This document shows, in pieces, positions 1-64,000 of a stretch of 64,000 nucleotides of DNA. A program made the position numbers and the translations under genes. The notes beneath the pieces are model-generated. The model was given only the letters and a program-made list of their open reading frames with translations. It was not told the origin of the DNA and did not search any database. Numbering within the stretch: position 1 is the first letter of the stretch; each line of letters begins with the position of its first letter. The stretch comes from Owenia fusiformis (taxonomy: Eukaryota): contig CAIIXF020000001.1 of assembly GCA_903813345.2 (NCBI GenBank), positions 21,514,001-21,578,000 on the forward strand, read 5' to 3'.

Positions 1-486
1 TTTACAGTGGGTTAATGTGCAGCCCATAGCTCGACTGACTGATGTGTAACTGGACTTTGAAGTGTTCCACGTAGGCAGTTGTTCCACATTGCAGGTTTTA
101 CTGTATATGTAGTGAGGTGGTGGTGGTGGTGGTTTCTATTTTGAATTTTTGGTAAACCTAATTTTCAACACTTCCTATTTCAAAAGTTTTTAAAGTGGGT
201 CGGAATGTTTTACAGTATTTGAAAAAGGATTGCTGTAGAACTTAGTGCAACACTTGAGATGACATCTTGTCTTGGTCATTCAGATAGAATGGCCATACAA
301 ACAAAATATTATATTGACTTGAAATGCTGATGACTGTTTTTTAAAGAATTGTTTTTTAACTAATTTTCTATAAATGGTAATTTTCAGGGTCACACAATTA
401 GAAATGATTACAAAAGTGTAACACTTTGTTATAGAGACTGAAACAATATGTCACCATAATTAGGCCAAGGTACTGATTATACATAC

Positions 487-3400
487 CCTCCCATTGCTCT
501 AGTGAAACTGTTGATTCGTGGAACATGTACATAGTGACGGTTACGCAGCATCCCATCAATAGCTGCCTCTGCTACTTCCCTTGGTTCAAACACACGGCCA
601 AATCTGAAATTATTTCCATTGTATCAAAGTCACATTAAGGCGCTAGGCAGTTTCTCACTTACACAAAAATTCGGAATGGGATCAAAACTTAGATATCAAA
701 CATATGAAATTATTTGTGTTTTGGAGGGGGAGCCAATTTCATTTCATGCCAGACTTTGAAAATTTATTCTTTTCTTGCTGCCATAATGGTTTGTGTGACT
801 CCTAGCTTTCCGCGCCAAGAGGACTCATATGACATATGAAATACATAAGGTATGTGTGGTGAAAAACCATAAATGATAAAAAAAAACAGGTAAATGAAAG
901 GTAACAGTAATAGCATACCTGTCTCTTGGATACCATGTCATGCCAGTGTTCACAAACAATGGATAAACTGTTGTAGTGTGGACACCATCACAACCAAGCT
1001 TATCAATCTCCTCATCAAGAGCGTCAGTGAAACCATCAACTGCCCATTTAGTGGCACTGCAGATACAAAGAGTCCATGATGTAATTTCAAGGTGATTTGC
1101 CCAAACCCTGCCTATTCATTGCATATTTGTTTGTATTTATGAAATAAACCTATTGATGGAAAATTGTAATTTCAAATTAAAGTAAAACCTGTGTGAGTGG
1201 AACACCCTTGGTTCCTCTAAAATGTGTTCCATTTATGGAGGTGCTCCACTTCTAGAGGTGTTCCCATTTACAAGTTATACTGTACATATATATTGTATTT
1301 TTAATTCAAAGAAATGTATAAACTGGGATGGAAATCAATAATTGTGAGATTATTTTGTAAAATAAAAATAATTTCAAAAGAAAAAAATTCCCAAACAATA
1401 CTGACACTCAAATATATCCTTAAGCAGGGCATTCTCTTAAAAACTGTATTATAATTTTTAATTTTTATACCATAACTTGTAAATGATAATTATGTTTTAT
1501 TGAAATATTTTATATTTTACGAGAACAGGTGTTCATATAGTCAGGTGTTTACAGAAAGAGGTGTTTGGATAAAAAAGTGTTTACAAACTATCGCGAGGAA
1601 TCACTTTACCTATAGTCAACAAGGAAGGCTGTTCCACTTATAGCTGAGGCTGATGCCAAGGTTAAGATGTGGCCATGATTGTTCTCAATCATTTTGGGCA
1701 AAAATGCGCGTACTGTCTGCAAATAAAAGAAAATCACTGCAAGATTACCAGTGAATATAAATTTTTTGTAAGATAATCAATAAATCTACTACGTTATTAA
1801 CTGGGAGGTATTAAATATGGGTTTTATTCCAAGGGACAATACAATATTGACTAAAGGAGTGGCCGTGACAATACATGAACTTGTATGATTAACATCATAA
1901 TTAAGAATAACAGTTTGTTGTCCATGTGATTTTTACATAAACAGAATATTCTGTACTTCAGATCAGTTTGGTCTTAGGTGAAAAATTGGTTTATTTGGGT
2001 CTATAACCTGAGAATATTTAATATTTGGATGTAATTCCTTAAGCTCATAAGTTTGAAATACAATTAATCCTGAAATCCATTCAGTTGGGTAGCTGATGTT
2101 TTAAGGTATTATAAGTGAATATCAGGGTTTCCTATTTGGTGTGCTAGATTATCCCCTCATATTTTTCAGAAGATATTTATACACAGGTATTTATTCTGAA
2201 TTTGATGATATATTTCTCTTTCATCCAAATCCTCTCCATACTTAAAAAAAATAGGATATGGTCCCCATTTCCAATAATGAAGTATTCCCTTAATTAGGAT
2301 ATGGTCCCTTCAATTAAGAAGTATTCCCTTAATTACTTCCATGACGTGATAGAAAGTTGTTTTGAATCTTTTGGATAATTGTAACCCTTTGAATAAATAT
2401 TACTTCTTATACAGAAATAGACACAAAGGGTATTTAATGCATATTGATCAGGTATAATGGATGTCTATAAAGGCATTTATGACATCTACCAATAAATCTA
2501 GAAATGTATGTCTCTAACCAGTAAATGAGTCAGCACATTATAGCCAGAAACAGGCATGTTACATTAGAGTAGACCATACAAGTATGAAGAGAACAATAAG
2601 TGATTTTGCAAGTAACACCACTGCACATGGTTGGGGGAATGTCACCCAAAGAACAACAAAACTTGGTAGAACAATCTGGATTGGCCTCTGCCTGGGTTGT
2701 ACAGGTGTGGCAATATGGCAGGTGATCACGATCATCCTGCGATATGGGACATTCGATACAAGGGACAGAATTGTTGTAAAGAACGGAGACATTGTATTCC
2801 CATCAGTTACTGTGTGTCCTTTAGTTGGAATGCCAGCATCAGGGTATGATCAGCTTTTTCAAGATATGAGAGAGGGAAAACAAGAAACTATTCCATTGAT
2901 GAGACTAACTGAGCTTTTACAAAATCTCACAGCTTATGTAGACAATAATATCTCACAAAGTGCTCAGTCAGAGAAACTGGAATTTTACGAAGAGTTTCAC
3001 ACTCAGTTGTACTCTTTTCAAGGATTTTTTGACAATAGTAAAAAGTCAATTCAAGACTACAGCCATAAACAAGATAATTTTATCCCAGTATGTGTGTATC
3101 AAGGAAAGTCATGTTTGAAGTCAGACTTTACCACTTTAGATCACCATGAACATTATACATGCTTTACATTCAATGGAGGCAACACAACCATTGCTAAACC
3201 TAGCACAAAGATCTCAGGCCCTAAAGGGGGACTATCTTTAACTTTATACCTTGATGCCGTTGAAGGTTCTCTGATATACAATCCAAACTATGCAACCAGT
3301 GGTAGTCAAGGAGTAAGAGTTGTGATCCATGAAAAGGGGACCCTGCCTGACCCAGAAAATGATGGATTTGATATTGAGCCAGGACACTCGGTCAATGCAG

Positions 3401-6400
3401 CATTGTCTGTCAATGAAAGACAACTGATGAAAGCACCTTGGGGAGAATGCGCTGATCACGACTCTGAGGCCTATGGAAGTTTCAAATACACCAAAAAACA
3501 TTGTCTCCTGAAATGCCTGCAGAAAACCATCTATGAAACATGTGGTTGTGTCCAATCCTCTTTACCAGTCGATGATGATATGGCTCACACAAGATATTGT
3601 CTAAAACTTCACTTAAACGAATGGGTAAAACTTCAATCCAATGAGTACAATCTAACTATAATTCAGAATGACTTGGAACAACTTCGATGCCAAAATAATT
3701 TTTCATTGTCAGATTTTGTGGGCCAAGATGGTTGCCAATGCCGGGAAAAGTGCTTGTATCAATCATATGAAATGACACTCTCTCAATCAGTGTGGCCATT
3801 AGAAGGGGTAGAGATAGACTTGTACTGTAGATCACTCATGAACATGGACAACTACATTAACTCTAGCATTTATAATAGCTTTCATGATGTTTTCCCTGAA
3901 TACTGTGGTCATGCAAAATCAGAAGAAGAAAACAAGATACTTAGAGACACATATGGAATTAAACTGAGAAAAAATGTTGTTCGTTTAAATGTGTATTTTA
4001 AAGACCTAGACACAAAGATAACCCAGCAGGCTGAAGACTTCACAATTAACTCTATGATTTCAGAAATTGGAGGAAGTTTTGGATTCTTTATTGGCATGTC
4101 TGTTATAACAATTGCTGAAGTGATCATTTTGTGCTTGAACCTTGCTCAGGTGATTAGAAAGCAAATGGTAATATCACCCACACATCAAGAAAAGGAAATG
4201 GCACGTAAAAATGCCTGGGTGGAGACATGGCCTAAACAATGATGAAATGTTACATCTAGACAATATGAGTGAATATATCCACAGTTCATAGGTTCTACAG
4301 ATGGATAAACTGTTTAACATGAGTTTTCAGAATAAATGTTGTCTACTTTATGCACACTATAGTAAACTTTTAAGTTGAAAAGGCCTTTTAATCTAACTGT
4401 CTTTTGGATTGATTGAATGACATTCTAACTGGTATTGTCATTTCGTAACAATGCAGTGTGGACTGTATATTAAAACTGAAAAAAATAAATCAATAGGGGT
4501 AAAACAATATGCTTTATGTAGTTAGTCTTGGACTATTCAAAGTTAATCGCATGACTTTCATGTTTTGGCTACATGACCATACAAAAAAATGTCTGAAAAT
4601 ATTGATTATTACCCTACAATATAAAACCCATAAATTAGGGATAATATAAAATATGAACTACTGATTCTTACATACCCAGAAATGAGCCAAACAGTTGACA
4701 TTCCAAATTCGTTTTATTTGCTCATCTGTCAACCTCATTAAGTTGAGTCCATAGAGAATTCCAGCATTGTTTAGTAACATTGTCACATCACCAACTTCTT
4801 GTTTCACTTTTGCCGCAGTTTGGTTGACCTCATCTACGTTACTGACATCACATTTGTAAGCTCTAGCAAATCCACCATTTTGATTGATTTCCGCTGCAGT
4901 TTCTTTGACGCCTTCCTGTTAATAGAAAACATTCAATTACCATGCTGATACTTTTCAAATAATTTACAGTAAAACTTGTGTAAGTGGAACATCTATTGTA
5001 CGTCAAGTAGTGTTCCACTCGACAAATGTTTCACAAACAGAGTTTTGCTTCACATGTAATTGGGTAAGAGGATTTTATATGTTCCACTTCTGGGGGTGTT
5101 CCACTGACGGAGGGGTTCCACCTTACAGGTTTTACTGTGTAATGTGTGAAAAAGTGAAACTTATTTGTGCACAATGGTAGTGAGACAGAACAAGAAAACA
5201 TATTTACTTGTTGAAGGATACAAAAGGCATTAACATGCAAAATATCACTAGCTGCCATTTGTTACAGATGCCGACTGATATTTGTTACAGAAAACGTTAC
5301 AGACAATGTTACAGACACCGAACACCATCTATAAGACTAAGTGATGGAGACTATACAATATCTAACCACTTCTGATAGTGACATAATGAACATGTAAACT
5401 TGATGTTGTGTAAGAACCCTGAATAGCAAGTTACTAATACATATAGCTACCCAAGCTAATCATTTTGGTGGCTCAAGCAGAAGACCAATGAGATTTAGAT
5501 TACAAATCCACTGTCTGAGTAATCATTACAGTCGACCCTGACACAAACACAGCAGCAGGGCTGTCAACTTGGGACCACCTAACATGAGTGACTTCCAAAT
5601 GTTGAACACCTTCCTTCAAACTTACGTTATATATACACATATATTGTACCAAATGCGTGACATAAACGGCAATCGCGTGCAAAGACCGAACGGAATGCGT
5701 TCGCTTATTTTCGCCGATCGGTTTTTACCCTTTCGGCATTCACAAAAAACGCTTTTTATAAATATCAACAAAATCCGTGATTTGCGTGATATTTGATCAT
5801 ACACGCTAAATTGATGCGTGATTTCCATTTTTCAAGCAAATGCGTGACAATCACGCCTAATGCGTGAGGGTTGACAGGGCAGCAGCAGCAGGCCTGTCAA
5901 CTGTCCCGCAATTTGCGTATTTGTCACGCATTTGCTGAAGAATTTGAAGTCACGCCAGTTATTTTTGCGTGACAGAAAATGTCACGCAAATACGCATTTT
6001 ACCTGGTAATTGTCAAGCAAAAATATTTCTGTAGAAAAATTTCTAAAAGATCGTCTACACAGCAAAAATAGGAACGCCGGAAAAAAATGTACGCATTTCG
6101 TTCGGACTTTTCACGCGAATTACGTATATGTCACGCATTCCGTTCGAAATTTTTCGTACCTACCCCCCCTTTCATGGCTTTTCATTACCCACGACACTGC
6201 TAATAGAAGTATAAATGAATCATACTAACTGTGTTTATATCCCAAAGGATAACTTTTGCACCATTGGTAGCTAATTCTAAAGCCATCTCTCTGCCAATCC
6301 CATGGCCCCCTCCTGTAACAAGGGCTATTTCATTTGTGATATCTTTCCTCTTTGGAGGTATGAAAAGTGAGATAAAGTTCTCCAAACAAGAAAATCCAAT

Positions 6401-6439
6401 GTTCAATAGAACCAAAATGAATTCAAAAATTACATTCAT
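487..6439 (-). CDS. Short-chain dehydrogenase/reductase of the SDR16C family (RDH10/RDHE2/HSD17B11-like); 3' end apparently outside the window
   Basis: Exons 6439-6230, 4915-4676, 1716-1610, 1056-919 and 603-487, all GT-AG and phase-consistent. The protein has an N-terminal hydrophobic anchor, TGGGHGIG (Rossmann fold), CDVS, NNAG, NVNCLAHFW and the catalytic YSATK. Confidence 0.92.
2584..4242 (+). CDS. DEG/ENaC-family sodium channel subunit, FaNaC-like, intronless, nested antisense in SDR intron 2
   Basis: 552-aa ORF with the TTAHGW (HG) motif, TM1, FPSVTVC, CFTFN, GLSLTL, GVRVVIH, a Cys-rich thumb, LSQSVWP, RLNVYF and TM2 SEIGGSFGFFIGMS. AATAAA at 4331. Confidence 0.93.
   Translation: MKRTISDFASNTTAHGWGNVTQRTTKLGRTIWIGLCLGCTGVAIWQVITIILRYGTFDTRDRIVVKNGDIVFPSVTVCPLVGMPASGYDQLFQDMREGKQETIPLMRLTELLQNLTAYVDNNISQSAQSEKLEFYEEFHTQLYSFQGFFDNSKKSIQDYSHKQDNFIPVCVYQGKSCLKSDFTTLDHHEHYTCFTFNGGNTTIAKPSTKISGPKGGLSLTLYLDAVEGSLIYNPNYATSGSQGVRVVIHEKGTLPDPENDGFDIEPGHSVNAALSVNERQLMKAPWGECADHDSEAYGSFKYTKKHCLLKCLQKTIYETCGCVQSSLPVDDDMAHTRYCLKLHLNEWVKLQSNEYNLTIIQNDLEQLRCQNNFSLSDFVGQDGCQCREKCLYQSYEMTLSQSVWPLEGVEIDLYCRSLMNMDNYINSSIYNSFHDVFPEYCGHAKSEEENKILRDTYGIKLRKNVVRLNVYFKDLDTKITQQAEDFTINSMISEIGGSFGFFIGMSVITIAEVIILCLNLAQVIRKQMVISPTHQEKEMARKNAWVETWPKQ
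4967..5137. mobile_element. pogo/Tc1-type MITE; related copies at about 58-105, 1181-1282, 29245-29406, 30355-30545 and 45421-45569
   Basis: CAGTAAAAC...GTTTTACTG ends with a TA left flank and internal GTGGAACA/TGTTCCAC repeats; recurs across the window. Confidence 0.75.
5556..6155. mobile_element. Two diverged related MITE-like copies in opposite orientation, joined at (CAG)n
   Basis: CAGGGCTGTCAAC...GTTGACAGGGC (5556-5880) is followed by CAGGCCTGTCAAC (5889). The second copy aligns to the reverse complement of the first (GTCACGCATTTGC, CGCATTYCGTTCG). Confidence 0.6.
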
Positions 6440-6777
6440 GTCTAATATTAACTGCCAAAACTCTTAGCATATGCTATTAGCAGATTAGAAGAACATTAGA
6501 AGATTCAGTTTTTGTTTTGAATTTTGGACTGGGATTTCCCTCTAGAGTGACGTCATACGATGACCTACTTTTGTATTTCTTTTTTTAACAATAGTTTGAA
6601 GCAAGTTTTTTTAGAATAATGGTGTTTCGAGTAAGACAGATTATCACATATAAATATTGAATATATGATACAACAGCTATGCTGGATTTAAACAAAGGTA
6701 ACAAAAATATAATGCTCCCTAAAAGGGTTTCCCCAACCATCGCCATCTTGCACGTGGAAATCAGAAAATCCTGAAAA
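6440..6777. promoter_or_regulatory. Bidirectional promoter between the SDR gene and BYSL
   Basis: Only 338 bp separate the divergent ATGs. Contains a CRE TGACGTCA (6548-6555), a YY1-type CGCCATCTTG (6741-6750) and an E-box CACGTG (6751-6756). Confidence 0.7.
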
Positions 6778-9700
6778 ATGGGAAAACACAAAAAATCTAA
6801 GCTTAGGTCTGATCCTTTGGTTGGTCGCCCCGCTCCCTTAACAGATCAAATATTAGAGGATACCTCAGTACGAGCTCCTGGACGAACGAAAGTGAGAGAA
6901 AGACAGGGAGATGAAATAAAGGTAATTTCTTGAATTTTTGAAAATCAAAATGAAATTCAAATTAGAAATTCAATGTTGTTTCAAAAGGAAGTAAGGCCAA
7001 GGGACACTGCTAAATCGTAAATTTGGACATCCAGGTCAGACTTACGACAGTCAATTTTTCAGAAACAACCATAGATACTGTAATATGGCTTTGAAATTTT
7101 CTTATTCAATCAGTCAATACTCCAAAAGTAATATGCTATAACGTTTGGAAACTAGCTCAGTTTAGTTACCTCCCCATAGACACGGGAACAAGAGTTCATC
7201 CCCCTCCCACTCACTTTGTATCAGGTAGAAAAAATACAGGCTCTTATCTCGGGAAATCTAAGCCACTACAGTCTGTTTCACTGCTTCAAAGGCAAGCAGT
7301 TGAACCTGAAAATTAAGAAATCTATAGACTTACTTCCTGCGAAAGCTATTTGGATTTTGATATAATAGCTTTCCCACGGAGCATTTGAACAGCTGATTGA
7401 TTGTGACCTTTGAAATCGAATTAAGGTGACTGTTAACTTAATCGATTTTCAGAAAAAATTGAAAATTTCACAATCTTGAAATTTTCAAACTCTTCCTGAG
7501 AAGTCGTTTTTATTATTTCACATATGCTTGTGCACTGTAATCATTACAAAGACATCAAAGAACAACAAAAAAACTTTAGTTTGAGAAAAAAAAGTGCCGT
7601 TAAAGAATTTGAGAAGATTTTTTTCTAGGAGTAGCCTGTGAAAAACCGCTGATTCAAAATATCTGAACATTTCAGAAAATATACTTCAAGCATATATCAA
7701 AAACGAAGGAGCAACGGAAATTTGAAAAATTACCCGATAAAAAAATTGGGATCAAAATAAGGAAAAAGTACACTTCTCAAATTGTTTTTTTCTATTTTTT
7801 TTAATTTGTATGAGATTTCAAAATTCTAAAGCTCCTTCCATTTTGGGCTATATTAAAGGGATGTTTCAGAGAAATTAGAAAAAAAAATGGTCAGGGACCT
7901 TTGCCGTGCTACTCTTTTTGTCAATTTTTCTGTCACATTTTCAGAGGACTCAAATTCCCATTCCAAAATGTTTACTGTTTCTATTTGCATTACCACAGTG
8001 AGCCTGGTTATATAAATGATAAGTGGAACTAAAAAATTGAGAGAAAATCCAACCAAAGACAGTTAATTTTGATGGTCAGATTATACTCAAATGCCATGTG
8101 CTTCCTGGTTTCGGCCATCTTGTATTTTTTGATTAAGTTATAAGTTACCTTAAGTCGATCCGTGGCTTACTTTTGGTCTCTAACTGTGTCTTACAAGACT
8201 TGTAATTGTAAGTCGAGTGAATCGTTTTACTGCCAAATTCCAATATGGCGTTTTCTGCTCGGACATTTTCGTAAATCTCTGGAGGTTATCCGAACCTAAC
8301 TAATTCTCAAAATTCATTTCGTTCGTTGCGTATCTCGCTCCTAGCGAACCGCCATATTGGAAATAGGTCTAAAAAACTTTCACTCGATGAACAATTTACA
8401 AGTCTTGATCGAAAAAGAAGTACTCCAGCGCTCCAATACTTACAAGGATTGATGATACTGATGTAAGACACAGTTAGAGACCAAAAGTAAGCCGCGGATC
8501 AACTTAATTCGATTTCAAAGGTCACTATTGATCAGCTGTTCACTTTCCCGTTTGAGAGCCATAAGTTTCAAAATCTAACATGGCTCTCGAAGTGAGTAAC
8601 TATAGACCATTGTGCCATAATATAAAAAAAATATATTCATATTGCACACAAATGGCATTTGTACATTTCAGATTATTCAGTGTTTAGTGCAATAAATTAA
8701 GCCTATGCCCTCTTGTAATTTGAGGTCTGTCTGCCATGTTATTTTTTTGAGAATCAACATGTTAGAGAAGCATCAAAATATAAGAGGTTACAGATATTAT
8801 GAGCCAATTTAAAAGCAATCCAACATATACAAATGTGATTCGGGTGCAATATGAATATATTTTTCTATAAATTACTATTACAAATCTCAATTCTAGTATT
8901 TAGATATATCTGAGGCGATGCTATGAACTTATTGTACTAGTAGTCTCGGTATATTTTTCATAGTATATCATGATATATATTTAGCTTTTTTGGATTTCTA
9001 AAAAAATCGTCGTGATTTTCCCGCCAAATTTCATGTCCAAGAAATGATCATTCGAGTAATCTGGCCGTTAAAACATCAAAACTTTGTAGGTTTGTAATTC
9101 AAAAAATTGAAAAAGACAATAAAAAAGTGTGAGAATATTTAATTAAATTTAATTAAATAATATTAATTAATAACTGCTGTGATTTGATTGGTTGACTGCA
9201 GAAACAAGATGGCGATTGGATGTCAATTTGTCGTGACCGTGGGTTGCTCGGTAAAAGCCAGCTGGACACAAACCCTAGAGATTGACACTGCTATTAAAAA
9301 CCAGATTGTTTGGTCGATAAGATATTTATATACATAATCTGAGAATTTTAGAGAAGATCATTGGACATATGGTGAGATTGAGCTGTTAGAGAAGAGATTT
9401 GGATGTTTACGAGATCAGCCTGTATTTTTTTTATTATTACATTAGTTATACAGTGACTGGGGAGAGGGGGATTTAAATCTTCCTGGGCCTGTGTACCTCC
9501 TGTTTGAAGAGCTCTCATGTAGGGTACAACTTCGTCTACATCCGGGTTCTTTCCCATTTCACAGGGATACGACTTTCATTGATGCACTGCGGCTTTATTT
9601 ACATTTATGTAGAGATGTATGAAATTAAGATACAACAAGGCTTTTTGAACTATAATCCCCAAATCCGAAGAAATCTGTAGTTGAAAATGCCGTCCAATAC

Positions 9701-12700
9701 CAGAGTGACGTTACTGATTTACCAGAAATTGCTCCAGACGGCATTGAGGATTGAAAAGAATATAAATAATGTTACTTAATCTCCGATTATTTTCTGATTA
9801 TTGAATAGATTGGATCATATAGCAATTGCTTTAGGGCTGATGGAAAATCGGAAGCTGAGAAACTGTCATTTTGTCAAGATTCACGCTAGTTTTATCAGAA
9901 TTTGTTGAAAGGAGCAGGGAAAGTATCGCAACAGACTTTTGATAATTTTGACAGTTGATAATTTTTTTGTGAGTAGTTTCTGGCTGTAAAAAGTAAATGC
10001 TTGGGAAAGGCGAATCTATAATCTTCAAGAAAAGTTCAAAGAATAGTTTCCAGATCAATTGGATTATCTTATAATCCATGTTTAATCCACCCATCAACAA
10101 GCTTTTTCAAAATACATTCGTCATTTTCACCATCGTCCCTCATTTTTTTTACAATTTTTCATGCAAAGTTACATTGTACTTGAACACATGTTTCATCAAG
10201 TAAAATATGTAAGGAACTCCATGAAGTTTGTTTTTGAGTTTTTTAAAAAAAAATAAACCTCTTAAAATGCATGTTGACAAAAATAATTTAGGAGTGATGT
10301 AAAAGATGGCAATGTTTTTCAATAATAACATGCATAGGTGGGTGAATTACTCATGTGTGTTGTGTTTTAATCCTGCATTCACTGACTGAGTTAGCCTATT
10401 GAAAAATCATAGAGATTAATAATACAAACAGTAATACTATGAATACTTCTACTTCAAGCTCAAATAGCGCTTTCAGGGTCCTGTGTTGAAATACTAGATC
10501 ACCTTATGTGCATGAATATTCAAGAGAAACCATCAGTGCAAGCAATTAAATGAAAGCATCATCCGAACATCACTTGAAAAGTACTAAAGTGGTGAAAAAT
10601 TGCAGGATGTTGACAGAAAATGTGCCTAGGGGAGAGGGTCGTCTCTCAACCCCCCTCCTCCCCCTCCCTGGTCACGGGACTAATACATGTGATATGGCAA
10701 AGTCCAATTCATAGATTAAGTCTCCCTTGCAGTCTTGTTGGCATTTTTATTAGAGTTCATGTTTTGTTTATGTTAATGGGTGAGTGGAAGACCCTTGGGT
10801 GGGAATCAAATATAAAATGTTTTCTAAAATATATATTTGAAATACTTTGTGTATGTACAGTCACAAACTCTAGGCAACATTAACTAGTAATGGGGCAACA
10901 CCCCAACTCAACTGAGTCAATGTGTAAACCATATAAGGAACAAAAAACATTACATAAAACAAACTCAGCATGCAAACATGTAAAACTGGCATGGCAAAAC
11001 AATAGATTGTGAAACTGAATAATAAAAGCACATACGACTAGAAAACAAGGGATTAATGAACACTGGTGTAAAGTAATGAAGGGACCTGTTAAAATGACAT
11101 GAATGGGGATTGGTCAATTTGAATAGTAGAAATATAAAAAATGTGAAAATTAGCCAGGTAGAGGGGGAGAGATAAAGGGAGCTGCTGCTCCCCCAAGAGA
11201 TTCTTTCAAAATGATGCAGTTTCTCACCAATCTGAGCACTTCGCATGATTTTTTAGCCAAAACTGTCAAAAAGTTCATCCCTAGGCAAAAGCTTTGCCCT
11301 TGGTAAAACTGCTCCTATATAGTCAATAGCACGGTGTTATAGCATGACGGTTACGCCACCTCTGAAAACGAGGTTGGACAGCTACGTTCACTGATTTATC
11401 CAATAAAATGGCTGCGATGGAAGAGAAAACTAAGGTTGGCGCATTATTTTCTACTTCTGTGTATCAATGAAAGGATGAAGGATTTATGTAAGAATCGCAT
11501 TCGGTGATACTTTCAGTAATGTATATTTTGAACGTAGCCTTTGCAAATTGATGCCCGGGAATAACATGAAATAAGAGAAAAACTGTCGAGTTTGAAATTC
11601 AAAACTATACAAAAATTTAGTAATTTGTTTATTTTTGTTTTTGTTGTTAGGGCATGGTCTACATTGCCTAAAAACCTTGTGGTATATAGATGTAACCTAC
11701 ATATGATCATACAAAGCCAATTGAGCATTGGAAAACCACCTAATATGTTCTACTCAAGCCATAATAATGTATTTTGAATTTGCAGTAGTTATACACAGTT
11801 TACTTATACTTACAGTTAATATTTTGAGTGGCTCATGTACTGAGGCAACACGAGAATGGACCAAATATTATAAACTTTGATATCTCAGTCGGTAGGTTTA
11901 CAGATTATATTCTGTTTCTTGTAGACCACCTGGCAGATTTGACCCAGTCTTTATAACCATCCATATATATGTCACCGAATGGAACTAGTTTAAAAGGAAA
12001 TCTTATCTGTGAATATTGCCTACAGGCGAGAAAGAGGACATGCTGCCTTTCCCATTCGCCATTTTTTGTTATCGTTACCGCAAAATTTTGCAAATCGCCT
12101 TGACGTAACCATCATGCTATAACACCGTGAATAGGGGACCATAAGTTTACACATTCCATGTGTACGTTCATCAAAATAGTGCGATCTTTATTAACCTCCC
12201 TAATAACTGAAATTGTTGACTCAACCAATAGAATCATTCTGTTTGTTTATATGTTCACATTAATATGGAAGAAAATCGGACATTTTGCTAAAAAGATGTT
12301 ATTGTAAATCTTAGAAATAATGATAAAGGTAGTATACACCACACACTCAATGGTATCGATTGTGGTTTTCAGAGACTCTCAATAGGGACTTTAAGCTTGC
12401 AATGTTTCTCACAACCTAAATGTGAATGGAAAATATTTAGAGATGCATTTGTATGGGCGATTGGTCATAGGTTGGCGTTTCGATTTTATATGCAAGCTTA
12501 ATCTCCCTAATGTTAACATTAAGGTAAGAGTGTATGTTACTCATAACATTTTCTTAGGATATCATTTCTTGAATTGATGAATATGCAAAAATTATTCTCA
12601 GCATATCATCCTTCATTTCATTATTTGAATAATCAATCTGGAGATAAACTCAAATAAGGAAGTGTGTCATAACACATCATCATATAGAAACATGTTCAAT

Positions 12701-15700
12701 GTTTTTTCAGAAGCTGGATCAAAATATTTGTCTTACTAAAATTATTGGCAAAGGTATGATGTACTAAATTCTTGTACTGTATTTATGATTTTAATAGCAC
12801 TGTACCTCGTGAATCATTACTGATAAACAAGATACAGAAAACCTGTTCAAAGTAAATGCTATAATAAGGCATGATAGAAATTATCATAAAGAGAGGTATT
12901 TAGAATTTCTTAGCAACTTACACACACACACACAGGTTTAACTGCACTCAAACATTAAACAGTCAACTTGACAGGTATTCAGAATTTTTTTGGGAAATGC
13001 TGCGGTTATGCTCCATTGATTAAACAGGGGATCAAACAGCAGGGGATCAAACAAGTCCAACCATTCATTTATGAAAACATTTTGAACTAACTTTATGGCA
13101 CACTAATGACATCTTATATGAGTGTGCTGTACTAAAAGCATAGCCCCATTGGATCCCCTTATATTGGATTATCATAATCCTAATCCACGAGGAGTTCCTT
13201 ATATATTTTAAGTGATGAAACATGTGTTCAAGTACAATGTAACTTTGCGTGAAAATTGTAAAAAAAAATGAGGGACGATGGTGAAAATGACGATTGTATT
13301 TTGAAAAAAAAGCTTGTTGATGGGTGGATTAAACATGGCTTATGAGATAATCCAATTGATCTTGAAACCATTCTTTGAATTTTTCTTAAAGATTATACAT
13401 TGGCCTTTCATATGCAGTCATTTTTGTACAGCCAGAAACTACTAGAAAAAAATTATTTACTGTCAAAAATCTGTTGCGATACTTTCCCTCGCTCTTTGTA
13501 ATCATCTGCCATTTTGATGCTATATATACACTATGATGTAATCATCGACCAATGAAATTAGCGGATCGTGACCTTTGACTTTGCAATCTCTTGATGTTTC
13601 GTTCAGAGTTATCGACTCGTTGGGTGGGCCGATGAAAATTTGTCCCTTCCAAAGCGATGCATCATGGGAGATATTTATGTAAATGTGGTTGTGATTGGTC
13701 AGAATAAAAATTGTTGTGTTCTGATTGGGGAATAAATTGATAATAAACATAAAAGCTCTCCAAACATACCTAATTGAGGATCGTTGAAGTATAATCTTGG
13801 TGGTATATTCATTCAATACGTAAAGTTACAAATTTGCAAGTCAATTGTTAATTTTACAAATTTGGTAAAAGTGTATTAACAAAACTTCCGTAAAGTAACA
13901 AACGATTAGCAAAGTTACGAAGAAATGACATCACATATGCTTTCGTTTGTCTACGAAGGATGAAAGTTGCGAATGACATACAAAAGTGTTCTGTTAATGG
14001 GCGATTCGTAACTTTACGAATTTGTAAAGTCATTCATAAATTTTAATTATTTACGAATTTCATAAAGTTACAAATTACGAATTCGTGACTTAGTGAAATT
14101 TCAATGACCCCATGACTTATAAAGGTTGTGTCACAGCCAGCACTCAGTTTTTCCTATACTGACAGATAACTGCCGTATTATGGCAGACAGAATTTTGCAT
14201 ATAACCCCTGCAATATTATTACTTTAGTTTTGTGCTCCCTTAAAAAAGTAAAGCTCATAATTTTTGGCTTATACAAAAGAATTTATAAATTCTATCATCA
14301 AGCTATCCAAAGACTTTTACTTCCTGGATTACATATGAGTATCCTGGTTTGTTTTCTTTTTTTTATTTCATTTCCTGGTCAACCATTTTTTGTCAGTAAC
14401 AAAGTTTTTAGTCTCATAGACTCACAACTTTTGGTACAAAAGTACTTTAACATGTTAAAGTCTCTATCCTAAAGGGCTTATAATAATTGCCCTAAATTAT
14501 TTTTGATTAGTAATTTCAAAAAGAAACCCAAATGTTCTTTTAGATACAAATAAAATATAAGTAACTGATCTACACACAAATGCCAAGTATGCACTGTTTT
14601 TAAGGGTCTCTAGGAAGTCACATCTTGAGTGAATCTGTGATATACTGAGCCAGGAATTGCTTTTATTCCAGTTTGTAGATGATAAGTTGTCTAAGAAGAT
14701 CTTGAAGCAAGCACGTGAACAGCAGGAGGAGTTGGAAGAGGAGCATGGAACAGTCAGGTAAGAATTTAAATACGAACATGATTGTATTTACGCCTTCTAT
14801 AAACTATAAACAAAGTCAACATTTCACCTGGGATATATTCGCGATCAATACCCCTGGTAATACGTGTAATGTGTGACGTCATAACGGTGGGTCGTAGTAA
14901 TGGCAGACCATGATGAATATTCGAAACATTTTGTTGAGTTTTCATGTTCGAATTGTAAAATAGACCTCAGAGCAGGGGTAATATCATTGAATACACCCCT
15001 TAGGGCTAGGCACAAAAGCTTTCGTTTTACAGAAAACGTTTGTGCCTAGCAATATTATCCCTGCTTTTCGGTCTATATTTCTTAATTATAGCTGAGCATC
15101 ATAAGGTACAGGTGGTAAAAGCTACAAGGTTCTCACTAGGCTTTCAGACTCCGGAGTTTTAAAGTGTTTTTCCGGAGTCTAATTTTACATTTTTGTCACA
15201 TTATTTGTGGTAAAACTCTTGAGAAAATACATAAAACTGGATACAAACAAGGAATATGAAGTCAGAAACCTTTTAGAAATGTATATTGTGATTAAAATAG
15301 GCAGATAATCTTTAAGTAGTATTTTGAAAAGTATTATACTAAACAAAACAAAAAAATTCCCGAGAACCTTGACCCAAGAGTTTCAATAGAGTTACTAACA
15401 AAAAGGCAAAACAATAAATAAAATCAACAGGGAAAATTATTGGAAATTAAAGTTTTGAATCACCAGGGAAAATTATTGGAAATCTAGCATGGGAAAAAAG
15501 ATTTGCGTTTGTTTTATCACTGTTGATGAAAGATCTGATTCCATATATTGATTTCAATTTTGAGAAATAACCATCCGTAGCATTCATTCGGTACAAAAAC
15601 ATCCACTTCACTTTTACGCTTGGTGAACTAATAGCAGAATTCGTCTTGAAAAGCTAAACAATTGAATCATTGACTACAAAATACAGGTTTTTGTAATTTT

Positions 15701-18700
15701 CTGTATTTCTCTGATTTAGTAACAAGAAGAAAAAGAAAACTGTAACATTGGGTGCTGGTACATCTCAGGATTCTGAGGATGAGGATCTTGAGGATGAAGA
15801 CTTTCCAGCCTTGAGAGCTGCAGGAGAGGACCTTTATGAAACTGTAGTAAGTTCAAAATAATAGAATCTTGCCTCAAGCTTAATCTAATAATTATTGGAT
15901 ATAAGAAAGAACTGAGACCTAAAAGTATTACAAATGTGCAATGTACATGTATAACAAATATTTAAAATGTCAGTTTAAATTAATGTCAGTTCAGAATATT
16001 TTTTACAAAACATTTTTTGACATTTTTCTATAATACATGTACATGTAGTAAAATTCTAGATCTTCATTCTCACCTGATGATATTAATGATATGTTAGGTT
16101 TTAGATGTGTTGTTTTTTAATGATATGTTAGTTTCTTGACTTTTTTATGTTACCATTATTATAATGTATGGCAGTCGGTATCTGTAACAAATAGCAGGTA
16201 GTGACATTAAATGCATGTTAATGCATTGTTTCATCTGTAAGACAGATTCATCTTTGGTAGCGAAGTATTCAAGATCTTTCTTATCACTGAAAAAGACACA
16301 TCCTCACATGGTCCACATCCTGTACTTCATGTCAATAAAGATCGATGATAATGACATACATGTATGATAAATTATAATTTTTCCTTTTATTCATATTCAG
16401 GAAGTTAACGAAGACGATGAGGAGGCACTGGCGATGTTTATGTCCCATGATGCACCAGCCAGGCGAACCTTGGCTGATATTATACAAGAAAAAATTACTG
16501 AGAAACAAACAGAGATTCAGAGTCAAATGTCGGGTAAATACCATATTAGTTCCGAATATTTTCTAGGACTAAATCTTCATGAAACATTGGGGCATGATTG
16601 GTAAAGTAATAAGCTCATCCAAATGAAATGATCAGCATTGCATCCAACTTTGCTACTTTGGTTTAATGCAAGTGAAATATGGATTATTTCACCACCTACA
16701 GTGATTCTGAGTTTGAGATTAGAAGTCTGCATCTGTAACAAATGCTCACACTCATGTTACCATTTATGATAAATAACTAGCTGGTGACATTTTGCCATGT
16801 TTTTTTTGAAATTGTCAGTGAAATCTGTAAAGTAGAGTCACAAGACCAAATGACTTAATGCTAAATGAACCTCTATAAGTTGAACACCTCCAAAGAAGAA
16901 CACTTTGTTTTCAATATGAGTCTTGTCCTAGTGGAACCAGACATATTATGGATGAAAAGCACCAACTTCCAAAATTGACAATCTCCGGCATATACATATG
17001 TTGCTTCTTTTTCAGACAATATGAGTGTGAATATGCAGCAACTTGATGAGAGAGTTATCAATATGTACCAACAAATATCAGATATCCTATCTAAATACAG
17101 AAGTGGAAAACTACCAAAAGCTTTCAAAATTATTCCAGCTTTAAATAATTGGGAACAGGTATGTTATAAGTAGTATGGTCATTTTAAGGTTATCCAAGTA
17201 GAATGTTTTATACAGTATATTTAGGCATGAACCTGTATATTATTGTAAATGTATAAACAGATCCAATTGTGGCAATAAACTAAGTCTTTCTTATTACACT
17301 CTGACTCAGGTAGCCCTGTCCTCCAAGTAGATAATATTGATGATGTGTCATACGACATATAGATTACAGAAAAAGCATATTGTGAACGAGTGATTTTTTA
17401 TTTTTTTTATTTTACCAATTGAGACTTACATATTATGACATATTAAAACATATTAAAGAAGTAATAGCCAATTGAAGTTTGGATCTAGATTCCTTGTTAC
17501 AATCTGTTATTCTAGTTATTTATTAGAATGTTGCTATATAAAGGCAGAAACAAGAATCCATGGATGAGTTTGCTCTTTTCAGATTTTATACCTAACAAAA
17601 CCAGAAGAATGGTCAGCTGCTTCTGTGTACCAAGCAACAAGAATATTCGCTTCAAACCTTAATGCAAAGATGGCGCAACGATTCTTCAATTTGGTTCTTC
17701 TCCCTAGAATACGAGATGATATAGCAGAGTACAAAAAGTTGAATTTCCATCTTTACCAGGTATAAAGCACTGATATTTTGTAAAGAAAACGCTTTAAATG
17801 CGTACTTTTAGTTAGTCAAAGCATTGCTTAAATCAGCCTTTTGAACTGTGACTAATTTTTACTGTAGACCAAGGCATTTATGCATCACATGATGAAACAA
17901 GCATATTTTATCTGTAGAGCTAGATAACATGGTTCGAGAAAAGATGATTTACATTTAACTATGCGCATGTTAATTTCACCCAATTTCTTTCCAAACTATT
18001 ACTGCTTCATTATTTAATTTCTAACATTTCTAATATTATTAGATACATATTTTTTATCACCACCACAAGTGATGACGTATTGTTATTGTCTCCAATATTT
18101 TTGTGGCAGTGGTTGGTGTTTGGCTTTCAGCATCTGTAACAAATGGCAGGTGGTGACATTTTGAATGTTAATGCCTTGTTTATTCATATTTTTTTTAATG
18201 TTTCATTATCTGTTTTAGGCACTAAGGAAATCTCTATTCAAGCCAGCCGCCTTCTTTAAAGGAATTCTGCTCCCACTTTGTGAGGTAAATTCATGAATAT
18301 ATTCTAAGAGTCTATTCTACTAGGTTACAGTGGATATTTGGACATTTGCAAATAAGGTTACAGAAATACGATAAATATTGCAGCCTACATTTATCAAAGC
18401 ATAATGAGTTCTGATATTATAAGATGTTTCAAACAAAAGATTTTTAAAAACCATATAGAGAACATAATAAATAAGGTCAATTTGGAAGTTCTGAATACTA
18501 AGAACTTTATTTTGTTTAATCTAGTACCAGTCCTCATAACCTTGACAACATGAATAATGATAATGATTTCTATTTTCAGAGTGGCACAACCACACTAAGA
18601 GAGGCAATAATCGTGGCTAGTGTACTGGCCAAGAACTCAATACCAATGCTGCACTCAGCAGCAGCTTTATTAAAAATAGCAGAAATGGACTATAATGGAG

Positions 18701-19263
18701 CCAATAGTATCTTCCTTAGAAGTCTACTAGACAAAAAATATGCTCTCCCATTCAGAGTGATTGATGCAGTGGTGTACCATTTTCTACGGTGAGTCATGAA
18801 TTTGGGAATTGTTTTTGGGATAGATTTATTGTGACAGCAACATGATGTATTTTATCACTTTGAAATATAACATAGTAAGTTGTACAAATTGGCAAATATT
18901 TAGAATGTGTGATTACCTATTTTTTCATTGACATTGAACACTGAAATTGTGATACCATGAACAATAGATAAAAGTGTTGCACCCAGAACTGAAGTATATC
19001 ATCTGAAGATTAAAAAGTTCTACTGTGGTTTCAGGTTTGTGAATGACAAGCGCCAATTGCCAGTTTTATGGCACCAAAGTCTACTGACATTTATACAGAG
19101 GTACAAGGAGGACTTATCAAGTGAACAGAAAGACTCATTAATGGAACTATTACGTGTACATGTACATGAACAGATAACACCAGAAATACGAAGAGAACTT
19201 GTGAACTCTAAGTGTCGGGGAGAGGAAGGGAACCCTGTACCACAGGAGATGCAGTTTGATTGA
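6778..19263 (+). CDS. BYSL: Bystin (Enp1 homologue, 40S biogenesis factor)
   Basis: Nine exons: 6778-6921, 14672-14757, 15720-15846, 16401-16533, 17016-17158, 17583-17759, 18219-18284, 18580-18788 and 19035-19263, totalling 1314 nt (437 aa). Motifs [64 protein letters not shown] and [10 protein letters not shown]. Confidence 0.97.
7322..8606. mobile_element. Palindromic MITE whose left arm is split by a later insertion
   Basis: 7322-7424 plus 8154-8250 is the imperfect reverse complement of 8345-8606. Confidence 0.7.
7425..8149. mobile_element. Kolobok-like non-autonomous DNA transposon
   Basis: TTAA TSD (7421-7424 and 8150-8153). TIRs GGTGACTGTTAACTTAATC / GATTAAGTTATAAGTTACC. Purine-purine termini with TTAA fit Kolobok rather than piggyBac. 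Confidence 0.7.
9912..13494. repeat. Inverted pair of a ~310-bp dispersed repeat (9912-10220 and 13191-13494)
   Basis: For example CAAAGTTACATTGTACTTGAACACATGTTTCATCA near 10166 matches its reverse complement near 13213. Confidence 0.8.
11330..12129. mobile_element. 800-bp non-autonomous TIR element with Transib/RAG-like ends
   Basis: 26-bp TIRs CACGGTGTTATAGCATGAYGGTTACG and a 5-bp TSD AATAG (11325-11329 and 12130-12134). No long ORF. Confidence 0.8.
18053..18180 (+). mobile_element. Short Helentron/DINE-1-type (HINE) copy; others at 5220-5330(-), 16146-16230, 21335-21508(-), 26131-26227(-), 63248-63280 and 63604-63750
   Basis: Same ends as the long copy at 50258: ATGTCACCACC...GTGACA hairpin, TCTGTAACAAAT and GGTGACATTTT...GTTAATGCCTTGTT. 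Confidence 0.7.
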
Positions 19264-21576
19264 CAGGAGTGTTTGGATGTGGATAATGTGGAGTAGAGAA
19301 TATAACATGTTGAATATTTGTAGATACAAATAAATATTTGATGTTAACAATATCAATGTGTGATGTCTATTGAGTTGTAGGTGTCTCTAGCTTTACAGTT
19401 GAGAGTAGAAGAATATTTCTAAATATTTCAATTTTTCTGTGCAATCGATCCCCCTTTACTATTACCTAAATCTTTAAGGTAGGCTGAGGTGTCTTTTACA
19501 TGAAAGCTTGCTAACAAATATCACGCTGACAGATGCCATTTGTTTGAAGACTACCTTAACTCTAGAATTAACTATAAACAATGAATAAATATTTCTACAA
19601 AATAATATGTATTTATTACATAGAATAATATAACATTACAATATACTATAACAACAAAAAGGTACTTGTTTTTAAGTACACAGGTTACACCATGAAAATG
19701 ACATTTAAGCAACAATTTAAGAGTAAAACCAAACGCATTCAGAGATTCCGATGATTATTTCCATTCATAATCTGGCTGTAGTGTAGAATAAAACCCTAGA
19801 AATTCTCAAAAGCATTATACAGTACTTTGTTAGAAGTAAACGTGGACCTTGGCAAAGTATCCGACGGCAAGAGAAACTCCCACTGCTAATCTACTGTTAA
19901 CCAGTTCAGTAGCAGAACCATATTAAATATTGCATCAGCATATGATATAAAAATTTGAAGAACAACTTAATTAACAAAATAATATGTTACATGGTCTAAA
20001 TAGTTCAATATTGCCAATTTTATATTGTGTTTTTATTTAAAATTCATCGGATGAAAATTCAACATATACATGTCATGTATATTGTACTATTACTAAAATA
20101 GTTTTTCTAAAAATATCTTATCTCTCTAATGAATAGGTTGAATGTACAACTTGTTCAATAAAATCTACCATATTCTAATATTGAAATAAATCCTAATATA
20201 GGCCTACATAATCTATTTAAGTTTCACTTGTACAATAACTTATTTACATTTTATTCAATTTATTTTGGTGTGAGCACCTCATCTAGAAAGCACCTAAATT
20301 AAATAAATCAGCACCTCTATAAAAGTGGATATCTAGATTTTGCCTATTTCATATAAGAAACATAATCTCTCTAATACTGTACAATATAATATCTATTGTA
20401 ACCAATGTTGTATAATATATAAGCCCTGAAAGATTAAAACTTGCCAGAAAAAATATTTCCACAAATGTTCATTATAGAAAAATTTCGAAGTGGTTTCTTG
20501 CAAGAAGAATATCACCAAGTGGGTTCAGAAAGAGAAAATTCTGATCAGAGTTGATTACACAACAGTTTCTAGAGGTGTCATGGATACCTGATTATGTTCT
20601 GACCCATGGAATGAGGCACTCGTGTCGGAACACAGAAAAAAAACACAACATTTCAGTTCGGTTCCAGAACAAAATCTTACCATTTCAGTCTTTGGCCCTC
20701 AAATTGCCATAAAAGAGCAATTTACTGGAGTGGTCAATAGAGAGGCTTTACACAACAGGTATAGCTAAAACATATCCGCATCCGGATCTCGATTCAATTG
20801 AACTGCTATACATAAATCTAAAGTGAATGCGTTAGAGTTTAGATATATTGGGCCAAAAAATGTGCCAAACCTCTACTAATACTCAAATTGTCTATATCTG
20901 TGTGGCTTTACATACACTTCCGGCCCCATTCCCAATACTTGCTCTATTTGATACAACAATGGACTATAAAAGTTGAGACTAAACTAGCCATTCTAAATAC
21001 TACAGCAGTACTGTGTGTAATATAGCTAGTGTGTAAGTCATATTATGCTACTAAAAATGTAAACTTGTATGTACAAAAATATGTATACATGTGCATGTAT
21101 AAACACGAGTATTTTTCAGGTTTGAGTATTCCATGAATTGCATAATCCCATAATTGCATATAGAATACAAATTAAGTACAATTACTTATAGAGATTCATC
21201 ATTTAACATATAAAAGCATATGTAAATTGAAAAAAAATAATACTAACTAATATGAAGTATCATATAAATGCAGATGTTCCATTACAGAATCCGCGCCTCG
21301 CCTCCCTTGTGGCTACAAGTTGGGAACAGATCTTACAAGGCATTACCATGCAAAATGTCACCACATTCCATTTGTTACAGTTATTGAATGCGGACTGCCA
21401 AATGCAATGCCGAACACTGTCCACAAAAAGTTTGATACCATAACAATATGTGATGTCACCATTTGTTGTGCTGGTGACAATATATCACCACTTCTGGTGG
21501 TGACATAAAATGAAGAGAATTCCCATAAAATAGAACTTAGATGATGAATTGAGATTGAGAATTCCTCCTCCACATC

Positions 21577-24500
21577 CTAACTTGAGGACTTATCAGCATC
21601 ACTGTCCTGTCCCACCTCTAGGACAACACTAGGAGGGTATAGCTTACTTCTGTCCTTGCCCTCTCTCTTCTTCCCCCCTTGATCCCCTTCTTGTTCAAAC
21701 CCATATCCCAGTGCACCCATAGTCCCTTCTGGATAAAATGCTGGATTTACAAAGCCCATTTTAGCTCCTTGTATGGGGTGTATTGACTCAATGTCTGATG
21801 CAGAGTCAATCTGGTTTGGCAGACCAGCAGGTGGCACTGTCAATTTTGCCGGTTTTGTTTTCCCCGCTGAATTTTTCTGTCTACCAAAAGCTGTTTTTTG
21901 ATTGTGAGTATTTTGCTTTGGTTTGCATTGTTTTTCAATTTCATTGTCTGTCTGTTCGAGATCTTGTAAGTGCATCCCCATGTTAGGGACGTATGAACTA
22001 GCAGTAAACATCGAGTACCCCATGACGTGATTTATATCCACGCTTCCCTTACTTCCCCGCTTCCCTTGCGGAAACTGAGGCTTTGATCCCATAGCTTCAC
22101 TGTCAGATGATAACTGACCACCAGCATTGACAGATATAGCAATACTATGAGCTGATTGGTTAGTTAAAACAGACGTGTTGCTTCCCCGTCGTCCATTACT
22201 ACCCCTCCGTCTACTATGTATTAATCCACCATGCGCTGCGAGAAATGATTCTGGGATTTGTAATGGAGCTACACGTCCTTTTCCACGTTTCTTTTTCTTC
22301 TTTTTCTTTCGCTTGTTGCTGTCCTCCTGCTGCTGTTGCATCTCTTGTTGCTGTTCCACCCTCGCCTGTAGCTGTTGGGAGAAGGACTTCAGTGACTGTA
22401 CATCTAAAACACATTGATAACAAAGGAAATGAGAACCAATGGAGGACTTTACAAGGAATTTTAACAGGACAAGATATGGCTTTGTGTAACCCTTTGAAAG
22501 TATTAATAAACATGTTTCGTCATTTAGAGCATGTTTTGTAAAATGGACATAAAATCGTGACCATTAAATTGGGAACCAATTAAACTTACTAGATGAAAGA
22601 ACATTGAATCAAGTGTGCCAAATATGACTTCAAATCAATGCTGGATTACCGAATAATTAAAAATCGTTTGGGTTATCTTTTTTGGCTCACCCTCTACAAG
22701 TTGAAGCAATTTACAAAGAGAAGAAACTAAAAAGCTCAAATAAATTGAAGATGGAAGTAAATTGACTGAATACCTGAATCAGAATATCGTCGTAGTGTGC
22801 CAGCAACTGGGTGTATCATGCCACCCCGACGTCGTACCAATTTGTGGAGATTGGCATGAAATGCTGATGACATATCATGTGATGTCACACTGTTCAGATC
22901 AAACTTCATACCTATAACAACAAGAAGCATGACAAATGATTAACTACACAAAAATGATATATGATATTTAGGACTTGCGTCCAACACCCCCAGGAACCTT
23001 CTAGCTTTGTGTATTTATATAATTCAATTAAAGGGCTTTAGATACAAAACATTGGGCTAAAAGGTGTTCACATTTAAGTTTTACTTTCCATATACTAGTA
23101 CCGCATACAATCATGGGTACTTATTAGACCTCAACATGCCATATAGCCTGTGACTTAGCCATACCACCAAGCAAGCTCACGGTAACATGAGATCAGGTTA
23201 GTACCCATGAACAGTGATGAGTATAATTTGTAAACATTGCACACAATTTGTCATATAATCTTACCCATAGGATCATCATGAGTGCTGTGAAAGCTGATTG
23301 ACAGGCGGCCATTGTTCATCTCCCTACGTTGAGCGAAGGCTTGGGCGACCATTTTGTGTTTCTTTAGCTTCACAGGTTTATTACTGGTAATGCGGAAGCA
23401 CCTGGAAAAAATATATAAGATCAATATAGTTTCAGTAGACGTGATGATGTCACATTTTCCCTGATTAATACTATTTTTGATTATGATGCTGATCCTAATT
23501 CAAGAAAGTACTTCTAGTTATATGTATATTTCTTTCATATTAATTTAGCAATTTCAAAGCTGATAACAAATTGCAAAATCAGGAAATTACTAAATCCTTT
23601 GGGATACGGATCAAAAATCTCCTGATTTTATTTGGAAATACAGGCTTCTTGTACTTACTTTCCTAGAAAACGTTTCCATGCTTCCAGGGTAGGTTTCGTC
23701 CACACCCATGAACTCATCACTATACCAGCTCCAAAGTAAGCAAATATATTCATCTGCACAGCAACCAGACTTGGTCTACTGCTGATAGAGCAGGTCATGG
23801 TGGTGTTTGATACAGCCTTGGCAACAACAACATTGGCTTCACATCTAAAATGTAGTCAAAGTATTATGTCACAATTTGTGTCACCCATTTTGATTCACAT
23901 CTATAACAGTCAAAGTGTTATGTCAGAATTTGTAAAACCTAATTTGATCAAGAGATGAATGTTTATCAGTGCAGGTCTATATTTTTCTCTCATATAAATG
24001 TATATTTTGTTCAAGATGACTTCAACGCTAGTGAAACTAAATTGTCCTTTATCATATAGCCAAAGTATACAATGAAAATTCAAAAAAGAAAGAAACACCA
24101 GATAATTTTGTCCAGAAACCATACACTAAAAGAAGACATTGTCGCTTAAATGTCTAGCATAGAGTATAGGAGATACTTGGTATTAAACATTTATTTTTTA
24201 ATTTAAAAGGTTACTTCTTACATGACATAATCTTTAAAGCTTTGTTCCCACTCTGCCGCATTGACAAAGATATAAACGTGAACAACGAAGGTGATCACTA
24301 CAAATGACAATGCAAATCCTCCAAACAGACCTGAAAGTGAAGTATATGATGATAAAATACAACAAAAGCCAAGTCAATGTCTGTATTATTCCACAGTTAG
24401 CACAGTTAGCTACGCTCGCTCGTGCAGATATCATATTATCCATTCGTGGATAAAAATCATATCACTCATAAATCATAGGATATCCTCTATTTATTGAACT

Positions 24501-27500
24501 CCTGTTATGTTGCCAATATGAGAACAAGAACCTGTGCAGTCATATTTCCAGGCTGATTTTTAGAAAGGCCCTTAACATAGGGTGGAGCTTGGTCTTTGTT
24601 TACTTTGATCTAGCAGTCCCCACAAAGTTTCACCTTTATCCTTTGATCTTTCTATGATGGCAATATTTCGACTGTGATTTCTAACTGGAAACATTGCAGT
24701 ATTGTGATGTAGTGTAGTGTTCTGATACATTATGACATCATACTTTTTACCATAAGATACCTCTGAGGCTCCCTGGCAATTAGTTTGATTGCTTTATTTA
24801 AATTGACCAATTTGTTACAAGATATCCTTACATACCTAATCTAAGGATAGTGTTCCGTATCTTTGTAGTGGCCCTATCACTTATGAACCCTGGGCTCTCT
24901 CTCCTCAGTTTACACAGAGCATGGAGTCCTGAAATGATGTCTCTGGCATTTAAAAAAGTGGTTGCTTATAAGGATTTTTTTGTGTGCATAACCTCAGCCA
25001 ATTTGGCCATTTACTGGTTCAACAAGACAGTCTGTTTATTTTCACTCTTTTACTCAACTTTAAATAATTCAGTTAGTTTCCAAATCTAAAAACCGGTTGA
25101 TAAAGAATGAATTTGGATGACAAGTCATTTGGTACATTTCACAAACACTTTATGTTCTCAGATAATAAACATCAACAACCTGAAGTAAACTGAACTTTTG
25201 CATTTGTCTCATGTGCAACCTTCCTAAATAAACACCTAAAAATGGGGTAGGCAAATAGATAAGAAAATCAGGGATGTGACACAAGACTACAAAAAGATGG
25301 ATAAAGCACATACCAGATGACATGAAGATTCCACCGATGATGATGACAATTCCCACAGGAGCTAGCACCAGGCCAGCACGTGCCTTGTGGTCCAGATTGC
25401 CCACAAGGCATATACCACTAAGACTGTCTCCATCCACCTAGAAAATAATACATGGCGACTGATGAATGTTTGAAATGTTCATGCACTCCCATATGAAACC
25501 CAAACACACATAATGTGGGCTAAGAACATGGTAAGTGTAGATGCTTTAAAAAGTAGTTTGTATTACAATAAATGAATTTCTGAATTATTTCATGTATTAA
25601 GCCCAGCAACTAAAATCCTGTAAACAGCACAATTTTCACAATCCATAACATGTTCAATAACTTGATGAATCCAGACTTATCAAAAATAACTTAATAAAAT
25701 CAAAATATTAGTTCACTAAAATCATCATGTTACAGTACAATTAAATTCAATGTCCTTGGGAAAATAGTACAATTTACAACAACGAAAACCTTACCTGGGA
25801 TGTTGCCATACATATAATGGTCAAAACTAGAGGAAATGACCAGGCAGCGATATGAAAGTATGAGATCTTGCCCTCCATGACGTCTTGTGGTGTCCCAAGG
25901 GCCTTAAATGTCAGATGCCAGCAAAATGCCAGGATGACAAACCAGGCTATGCCTGCCATCAGCGTGAAGTAAACAATGATAAATATGACGGCACATGAGG
26001 CGGATTCACCAGACCTAAAATATGTTAAATAATTACATAATTTTAAACTATCTTGGGCATGTTTCACAAAAATATATGAAATTGTAATTTCAAAAATTTT
26101 TTTTTTTAAATGATGCTATTGTAATACTATACAAGGCATTAACATGCAAAATGCCACCACCAAAATGCCAACCACCAAATACCATCTACAAGAAAGTTGG
26201 CACTATATTTTCTGATGGTGACATAAAAGTTGTACCATGATAACATTAAGTATAATTGTTGTGTACCCTATCTGAGGTTCATGTATCCTCATGGTCCCAT
26301 CTGCTCTACAAACAATATCCTCCCTGGCACCTGGCATAAACTGAGCCAACCATCCGATACTTCCAATGAAGAAGCATGCATTGATGAAAAATAGGATCAT
26401 TGCGGGATACTTGTGTGCGTTCTTCCAGTCAATAAGAAATGTCACCTGAAATACATGGAGCACATGTTAAATACATGGAGCACATGTTAAATACATGGAG
26501 CACATGTTAAATACATGGAGCATATAATAATGCATGGAGCACATGTTAAATACATGGACCATATAATAAAAAAATATTGTTATGTATATACATTATGGAA
26601 CAATACATGGAGTGTCAGTTAAAATACACAAAACACATGTTTGGAAAGTCTCTTATATAAGGAAAGGGCAATAATCTTTGTAACCTTGGTTGTTTGTGAC
26701 ATTATATGAAAACCATGATGCAAGATAGTCTAAAAGGTCCCAGTTAATTTATCAGATTTTTCATTCTACCCGACTATCTTAATTATTCCGTATACATGCA
26801 TTTACTTACCAAAATATTTCCTTTTCTGAGAATGCATAATACAAAGAAAATGAAATCACAATAAATAAAAGAGAAGTTATTGTTGCTGAAGGTATATCAA
26901 AATACCAACAAAAAAGCAGAGTATCCTGCTTTAATTTCAATACAAAGTTAGAATCCTGTCATCCTATATGATTTTAAAAAATATAAAAAATATACTAAAA
27001 ACCTGTTCTTTGATATGGTAAAGTGAAAAATATTTTACTTACCAATGCAAAAAGTGTGCACAAAACACATAAGGTAGCAGCTACTGCAATGAATATATGC
27101 GTACTTGTATGTTCGTCTGTTGTAAATAAGGGGTTCTCACATTGTATTCCACAGCCTGCAACATCCTCGTAGTAGCTATCTGGATTTGAGGTTTTTACAA
27201 GGGGTTTCTCACATGTGGCACTTGTGTTGAATTGTAACTTAGACGCTGGGTTGGAGGTCTGAAATGTTTGGAGATTTGGATTAGAAGCTATTTAAAGATT
27301 ATAAGATAATTACATTACAGTATTGAATGTTATGTTTATGTTTATCACCTAGAGATTAGAGATCAACTGGTCTTAGATTAGAGATCAACTGGTCTAAGAT
27401 TAGAGATCATCTGAACAATAGGCTTACAGCTATAATTGTTTCTCTCCAATTTTTGATCTTGGTGAGTTAAATATTGCTACAAATACTAGATAAGATCCAT

Positions 27501-30137
27501 CCATCAATCAATGATGAACTTATCTCTTATTGTGTCTCTCAGGAGATGCCTCTTAATCGGGGGTCATTAACAGAAACTTCATAAATTTACAAATTCGTAA
27601 ACCAATTGTTGTAACCATGGCAATAATGACATCACAGTTAAGGAACAATGGACTTTACGAATTACTAACTTTAAGAAGCGTCTGTTAATGGCCCCCTGGG
27701 CCTGGTATCACATTCCCATCAAAAATATCAGCCAGCCTTTTTCTTTTACCATGTACATGTATCAACATAATGACAATACATGTAAAACACTGATGGGGAA
27801 ATAGTGGATTAGGTCGAGGATGAAATAAGATAAGGTCATGTTGATTCAAAGATTCAGTTGTTCGAGCCTCGTTAGATTCAGTAGAAAGTTAAGATAAGAT
27901 TAGATTTATTTGGTTTCAATCAGCCAACATGCCTCCCTTAACAGAAATGTATTAAACATTTTTAAACAAGGAAAATAAGATTCATCTCTGATTGAGAATA
28001 CAATTAAAGAATTAATCTGAAGAATTAAGGTAATTATTTGTTTTAAAATCATCCATTCTTTAGTGCATTATAAAACAGTAGTTGAAAACTGTATAATGCA
28101 TAAAACCAGATAGACACATCATGCCTTTAAATTTTTATAAAAAATGATGGTTGGCTACAAGTTAATAAATAAAACATTTTTACAGCATTTCAATGCAAAA
28201 GCGCCTATTCACAACACATTGTGACAAATGTATAAAGTTGTAAAGAAAAGAAAGCGCTTGAATAAAAAGGAAATATGTTTAATAGAATTAAAGTGAATAG
28301 AGAATGAGTGCTCAATGGCAAAGTAAATATAAAGAAATGAATTAGGGATTTATTCTGAAACGCGATCCAACATTAAACAAATATTGTATCAATATAGACA
28401 TTCGAAAAAATGTACTTTGAATCAATCATTAAATTAGATTTTCTTTAACTCACAGAGATTTTTAATTTGCAGTTACTGTTCAAAGGGTCCTAAAGGAATT
28501 TAATGTTTGCTATTATATCTCATCGAAAATACTTGTAATAGCAAATCTAGTTCACAGTCTGCAATTTTCTTATACCAAGTCTTTGAATAATACTGTCTGG
28601 AGCGAGTCTTTAGCCATGAAGCTATTTTTGCTCTGATTAATACCATGATAAAATATGAGAGAGTGATTGTATGAAAGACACTGTGAAACCAAATGTCATG
28701 GGGGAACATAGAAGGAGCTCAAACATATGTGTGAAAAAAACACTGATAGGAGCAATGTTTGAAAAAGCCATAATACATTCAATGCCTTTCTAGTTTATTA
28801 ATTTAAACTTGATACAGATATTAAAATGAATGAAACCCCCATAAAAGATTGTCAGTATGTCAAGAGATAGTTAAAACAACTACAATAAAATTTTAAATGT
28901 TTGCAACTACTTTAAATTTAAAAAATAAGCAATCAAATGACGTTAACTTTTGTATATTTCAGATAGTTATGTATAATGTGCAGCAAAGCTGTGGCCTTTT
29001 GTAATTTAGGGAATTACAGCCATGTTAATTTTTTCAAAAATATCATGGCAGAGAAGCATCAAAATATAAGAGGCCACGGATATGATAGCTAAACTACAAA
29101 ACAAACTAAAATAAAAAAAATAAAAAAAAAGTATACAAAAGTTAGAACATGTATAAATGTTTTTATTTTTACATATTCTGTTTCAATATGGTTCTTTGAT
29201 TGGTTATTTTTTAGATTCAAAGTAGTTCCAAACATTTAAAATTTGTAAGTGGAACACCTCTAGAAATTTAACACCTCTATTAAAATAACATTTTTCAGAG
29301 CCCCAAGACCAACTGACTTATGTTAAATGGACATCTATGAGTGGAACATCTCCCATTAGAACACTTTTTAGGGGTACCAAAGATGTTCCACTTATACAGG
29401 TTTTACAATACCTATTCTTTTTAGTCTGGTTTAGTGCAAAAACCCTTTGTTCTAAAATATGAGACTATGGCTGAAGAAATACAGTATAAAAAGGGGAGGG
29501 GGATGGGTGAACAGAAATTAATATTCTCAAAAAATATTGCCTAATCAAGAACAACCATAATATTTATTCTCCTAACATAATTTCTTGGATAGCGTATGAC
29601 AATTTCGTAATATCTTGTAGTATTTATAATGCATACTATTCAACATTGCTTGAACATATTTTCTCGATAATTAAAATAAAAGAACAAACTTACAGCACAA
29701 TTCTCCACAAAATGTGGGGCATTACATCGTAGGAAACTGGGCCATCCTCTTGTTGATTCAACAATCTTGCATGGCTCCTGTATTTTCTCGCACATCTCCT
29801 GACTTGGCATTTCAACAGTCGTTCCATTGCACTTAGGCATATATACTGCACACAGTACTGGTTGGATAACTGCCCAGCATTGTGGCACATTTTGTAAACC
29901 GCTCCATAATGTTAACTTTTCTTGCACTTCTTTTTGGCTGTTTGAATCATTGGCAAATTGTAATGAGGTTGATTCATATGGTAAAGCAATTCCTAAACAT
30001 GTGAAGTATTCCAATGGTTCGCATGATGTTGTGTTGCCTTGGCAATTTGAATTTAGGTTACCATAGCAACAGGAAAATAGTGTCAACAACACTATAAATA
30101 GCACCTCTGACATGTCTGTTATTCTATAATCACCCAT
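21577..30137 (-). CDS. SMO: Smoothened (Frizzled-class GPCR, Hedgehog transducer)
   Basis: Eleven coding exons: 30137-29694, 27258-27043, 26445-26267, 26014-25795, 25437-25314, 24928-24836, 24330-24222, 23844-23659, 23401-23265, 22911-22774 and 22403-21577, totalling 2673 nt (890 aa). Signal peptide, CRD ([27 protein letters not shown]), [42 protein letters not shown] and KMVAQAF. Confidence 0.97.
26449..26563. repeat. 20-bp minisatellite (AAATACATGGAGCACATGTT), about 5.5 copies
   Basis: Directly visible tandem copies abutting a smoothened splice acceptor. Confidence 0.9.
27353..27409. repeat. 22-bp tandem repeat AGATTAGAGATCAACTGGTCTW, about 2.5 copies
   Basis: Directly visible. Confidence 0.8.
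28888..29243. mobile_element. Palindromic MITE; its core is related to 8620-8870
   Basis: AAATTTTAAATGTTTGCAACTACTTT / AAAGTAGTTCCAAACATTTAAAATTT ends. The core AGAGAAGCATCAAAATATAAGAGG is shared with about 8764. Confidence 0.6.
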
Positions 30138-31469
30138 AACTCTAAATAATAATAGTTCTTCAATGGATTAGCTCACAGGGGATGAGTGAAGCTCTATAAG
30201 CTGTTGTCAAGACAACAAATATCCTGTCACAGCCTCTGGATATATTATAATTGTGATGGGATCCTGAAAAATAAATAGGAAATACATTTACTTTATTTTA
30301 TATAACTGTATGATATGTACTGATAAATGTCTTATTATAGATATAAATGATACAATAAAACCTTTGTAAAAGGAACACCTTTTAAAAAGTGTTTCAATTG
30401 GGATGTTTCACTTTGGGGTTTATTTAACCATCTGTCTTGGGACTCTGAAATGTTCCACTTGGGAGGTGTTCTACTTATTGAGGTTAATTTAACATTCAGT
30501 GATATTGGGACTCTGAAAAGTGTTTCACTTATAGGGAGATATCTCTTATATGTACCTAATATCAATTATAGATTCATAATAGTATAGTTAGTGAACCCTG
30601 CCCAAATAATCTGAAATAACAGTTAGGAAGTGAGTAAATCATTGGATATTTGCCATCCAAACATTGAACTGTTCCGCTTGAGGTTTTTGTATTTGATTTA
30701 TGAAAATAACTCAATCAAATTGATTTACAGATAGAAATATTCGCGGCAAATGTAATTTACTCACAAGTATTATCATTTTTTGATTTGAAACATTTACTTT
30801 ATTAATTTGATGTGAAACCTACTCTTTTGTGATCTTGACCTACTTTTAGATGTTTGAACATCCCAAAAATGTTTCCATGGAAATTGAGTTCAGATGCTTT
30901 CTAGCTATTATAACAACTTTACACCCAAAATAGAAGTGTGTTATGAATATAAGTGTTATATACATACCTAACATGTTTTATCTCATATCTTAAAGTTAGT
31001 TTCAAACACTTTCTGAAGTGTTTGAACAGCATCTTGGGATGATAACTTGTTGAACCTTCTTCTTCATCTTTACAACTTTATGTCACGTGACATGTCAAGA
31101 TATCAGGTCTTAGTTGATTGTGGATTTTCAATAATGAAATTTGTACTAAACCACTTTTTATAGCAACTAATATCGCTGATCCCAAGGTGATATGATTGGG
31201 CTAATCGAATATGAAGGGCATTTCTGTTAAAACTATTATTTATGTGCATAAATTGGATCAATATCAATGTTTTGAAAACAAGGGAACTTATGCTCCCAAT
31301 CCAAGATGTCTGCGCCCATGAAATGTGTGAAACTTTTTTAATTGAAAACTATTTTAGCTATTTCAGACGATTGGATAAACCTATTCACGATAATGTCAGG
31401 TATAGTATGATCAAAAAATATATTGTAATGACCATATTTATCTTGATTTCATTATGCGTAAAAAAAAAC

Positions 31470-32306
31470 AAAAAAAGCTTTTTGCAAGGCCTGAGTGCGC
31501 CGCTAACATGCTAAATAGAAGAGTTAGCTGACGTTTGGGAGTCTGACTTACCTTCTAAAGGTTAGAACCCGAATCTTAATGAAACCATATCACCTTTGTT
31601 CCGTCAACCATGGAGCATTTGCCACAACATCCAAGAGGTAAATCATGGATCGAGAAAATGAATGATTTCCTTGTAAGTTCCGGAAGTTTCAATACAAAAA
31701 ATTACCGAACATATGTGAAAACCGAATATTTGTTCGTTGTTTTCACGATTTACAGGTTCGTTTGTTCTTCAATGTTTTGGTCTAAATTATAAAGCATCAC
31801 CAACAGGTCTTTCTCTATTAATCGACTAATACAGCAGACGGCTCATATTTCTACGTAGCATTTCATTCAGACCAATAGTGGGAGTGTAGATCACGCAGTT
31901 TCGTTCGTTGCGTACTTCACTTGAAATTGGTAATTTTTAATATTGACTACTTCACTTAGCTTGGCGGATGTAGAACATTGCTTAATATTCTTTTAATTTT
32001 CACACCAGACATGCTTGGTTGACACGTCAACAAAGTAAAGTTCAAGGGTCAATGCGTTATTTCGTGATAACTACAACGCCTTCCCGGAAGTCAACATTGA
32101 TGAAAAATGAAAAAGTCGGAAAAGCATTTACGCTAATTTCTATCAAATGCTATGTTTATGCATCATCATCGACGCAACAAAGGTGATATAGTTTCATTAA
32201 GATTCGGGTTCTAACCTTTAGAAGGTAAGTCAGACTCCCAAACGTCAGCTAACTCTTCTATTTAGCATGTTAGCGGCGCACTCAGGCCTTGCAAAAAGCT
32301 TTTTTT
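31470..32306. mobile_element. Young non-autonomous element with ~136-bp nearly perfect TIRs, upstream of smoothened
   Basis: 31470-31605 is the reverse complement of 32171-32306, with about 2 mismatches seen. Ends are A/T runs and the superfamily is unclear. Confidence 0.85.
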
Positions 32307-32766
32307 TAGTAACCTCATTGATATTCAAATTTTATCTTGATCCATAAATTCAAAAGTCTCTATTGAAATTCAATAATTGAAGGACATCAGCAACTATTCT
32401 AATAATATTACTAGTATAAAAACTCAGATGGTAGAAAAAATGAATCATTCCATTTAAATCTGAGGCTAGTGCATATACATTTTGGACAAGAAGGATTGGC
32501 AGCCATTATTCAAACTGGATACCACAGTCGAAAAGAATGTTCTGGCGAAAGGAGATTGGGATTCCAAATTCTTCAAGTTGAGAATCCTTAATGAAAAAAA
32601 TGAAGTTACCTTTTTTAATTCCCGAATCTCTCCGAAATTAGCTCATATTGGTGACTGTAAATTGCACAGCTGTATTCAATGTAGTTCAACAAGTTAAAGA
32701 GTCACTATCTCTGGAAGTTATCTTTCATTTCTGGTAAAGAGTCACTATCTCTGGGTTAGTTTTTCA

Positions 32767-33135
32767 TTAAATTCTGTTTGTAGAAAGTAGGAACTTATTC
32801 AGTTCCTTTATTATTTCCTTGTTAAGTTTTTGGTCAATGTTGTCGTTGAGGCCTGTGATTGTTTGTATGTCGATGGTTGGGTTGAAATCTGCTCCCAATA
32901 GAATAGAGTCTATTGCTGCTATCATAATGTCCCTCTGTGCGTTGTACTTGCTACACTGAAACAAGAAATGGTGGACAGTTTCTGGTAAGTTACAGTGTAT
33001 GCAGTTTGGGGATGATAGTTCAGGGTTAATCTTGCAGTAATGACCATTTAGACGAGTGTGCCCAGATACTAATTGATTAAATTTGGTTTGACTGTATCTT
33101 TTACCCATATTTATCAATCTAGATTGCACTTTCAC
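32767..33135 (-). mobile_element. 5'-truncated non-LTR retrotransposon, C-terminus of ORF2 (I/Nimb/LOA-like group)
   Basis: QLVSGHTRLNGH...CIHC...ETVHHFLFQC (CCHC-type motif typical of non-LTR ORF2 ends). Confidence 0.8.
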
Positions 33136-33252
33136 TTTTGGGATGAGATTTTGGATAAGGTTGACTTATTTTGGTAAGATTTTTCTTTATAGGGTGACGT
33201 CATAAACCCGTCAAATCGATCATATATGATCGATTAGGCATGACGGAGTTAA

Positions 33253-33656
33253 GGTACAGCTGGAAAGTAACAGTTTGGTAAAAAATTGCTATACCTGCAC
33301 ATGTTGCTTTCTGGTACAAAATAAAGTATGAAGGCATGTATCAATTTCCTTGCTTTTTTCAGGAAAGTATCATTACATTGTCTTCTTTTAGAATATCTGG
33401 TAGGCGTTCAAAGGGAACTCCAGGGAATTCTGATATTTCACACTTCCTGTTTTTCCAAATTTTCTTTCAAAGTTTCCAGACAACACAGGAGCTACCATTG
33501 ACCTGTTTCCAGGTTTACTAAAAGTAGACAGTGTAATGATACTTTCCTGAAAAAAGCAAGGAAATACACACATGTCTTCATACTTAATTATGTACCAGAA
33601 AATAACATGTGCAGGTATAGCAATTTTTTACCAAAATGTTACTTTCCAGCTGAACC
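33253..33656. mobile_element. Kolobok-like MITE with ~140-bp TIRs
   Basis: TTAA TSD (33249-33252 and 33657-33660); ends GGTACAGCTGGAAAGTAACA / TGTTACTTTCCAGCTGAACC. Confidence 0.8.
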
Positions 33657-34273
33657 TTAAACCTAGTCTGGGCCTTATTTCTTATCTGACATTTCTTGTG
33701 GCCCGTCCTAGGTTTAACATCCATGCCTATTCGGCCCTTGATGCAAAAAATTTTAATGATGGCCTATGGCAGCGCATAGAATTCCATGCGCGTTTCATTA
33801 ATAACTGATAGTGAGAATTTGCAACCAATGAAAGCATAGCACGGAAGTTAAACCCAACCACGGCAACAAGAACACTCAGATTATAAATGAAAGCCGTGGT
33901 ATTGGGTTTAACTTGTTGAACTATATTCAATGGAGTCTTTTCATATTCAATCAGCCTCAATTTTAAAGTGTATATTTTATTTTTAACGTGATTTCATCGT
34001 TTTTTGTCGACTGGTAAGAATCCGCTGGGCAAATGGCAGGATGGATGACTTTTGACCTGACCTTGACCGATGGCGATGACGTCATCAATATTACCAAGAT
34101 GGCGGTTTCAAAATTTTCTAAAATCGCTGCAAATAATATTATGTTAATTTCTAGCGAGTAAACCTATTTCATAGTTTGCTATTTTACAATAAGATAAAGA
34201 AATGTGTTAGGAATTCGCTTTTATCAATTAAAACATCACATCGACATGTGGTATTCGTAAACTTGACGATGAA

Positions 34274-35335
34274 GATTATGAAAGCGGTGGGGGGGTTTTG
34301 AAATATGTCACTTCTCAAAAGGAATTCTCAATGAGCTGCATAGCAACCGTGGAATAAACAATTTCTGATCGCTAAAGATCAGTCCCTTGCAAAATAATGA
34401 GTAATTACTTATTTCTATGGTTCATTACGAATCACTTAATAATTATCTCATGAATGAATTCTTACATTAGAAATTAACTTCTCATAAAATATGTCGAATT
34501 TAATCGGTAGGAAACACGAAGAAATACATTTTTAACGATCATTTTTTAAAGTAGGTCGAATTTTTTAGAAGGGTAAACTTCCCGGGAATTTTAAGATTGT
34601 CACGTCTTGTTTGAGAATGAGAACGAAACCTTGCCAAAGGCCCGTCTTTTTAGTCAGTCGACCTGTTCAAAGTACATTTAGTATTATAAATTGCATTTCA
34701 GAACAATTTAGGAAACAATATTTTCTATCTACGTCGATTACAAAACATCTGAGGTACGTAAATTTATATGAACAACTGAGTCAATAGGGATAAATAGCCC
34801 AATTACGATTATGAAAGCGGTGGGGGGGTTTTGAAATATGTCACTTCTCAAAAGGAATTCTCAATGAGCTGCATAGCAACCGTGGAATAAACAATTTCTG
34901 ATCGCTAAAGATCAGTCCCTTGCAAAATAATGAGTAATTACTTATTTCTATGGTTCATTACGAATCACTTAATAATTATCTCATGAATGAATTCTTACAT
35001 TAGAAATTAACTTCTCATAAAATATGTCGAATTTAATCGGTAGGAAACACGAAGAAATACATTTTTAACGATCATTTTTTAAAGTAGGTCGAATTTTTTA
35101 GAAGGGTAAACTTCCCGGGAATTTTAAGATTGTCACGTCTTGTTTGAGAATGAGAACGAAACCTTGCCAAAGGCCCGTCTTTTTAGTCAGTCGACCTGTT
35201 CAAAGTACATTTAGTATTATAAATTGCATTTCAGAACAATTTAGGAAACAATATTTTCTATCTACGTCGATTACAAAACATCTGAGGTACGTAAATTTAT
35301 ATGAACAACTGAGTCAATAGGGATAAATAGCCCAA
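34274..35335 (+). repeat. Exact tandem duplication of 529 bp (34274-34802 = 34807-35335)
   Basis: No differences seen by eye; 4-bp spacer TTAC. Confidence 0.92.
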
Positions 35336-35917
35336 CGAGAGTCGGCGCTCTTGAAAAATACTTGGATCTTGATTCCAATCCTGGTATTGATATCTTATCC
35401 CGCTCGAAGAACGTATTTGACGTCTGTGCTGGATACATATTATAGTGCTGATACAAAATAATTGATAAGTCGTATAATTGGCATATTTTCTTGAATTTTA
35501 ACATTTAATGGCCCAAACTCCCACAAACTGCAGAAAAGTATACACCGTAAATCATATTTACCAAAATTAGTGTCTATAATGCTTCATACCAGCGTATGCA
35601 TAATGCATTTGTCACAAGTTTGAGCTGAAATTTCGCTAAAATGAAGTTGGCTAAGGGTAGTGTTATGGTAAAATTCAAGCTTCCTTAGTTCTAGTTTTCA
35701 AAATATGAATATTGTTACCAAATTAGTCAATGCCAGGCAACAGAGCCTTGTGATCAGACAAATGGGACAGAGGGGAGGGAGCAGGCAATTTCTGCTAGAA
35801 AATTCAACAAAGATGTATTTTTTTCAAGAGAAAGTTTACTATTGAATTGCCTAATGAATAGGTGCACGGTATGGTAAAATGTGTTCCAGATCTTTAGGAT
35901 TTTTTTAGAACCGATAT

Positions 35918-36935
35918 CACGCCCGGTGATCGTAAAAAATGGATGGAGGGGGGATTAGGCGATTTCTGCAAGAAAACTCAACAAATTTGGAAGATTTATT
36001 TTTTCAAGAGAAAATTTACAACTGAATTGCCAAATGAATAGGCGCAGTGCATGGCAAAATATGTTAGGTCATCTAGTATTTTTTTTGAACTGATACTCTT
36101 CTAAGATATGAGATCTATTAAAAAAGGCGCATCATCACCAATGTGCAAAAGTCAATGGTTTTGCTATAAATCAGGCAACAATGGTCTTCCAGACCTGTAA
36201 TAAATAGGTATAAGGGACATTATTATCACAATACTAATGACATTGCTCACTTTTTAAAGTTAGTTTCCATGCGTTATACAAAAAATAATCGAAATAAATT
36301 GATAGTGGATGGAGGGGGGGATTGGATGGAGGGGGGGATCACGTGTATGTAAGACATGATAAGACATGCTGCTTGAATTTATTCTTATGACTCCTAATTT
36401 TCCCATTTTTCATTCTCCAGAGATATAATATCCAGTTTCTTACTGGGGTACTGAGTTTAGTTTTTTCAAATACACGAGTTCTTGTGAATTTGTTCAATCG
36501 TAAAGACATATTAATCCCCCCCTCCATCCACTCCCCCCCTCCATCCAAAATTAATTTATTTCGATTATTTTTTGTAGAACGCATGGAAATTAAATTTAAA
36601 AAGTGAGCAATGTCATTAGTATTGTGATAATAACGTCCCTTATACCTATTTATTACAGGTTGTGTAGACTATTGTTGCCCGATTTATAGCAAAAACATTG
36701 ACTTTTGCACGTTGGTGATGATGCGCCTTTTTTAATAGATCTCATATCTTTGAAGGGTATCAGTTCAAAAAAAATACTAGATTACCTAACATGTTTTGCC
36801 ATGCACTGCGCCTATTCATTTGACAATTCAGTTGTAAATTTTCTCTTGAAAAAATAAATCTTCCAAATTTGTTGAGTTTTCTTGCAGAAATCGCCTAATC
36901 CCCCCTCCATCCATTTTTTACGATCACCGGGCGTG
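35918..36935. mobile_element. Foldback TIR element (~420-bp arms) with CAC...GTG ends and a 5-bp TSD, inserted in an older relative (about 35745-37140)
   Basis: CACGCCCGGTGATCG...CGATCACCGGGCGTG with GATAT on both sides. The rejoined flanks resemble the element's own arm. Confidence 0.85.
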
Positions 36936-37612
36936 GATATGCTTCTAAGATATGAGATCTATTTAAAAAGGCGCAAGGCCACCAATGTGCACAAGTCAAT
37001 GTTTTTGATATATATCAAGCAACAATGGTCTACAGGACCTTTGGCGTTATAATTACAAAATGAATGCTATTTCCTGACTTCACAAAATAAGTTTCCAGAT
37101 GTTTTATAAAAAATAATCGAAAATGATAAAATTGGGATGTGGAGTAAAATATCTATAAGGTTGAACAAAGGATTGGTATGGATATGGCGAATTGAATTCA
37201 ACATTATTTTTCTTTAAAACCAATTATTGAAAACATTCTGTAAAAAACATGGTCCTTTATGTAATGATGCGAAAATTAGATACCAAGAACAAAAGAAGTG
37301 TTTGATGTGTTTTCTAGAATAATATAGAGAAAAGTATATATACATTTCAAATTAAACTGTTACCATTCATAACATGATCACTAGATTGACGATGTGTAAA
37401 AAAATCAGAATTTTTTGATGACTGGTTTATGAGAAACATGTGTTCTATTCAGTTCGCCATATGGATACCAATCCCTTACACAAATTCTCGAATTTGAAAA
37501 CTTGAATTTAAACTCAGTAACTCAGTAAGAATCTGGATGTTACATCTCTGAAGAGTGAAAAAATTTGGAAAAGATTGGTATTGATGTAGACCAAAAATAT
37601 AAATATGAGTCC

Positions 37613-37684
37613 ACCCATATAGCTCAGCGGTAGAGCGTGTACCTCTTACGCAATAGGTCCTGGATTCGATCCCTGGTTCCGCCA
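37613..37684 (+). pseudogene. Degenerate tRNA-like sequence (tRNA pseudogene or SINE/retroelement head; most like tRNA-Ala by eye)
   Basis: A-box TAGCTCAGCGG with an intact D-stem (GCTC/GAGC), B-box-like GATTCGATCC and correct tRNA spacing. The acceptor and anticodon stems do not pair. Confidence 0.65.
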
Positions 37685-37777
37685 TTACTTAATTTACTTG
37701 TTTGCTTAAAGTACTTCAGGGATTTTGAGGACTTTTTTAAGGACTTTGAATCACCTGTGATTCATTTGATTAATTTT

Positions 37778-40700
37778 ATGTTTCTAGGGAATCAGAATAA
37801 AGTCATTGACTTCAAGTTTAATAAACCATCACGTAAGAAGCGTGTATTCGTCACTCAAGAAAGTCCATTTCCTGTTCCCATAGCAACATTAACCAAGCAA
37901 CGGACCAGCAATCAAGGATGGTATTACTATAGAGGGCAGCTTGAAGGGAATACAGTTGTCATTAAACACTCTGGAGATATTGACTACCTGTATAGAATGG
38001 TAAGTGTCTTGAATGTGAGTGTGCGGTCCATTACTTTAAGCAACACATTAATCACTGTCTGTTCTCTGTTTATCAGAGATAGTTCTAGTACAGAAATGCT
38101 AGAATTATTTTACTAACAGCTAAATAAAACTTAATGTGCATTCGGCTAAGGCATTTCATTGATTGTATGTGTTTGTGTGGTGCATCTCTTTCAGTTAATT
38201 TTCAGTGAGTGAATACATTAATCATGAATATTGTGAGAGATAATGTTTCATAGACAGTCTATGGCATGGGCCATTTTCCACCGCTATATGGGTCAGTTGT
38301 AAAATGGCCCGACCTAGTAACCTACATGCATATTTCTCTGTAATTAATCAAAATTAAGGATTAAAGATGGCATGATACTCTAGCTCATTTGAATATCTAC
38401 ACACCAGTGTCAGTCTCTTTTTTGACATCCACATCAATATGGAGCAATAGCAATGTGAAGAATTTGGGAAGTTTTCTTAATTATCTCAATTTCTCATGAA
38501 CCATTTTTTTTTAAAAATAGTATCATAACGTACCTTAATATCTTGGTATCAAGTTTATACGATTCATTTGAGTGACCAAAAAGCTTAAAGGGCAAAAAAT
38601 CAAAGTGATCACGGCCTTGTGATTTCCAATATTTGACAAAACATTTTTTCACCCTGACTAGGTCATGACCTACTGGGCCATAATCCAGCCCAATTAAAGA
38701 TTGATATGTACAATTACTTAATCAAGTGCCATTAATCTGCTAGCATAGTGTCTTTGTGATACAGAAGATGTTAGCATACAATATTGAGCAGTTCACATAC
38801 TTTGTAATATTAAAATTGTTGAAATAAGACTAGAAGTTTTGCAGTTCTGATATGTCAGTTCACAAGTTCTAGTTAAACAAGGGGGGGGGTATAGCATGCC
38901 TACTACAAGAATACAATGTGATACAGTTTACAAGATCTATGAACGATATTAATTGTTTTAACCTCACACCTTTGCTACTATTTTTCCATCTGATAAAAGA
39001 GCTTTGGCATTTAATCTTTTTATACGAACATATGAGGATATGCTGAATTTAATTGTGATAAGACAATATGTGTGAAATTGAATAAAGCAGTAAATAAGAG
39101 TTACTACGTTTTGACATATTTCATATGTAGAAACTGCTGTGAATGTATTCTTTTTATCCCTCTATTATTCATTTACAATTGACTTGTTTCTTTCACTATT
39201 ATTCAATGTGACTTTATTTAAAAAATAACGTTGTCTAATAATAATAATATGTTGTCTTCTGATAGCTTGTATTCTAAAGCTTCGTTTTTCTAAAAATAAT
39301 TATACTTGTACATACAGAATGCATAATTCATTTACTCAATGGACTTTTATATTGAAGGTGTTGATATTCATAATATATTAGTGAGCCTAGGCCGAGTATG
39401 TGCTAAAACAATAGTCACTCTTGAAAACTAAAAAAGAAAATTTAATGGATATATTGGCGTTATATACAATGTACTGTAAGATCAACATAACAGATAATAA
39501 TCAACTTGTCCATTCTCATTTAGTCATAGGTGACGAGCAAGAAAAGGCTGCAAACAAGCAATCATATTCAACAAGAAATACAGATTTGTTTGACTTCCAA
39601 ACCCCATAACAATGGTAAATGCACTATATGAATATTTCAAAAAGAAAGGCAATGTACAGAACAATCAATAATGATACCCATACAAAGAGAAAATGTTTAG
39701 ATTCCATATAACTAAAAACCCTGATTGATGCTTATTTGTTGCCTCAATATAATCACAAAAACAGAGATTAGCAGATTTCTAGAATATTAGAAAGATTTCG
39801 CACATACGTGAAAGTACAACTTGTAACATATACTTATTAGGGTGTTTCATTTTTGGAACTTTTTTTCTGATCAAGTTGCTTTTCATACATTATGATCTAT
39901 GGTTAGTAGGGACCGCACAAAAAAATTTCAGCCAAATCGGACATCGTTTGCCTCACCCCCTCAAGCCATCTTTATTTGACACATTTAGCATGAATACATT
40001 AGATTTAATTATGAAACATGTACTAAATTGAAAACTGACATATAAAATAGGTGGAGTCCTATATTCTAGTAATAAATGAATTACAATATCAAGTGACATT
40101 TGAAGATGTTTTGAATGCATTGATTTGCTTTCTATTGATACACGTTTCTAACTTTATGCTGCAAAAAGATAAAATTGATGACGCCCACTTTCTTATATTT
40201 TTCTAGGGGTAGGGCACTATAAAGTGTTATTAAAAATATGAAATAGTACTTAGTCATTATAATAGTTGTATTAAAATATCACAGATAGCAACGAGATGAC
40301 TTTGGATTACTTGTTTGAGCTGTAAAAGCTGTAATCTTTTGCTTGAAGCTACAAATATAGAATAGATGAGATTAAAAAAACGTGTCGCAGATCAAAATTA
40401 ACACAAAAAGTTTGACATCTCTGGATTCAGCTGTCATAAAATGTTGTATTATGGCTTCTTACATAAAATACATAAGAAGGCCTTTCTAAAGAGCCATTAT
40501 ACATCATTTTATGACAACTGAATCCAGAGATATCAAACTTTTTGTGTCAATTTTGATCCACTACACATCTTTTTTGGTCTCATCTATTTTATATTTGTAG
40601 CTTCAAGCAAATGATGACAGCTTGTACTGTTTAAAGAAGTATTCTAAAATGATTTCCGTGCTATTTCTGATATTTTAATGTGTCAAATAAAGATGGCTTG

Positions 40701-43700
40701 AGGGGGTGAGGCAAACGATATCCGAATAGCAACTTGATAGGAAAAAAATTCCAAAAATGAAGTAAACGTACAAGGTGTTTCATAATGTCAGGAAAGATAT
40801 TCTGTAATAAATAAAGGTCAAAGGGATGCCATTTGTACTTTTTGAATTGTAGCATGTTTAGTTGATCCAAATGTGTTTGTCTAGAATAAAATAGGCTCAT
40901 ATATAGTACATATGTTATAGACCCATCTCTTCTCAAATTGACTTTTTGGAGCTCGTTATGAAACACCCTGTATGTCATTTGTTGAGCTAGTGAATGGGTA
41001 GTTTCCAGGAATTGCTAGAACCTATTGGTTTGATTGGTGTTTCAAATTGATGGTTAAAGTATTTGATTGGATACTGTTCCTACTCAGCCAATTAATTTAA
41101 AAAAATGCTTGCGATCAATTGTTCCACACACATGTAGGTAAAGCTTTATACTGAGATCCAACTGTATACGTTTTCCGGAATACGTTTATCATCTACGAAT
41201 ATATACCGTTTTGTAAATTCATTGAACTTATACTGATTATGAAAACTTTGAAATAATCAACTTGTTTATGTAATGACTCACTTTAAAGGATCATGACTCA
41301 TTTTAAAGGATCGTGTTTATAATACACTACAACTACTAGGACACTGAAGCAAGCATTTAATTATAATGTGCATAATCTACACGTGCAGATGACAGTGCAT
41401 TCAGTCTCTAGTTGATGGAGCTTTTCTCTATCGGGAATAGTTATGTTCCATTAACTACAATTTAAAATTGATTTTAGTAGATATAATAGTTCGACATGAC
41501 CCTTTAAAGTATACGTATACGTATAAGTTGCACTTTCACTTATGTGCGGAATCTCTCTAATATTTGCAAGAAATGAATTGTCAACAGTGTATGATAAGAT
41601 GAAAATATGTACACATTATCAGAAAAAATGGAATCATTTTCAAGTGAATCTCTATTAAATTCAATGAATGACATTTCTATTATATCATACTGCAAAGGAC
41701 TTGTACCCCAAGATTGTCATTCTGCTCCTAATATGGTTATAATTTTGGAAAGATTGTTGATAATGGCATACCATCAATTTATCAGCCCTTTGTTATTTTT
41801 GACAAATATGGAAAAAAGTGCAGATATTCTGGGATTAGTAAGAGAAAAACGCTTGAAAGTTGCATGTAGGTTCCTTGGGATTTCTTCCATAATAAAGGCA
41901 TGACTACAATACATGTACATGTATAGTTAAATCTATCCTTTGGGTCTGGGATGACCTTCATTTTTATATGAGGAGGGCCCTTCATTTAAAATATTGATAC
42001 CCAAGATAGATACTTCCAAGATTTTGTATGAATATACAACTACGGTGTATTGCAATTTTACTGTGTGAGCAGATTCAACAATATTGAAATGTTCATGTAC
42101 TAGAAGTACTCTACACTCAATTTGTATAATCATGTTATGCTTAATTGGGTGAATCAGGTTGGGCCATTTTACAATTTTAGTTAAGGTATGAGATAGGTCA
42201 TGGAATTAGGTCATTTGGGCCTTTTCTCCCATGGAAGCTATGACCTAAATATGAGGTGGAAAATGGCCCATGCCATAGACTGATAGATGGCAGTTGTGAG
42301 TTCACTTTCAAATGTGTGTGAATTCATTTAGATATTTTCTCAAACAGTGAAAAATGGCAATGTATCATTTCAGAATGACAAAATAGTAAAAAAAATTGTC
42401 AGCAGAAATTTGGGTTTTTACAGTATAGGCCATATAAGTTGTCACTTTTTGTCAGGGAACTAAAAAGTCTAAAAATTGTCTAGAGGGGCTCTCAAGTGAC
42501 AAGAGTTTGTGATAACCAACCAAAAATGGAATTGCCTGGCAAGGAGTGTTATAATGGAATACGTATAAGAAACTCTACAATACAAGTTACATATCTAAAG
42601 TATTTATAAATATGGTATAACATGTTTCCCGATAGACCCACCCCCCCCTAAATTTAACCAGGATTTTCAAGGTGTAACCATTTTGAACCTCAGTGACATT
42701 AAGTCATGGCAAACATGCTTTGTGCACTGCTTTTGCACCGATTGTTTTATGATTCTGTCAAAGCAGCATCATAGTGGTTCAAATTCTTCCCTTCAGGATA
42801 TTTAATAAGTTTATTTGATTTTAAAATTTCAAGTGGATTGAGCACTGGAGACAATGTTTTTATTTATTCCAGGGTTTCTTCGGTAAAGGTACTCTATCAA
42901 GACTTCAACCAAATTACAACACCTGGTTCAGGAAAGCCACTGTTGTAGAAAACACTCAGGAAACTAGCACTAAAGAAGAAAACCAAATATGTGAGCCTAA
43001 AGACAAAACTACTGGAGAGGAAAGGGTTAATACTAATATTTCTGGAGAGGAAAGAGTTAAAGCAGGAATATCCAGAGAAGAAACTCTTAAAACTGATTAT
43101 GCAGGCCGGACCAAAGATTTGCGCATTATGAACAAAAGAAAGTAAGTACTATCAATCTAGATCTATATTTAAGCAAGGTTTTCATTTTTATGAGCTTTAT
43201 TTCATTAAACGTGATAAAGATCTTCCTTTATTCACTTTATATATGATAAAAAAATGAATTATGGTGAATATTTTTCATTTGCAAACCACAAAAGTGAATA
43301 AAAATATAATCATAAGTATCCGAAATTGGAAAAATACATATCAATAATTCATATTCTCTTGTTTAAGCAACATGATTTACAGAATTGAGTTGTTTTTTTA
43401 TGACTTTTTAAGCAACCACTAATATCAATTTAATAACATTTGTTCGCTTTAGTCTGAATCATCAACTAATTATAATGTAAAATACATGAAGTGAATGTAC
43501 ATGTAGTAAGTGTACATATAGTAAGTGTACATGTTGTAAATATTCATATTTCAACACCAAATATTTAGCTTCTTAAATTAATTTCAAAGTTTTCAAGTCT
43601 CACATCACAAAAAATGATGTTCAAATCTGAGCTTGAGGAAATATAGACACAAAAGCTCATTTATCAAAATTTATTCATATCTTTCAGTGTCAGTGGCTGC

Positions 43701-46700
43701 ATGATTCTTTCCCAGTTTCAATCATTGATCCTCATCAGATTTGTTCATTCTCCAATATTGCATGATGGAAATTTCAATTAAAAATAAATAATTCAAATTA
43801 TGTTATTGTGAGCTCATTGTTCAACTGTCCCAACTCACTCTCATTGGAGTATTTGATCTTTTAGAACAATTCTACGCATTTTATATTATATGAGTTCAGT
43901 CAATGAAAAGTTTAATTAAAATGTATAATGACAAAGAAAGTCGTCAGAATGTATCTCTGTGTCAAATACTGACATCTCACTTGTCAATTTCTACTGACAT
44001 ATACTGCTTTCTCATGCGTCAAGATTTATTGACATCTCAAGAGGTTGTAAAACTTATAAGAAGAATATAAAGTGTTTTATGGTAAAGATGTCATTGCTAT
44101 CTCTCAACTGATGCGCTTCAAAAGTTGCCCTAAGCATTTCTAGACCTTATGGATTGTCACTACTAGGATCATGTTTGTATGAGCTGACATCTTTGTTTGC
44201 ATAAGCTGACATCTTTGTTTCTATAAACTGACATCTTTGTTTCTATAAGCTGACATCTTAGTGCTTAGAAACTACCATCTGGTATCCCGTAAAGCCTTGG
44301 ATCTGGTTGTGTGTCATTTCTACCAATTAAATGATGGACACTTGCACTTATATGTGTCCTACCAATTGACTGGGAGACACTTGCATTCAGTGTAGGTGTC
44401 CCATAATCTGCAAGGAGTGTTATCAGACCTCCTGCACATATTGTATCCACAGCATGGGAACTCACTCCCTCCACAGTAGCCATCCTTAGAGATACCATAG
44501 CCACACTGAAATGGAGAAACATTGTTTTGGAAGATTTTACCCTATAAGACCTACTTTTTGACAAAAGTTTTTCACAAGCTTTCCGATGGTACCATTGGTT
44601 TTAAAATCCCATTGATTTTCACATTGGTTTTTAAATGAAATATGTGGGTCATCTGAACCCCCTTTGGCCATGTATAGTTTATGGGCTAAATTGACACATT
44701 AAAACGAACAATTTTTGTCAAACAAGTCCACAAACAACTCTGTGAATAATTTGCCTACATGTATTTGGTAAAACTGACATGTGAGCATAACTAGATTGAA
44801 AATGTGATTTTGTTTTTTGAGGTATTGATGTACAAGTACACCAGTGAACAATAGAGAATATTTCACGGAAAAGTGAGAAACTTCCAAAATTAGAGAGTTG
44901 CATTTTTCTTGGTCACCTTGTACTTGCATTTTATTTCACTGGCTTATGGACTTATTTTTTCTGACATATTGGACTGGCTTATTGTATTGACTTTATGACT
45001 GATGGTGATTTATTATACTGACATATTAGATTTATTGTACTGACCTGATCTTCATTGGGGTTATCCAAAGATGAGTCACCAAGATCAGATCTGCACACAC
45101 AATGTTTTCTATTTGCATCTTTTTGGCATGGCTGCCATTTACGCAGGAATACATTGAACTGTTGGCAGTGTTCTTGAGACACACATTCATCAGACATCCC
45201 ACCGCAATATACAGCTTTTGTCTTCTCTTTGGTTTCTCGGCCCTGGAAGGAGTCATGTTTTAGATTGAGTATATAGTAATTTCACAGGTTTTTCCCCAAC
45301 AGGTGTCAAAATAAGTAGGCCTAAATATTAGAATCTCTTTTGACAGGATACAAATATGGTGGCATCTTATTTGTGAATTTTCAACAGGGTGAAGCTATTG
45401 ATTTTATAATATTGATTGTACAGTGAAACCTGCGAGAAAATGTGTTCACTGTAGGTAGGTCTTCATTACATAGAGGATAATTAATACAGAAGTCAATGTG
45501 AAGAGGAAGGGTGTTTACTAGAGACAGGTGTTCACTAGAGAGAGGTGTTCACTAAGACAGGTTTTACTGAACACTGATTATTGGTATAGGTATCTGGCAA
45601 CTTTAATACTTGTATAAATGATGGTGGGAGGAGTATTTCAAAATATCTTTGTTTCAATGTTGGACACAATGATAGTTTTATGGATGTCTTGTCTGAATAT
45701 TTATTTTTTTAAATAATTCTGTGACAATTATTTCTATATATTTAAGTAAAATTCTATATTTTTCAATAATTAAGAGTCTGGATTTGAAATATGAAATGCC
45801 CTGACCCAAGACAACCTCTACGTTATCTAAATGGTCCTTAATGCCCTTGTTAACTTGCTATAAATATATTATGTTATCAAACGAGACTGATGAACAACTC
45901 GAAATAAGGCCAGACTTGTAAGTAAACAATATTATGATGTTCAAAACAAGTTAATATTTATTTAATTCAATAATTTCTTTGTAATTCAAAATGCATGTAA
46001 GAGAAAAATTGTTTGAAGACCCAATAGAATTGTTAGAAACATTGGCTTGATGTTTCATTCATAATATTTCATATCTGATTAGAACTGTATATTATATATG
46101 TACAGGTATGTAGTTATACGAGTGCAAAGTTTCGCAATCTAATTTTCAAGATTAAATATTTCATATACTTGTCCAAAAGCTATTAATTTCTCAACAGTGA
46201 TATCTTATTTTGGGTCTATAAGTGTGATTGTCTCTCCATGTCTTGTTAAATAAGGAAGCATTAAATGTTGCTTGGTTCATCAAGTCTCTTCTGGAGAGCC
46301 TATATGTATTGATAGGTCAGAAATATATGTGCTGTTGTATATCAGTTTTATTGAGGACCGATTCTATGACATGACTTTCAATTTTATTTCGCCATCTCAG
46401 AAGATTTTCATTTAACATTACATTACATTTACTTCTGAGATAAATACCCAGTAAGACTTTTCATTAAAGTACTTTTGAAATAAAGCCCATGGGCTTTTAT
46501 TACAAAAGAAATAATTTAAATTACATTCATTCAAGAACTCAAGTTCTCATTACAGATCTAGAAGTTTTGAATTTCATAGCACGTGTTAACTTTTTTAGTA
46601 AGAACACAATTTTATTATTTGCCAAAAATTCTTAAACTGTTCAGGGTGAAGGGGATATTATTTAAACAGATCATCTTTCTTTCTACCCCCATCCATTTTT

Positions 46701-49700
46701 GAAAATTATTTGCATAATATTGACAGATATGCGCAAATCAAACTAAATTAATTAATATCCATAGTTAGTAACACAAAACAGAAAGTATAAGAAAAACTCA
46801 CCTTTAGCTGTTTGACGTTTTCATGTTTGTCTGATGGCATAAAGCGACCAAATTTAAAGGTTGAAGCACTGATCGAAAACTTAAGTTGCAAACATATCAC
46901 CACCAAAATAACCTCCATTGAAACAAGTGAATGAGTTTTGAAAAACATAATTCAGTCTTTGATTGTTAGTTTTTACTCTGATTTTATTTTCTTTGCTATA
47001 TCCGATTTCTGTAAATGTTATTTCTGATTTGTGTTTCGGGTTTCAGACATAAATTTCCTGTAAAATCTTATACCTTTGTCTATCCAGAATATGAAATTGC
47101 AAATAGGTTTGCTAAATCTTGCTAAGCAATTTATACTCGGCTGCTTGAGACAATCATAGTCAGAGAATATTAACTTAGGGGGTTATCTCAAAGGGATTGC
47201 TCTGAATTCTATTTTATTCATTTTCTTGACTGCGAGATAACCCCTTCGAATGTGTAAGTAAATAGACTTTTTAAAGTGTGAAGTATTTTTTCCAAAAATG
47301 GAACACAGAAACACTAAAAAAAATTCACATACCTTTGGCTAAAGCCTTTCATTAAAAACAGTTAATAGTTTATAACTGTGTGCATTGATTTTCGAGTAGG
47401 ACTTACACAAAATTATCTTCACTCAGAATGGAATCATTTGGGATCATATGGAACAAGCTAATATAAAATGCATTGATGGCAAATCTTGACCATTTTAAAT
47501 AAAATACCCATATATCCAAGTCAGCGCTACAAACTACAATCAGACGTATTGATTTTTCATTTTCAATTGTTATGAAATCTTGAATGTGGAGTTTATGAGT
47601 TTATATCTCGGAAGAAAGTGCATTGTTGGGTCTTTTTACTATACGCACTCTAGTTATAGCTTCATATCAAAGAATCATTACTCGTTTGAAGAGTGCAAAC
47701 TAAATTGAGCTCTTGTTATGGGTAATTAATCAGCATGTAGCAGAGAAATTTGAGGATTCAAGAGACTAAAATTAAACATTGTTATTCACTGATGGGTAAT
47801 AGAATGTGAATGCTAAGTGATGATAAATCTGCACACTCAAAAATGAATGTCTAGTAAATATTTTTTAATTTGTCTATCATAGTCTTAATGTTGCATAAAG
47901 ATTTTTTTACTTTCCCACTGAACAAAGTATGAGAATGGATATATTGAAGCTATTCTTTCATTTGTCTGTCTGCGTGATAGGTAACTCAAATACCAGTTGT
48001 CGAAATTGGTTTCAATTTAGTAGGCTAATATGTTTTATGGGCATAAGCCATACACTTAGGAATTAAAATCTGATTTGTTGCTTTAACATTGCTGGGTGAA
48101 TTTCTCTATTTTAGTATTTTACACTTTTTACATTTAGGAACTCGACTTGACATTTTTTAATTGGGGCTTTATTTAAATTGTCTGCCATTTTCTGTAAAAA
48201 TTATGTTTTTTGCATGCTATAACTTAAATTGCTGTACATTCTTTCACTTTTTCGCTATGAGGATTGTAGCATCTTCGCACGCTTGGTCTTCACTGAGTCC
48301 AGATGGGAGCTGAGTGAACGGAGATGACTTCTTAGAGTTCTTGTTTTTCTAGTTCAACATTCCTAAATATGTAACTGAGCATATAAAAATGCGTCTGCGG
48401 TTTTTCTCAAGTAGCGAATGATTAATTTTAAGTATTGGGATGGTGTTTAAACTCTAGTTTATTGAACATGAATTGTTTTTCTCTCCTTAATGATTCATCT
48501 AATATGGAATGCTTAAGTAAGTTTATTGGCAGCTCTTGGAGGAAAATAGTTCCTAACAAATTGATATCGACACCAATTCTTGTAATAATTCGTAAATCTG
48601 AAAAATCCCTTACAATTCATCAGAACATTGAAGGACATCACCTTTTTCCCTATTTTTAAAGTACATGTACCATTCCCATTGACTTTATTTTAACGCTACC
48701 ATTTTAACTCTCTATATTCACCTTTCACCAAAAATGGATATTTTAGGGTGGAGCTTACAATCAGATAATTCAGGTTAGTGACATCAATTTTAGGTTCTGT
48801 TGATCATGTTTACGACAAATTACATAAATCAGACAGTAGGTTGGGAAAACAATCTAGGCTCCTGTTGCAGAATATTACAACTCATTATACTTATTATTTT
48901 ATGAAATAATAATGTAATCTGAAACTAATTGAAGTTATTCGCAACTTATTCCCTATTTTGTGTCGGACAAATAATGTGATCAGTGTTTGAGATATCACAT
49001 GCTGAATGAATGTCCTGAAACTGGTTACCATTTGACAGTTTTATATTATTTCCACAATATGTTGCCCAGATGATATATCGTCAATTAAATTATGAATATT
49101 CAAAAGAGGACATTTAAATCTACAATATGTAAAAATATCAAAATTGTCCGAAGCAGGCGTAATGTGCAGAAGACCCATTCAATAAAAGACAAGTTTTGGT
49201 TTAGAGAATGAAGTTCATCAGTCTACTGCGCTGATTATGAAAAATATAGAAATAACACCCAAATCAAATTATGGATATTCAAAAGAGGAAATCTAAATCT
49301 ACAATATGTCAAAATTGTCCAAAGCTGATGAACTTCTTTCTCCAAACCGAGACTAGTCCTTTGAAATCACAATCATTAGCAAAATATGCGAGTTGCATTT
49401 ATGTAAAGACTGAAACACTTGATAAGCTCTTGTATAGTATTAAGGAAGTATCTCAAAAATTCAATCCAGGATTGTTATCTCTTAAGAGACACGGCATATA
49501 GTTAACATTCATACATTGATTTAAAGAGATGCTCCCCAAGGTCAGGTAATAAAACAATTTTATTCTGTTTTGATCGCCTCCCACATGGCTTCCTGAAGCT
49601 CTCCTATATCTCTACCAACTGCATAATCTTTCTCATCAAATTTGGGAGAATAATCTCCCTTTTCCTTTCTTCTTTAAGTTCATAGCCGTAGGCAGCGGGG

Positions 49701-52700
49701 GTTCGGTGGGTTCGAACGAACCCCCGGTCAGGATTTCCCAAAATATCATTTTGTGGAAAAATGCATATAACCAGAAACATTAAATTACTACATGCTATTT
49801 GAAAACTAGGCATAGGTTTATATGACCAGTAAATAAATTGATATTTGTTATGGTGAACACGAGAGCCTTATTTTGTTAAAACACATGTCATAGTGAAGTT
49901 ACACTTCCCTCAAAACGTTTTGCAACCTTAGGCATACGGGGTGAGATTTAATTTTGGGCCCCAGAGCATGAGATTTTACATTTAGAAATAACAATAATTT
50001 CGCACAATTAATTTAAAAGCTGCTTCTTCTCGGACAAAATAACCCATCTTGGGCAATAGCTAAATCAGTCCTCTGAAGGAATTTTGTTTTAAGCCAGTTC
50101 TGGTCCAATACGAAGTTATTGAAAGTTATTGAAAACAATGCAGACGTCCCATACTCCGAATGATTTTTACAACATTTACGAATAAATATCTGGAATAGTC
50201 GTATAATATTGATGAAACAAATGTTCTTTCAAATGTGTACATCTCTGTTTTGTTTTATTATGTCACCACCAAAAGTGGTGACATATTGTTATGGTCTCCG
50301 TTTTTTTGCGACGGCGGTTGGCGTCCGGCGGTTGGAGGTTGGCGTCCGGCGGTTGGAGGTTGGCGTCTGTAACAATTTCTTACAACTTCCTATAACTTAA
50401 CAAATACTGTTTAGACTGACTTCAATTTTTTTCTAAATCATCTACATGTTCTCAGAAGTTCAAATCTCACTTTAGATTTGACATTTGACCTTCAATGACC
50501 TTCTCAAGGTCAAAAAGGTCTTTTTTTCAACTTGCTTCACATTGACTAAATTTTTTTTCAAAATCATCTACATGTTCTCAGAAATTCAAATCTGACTTTA
50601 GATTTCACATTTGACCTTCAAATCTGACTTTAGATTTGACATTTGACCTTCAATGACCTTCTCAAGGTCAAAAAAGGTCAAAAAGGTCTGTTTTCAACTT
50701 GCTTCAAATTGACTAAAATTTTTTTTCAAAATCATCTACGTGTTCTCAGAAATTCAAATCTGACTTAAGATTTGACTTAAGATTTGACATTTGACCTTCA
50801 ATGACCTTCTCAAGGTCAAAAAAGGTCAAAAAGGTCAAAAAGGTCTGTTTTCAACTTGCTTCAAATTGACTAAATTTTTTTTTCAAAATCATCTACGTGT
50901 TCTCAGAAATTCAAATCTGACTTTAGATTTGACTTAAGATTTGACATTTGACCTTCAATGACCTTCTCAAAGTCAAAAAAGGTCAAAAAGGTCTTTTTTC
51001 AACTTGCTTCAAATTGACTAATTTTTTTTTTCAAAATCATCTACATGTTCTCAGAAATTCAAATCTGACTTTAGATTTGACATTATACCTTCAATGAACT
51101 TCTCAATGTCAAAAAAGGTCAAAAAGGTCTGTTTTCAACTTGCTTTAAATTGACCAAATTTTTTTAGGTGGTGACATTTTGTCATGTTAATGCCTTGTTT
51201 CAATTACAATTTAAAATATTTCTTGGAACAGCCCCTGGGGCTGGCAAGTACCCCAAACCAATTGCAGAAAATTAATTTAAAACGTTGTGAAATGAATAAC
51301 CCAGATGCGAGTAGAAATAATCTTGATTTACGTCATTAAAAATTCAAAAGTCAGTCAAAGTAATATCATATTTAAAATCTACATGTAAAATTACATCTAG
51401 AAATGTGGTTTTAAAAAGTGTGTATCAACTTTGAAAAATTAATTTTCTTTGAAAATGTGACTTCTAGCTCGGGGAGATTCCCCATAGACCCCATGCTATA
51501 AAATCACAAAAAATGAAATATCTTTTCTTTTAGTGGACAGATAATATTTTGCTTTACTGGACATATTTTCATTAGTATAAGTATCAGACACATAAGGGTT
51601 ATATTAAAATTAAGCCACTTAAATTGATAGTATTCAAGTTTAAGGGAACTTTCTTATATACCTGCCATGTTAATTGACCCGAATCAGCCACCTGGTGGTG
51701 AAACTGGTAACTACCTACTCGCATTTGGGTAATTATCTAAAAGCGTATGTGAACGACCGAACGACTAGATTTGTGGTGTACGTCAATTTATTCACTTTAC
51801 AGAGCCAGAGGGGCTAGAAACAAATCATAACAAGCAATTACAATATAATAATAACATTGCATGAAATGGCATTGGCAAGGCTTATCAATATTACAGTATG
51901 AAATGGCATTGGCAAGGCTTATCAATATTACAGTACGAAATGGCATTGGCAAGTTTATTTGAAACACAATCTAATTTGACTATTTTACATTTGACAACAT
52001 GAATGCTAACTTAATTGAATGTTTGGCATGTTAACTTACAGAACTGGCTCTTGCTTTGAGCTTGAGGGAAATGTGGGAACCAATGGTGGTGAATCTGTGG
52101 CCTAACACACTGCCTGAATAAAAATTACAATACATTTCTAAGTTGACAAAAATACCATAAATGATTGGTAAAATATCAGAAATATGTGTTGTATTTAATC
52201 AAGTAATATCTAATAAAGCATATAAAAGTAAAATAAAGAGTGGATGGCTTACCAATATGAACGATTGTGGATGATTTTGTAGATTTTCTGGAGAGGTAAA
52301 AATATATATGTGGCTATTGTAGTGACTGTAAGCAAGAGGAAGTTGCACATTTATGTGCCAGCTATTTATGTGAATTGAAACATGAAATCTATATAGTGCC
52401 ATCTATAAATGCAACTATAAACTTTAAAGTGCAGTTGGTCACATCCACGCGGACAACGTTGACAGACCATCACAGTTAAATATTACTTTGTTTTTATGAC
52501 CAAAAGTGTACATGGTTATACAATTCTAAAGTTAAATGTTAATGAATTCTGAGAATTATGCCTTTAAAACATATGCCATTAAAAGTAATGCTTTTTACAT
52601 AAATGAATGCCAAAATAATGCCTTAATATGCCATTTTACATTTTAATACAAAAATGTGTTGCCATTTACTGGCTTTTTAGCCCAAAATGTACACCCCAAA

Positions 52701-55700
52701 ATACAAAAATACCTTAACTATGTGCAACTATGTACATACCGGCGCGCAAAACACTATTGCTTCAGAATATATTTGTGGTTTTAGGCCACTTATGAAATTG
52801 AAATACATTAAGAGCAAGTTGTGTTATCGTAATATGTAATTCATACACTTTTTATGTGCATTTTAATTGGTTTATAGTATCATACACTTTATATGTGCAT
52901 TTTTAAGATCATTAATTCAAAAATGGGCTTACATGTATAAGTGATCCATATTTGTAATTAGTTATATTAGGCAACACAATAATAGTAATATTAATGTAAA
53001 AACTCCTACATTACCGACCAATTAAGATAAGTAATTATACTGTCTACCGACCAATTAAGGCAAGTAATTTTACTAACATAACCGACCAATTAAGGCAAGT
53101 AATTTTACTGATATATCTTCTCATACAATTAATACTATGTATATGTTAACCTATCAGGCTTTTGTCTTATTCTTGTTGACCTTCGCAGAGCGGATGGGTC
53201 CTCCTCCTGACTTGGATTGTCAATCTGTAGGTTTTGGCTGTTCTAGTGTTCACATTTGAGGGTAACTCTGATATTGAATATCATGATAATCAATTATACA
53301 TTACATATCTGTTGTTGACTTCGGGATGCTGCATATACAGTACATCTGTTATCATCTGTAACGTGATTGTCGATCTTAGTTGTCCAATCTTGGTTTTCGA
53401 ATATCGGTTCAATCTCGGATATTGAATCTCGGTTGTGGAATCTCGAACCTGGAATCTCGGTTATCGAATCTCGAACCTGGAATCTCGGTTATCGAATCCC
53501 TGACATGGAATCTCGGTTGTGGAATCTCGGACCTGGAATCTCGGTTATCAAATCTCGGACATGGAGTCTCGGTTGTCTATCCCAGATATAGAATCTCGGT
53601 TGTTGGATTACAGTTCTTCTCTGGCTCTGCACTTTGTTGTTGTTGTTGTTAGCCCGCAGTACCATATGTGAACGACCGAACGACTAGATTTGTGGTGTAC
53701 GTCAATTTATTCACTTTACAGAGCCAGAGGGGCTAGAAACAAATCATAACAAGCAATTACAATATAATAATAACATTGCATGAAATGGCATTGGCAAGGC
53801 TTATCAATATTACAGTATGAAATGGCATTGGCAAGGCTTATCAATATTACAGTACGAAATGGCATTGGCAAGTTTATTTGAAACACAATCTAATTTGACT
53901 ATTTTACATTTGACAACATGAATGCTAACTTAATTGAATGTTTGGCATGTTAACTTACAGAACTGGCTCTTGCTTTGAGCTTGAGGGAAATGTGGGAACC
54001 AATGGTGGTGAATCTGTGGCCTAACACACTGCCTGAATAAAAATTACAATACATTTCTAAGTTGACAAAAATACCATAAATGATTGGTAAAATATCAGAA
54101 ATATGTGTTGTATTTAATCAAGTAATATCTAATAAAGCATATAAAAGTAAAATAAAGAGTGGATGGCTTACCAATATGAACGATTGTGGATGATTTTGTA
54201 GATTTTCTGGAGAGGTAAAAATATATATGTGGCTATTGTAGTGACTGTAAGCAAGAGGAAGTTGCACATTTATGTGCCAGCTATTTATGTGAATTGAAAC
54301 ATGAAATCTATATAGTGCCATCTATAAATGCAACTATAAACTTTAAAGTGCAGTTGGTCACACGTATATCATTTATAAATTCAAGCGTTTGTTCAAATTT
54401 ATTCATTCTTTCATTTGTTCAGTATTAATTTATCCATCACTTTTTCAAAGAAAAATCAATTATTGCAAAAAATGATTTTTTCAGATACACTCCACTCATC
54501 TAAGATATTGCATAGAATTCAAATTGTTATCGTTCCATTTTACTTGCTCTCCATTTTCATGTTAATGTCATGATAGGTTTAGCGAATAAATTACATAATA
54601 AAAAACACTAAAATATCATATGGTATTAATCTTCAAATAATGAAGGCCTAATTTATTATCAAGCCGTCTGAACTTAACAAAATACGTTTTATATTCGAAC
54701 AGCCGCTTGTATATGATTTATATCCACCAAAACGTTTTTATCATCAGTTGCAGTTGATCTGCTCCAGGGGACGTGCCACTGAGCTCCGGGGACGTCCAAA
54801 GAAATATTTTAAACTTTTTAAAACAAAGCATAACGGAGACCCACTAATTTTAATAACAGATGTTTTCATCATTAATACGACTACCCCGGATAGTTTAAAA
54901 ATCATTCGCGTAAACGTTGTGAAAAGTTATCATAGAAGAGCGATCTTTCGGAATTTATAGGGTGTTTGCGCCTTGCCTTGCATTTGATCCGAACTGGCTT
55001 CCAACAAAATTCCTGCAAAATAATGATAAGCCATTGCATGAGGTGATTTATTTTGTCCTAGATGAAGTAGCTTAAGTTAAAGAATAAATTGTGCGAAATA
55101 GTTGATATCCCTTGGTAAGATTTCAGGATATATATTTAGTAAAAGATTCACCGAAATATATTTTGAGGCAGAAAATTAATTATAAGTTGTCTGACTTTTT
55201 TGCACGTTGCCTGTTTATTTTACTTTGTGAACATTAAAGTTACAAAGCTACACGTCCTGTGTTATTTCAATGAGAGAGGTTTCTTGATAAAGCCTATTAC
55301 TTTCAGACTTTGCTTAAGTAAATAAAGACATCATTTTGATTGATAAAATTCAAATTCAATTGTCTACTTTACTTAATGAAGGTATTGAAATGAATTATAT
55401 TTCCCCTCCCAAAGTTTTTTCGTAACAAATTATGCATATAAGAATTCAAACTTAAAGATGCTTTAATACATAATCCAATGGGTGAGTTAGGATTGCCAAA
55501 CTTTTGGAGGGAGTGTAATTGTACAAATTGCACAAAAAGGTTTTTATTTGAGGAACCCAAATGAAGAGGGGGGGGGGGATTTGTGAATAACATGAAAATA
55601 GAACCCCCGGTCACCAAATCCTGGCTACGCCACTGAAGTTCATACCTTTTCATAATTTTTAGATTGAATGTTTCTTATTCTCTGTGGTATGTATTTCTTA

Positions 55701-58700
55701 TTAAAAGGTATATTTAATCAATATTAAGTTTCAACAGAGGGATAAGTAAATAAATAAGCTCCACTAGCTCATTATTTTATAAAACTATTTGGTCAGAATC
55801 AGATACATCTCAGTTTACCTTAGTCTGAAAGAATAAGGTTTGCCACAATATTGATATAATGTGGTTTAATTAATCGATTTATAGTACCCCACACAAGTTT
55901 TTGATAATTACTTTGACCCGTGATTTGAACACTCTATCCTTGACTATTTGTTATTAAATTTAGCAGACATAAACTAGAGGAAATTTTCCAACATTGGAAT
56001 TTTTTTGTTTTTATTTTACTTCAATAACAATAAAATTACAAGTAATCAAATCAAGGGTGTCATTAATGGGTTTTCACCAAATTGACGTCATAAAATCATT
56101 CTATGAATTGTTCATTTTAACAATTTTATTGACTTTTATCTCATTATCTTATCAATATTCATCTTATTGAAGGACTTCTGAAACAATATAGAGAAAAGTA
56201 TATATAAGGTTAATTTACTGAATACTGGAATAAATGTTGTAATGCTACCCCCAAAGGGCCATTTGTTGAATCCAAGTGAAGTATTTAACAATAGTGTTCA
56301 ACAAAGAGTATGTAGGTGGAAACCGCCAGGAAATCCAAGAGATGAGTATGGGCATGGGGTAGTTGGGCCACGCAACTTTGAGGAGTGTGTGATGGCCTTA
56401 AATGATGCGTTAGCTGAGATGCAGGATCCTTCAATGTACGAAGCATTTTATTTTAAAAGAGCAACTGGAAGAGAATTCTACAAGCAGACACATGGCAGTA
56501 AAGTCGCTAAGACAGTATTATCGAAAAGAAAAAGATCTGCCCATAACAAGTACATTTTCAACTGGCCGAAGAAACTGTAAATCATACAACCTTGACCATA
56601 GCCAGACAATTACAATCAGACAGTATAGATCTAGGACAAGTATAGAATCTCCAAATGTAGGATTTGTAATAAACTATTCATAAGTACCATAAATACAGAT
56701 GAAATTCAATAAGATGAATATTGATAAGATAATGAGATAAAAGTCAATAAAATTGTTAAAATGAACAATTCATAGAATGATTTTATGACGTCAATTTTGT
56801 GAAAACCCATTAATGACACCCTTGATTTGATTACTTGTAATTTTATTGTTATTGAAGTAAAATAAAAACAAAAAATTTCCAATGTTGGATATTTCCTCTA
56901 GTTTATGTCTGCTAAATTTAATAACAAATAGTCAAGGATAGAGTGTTCAAATCACGGGTCAAAGTTATTATCAAAAACGTGTGTGGGGTACTATGATAAT
57001 TAATGAATGTAGTAATTTTCAGGAAACTCTAAACTTAAGCAACCCATGTATAATGAAAATAAAGACATAGTCATGTATTAGTCATTTCAAACACAAAACA
57101 TGATATATGAACTACATATGGGCTTTGATTAATAATCTCTTGTTCTCATTGGATGTATCAATTTTCCAATCTGTCTTTTAGTTTCATCAGCTTTGTTATA
57201 TGACTGGTTGAATTAAAAATTGCGATCTATTTCTTATTGTTCACTAAATACTTGATCTCAAATCGAATGTACATGTACCTTGATTTTATAATAAATGTAT
57301 TTTGCGGGCCAATGTACATGTATTACTAATCTTGAAATAGTATAAGGAACAATAGATAGCAGTTTATGTCTTTTAAAGAATATTCCCTGGGCATACTGTA
57401 ATTCGGACATCATCCTTAGATAGTCCATGTGTAAAGTCCTCTCTATGGGGGCATCTCAAAAGTCAATTTCATAACTGCATGACCACTCACACACCATTGT
57501 TCATAGAACAAACATTTTGGAAGAATGATCGATTTTTGGAATAGAAATAATTTTCATATTTTTCAGTACAAACAAAACATTGATTTCAAATTATTATCAG
57601 ATATATTACAGATCACAGTGTTCTTATTATATGATAGTTGAAATTATTGCTCTTTAATGACACGAAATCGTGATGTACTCCTTATATCCGTGTGATAATA
57701 GGAATTATTACAAACAGATTAATTATAATTAGCTGATTAGATAATGGGGATCTCCGATTATTGCAACATTGATATTGGACTGAATGGATATAAATCATTC
57801 TGTGATTCATTTTGTTTGTTTCATGCATGACCAATTTTTTAATTCAATCGATTTTTTGTCTTAAAATCAATCAACCTGAAACAAACGTGAAAATTAGCCC
57901 TTTATTTACCAGGAGTAATTTTGGAGTTAAGATTTCTTTTTAAGATTTTATGTATTTTTGATAGAACAAAATTATATAGAGGTTATTTTATGGAAGGGTT
58001 GGAATATGGATTTTATTTCGAGGGAAGATATGATATTGGCCAAGGAATATATCATGTTGACCCAGTGTGCAGCCCAAGTGTGAATATGATATTTTTCGAG
58101 GCCAATATCATATTTTCTTGAGGAAAAAATTCATATTCCATCATGACCATCAATAACATATTTATTCCATAATATTTTTTCAGATACATATTCATTTTCA
58201 AGTTCGAATTGTCAACCCAATGATGATGACATAAAATGATACAATTTGATTTATCATATAACATTTTAAACTTTTATAACAGGTTGTAAAATAGAACAAA
58301 AATGTAAATCAAGAGAAATTCCTGGGACAAGTTCTGATTCGGGATTTTCCTAGGGAAAACATGTTATTATGGAACAAACTTTAGTATTTTATGATGGCAT
58401 AGAGCGCAAGAATGGGATACCAAGTGCAAGATGTTCTATTTTCCTCCACAGATGACTGAGCAATGAGGCCGATTTAAGTGATCATGCCAGAAATGGGGTT
58501 GTGCCACTTTCAGCCAAGTCAATTTTACCATCATAACATAGTGATAAGTAACAATAAAGGATTTATTCCAACTAAAATTACACATATTATATCATATTTA
58601 AAACCCCTTTTAATTCCCAATGTCCAAGTTGTTTAACCACAGGGTCCTTCAACATGACCCCATTCCTTTCAATGCAAATGTCTGCCCTAGATCTCATCTC

Positions 58701-61700
58701 AGACTGCCTCCCTGATGATGTTTCTCTCTGTCCCCTTAGATCCTCCACTGCTGCTACAATCCTGGTCCTTAGATCATCAACATTTCTTGGTGGTGTTGTG
58801 TAAACTGTTTCCTTGATATAACCCCAAATAACCATCCTGACATAGCCATTTCAACCCCTCATTGTTCAGTCATTCATGAAAGAAAAAGTGGCACAAACCC
58901 ATTTCTGACATGGTCACTTAAATCCCTTAGAACTCAGTCATCAGTGAAGGAAAATAGACGACTTTGGTATCATAAGAAAGAGGACAGCATAACCTATGTG
59001 AAATTTTCCTATTATTATTCATATTTGAAAATAAGCAATTAAATCCAGGTTTTCTTTTTTGGACACCCTGTATAATTTGACTGTATCATCAGTCAAGCAT
59101 CTTTCAAAAATCAAAAAGCTTCTTGACAGAATGACACAGTACAGAACAGAATATGTCAATTAAGTAAAAAAAACTTATCTCAATTTTCTAGAGTGATAAA
59201 TTAGGTCTCTAGAAAGTAACTAGTTTTATTCAATAAAGACAGTACACAGTTTTCCTACATATCTAATTAAATAGAATATGTTTTCACTCCATCAAGGCTC
59301 TCTCTGTAACTATATATCAATCTGTTGTATATTACTTTAGCTGTCAGATTCATGAAAACACACAGGAGGCCTTTGTTGAAAATGGAAAGAAGTTGAAGAT
59401 GTTTTCACTGTATGTCTTTCAATAAAAAACTTATTTTACTTCTCTGCGCTTACTTCAACTTTTATGAAATTGCACATGAATATTTAATCAAAGAACCATA
59501 TATAAATATGTAATATTCTTAAATTGCATTTGACCATTTAATATTTAGAATGTTAACATTTTTACATTTTTTCATTTGGCCATTTGAGAATTGATCATCC
59601 AGGATTTAAGTTATGAAGCTATTCCTTCTGGAAATAAAATAAATATCAGAATATTACTTTTAAAACTTTGAACTGGTGAGTGAATTAGTACACAAGTACT
59701 TTGCAATCATAAATTGAGAGAATGTTTATATTTTAGGTACATTTTTATTCATTTGTAATTTGTATAAATATTTGTATTTTGATTATTTTTTTTAGAAAAT
59801 AATGAATCATTTTACTATCCAACAAAGAAGTAAGTGTGATACATATACCCTTTCATCTAGGTTAATATGATATCATTATTTTATCATCTGTCTAATAGTT
59901 CCTTCATTCTGTTATCTTTATCAGATCTAATTAGGTTTGGGGCATTCTGGGTAAATTTATGGGCAGCCATTTTGAATTTTCCTATAAAATGTATGATATT
60001 CATCTGTCTTGTTGATATACTCCCTTAACAGACCAATGTGACATTGTCTCAACAGGTTATAAGATAAAAGCTTCATCAATTACGTGTATCCTATAGTTAA
60101 TCGGACAGTCACAAGTTATTATGATTCTAAAGATTTTTCATCAAAAGATCCAGCTGGGGTCAACCTGTTAAATCAAGCTGAGACTCAAATTAAAAACATT
60201 TTCTCAGGAAATGAAAACTAATGAAAAAGGCAATATCATCAAATAGGTTGTACTAAGCTACTTACATCTTGTTAATACTGTCCTGCCATAATTAGTCTGC
60301 ATATAAGCTACCATAAAACATCATAGACTAAATTAATTTCAAGTTCGAATGTATTCAAAGTTTGATGAATGAGCTCTTTGCTTTTCTCACATAAAATCCA
60401 GGATTTAACTTGTTCAAAAAGATTATATAATTTTGACAGTAAACCGAATGGAGAGGTCTATAATTGTTTTGTTAGTCCGAAGAATATCTTAGATTTTTCT
60501 GACCCTTGAAGTTGACTTGAAGTTGGATAGATAGACTTCTGCAGTTCCACAACCATCGCTTTGAAAACATCGTTTGATGCCTTGAATTCAGACTTGGTAA
60601 TGTCCATCTTAAGTGTCTCTCTGATGTATCGTGCCACTCCCCATTTAAGAAGCTGAAATGATTTCAACTTATAAAGTCCACCGTCTTTTTTTCTAATACC
60701 AACGTAAAACTTTTTCAAAAAATTATCTACATCTGCCACGGCAGTAAGTTCACTCAATGGAGTCAAATTACTCTCCTGGGCGAAGTCCACTAAAAGCTTT
60801 GTACAAAGTTTTAGATTTTTCTTCGTATTTTGACTGTCTTTACTCTCTAAGAGACTAATAATATCCTCATCTTCAACATTTTTGAAACGGCTAGTGCTAG
60901 CGGCGGCCATTTTATCGTCTGATAATGACGTCATTTTAGTGGAATGCTGGGAATATTATTCACCGGCAATGCATTGCGCTGTGTACAGTTAAAATTATTC
61001 ACCGCTCGTTGACCAATCAAAATAGAGTATTTCAACTGAGGTACTAACAATAGAATTTGTAGTAACAGTAGTCATAAGTTATACACATATAAAATGCCTA
61101 CTTTTTAATTTGGACATGTAAGACATGTTTTCTAATGCAATATCGGAATTCTAACATAAATAAGGTCTATAATGTCTTTGTTAAAATGTATTTTCAGATA
61201 TTTAAGACGATGTGCCTGGAGAAATCAAAAGGAAACTCTTCAGTCTTATGTGAGTGACCTTGAACTTAACATAGGAGCAGACGGAGAATGTGACCTTGAA
61301 TATGCAAGAGGGGTTGGACCTAAGTCAGAAGAAACAGAAGGCAATGGTATGTTTAACATTTATAGGTTTGTAGCTCAATAATGTAAAATGGCAAAATTTC
61401 TCACCAAAACATTTTTAGATTTCAGAAGGCAGTCCAAAATGTTTGAGATTTGTGTTTTATTCCTTTAAAAATGTGTAATATATAATTTTATTCCTGATGA
61501 TTTTTCAAATGCTTAAAAGATTTTCTGTTAAGTTATATCATATTAGAGACTGTAATAGGTATCTCACATTTGAAAATAATATATATTGAAAAAAATTTCA
61601 GGTGGAAATATAGTCAGCATCAAACGTCAGAAGTTAGAAACTGATGATTCCAAGAGTCCTGAGATGAACATAGACAACTCTGGAGACTGTAAAGAAATAT

Positions 61701-62422
61701 TAGATTCAAAACAGGAGGAAGTTGTTGTTGATAGAAACTTCTGTTCTAAAGTGGATTCCTCCCACATAGATGACAGTGATATAACTGATTCATGGGCGAA
61801 TTCTAATGAGAAAGTGTCTGAAGACTTCTGGGATGTTTCTAGTGCAATAAAAACTGAAGAAAGCGATTCATGGGGTAACTCAGACACGAAAACCTCTGAG
61901 GAGTTTTTGAGTTTACCAGAACCAAGTGTTAAAAATCCTAAGAGTGAAAAAATCAATAATTTGACTAACGTAGATATTTCTAATAGAGATATAGGGAATG
62001 ATTCAAGTGAAACGAAATTAATATCTGATACTGAATCTTTTCCCACTTCAGACAGTACTCTTACACACAAAGATAACCCTCAATTAGGAAACCAAAATTT
62101 AGTGACTGATTTAGAATCAATAACGACCACCCATATGACACCTATGGAGGAAGGTACTGACAAACATGAAACTGATGCCCCATGTGAAATAGATGATACT
62201 GATGAACATGATACCATTAGTAATGAGCATAATCAGCCAATACATGATTATGTTATTAATCACAGATGTAATTATGAAGACAAAGATGGTAATCTGTTAG
62301 TCGTTGAGAATTCTGATGAGAGCGATAATGAATTAGGAACTGAAGAGAAACCTTTCTGGGAGGCTGTGCGCAAAAGGGATCCTTACCACATAGAGGAACA
62401 TGTTCATCTGACCCTAGAAGAG
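37778..62422 (+). CDS. TSEN2: tRNA-splicing endonuclease subunit Sen2; continues past the window end
   Basis: Exons 37778 (or acceptor at 37788)-37999, 42873-43141, 61198-61346 and 61602-62422, phase-consistent. Motifs KPSRKKRVF..ESPFPVP, DIDYLYRMGFFGKGTLSR and EEHVHLTLEE. The start codon is uncertain. Confidence 0.88.
40268..40680. repeat. ~190-bp-arm hairpin inside a larger TIR element (about 39839-40765)
   Basis: TTTGCTTGAAGCTACAAATATA / TATATTTGTAGCTTCAAGCAAA. Outer arms TTTGCCTCACCCCCTCAAGCCATCTTTATTTGACACATT and its reverse complement. Confidence 0.75.
40771..40970. mobile_element. Tc1/mariner-type MITE
   Basis: TA|CAAGGTGTTTCATAA...TTATGAAACACCCTG|TA. Confidence 0.75.
41287..41503. 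mobile_element. Small Kolobok-like MITE
   Basis: TTAA|AGGATCATG...CATGACCCT|TTAA. Confidence 0.5.
44182..44259. repeat. 22-23-bp tandem repeat (AGCTGACATCTTTGTTTCTATA), about 3.5 copies, in the putative 3' UTR of the nested Cys-rich gene
   Basis: Directly visible. Confidence 0.8.
44359..46948 (-). CDS. Secreted protein with two cysteine-rich knottin-like domains (163 aa), nested antisense in the large TSEN2 intron
   Basis: Exons 46948-46802 (signal-peptide-like plus pro region, AAG|GTGAGT), 45242-45045 (CCTTCCAG|; 6 Cys; CAG|GTCAGT) and 44505-44359 (TTTCAG|; 8 Cys; TAG). All are phase 0 with no stops. The two domains are homologous (YCGG...PC-x8-CxC). Minus-strand AATAAA at 44030-44025. Confidence 0.8.
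50258..51199 (+). mobile_element. Helentron/DINE-1-type non-autonomous element (HINE) with an internal satellite array
   Basis: 5' ATGTCACCACC...GTGGTGACAT hairpin, GGCGTCCGGCGGTTGGAGGTT repeats, about 5 units of ~110-170 bp, and 3' GGTGGTGACATTTTGTCATGTTAATGCCTTGTT in a T-rich site. Confidence 0.8.
51748..54362 (-). mobile_element. Internally deleted Gypsy-like LTR retrotransposon
   Basis: 696-bp LTRs at 51748-52443 and 53667-54362 (TG...CA, apparently identical) with a 4-bp TSD CGTA. PBS-like TGGTACTGCGGGC on minus at 53664-53652. Residual integrase-type tail LRRSTRIRQKPDRLTYT* ending at 53135. Confidence 0.9.
53410..53602. repeat. 13-14-bp minisatellite (GAATCTCGG core) inside the LTR element
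   Basis: Directly visible. There are also 3 copies of ACCGACCAATTAAG..AAGTAATT at 53013-53110. Confidence 0.85.
55884..56991 (+). mobile_element. IS630-Tc1-mariner element with ~285-bp TIRs and a C-terminal transposase fragment (56242-56580)
   Basis: TA|GTACCCCACAC...GTGTGGGGTAC|TA. GINVVMLPPKGHLLNPSEVF aligns with the LPPYSPDLNPIE motif that carries the third catalytic residue. Confidence 0.8.
58436..59070 (-). mobile_element. Decayed Tc1/mariner element with a transposase C-terminal remnant
   Basis: WGYIKETVYTTPPRNVDDLRTRI...RADICIERNG. Inverted repeats 58436-58513 / 58885-58957 and a GGACACCCTG|TA end. Confidence 0.75.
60458..61050 (-). mobile_element. Crypton-type (tyrosine recombinase, DUF3504/KCTD1-like) 5' remnant
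   Basis: SRFKNVEDEDI...KDSQNTKK...FLKKFYVGIRKKDGGLYKLKS...RYIRE...EFKASNDVFKA, truncated before the catalytic domain. Confidence 0.75.
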
Positions 62423-63766
62423 GTATACATGTTTTTAAAGTCAATACTAACCCTTGCTGTTCTAACACATTCAAATGTAGATTTTATCATTTTTTAAGAT
62501 AAAAGGAGTTATTGCTTAATTTGACAAAAAAGACTAAATCTAAAGAGTTCAGTTTCACAGATTTGATGCTGATGCTCATCTTACTGATCTCAAATGTAGC
62601 TTTAGTAACATTTTATGTCAGTTTCAATCCATAATGAATGATAGCTACTTATAAGCAGAAAATGTGGTTCATAATAACTGCACAATGCAATTAGATAAAA
62701 GTTGCAACAAAAAATCAAAATAGTGTCTCTAATTTTAAGAGTTAAGACAGAGTTGAGCTCTAGGAAAGGGTTATTACTTTCATTAGATACTCTGATATCT
62801 TTGTTCATGCACAGGTGATCTTTCTAATGTGAATTGAATTCATGTGTTTATGATTAATACTGTCTATTAGACTGAGTTTATGTCAATGCTAAATGACAAA
62901 TTGTTGAGCAGGGATGAATAGATCATTCCGATAATGAACATGAAAATAGAGTTAAAATGACTTGTGCCAATGTCCCTAACGACTAACATTATACTACTTA
63001 AGGAGTTGACTTCTCTACTCTCGTCAATTAAAGACAATTCTTCCATTTGGCCGTTATCCAATCAGAATGCATGGTCGGAAAACTACAACAATTTTCTGCC
63101 AATATTAGCTAACAAACTTCCATTAATCGTAGGGATTTTTGAGGTAATTTGTTGGAGTTATTTGTCTAAATCAGATCTGAAACCTGCTTTTAGTACTAAG
63201 TTTCTGCCATCCCCAATTATCTATTTTCCCCTCTTGTTTAGGTTAATATGTCACCAACAAAAGTGGTGACATATTGTTATTAGGTGGGTATGTTAGTTAG
63301 TAGGGAGGGGGAGCTAAAGGCTTGAGATTAGATTAAACTTTACTCTAACAGCAAAATTAAATAAGAAATAGACAATCTTTTGCAAAGAGACATTTGGGTA
63401 TTATTAATTCTGCTATTTGTGGGAGATACTGAAATTACCACCATATAGATAAAAGTACATTATTTTAGTCTTTTAGTCAACTTTATTGAATATTTGTTAT
63501 TGTTATTATTGAATTATAGGCTCAGTTACATTTTTATATTAAATAAAGCAGTTAAGCCTATTCACTGTGATTGGATTAAGCTCGGCACTATGAGATCATA
63601 TTGTTATGTCACCACCAGAAGTAGTATTGTTGTAGTCTGAAAACTTTTTGTGGATGGTGTTCGGCAGTTGGCATTCAGCGTTTGTAACAAATACTTACAA
63701 CTTCCAATGAATGAACAAGAACTGTTTAGACTGACTTCAACTTTTTACTGCGAACAGCCGAACATA

Positions 63767-64000
63767 CAGGGTGTTCCAAAAGTAACAGGACTGGTGCTGG
63801 CATTTTGTCAATTCTGCACCGATTGTCTTCAAATTTTCACAAATTGTACTTTGAAGTATTGCAACTAAAATTGTAAAGTTTCAGAAAAAATGATAAAATG
63901 TGGGTAGAGTTATGGTTACTATAGTAACATGACATCACAATACCCGGGGCAACTTTTTCATGAAAATGTGATATCTAACATTTTTGTATTACTAAGGAAA
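63767..64000. mobile_element. Left end of a mariner-type MITE interrupting a HINE copy
   Basis: TA|CAGGGTGTTCCAAAAG begins where the HINE similarity stops. Confidence 0.55.

Follow-up and report, generated by a model that had tools for sequence, protein, structure and literature searches.

The three-exon gene predicted on the minus strand of a 64,000-nucleotide stretch of Owenia fusiformis DNA (the window) is real and runs antisense to the housekeeping gene TSEN2, and its Cys-rich signal exceeds chance. We rate slightly better than even the interpretation that it is a genuine gene for a secreted two-module protein produced by exon duplication, with modules that are knottin-type hairpins and form a predicted two-headed binder. 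The gene is expressed and codes for a protein of an oweniid annelid; it lies antisense to TSEN2 on the downstream side of that gene's first coding exon, probably inside a TSEN2 intron. The genes around it indicate Owenia fusiformis or a close relative as the source.

Minus-strand exons 46948-46802, 45242-45045 and 44505-44359 translate into 49, 66 and 48 residues followed by a stop, an exact match to the original prediction. The coding part of exon 1 (46802..46948) encodes Met1-Lys49, comprising the leader and the start of a Lys-rich spacer. Exon 2 (45045..45242, 198 nt, symmetric 0-0) contains the remainder of the spacer, a 6-Cys module (module 1) and an acidic linker. The coding part of exon 3 (44359..44505) begins exactly at the first cysteine (C1) of an 8-Cys module (module 2, Cys116-Trp163) and ends with a TAG stop. 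Because exons 1 and 2 contribute 147 and 198 nt, both introns are in phase 0, as had been claimed, and both have GT..AG ends. On the minus strand the splice sites of intron 1 (45243..46801, 1559 nt) read AAG/GTGAGT...CCTTCCAG/G, and those of intron 2 (44506..45044, 539 nt) CAG/GTCAGT...CCATTTCAG/T. The spliced model has no longer ORF than this one of 163 codons, and the GC content is 0.42 in the CDS versus 0.31 in the introns. The Cys frame of exon 3 has no start codon and was indeed missing from a default ORF list. By Cys content its ORF ranks third among the 585 stop-to-stop ORFs of at least 40 aa in the window, and a six-frame regular-expression search for the Cys framework matched exons 2 and 3 only.

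The two predicted RNA junctions (46802/45242 and 45045/44505) are present in assembled transcripts, bearing out a spliced minus-strand transcript. A contig from run X4 (record 9, 1603 nt, depth 31) carries both joints, 46801/45241 (46802/45242 with the cut moved by +1) and 45045/44505, and a contig from run X7 (453 nt, depth 19.5) carries the second. The skipped segments have CT..AC ends on the plus strand, i.e. GT..AG on the minus strand; intron 1 is absent from X4 record 9, and intron 2 from both X4 record 9 and X7 record 17. X4 and X7 are public runs from two different studies, labelled 'RNA?' with the run type guessed; were they DNA, the joined sequence would represent a processed copy, still requiring splicing. 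Their coverage was confined to exons.

The contig 5' ends at 47117 (X4) and 47124 (X7) place the 5' UTR part of exon 1 at 46949..47124 on the minus strand (X4 record 9, 47117-46801; X7 record 21, 47124-46824). The first 28 letters of X4 record 9 were unmatched in the stretch compared, and another upstream exon is possible. The role of a minus-strand TATAAA motif just upstream (47130..47135) is uncertain because it lies 6-13 nt from the contig ends, too near for a canonical -30 TATA box. The 5' UTR contains a 10-codon upstream ORF (MSETRNTNQK*, minus strand, 47018..47050). The 3' UTR is confirmed over 43900..44358 (minus strand), X4 record 9 aligning collinearly from 44505 as far as the edge of the compared stretch at 43900; the UTR includes a 22-nt tandem repeat in four copies (44172-44259). 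Judged from length alone, by the 458 further letters of X4 record 9, it probably ends at ~43442. The spliced mRNA is at least ~1.1 kb and probably ~1.6 kb long.

In a listing of all but 14 of the differences between runs, 7/7 exon differences were synonymous third-position changes in the Cys-rich frame, where synonymous changes are expected to make up 20% of all possible changes and 33% of transitions (p ~1e-5 to 4e-4). The four listed polymorphisms of exon 2 were all synonymous, and the Cys139 codon is TGC or TGT depending on the run. Three listed differences fall in the only rival frame, of 128 codons, and all three are non-synonymous there. The Cys-rich frame is thus supported as the coding frame.

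The 163-aa product is composed, in order, of a hydrophobic leader, the Lys-rich spacer, the 6-Cys module, the acidic linker and the 8-Cys module. The precursor would have a cleavable leader of ~27-28 aa, a spacer of ~33 aa and, between the modules, a linker of 16 aa; the 14 cysteines of the mature part would be sufficient for seven disulfides. Kyte-Doolittle analysis supported the leader and its hydrophobic core: the protein has a single strongly hydrophobic stretch, with its core at residues 7-24, 9-residue windows above 1.6 begin at residues 7-16 (maximum 3.13), and the small residues S-I-S-A follow. On this basis a signal peptide is predicted at about residues 1-27/28 (46865..46948, minus strand). 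There is no dibasic (pro-peptide) site in the sequence upstream of module 1. The linker (RSDLGDSSLDNPNEDQ; 45045..45092, minus strand) has a net charge of -4. With a near-neutral pI of 7.9 (modules ~6.1-6.2), the mature protein is not typically cationic.

Translation, regular expression and alignment gave C-x6-C-x5-C-x12-C-x8-C-x-C for module 1 (Cys62-Cys99; 45093..45206, minus strand) and C-x9-C-x6-CC-x4-C-x7-C-x8-C-x-C for module 2. Both frameworks are as originally described, and so is their relation: module 1 corresponds to module 2 minus C1 and C4. In a MAFFT alignment with one 5-residue gap, all six cysteines of module 1 aligned with C2, C3, C5, C6, C7 and C8 of module 2, and the motifs YCGG and PC were common to both. 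When C1 and C4 are removed from module 2, 4/5 Cys gaps are identical to those of module 1, a result given by random placement in 0.08-0.17% of 200,000 trials (chance ~0.1%). The Smith-Waterman score of the two modules was equalled or exceeded by just 42/5000 shuffles; in a second shuffle test the observed score was reached by 43/3000 and six Cys were aligned in 23/3000. Similarity at the residue level is modest (BLASTP E 0.032, 11/43 identities), and none was found between the modules at the DNA level. The modules are probably old paralogues. Each occupies its own exon between phase-0 boundaries, which argues that the two-module form arose by exon duplication and not by duplication within an exon.

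Searches of Pfam, PDB sequences and 1.84 billion protein representatives yielded no real relative, the matches being WD40 artefacts; together with the in-window repeat search they matched no described family or transposon, in agreement with the original failure to recognise one. None of the protein collections searched contains the gene. No knottin family of Pfam or PDB was matched by sequence (Albumin_I scored 8.1 bits, below its cut-off of 27), and a PDB search with a two-module profile retrieved no chain up to an E-value of 10.

The presumed host gene was identified by an ORF (37634-38116) whose residues 61-121 correspond, at E 3e-5 to 1.5e-4, to residues 5-62 of human Sen2 chains (7zrz and others), defining an N-terminal TSEN2 coding exon at 37814..37996 on the plus strand. 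Searches with several methods confirmed no TSEN2 exon downstream of it. The proposed location inside a TSEN2 intron is plausible, with its upstream exon verified. Repeats and TE-like ORFs crowd the surrounding intron. A high-copy interspersed repeat with a 17-nt tandem core (45510-45562) occupies 45421..45654 in intron 1, outside the mRNA. Its word depth was 2,457-47,926 in three contig runs, and in run X15 it collected 160-250 reads per strand per bin compared with 0-14 in the flanking bins. Within the window, no repeat family of at least 60 nt overlapped the exons and no second copy of the gene was found.

Each module may fold into a small knottin-type mini-domain, a beta-hairpin braced by disulfides. 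The absence of both C1 and C4 from module 1 argues that these two are bonded to each other; such a bond would fit the numbering of the inhibitor cystine knot (ICK), and other topologies as well. A bond between the two cysteines of the terminal C-x-C is not sensible, and therefore the last two cysteines of module 1 would have to reach earlier ones. In the 8-Cys knottin pairing, the C-x-C cysteines are likewise linked back to earlier cysteines. For module 2 we propose the pairs C116-C134, C126-C139, C133-C158 and C147-C156, and module 1 would share this scaffold except for the first pair. The reported ICK consensus is C-X3-7-C-X3-8-C-X0-7-C-X1-4-C-X4-13-C (PMC3381931); module 2 exceeds it in loop 1 (9 residues versus 3-7) and, if Cys VI is C8, in the last loop (18 residues). 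[quoted passage not shown] The DDH is described as requiring a central G or P in its X5 loop, X2(G/P)X2 (PMC3381931); module 1 instead has Q there (Y in module 2) and a third predicted disulfide. The gene model, frame, leader, frameworks and module relation of the original prediction stood, and its ICK and DDH assignments agree with the consensus patterns only in part.

The omega/mu-agatoxins belong to the eight-Cys ICK scaffolds in which a staple disulfide braces the beta-hairpin. The Cys framework of module 2 is that of such scaffolds as reported for xibalbin 1 and spider SF23, and of conotoxin framework XV (PMC5577568, PMC4278219, 10.1101/485722). 8-Cys ICK scaffolds also contain the x6-CC-x4-C core and the terminal C-x-C, which are identical in xibalbin 1, given as Cx6Cx6CCx4CxCx6CxC (PMC5577568); the differences are in C5 to C6 (7 versus 1), loop 1 (9 versus 6) and the hairpin loop (8 versus 6). 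No sequence or signal-peptide homology to these scaffolds or framework XV was found.

In overall architecture the protein resembles the double-ICK venom peptides (spider DkTx, Hi1a/Hc1a and CpTx1; remipede xibalbin 3, Xt3a), which have two Cys-rich modules and a short linker in one secreted chain, the modules being described as paralogues formed by internal duplication (PMC5577568, PMC9950431, PMC13172734, 10.1101/485722). The linkers reported there have 4 to 12 residues compared with 16 in Owenia (same sources). Both modules of those peptides are described as full 6-Cys ICKs encoded in the last exon, with an intra-exonic duplication and introns of phase 1 and 2 in Hc1a, whereas the Owenia modules have their own exons and phase-0 introns, module 1 is without two knot cysteines, module 2 has eight, and the knot is predicted. 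No sequence similarity to double-ICK venom peptides was detected. Owenia is not known to have a venom apparatus.

The Mytilus CRP-I proteins, especially multi-array mCRP-I ('pearl necklace'), are a further parallel: lophotrochozoan, lineage-restricted and secreted, with tandem knottin-like Cys arrays derived from module duplication. They are described as having signal, pro and mature parts, and the reported assays have given no function (PMC10138031). Relative to the CRP-I array, C(X3-6)C(X1-7)CC(X3-4)C(X3-5)C, module 2 departs in two loops, of 9 and 7 residues, and carries two extra cysteines, and module 1 is without CC; all CRP-I arrays reportedly lie inside exon 4 after a dibasic KR/RR cleavage site (PMC10138031), unlike the Owenia arrangement of one module per exon with no such site before module 1. 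No sequence match to CRP-I was found. A signal peptide followed by tandem Cys-rich domain repeats also characterises the secreted cysteine-rich repeat proteins (SCREPs), described as widespread, non-venomous animals included. SCREP is a descriptive architecture class and not a homologous family; its members mostly have Kunitz, WAP or similar InterPro domains, ICK-type ones being few, and the paper contains 0 occurrences of 'annelid' (PMC6262176).

It is quite possible, although at less than an even chance, that the gene and its secreted two-module protein are real and the modules unknotted, each being a hevein-like or follistatin-like sub-domain, a stapled hairpin or a new fold, or the two together a two-lobed domain. 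The partial agreement with the ICK and DDH consensus patterns (PMC3381931) and the absence of a knottin family match in Pfam and PDB favour this, and C-C-CC-C-C-C-C is common to unrelated families, conotoxin framework XV among them (PMC4278219). Module 2 is aromatic-rich (7/48 residues). Sugar-binding mini-domains often are, and hevein-type chitin-binding domains also have this framework. Hevein pairing includes C7-C8, however, which would make the C-x-C bond to itself, and Pfam Chitin_bind_1 was absent at E up to 10. Published work describes the fold of colipase/prokineticin as two DDH motifs arranged head to tail (10.1101/485722), in line with a two-lobed domain, but the acidic Cys-free linker of 16 residues, with even Cys counts (6 and 8) on either side, better fits two independent modules than one interlocked domain. 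That module 1 is instead a diverged membrane-proximal domain of an ADAM17-type metalloprotease, and no paralogue of module 2, is very unlikely. The best PDB matches of exon 2 are such chains (2m2f and 9e6k, 17 bits), sharing C..S..CV and N.FLRK..PC; their E-values (0.044 and 0.065) are not significant, just 3/4 query cysteines are matched in the aligned stretch, Pfam gives no ADAM family for exon 2, and the spacing match between the modules is far less likely by chance.

The gene itself could be questioned on other grounds. An antisense position within a housekeeping locus, the upstream ORF, the long 3' UTR, the lack of a homologue in the protein collections searched and zero exon reads in the 12% of raw RNA run X15 examined would suit a non-coding antisense RNA of the TSEN2 locus with a fortuitous Cys-rich ORF. 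This is highly improbable in view of the listed variants, uniformly synonymous in one frame and non-synonymous in the other, the spacing common to two Cys-rich exons, the phase-0 introns placed exactly at module borders, the N-terminal leader and the higher GC of the exons. Similarly, the repeat- and TE-ORF-filled intron and the very high-copy repeat in intron 1 might suggest a transposable element part or a decaying pseudogene or retrocopy fragment, but we give this almost no credence: exon depth is ordinary (19-31 versus thousands for the repeat), the window holds no second copy and no repeat of at least 60 nt on the exons, Pfam gave no TE or other domain match, and the ORF is intact with only synonymous polymorphism among the differences listed.

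According to the knottin-type interpretation, the secreted protein would act extracellularly as a stable binder with two heads, directed at a receptor, channel, enzyme or surface; a role of the bivalent peptide as toxin, antimicrobial or channel modulator, as originally suggested, would be a guess. Spiders, a remipede and mussels are already known to have tandem knottin-like proteins; the Owenia gene differs from theirs in giving each module its own exon. Its modules, of predicted fold, are Cys-rich mini-domains of the sort used elsewhere in animals as toxins or defence peptides.

The gene lies on the minus strand between positions 46948 and 44359 and has three exons. Translation of the coding part of exon 1 (46948-46802, 147 nt), of exon 2 (45242-45045, 198 nt) and of the coding part of exon 3 (44505-44359) yielded 49, 66 and 48 residues, the last followed by TAG, in agreement with the three peptides of the original prediction. 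The splice borders are textbook examples: AAG/GTGAGT...CCTTCCAG/G for intron 1 and CAG/GTCAGT...CCATTTCAG/T for intron 2. It follows from the exon lengths of 147 and 198 nt that both introns are in phase 0 and that exon 2 is symmetric. The cysteine frame of exon 3 contains no start codon and is therefore missing from the default start-to-stop ORF list, as had been noticed before.

A search of public sequencing runs with segment 44300-47000 found 12 contig runs, all from one organism and sharing 7-32% of the sampled words. The type of these runs is a guess ("RNA?"); three raw RNA runs carried the same species label. Four runs were compared with segment 43900-47400. Run X4 (study P2) contained a single contig of 1603 letters (depth 31), which mapped to 47117-46801, 45241-45045 and 44505-43900, extended 458 letters beyond 43900 and had 28 letters unplaced at its 5' end. 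The 1559 and 539 bases skipped by this contig have CT..AC ends on the plus strand, corresponding to GT..AG on the minus strand. In run X7 (study P3) a 453-letter contig (depth 19.5) spanned the joint 45045/44505 and a 301-letter contig covered 47124-46824. Thus, both junctions that had been predicted for the RNA were found in these "RNA?" runs, 46802/45242 in the X4 contig and 45045/44505 in the contigs of X4 and X7. Intron depth was zero in both runs, save for one repeat and, in X4, a short piece of intron 2. This coverage pattern is what cDNA gives. If the two runs were DNA, a processed copy would account for the joined form, and such a copy in turn implies that the splice occurs. Run X1 (study P1) contained low-depth, unspliced pieces only, over the introns and exons 1 and 2, with nothing over exon 3; it resembles DNA or pre-mRNA. 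In the raw RNA run X15, of which 12% was read, there were no exon reads and the intron repeat alone was matched. This result is no evidence on expression of the gene in general.

The spliced model, extending from 47124 to approximately 43442, is 1585 nt long. Its longest ORF has 163 codons, the second longest, in another frame, 128. All seven of the listed between-run differences in the coding sequence were synonymous third-position changes, with 14 further differences lying outside that listing; one of the seven is TGC/TGT at Cys139. Synonymous changes make up 20% of the possible single changes in the coding sequence (33% of the transitions), giving p values between approximately 1e-5 and 4e-4. 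The GC content of the coding sequence is 0.42 vs 0.31 in the introns. We discounted the 128-codon ORF (45190-44265) as a rival coding frame on two grounds: the three listed variants lying within it are all non-synonymous there, and it encodes no leader. We regard it as close to certain that the gene is real and coding.

The product begins with a leader (residues 1 to about 28) whose hydrophobic core, the only one in the protein (window starts at residues 7-16, KD maximum 3.13), is followed by S-I-S-A. From this sequence we infer a signal peptide, and secretion of the product is very probable. Next comes a Lys-rich spacer without cysteines (residues 29-61, net charge +5), then the six-cysteine module 1 (residues 62-99, C-x6-C-x5-C-x12-C-x8-C-x-C), an acidic linker (residues 100-115, net charge -4) and the eight-cysteine module 2 (residues 116-163, C-x9-C-x6-CC-x4-C-x7-C-x8-C-x-C), whose first cysteine (C1) is the first residue of exon 3. 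The predicted mature chain has 135 amino acids, 14 of them cysteines, a mass of 15.5 kDa and a pI of 7.9, and contains no N-glycosylation sequon. Dibasic pairs occur only within the modules (residues 83, 94 and 140), and none precedes module 1.

The untranslated regions have features of their own. A 10-codon upstream ORF (MSETRNTNQK*, 47018-47050, minus strand) is located about 70 nt before the main ATG and may damp translation. The 3' UTR contains 4.0 tandem copies of a 22-nt unit with 90% matches (44172-44259), and 3.8 copies of a 15-nt unit lie close to the inferred 3' end (43483-43539).

Module 1 had been described in the original prediction as a paralogue of module 2 lacking exactly C1 and C4. 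This held in a MAFFT alignment, in which C2, C3, C5, C6, C7 and C8 of module 2 found their counterparts in the six cysteines of module 1; a single gap of 5 residues was needed, and the YCGG and PC motifs common to both modules were also aligned. When C1 and C4 are removed from module 2, the remaining gaps are 6, 5, 7, 8 and 1, compared with 6, 5, 12, 8 and 1 in module 1, i.e. four of the five are identical. With six cysteines placed at random, and any 6-of-8 subset of module 2 allowed, at least four gap matches arose in 0.08-0.17% of 200,000 trials. Residue-level likeness was modest (BLASTP E 0.032), and the Smith-Waterman score of the two modules was matched by 42 of 5000 and 43 of 3000 shuffles in two tests. 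The local alignment paired three cysteines, shuffles often paired three or four, and because the number of aligned cysteines is thus not discriminating, the spacing test was relied on instead. No DNA-level similarity was detected between the module exons, nor between the 3'-terminal 200 nt of the introns, indicating that the duplication is old. The window contains no other copy of the framework and no other paralogue. Taken together, it is probable that the two modules are paralogues derived from exon duplication.

The original prediction had not recognised a family, and database searches found no match to a known one. Pfam gave nothing meaningful at E values up to 10: Ku_PK_bind (E 0.13) was rejected, as was the sole knottin-type line, Albumin_I (E 2.8), whose 8.1 bits fell below the cut-off of 27. 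No knottin was found by phmmer among PDB sequences at E up to 10, where the matches (WD-repeat chains, WFIKKN2 with E 0.45 and the ADAM17 MPD with E 0.044) were non-significant, and a two-module profile matched none of the PDB chains at the same threshold. A phmmer search of 1.84 billion representatives with module 2 did return 34 matches at E up to 1e-3 (best E 5e-13), all of them proteins of 548-1892 amino acids matched in one to seven short stretches. The four of these proteins that were scanned are WD40 proteins. A 48-residue peptide with eight cysteines is no propeller blade, and membership in the WD40 family was rejected. The segment ...SDNTPCRLWDTYT... of module 2 (44395-44433, residues ~140-152) mimics the WD40 signature, the matched motif being ...D.T.RLWD, and we therefore consider the 34 matches to be artefacts. 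Automatic annotation of the peptide is easily misled by this mimicry. Word-index searches with exon 2 against proteins of 117-2000 amino acids and with exon 3 against proteins of 26-84 amino acids found nothing. They missed even the protein itself, so the gene is absent from those collections. Blank searches are no proof of a unique family, as so short a query lets through close relatives only. No paper was retrieved by an exact-string literature search with 10 residues of module 2. There is no Rfam family within 43000-47600 and no tRNA in the window.

An inhibitor cystine knot has Cys I-IV, II-V and III-VI paired, its third disulfide passing through the ring, on an antiparallel beta-hairpin. 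In eight-cysteine spider knottins the disulfides are C1-C4, C2-C5, C3-C8 and C6-C7, the pairing put forward in the original prediction. Two features of the modules favour this pairing: C1 and C4 are either jointly present (module 2) or jointly absent (module 1), and the terminal C-x-C of module 1 would have to bond to earlier cysteines. Hevein-type chitin-binding domains have a pairing that includes C7-C8, which the C7-x-C8 spacing makes unlikely here, and for this candidate (CBM18) Pfam gave no Chitin_bind_1 line at E up to 10. Comparison with published consensus sequences was less favourable. Against the inhibitor cystine knot (ICK, or knottin) consensus as worded in the accessible part of PMC3381931, C-X3-7-C-X3-8-C-X0-7-C-X1-4-C-X4-13-C, module 2 (gaps 9, 6, 0, 4, 7, 8, 1) has a first loop of 9 instead of 3-7, and its last loop is 18, above the limit of 13, if Cys VI is C8, but within range if Cys VI is C6. 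Module 2 is thus close to the ICK consensus as given there, but outside it; module 1 lacks equivalents of Cys I and Cys IV. [quoted passage not shown] The spacing of module 1 (6, 5, 12) fits this formula, but the centre of its X5 loop (VSQEH) is Q, and that of module 2 (CGYNM) is Y, not G or P.

With the pairing argument on one side and these departures on the other, along with Pfam and PDB searches that matched the sequence neither to a curated family of knottins, toxins or conotoxins nor to a knottin of solved structure, we put the chance that the modules have a knottin/DDH-type fold at slightly short of even. The main rival, for which the chance is appreciable but smaller than that, keeps the secreted protein but gives its modules another topology without a knot. 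We therefore say that the protein resembles a knottin/DDH pair and probably acts as one, but do not class it as a member. The full reading, in which a single secreted chain, arisen by intron-mediated exon duplication, combines a true knottin with a DDH-type paralogue that has lost the knot, is rather unlikely. The hydrophobic leader, an inferred signal, and the two paralogous cysteine modules do agree with the SCREP architecture as outlined in the available text of PMC6262176, which denotes a class and not a homologous family.

Tandem knottin-like proteins are already known from spiders, a remipede and mussels, and the protein is no surprise in kind. According to the accessible portions of PMC5577568, PMC9950431 and 10.1101/485722, two-module ICK toxins occur in spiders and one remipede. 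Double-ICK toxins carry two complete ICK domains in one mature chain, are made in a venom gland and act on ion channels of prey or predators. The present protein has two paralogous cysteine modules, with a 16-residue linker, and its module 1 is short of two knot cysteines. In the spider toxin Hc1a, as far as the available text of PMC13172734 goes, both modules are encoded by the last exon, phase 1 and phase 2 introns interrupt the gene and duplication took place within an exon, and its authors state that an intron-mediated origin is unreported for bivalent toxins; an extract of PMC3694633 likewise gives phase 1 and phase 2 introns for scorpion ICK genes. In contrast to Hc1a as described there, the present gene has one module per exon and phase 0 introns. 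Among Lophotrochozoa, mCRP-I of Mytilus consists of strings of knottin-like arrays in one exon and its function is unknown, according to the part of PMC10138031 at hand, which describes the CRP-I array as C(X3-6)C(X1-7)CC(X3-4)C(X3-5)C following a dibasic pro-peptide site, all in the last exon. Compared with this description, the loops of 9 and 7 in module 2 are out of range, the modules are on separate exons and there is no dibasic site before module 1. The x6-CC-x4-C core and terminal C-x-C of module 2 equal those of xibalbin 1, an eight-cysteine ICK (partial text of PMC5577568), and its whole cysteine framework equals conotoxin framework XV as listed in the accessible part of PMC4278219. 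Among worms, nemerteans have nemertides with a single ICK (PMC10674772, in part), and in the available text of a review of worm antimicrobial peptides macins alone are called knottin-fold (PMC6780910). Literature searches listed no paper describing ICK-type peptides of annelids in general or of Owenia in particular, and the terms ICK, cystine knot and knottin do not occur in the Glycera venom transcriptome paper PMC4202326. What is distinctive here is the arrangement of one module per phase 0 exon, the pairing of a six- with an eight-cysteine module and the host animal.

The gene had been placed antisense in an intron of TSEN2, the presumed plus-strand host. The upstream half of this claim stood, as an exon at 37814-37996 (+) matched the N-terminus of human Sen2 (E 3e-5); no downstream TSEN2 exon was confirmed by ORF scans. 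No tRNA_int_endo match was obtained in 114 of the 128 plus-strand ORFs of at least 38 amino acids between 34 and 64 kb (the other 14, inside 44249-46931, were left out), nor in 42 smaller ORFs between 57 and 64 kb. PDB searches with ORFs 61580-62497, 62312-62497 and 42825-43145, which we presume to resemble parts of human TSEN2, gave no TSEN2 match. With the upstream exon alone confirmed and none found downstream, the position inside a TSEN2 intron is probable.

Intron 1 carries a very high-copy repeat (45421-45654), with word depths of 2,457-47,926 in three contig runs and 160-250 reads per strand per bin in X15 vs 0-14 in the flanking bins. Its 17-nt tandem core GGTGTTCACTAGAGACA, present 3.2 times at 45510-45562, differs in copy number among genomic copies of the repeat, as seen from many "goes back" joints; the core has no further copy in the window and no Rfam match. 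The published Owenia annotation, according to the accessible text of PMC9977687, dropped 5,779 gene models overlapping repeats, and the intron 1 repeat may therefore be the reason why the gene is perhaps unannotated.

Several other features were recorded in the window. An intronless ORF of 552 amino acids at 2584-4239 (+) encodes an ASIC/ENaC-type channel (PF00858, E 3e-77). All 21 of its database relatives are from Owenia fusiformis, the best three with 86, 85 and 81% identity and none identical, and this copy may likewise be missing from the collection. These relatives assign the window to that annelid or to close kin within the Oweniidae. Two Bystin exons lie within 18520-19263 (+; PF05291, E 7e-31 and 2e-25). 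A Fz cysteine-rich domain is encoded by an exon at 29640-30167 (-; PF01392, E 1e-14), and further minus-strand ORFs down to 21577 may encode the remainder of a receptor of the Frizzled/Smoothened type. Inverted repeats were found at 35905-36339/36514-36948 (435 nt, 94%), at 55982-56180/56696-56894 (199 nt, 96%, flanking ORF 56182-56580) and at 31470-31618/32158-32306, and the zf-RVT match of ORF 32767-33165 (-) was weak (E 0.036). Around and inside the TSEN2 locus there are thus probably DNA transposons and the remnant of a retroelement. Two 300-nt segments, 51746-52045 and 53665-53964, are 100% identical and 1919 nt apart, with a minisatellite of 14-nt period between them (53383-53605) and a ~150-nt tandem array upstream (50426-51132). 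Recent duplication at this site could explain the arrangement, as could a feature of the assembly.

As for the action of the protein, an extracellular two-headed binder would in our view be the most likely mode. In bivalent toxins avidity arises from two linked heads, as stated in the available part of PMC9950431, and we favour such a binder because here, too, two compact modules would be held apart by a flexible acidic linker. The charge of the protein is near neutral, which speaks against its being an antimicrobial peptide of the classical cationic kind, and the aromatic-rich module 2 would suit a carbohydrate or protein surface. Stable two-headed mini-proteins are wanted as ion-channel or receptor probes.

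The locus holds a spliced, selected gene for a predicted secreted protein, antisense in a housekeeping locus and missing from the protein collections searched. Small cysteine-rich genes are easily lost from annotation, and this one could join the gene set of the species. If the modules are knottin-like, the locus would be a counter-example to the within-exon origin of bivalent cysteine-rich toxins described in the accessible text of PMC13172734. The two modules differ by exactly one putative disulfide, so that nature would offer here a clean experiment on how the bond that closes the ring is gained or lost. Should the reading as a knottin beside a DDH be true, the protein would be the first two-module knottin-type protein with its modules on separate exons, the first described in an annelid and in an animal that lacks venom, and a natural within-gene case of the ICK/DDH interconversion debated for spider and scorpion toxins.
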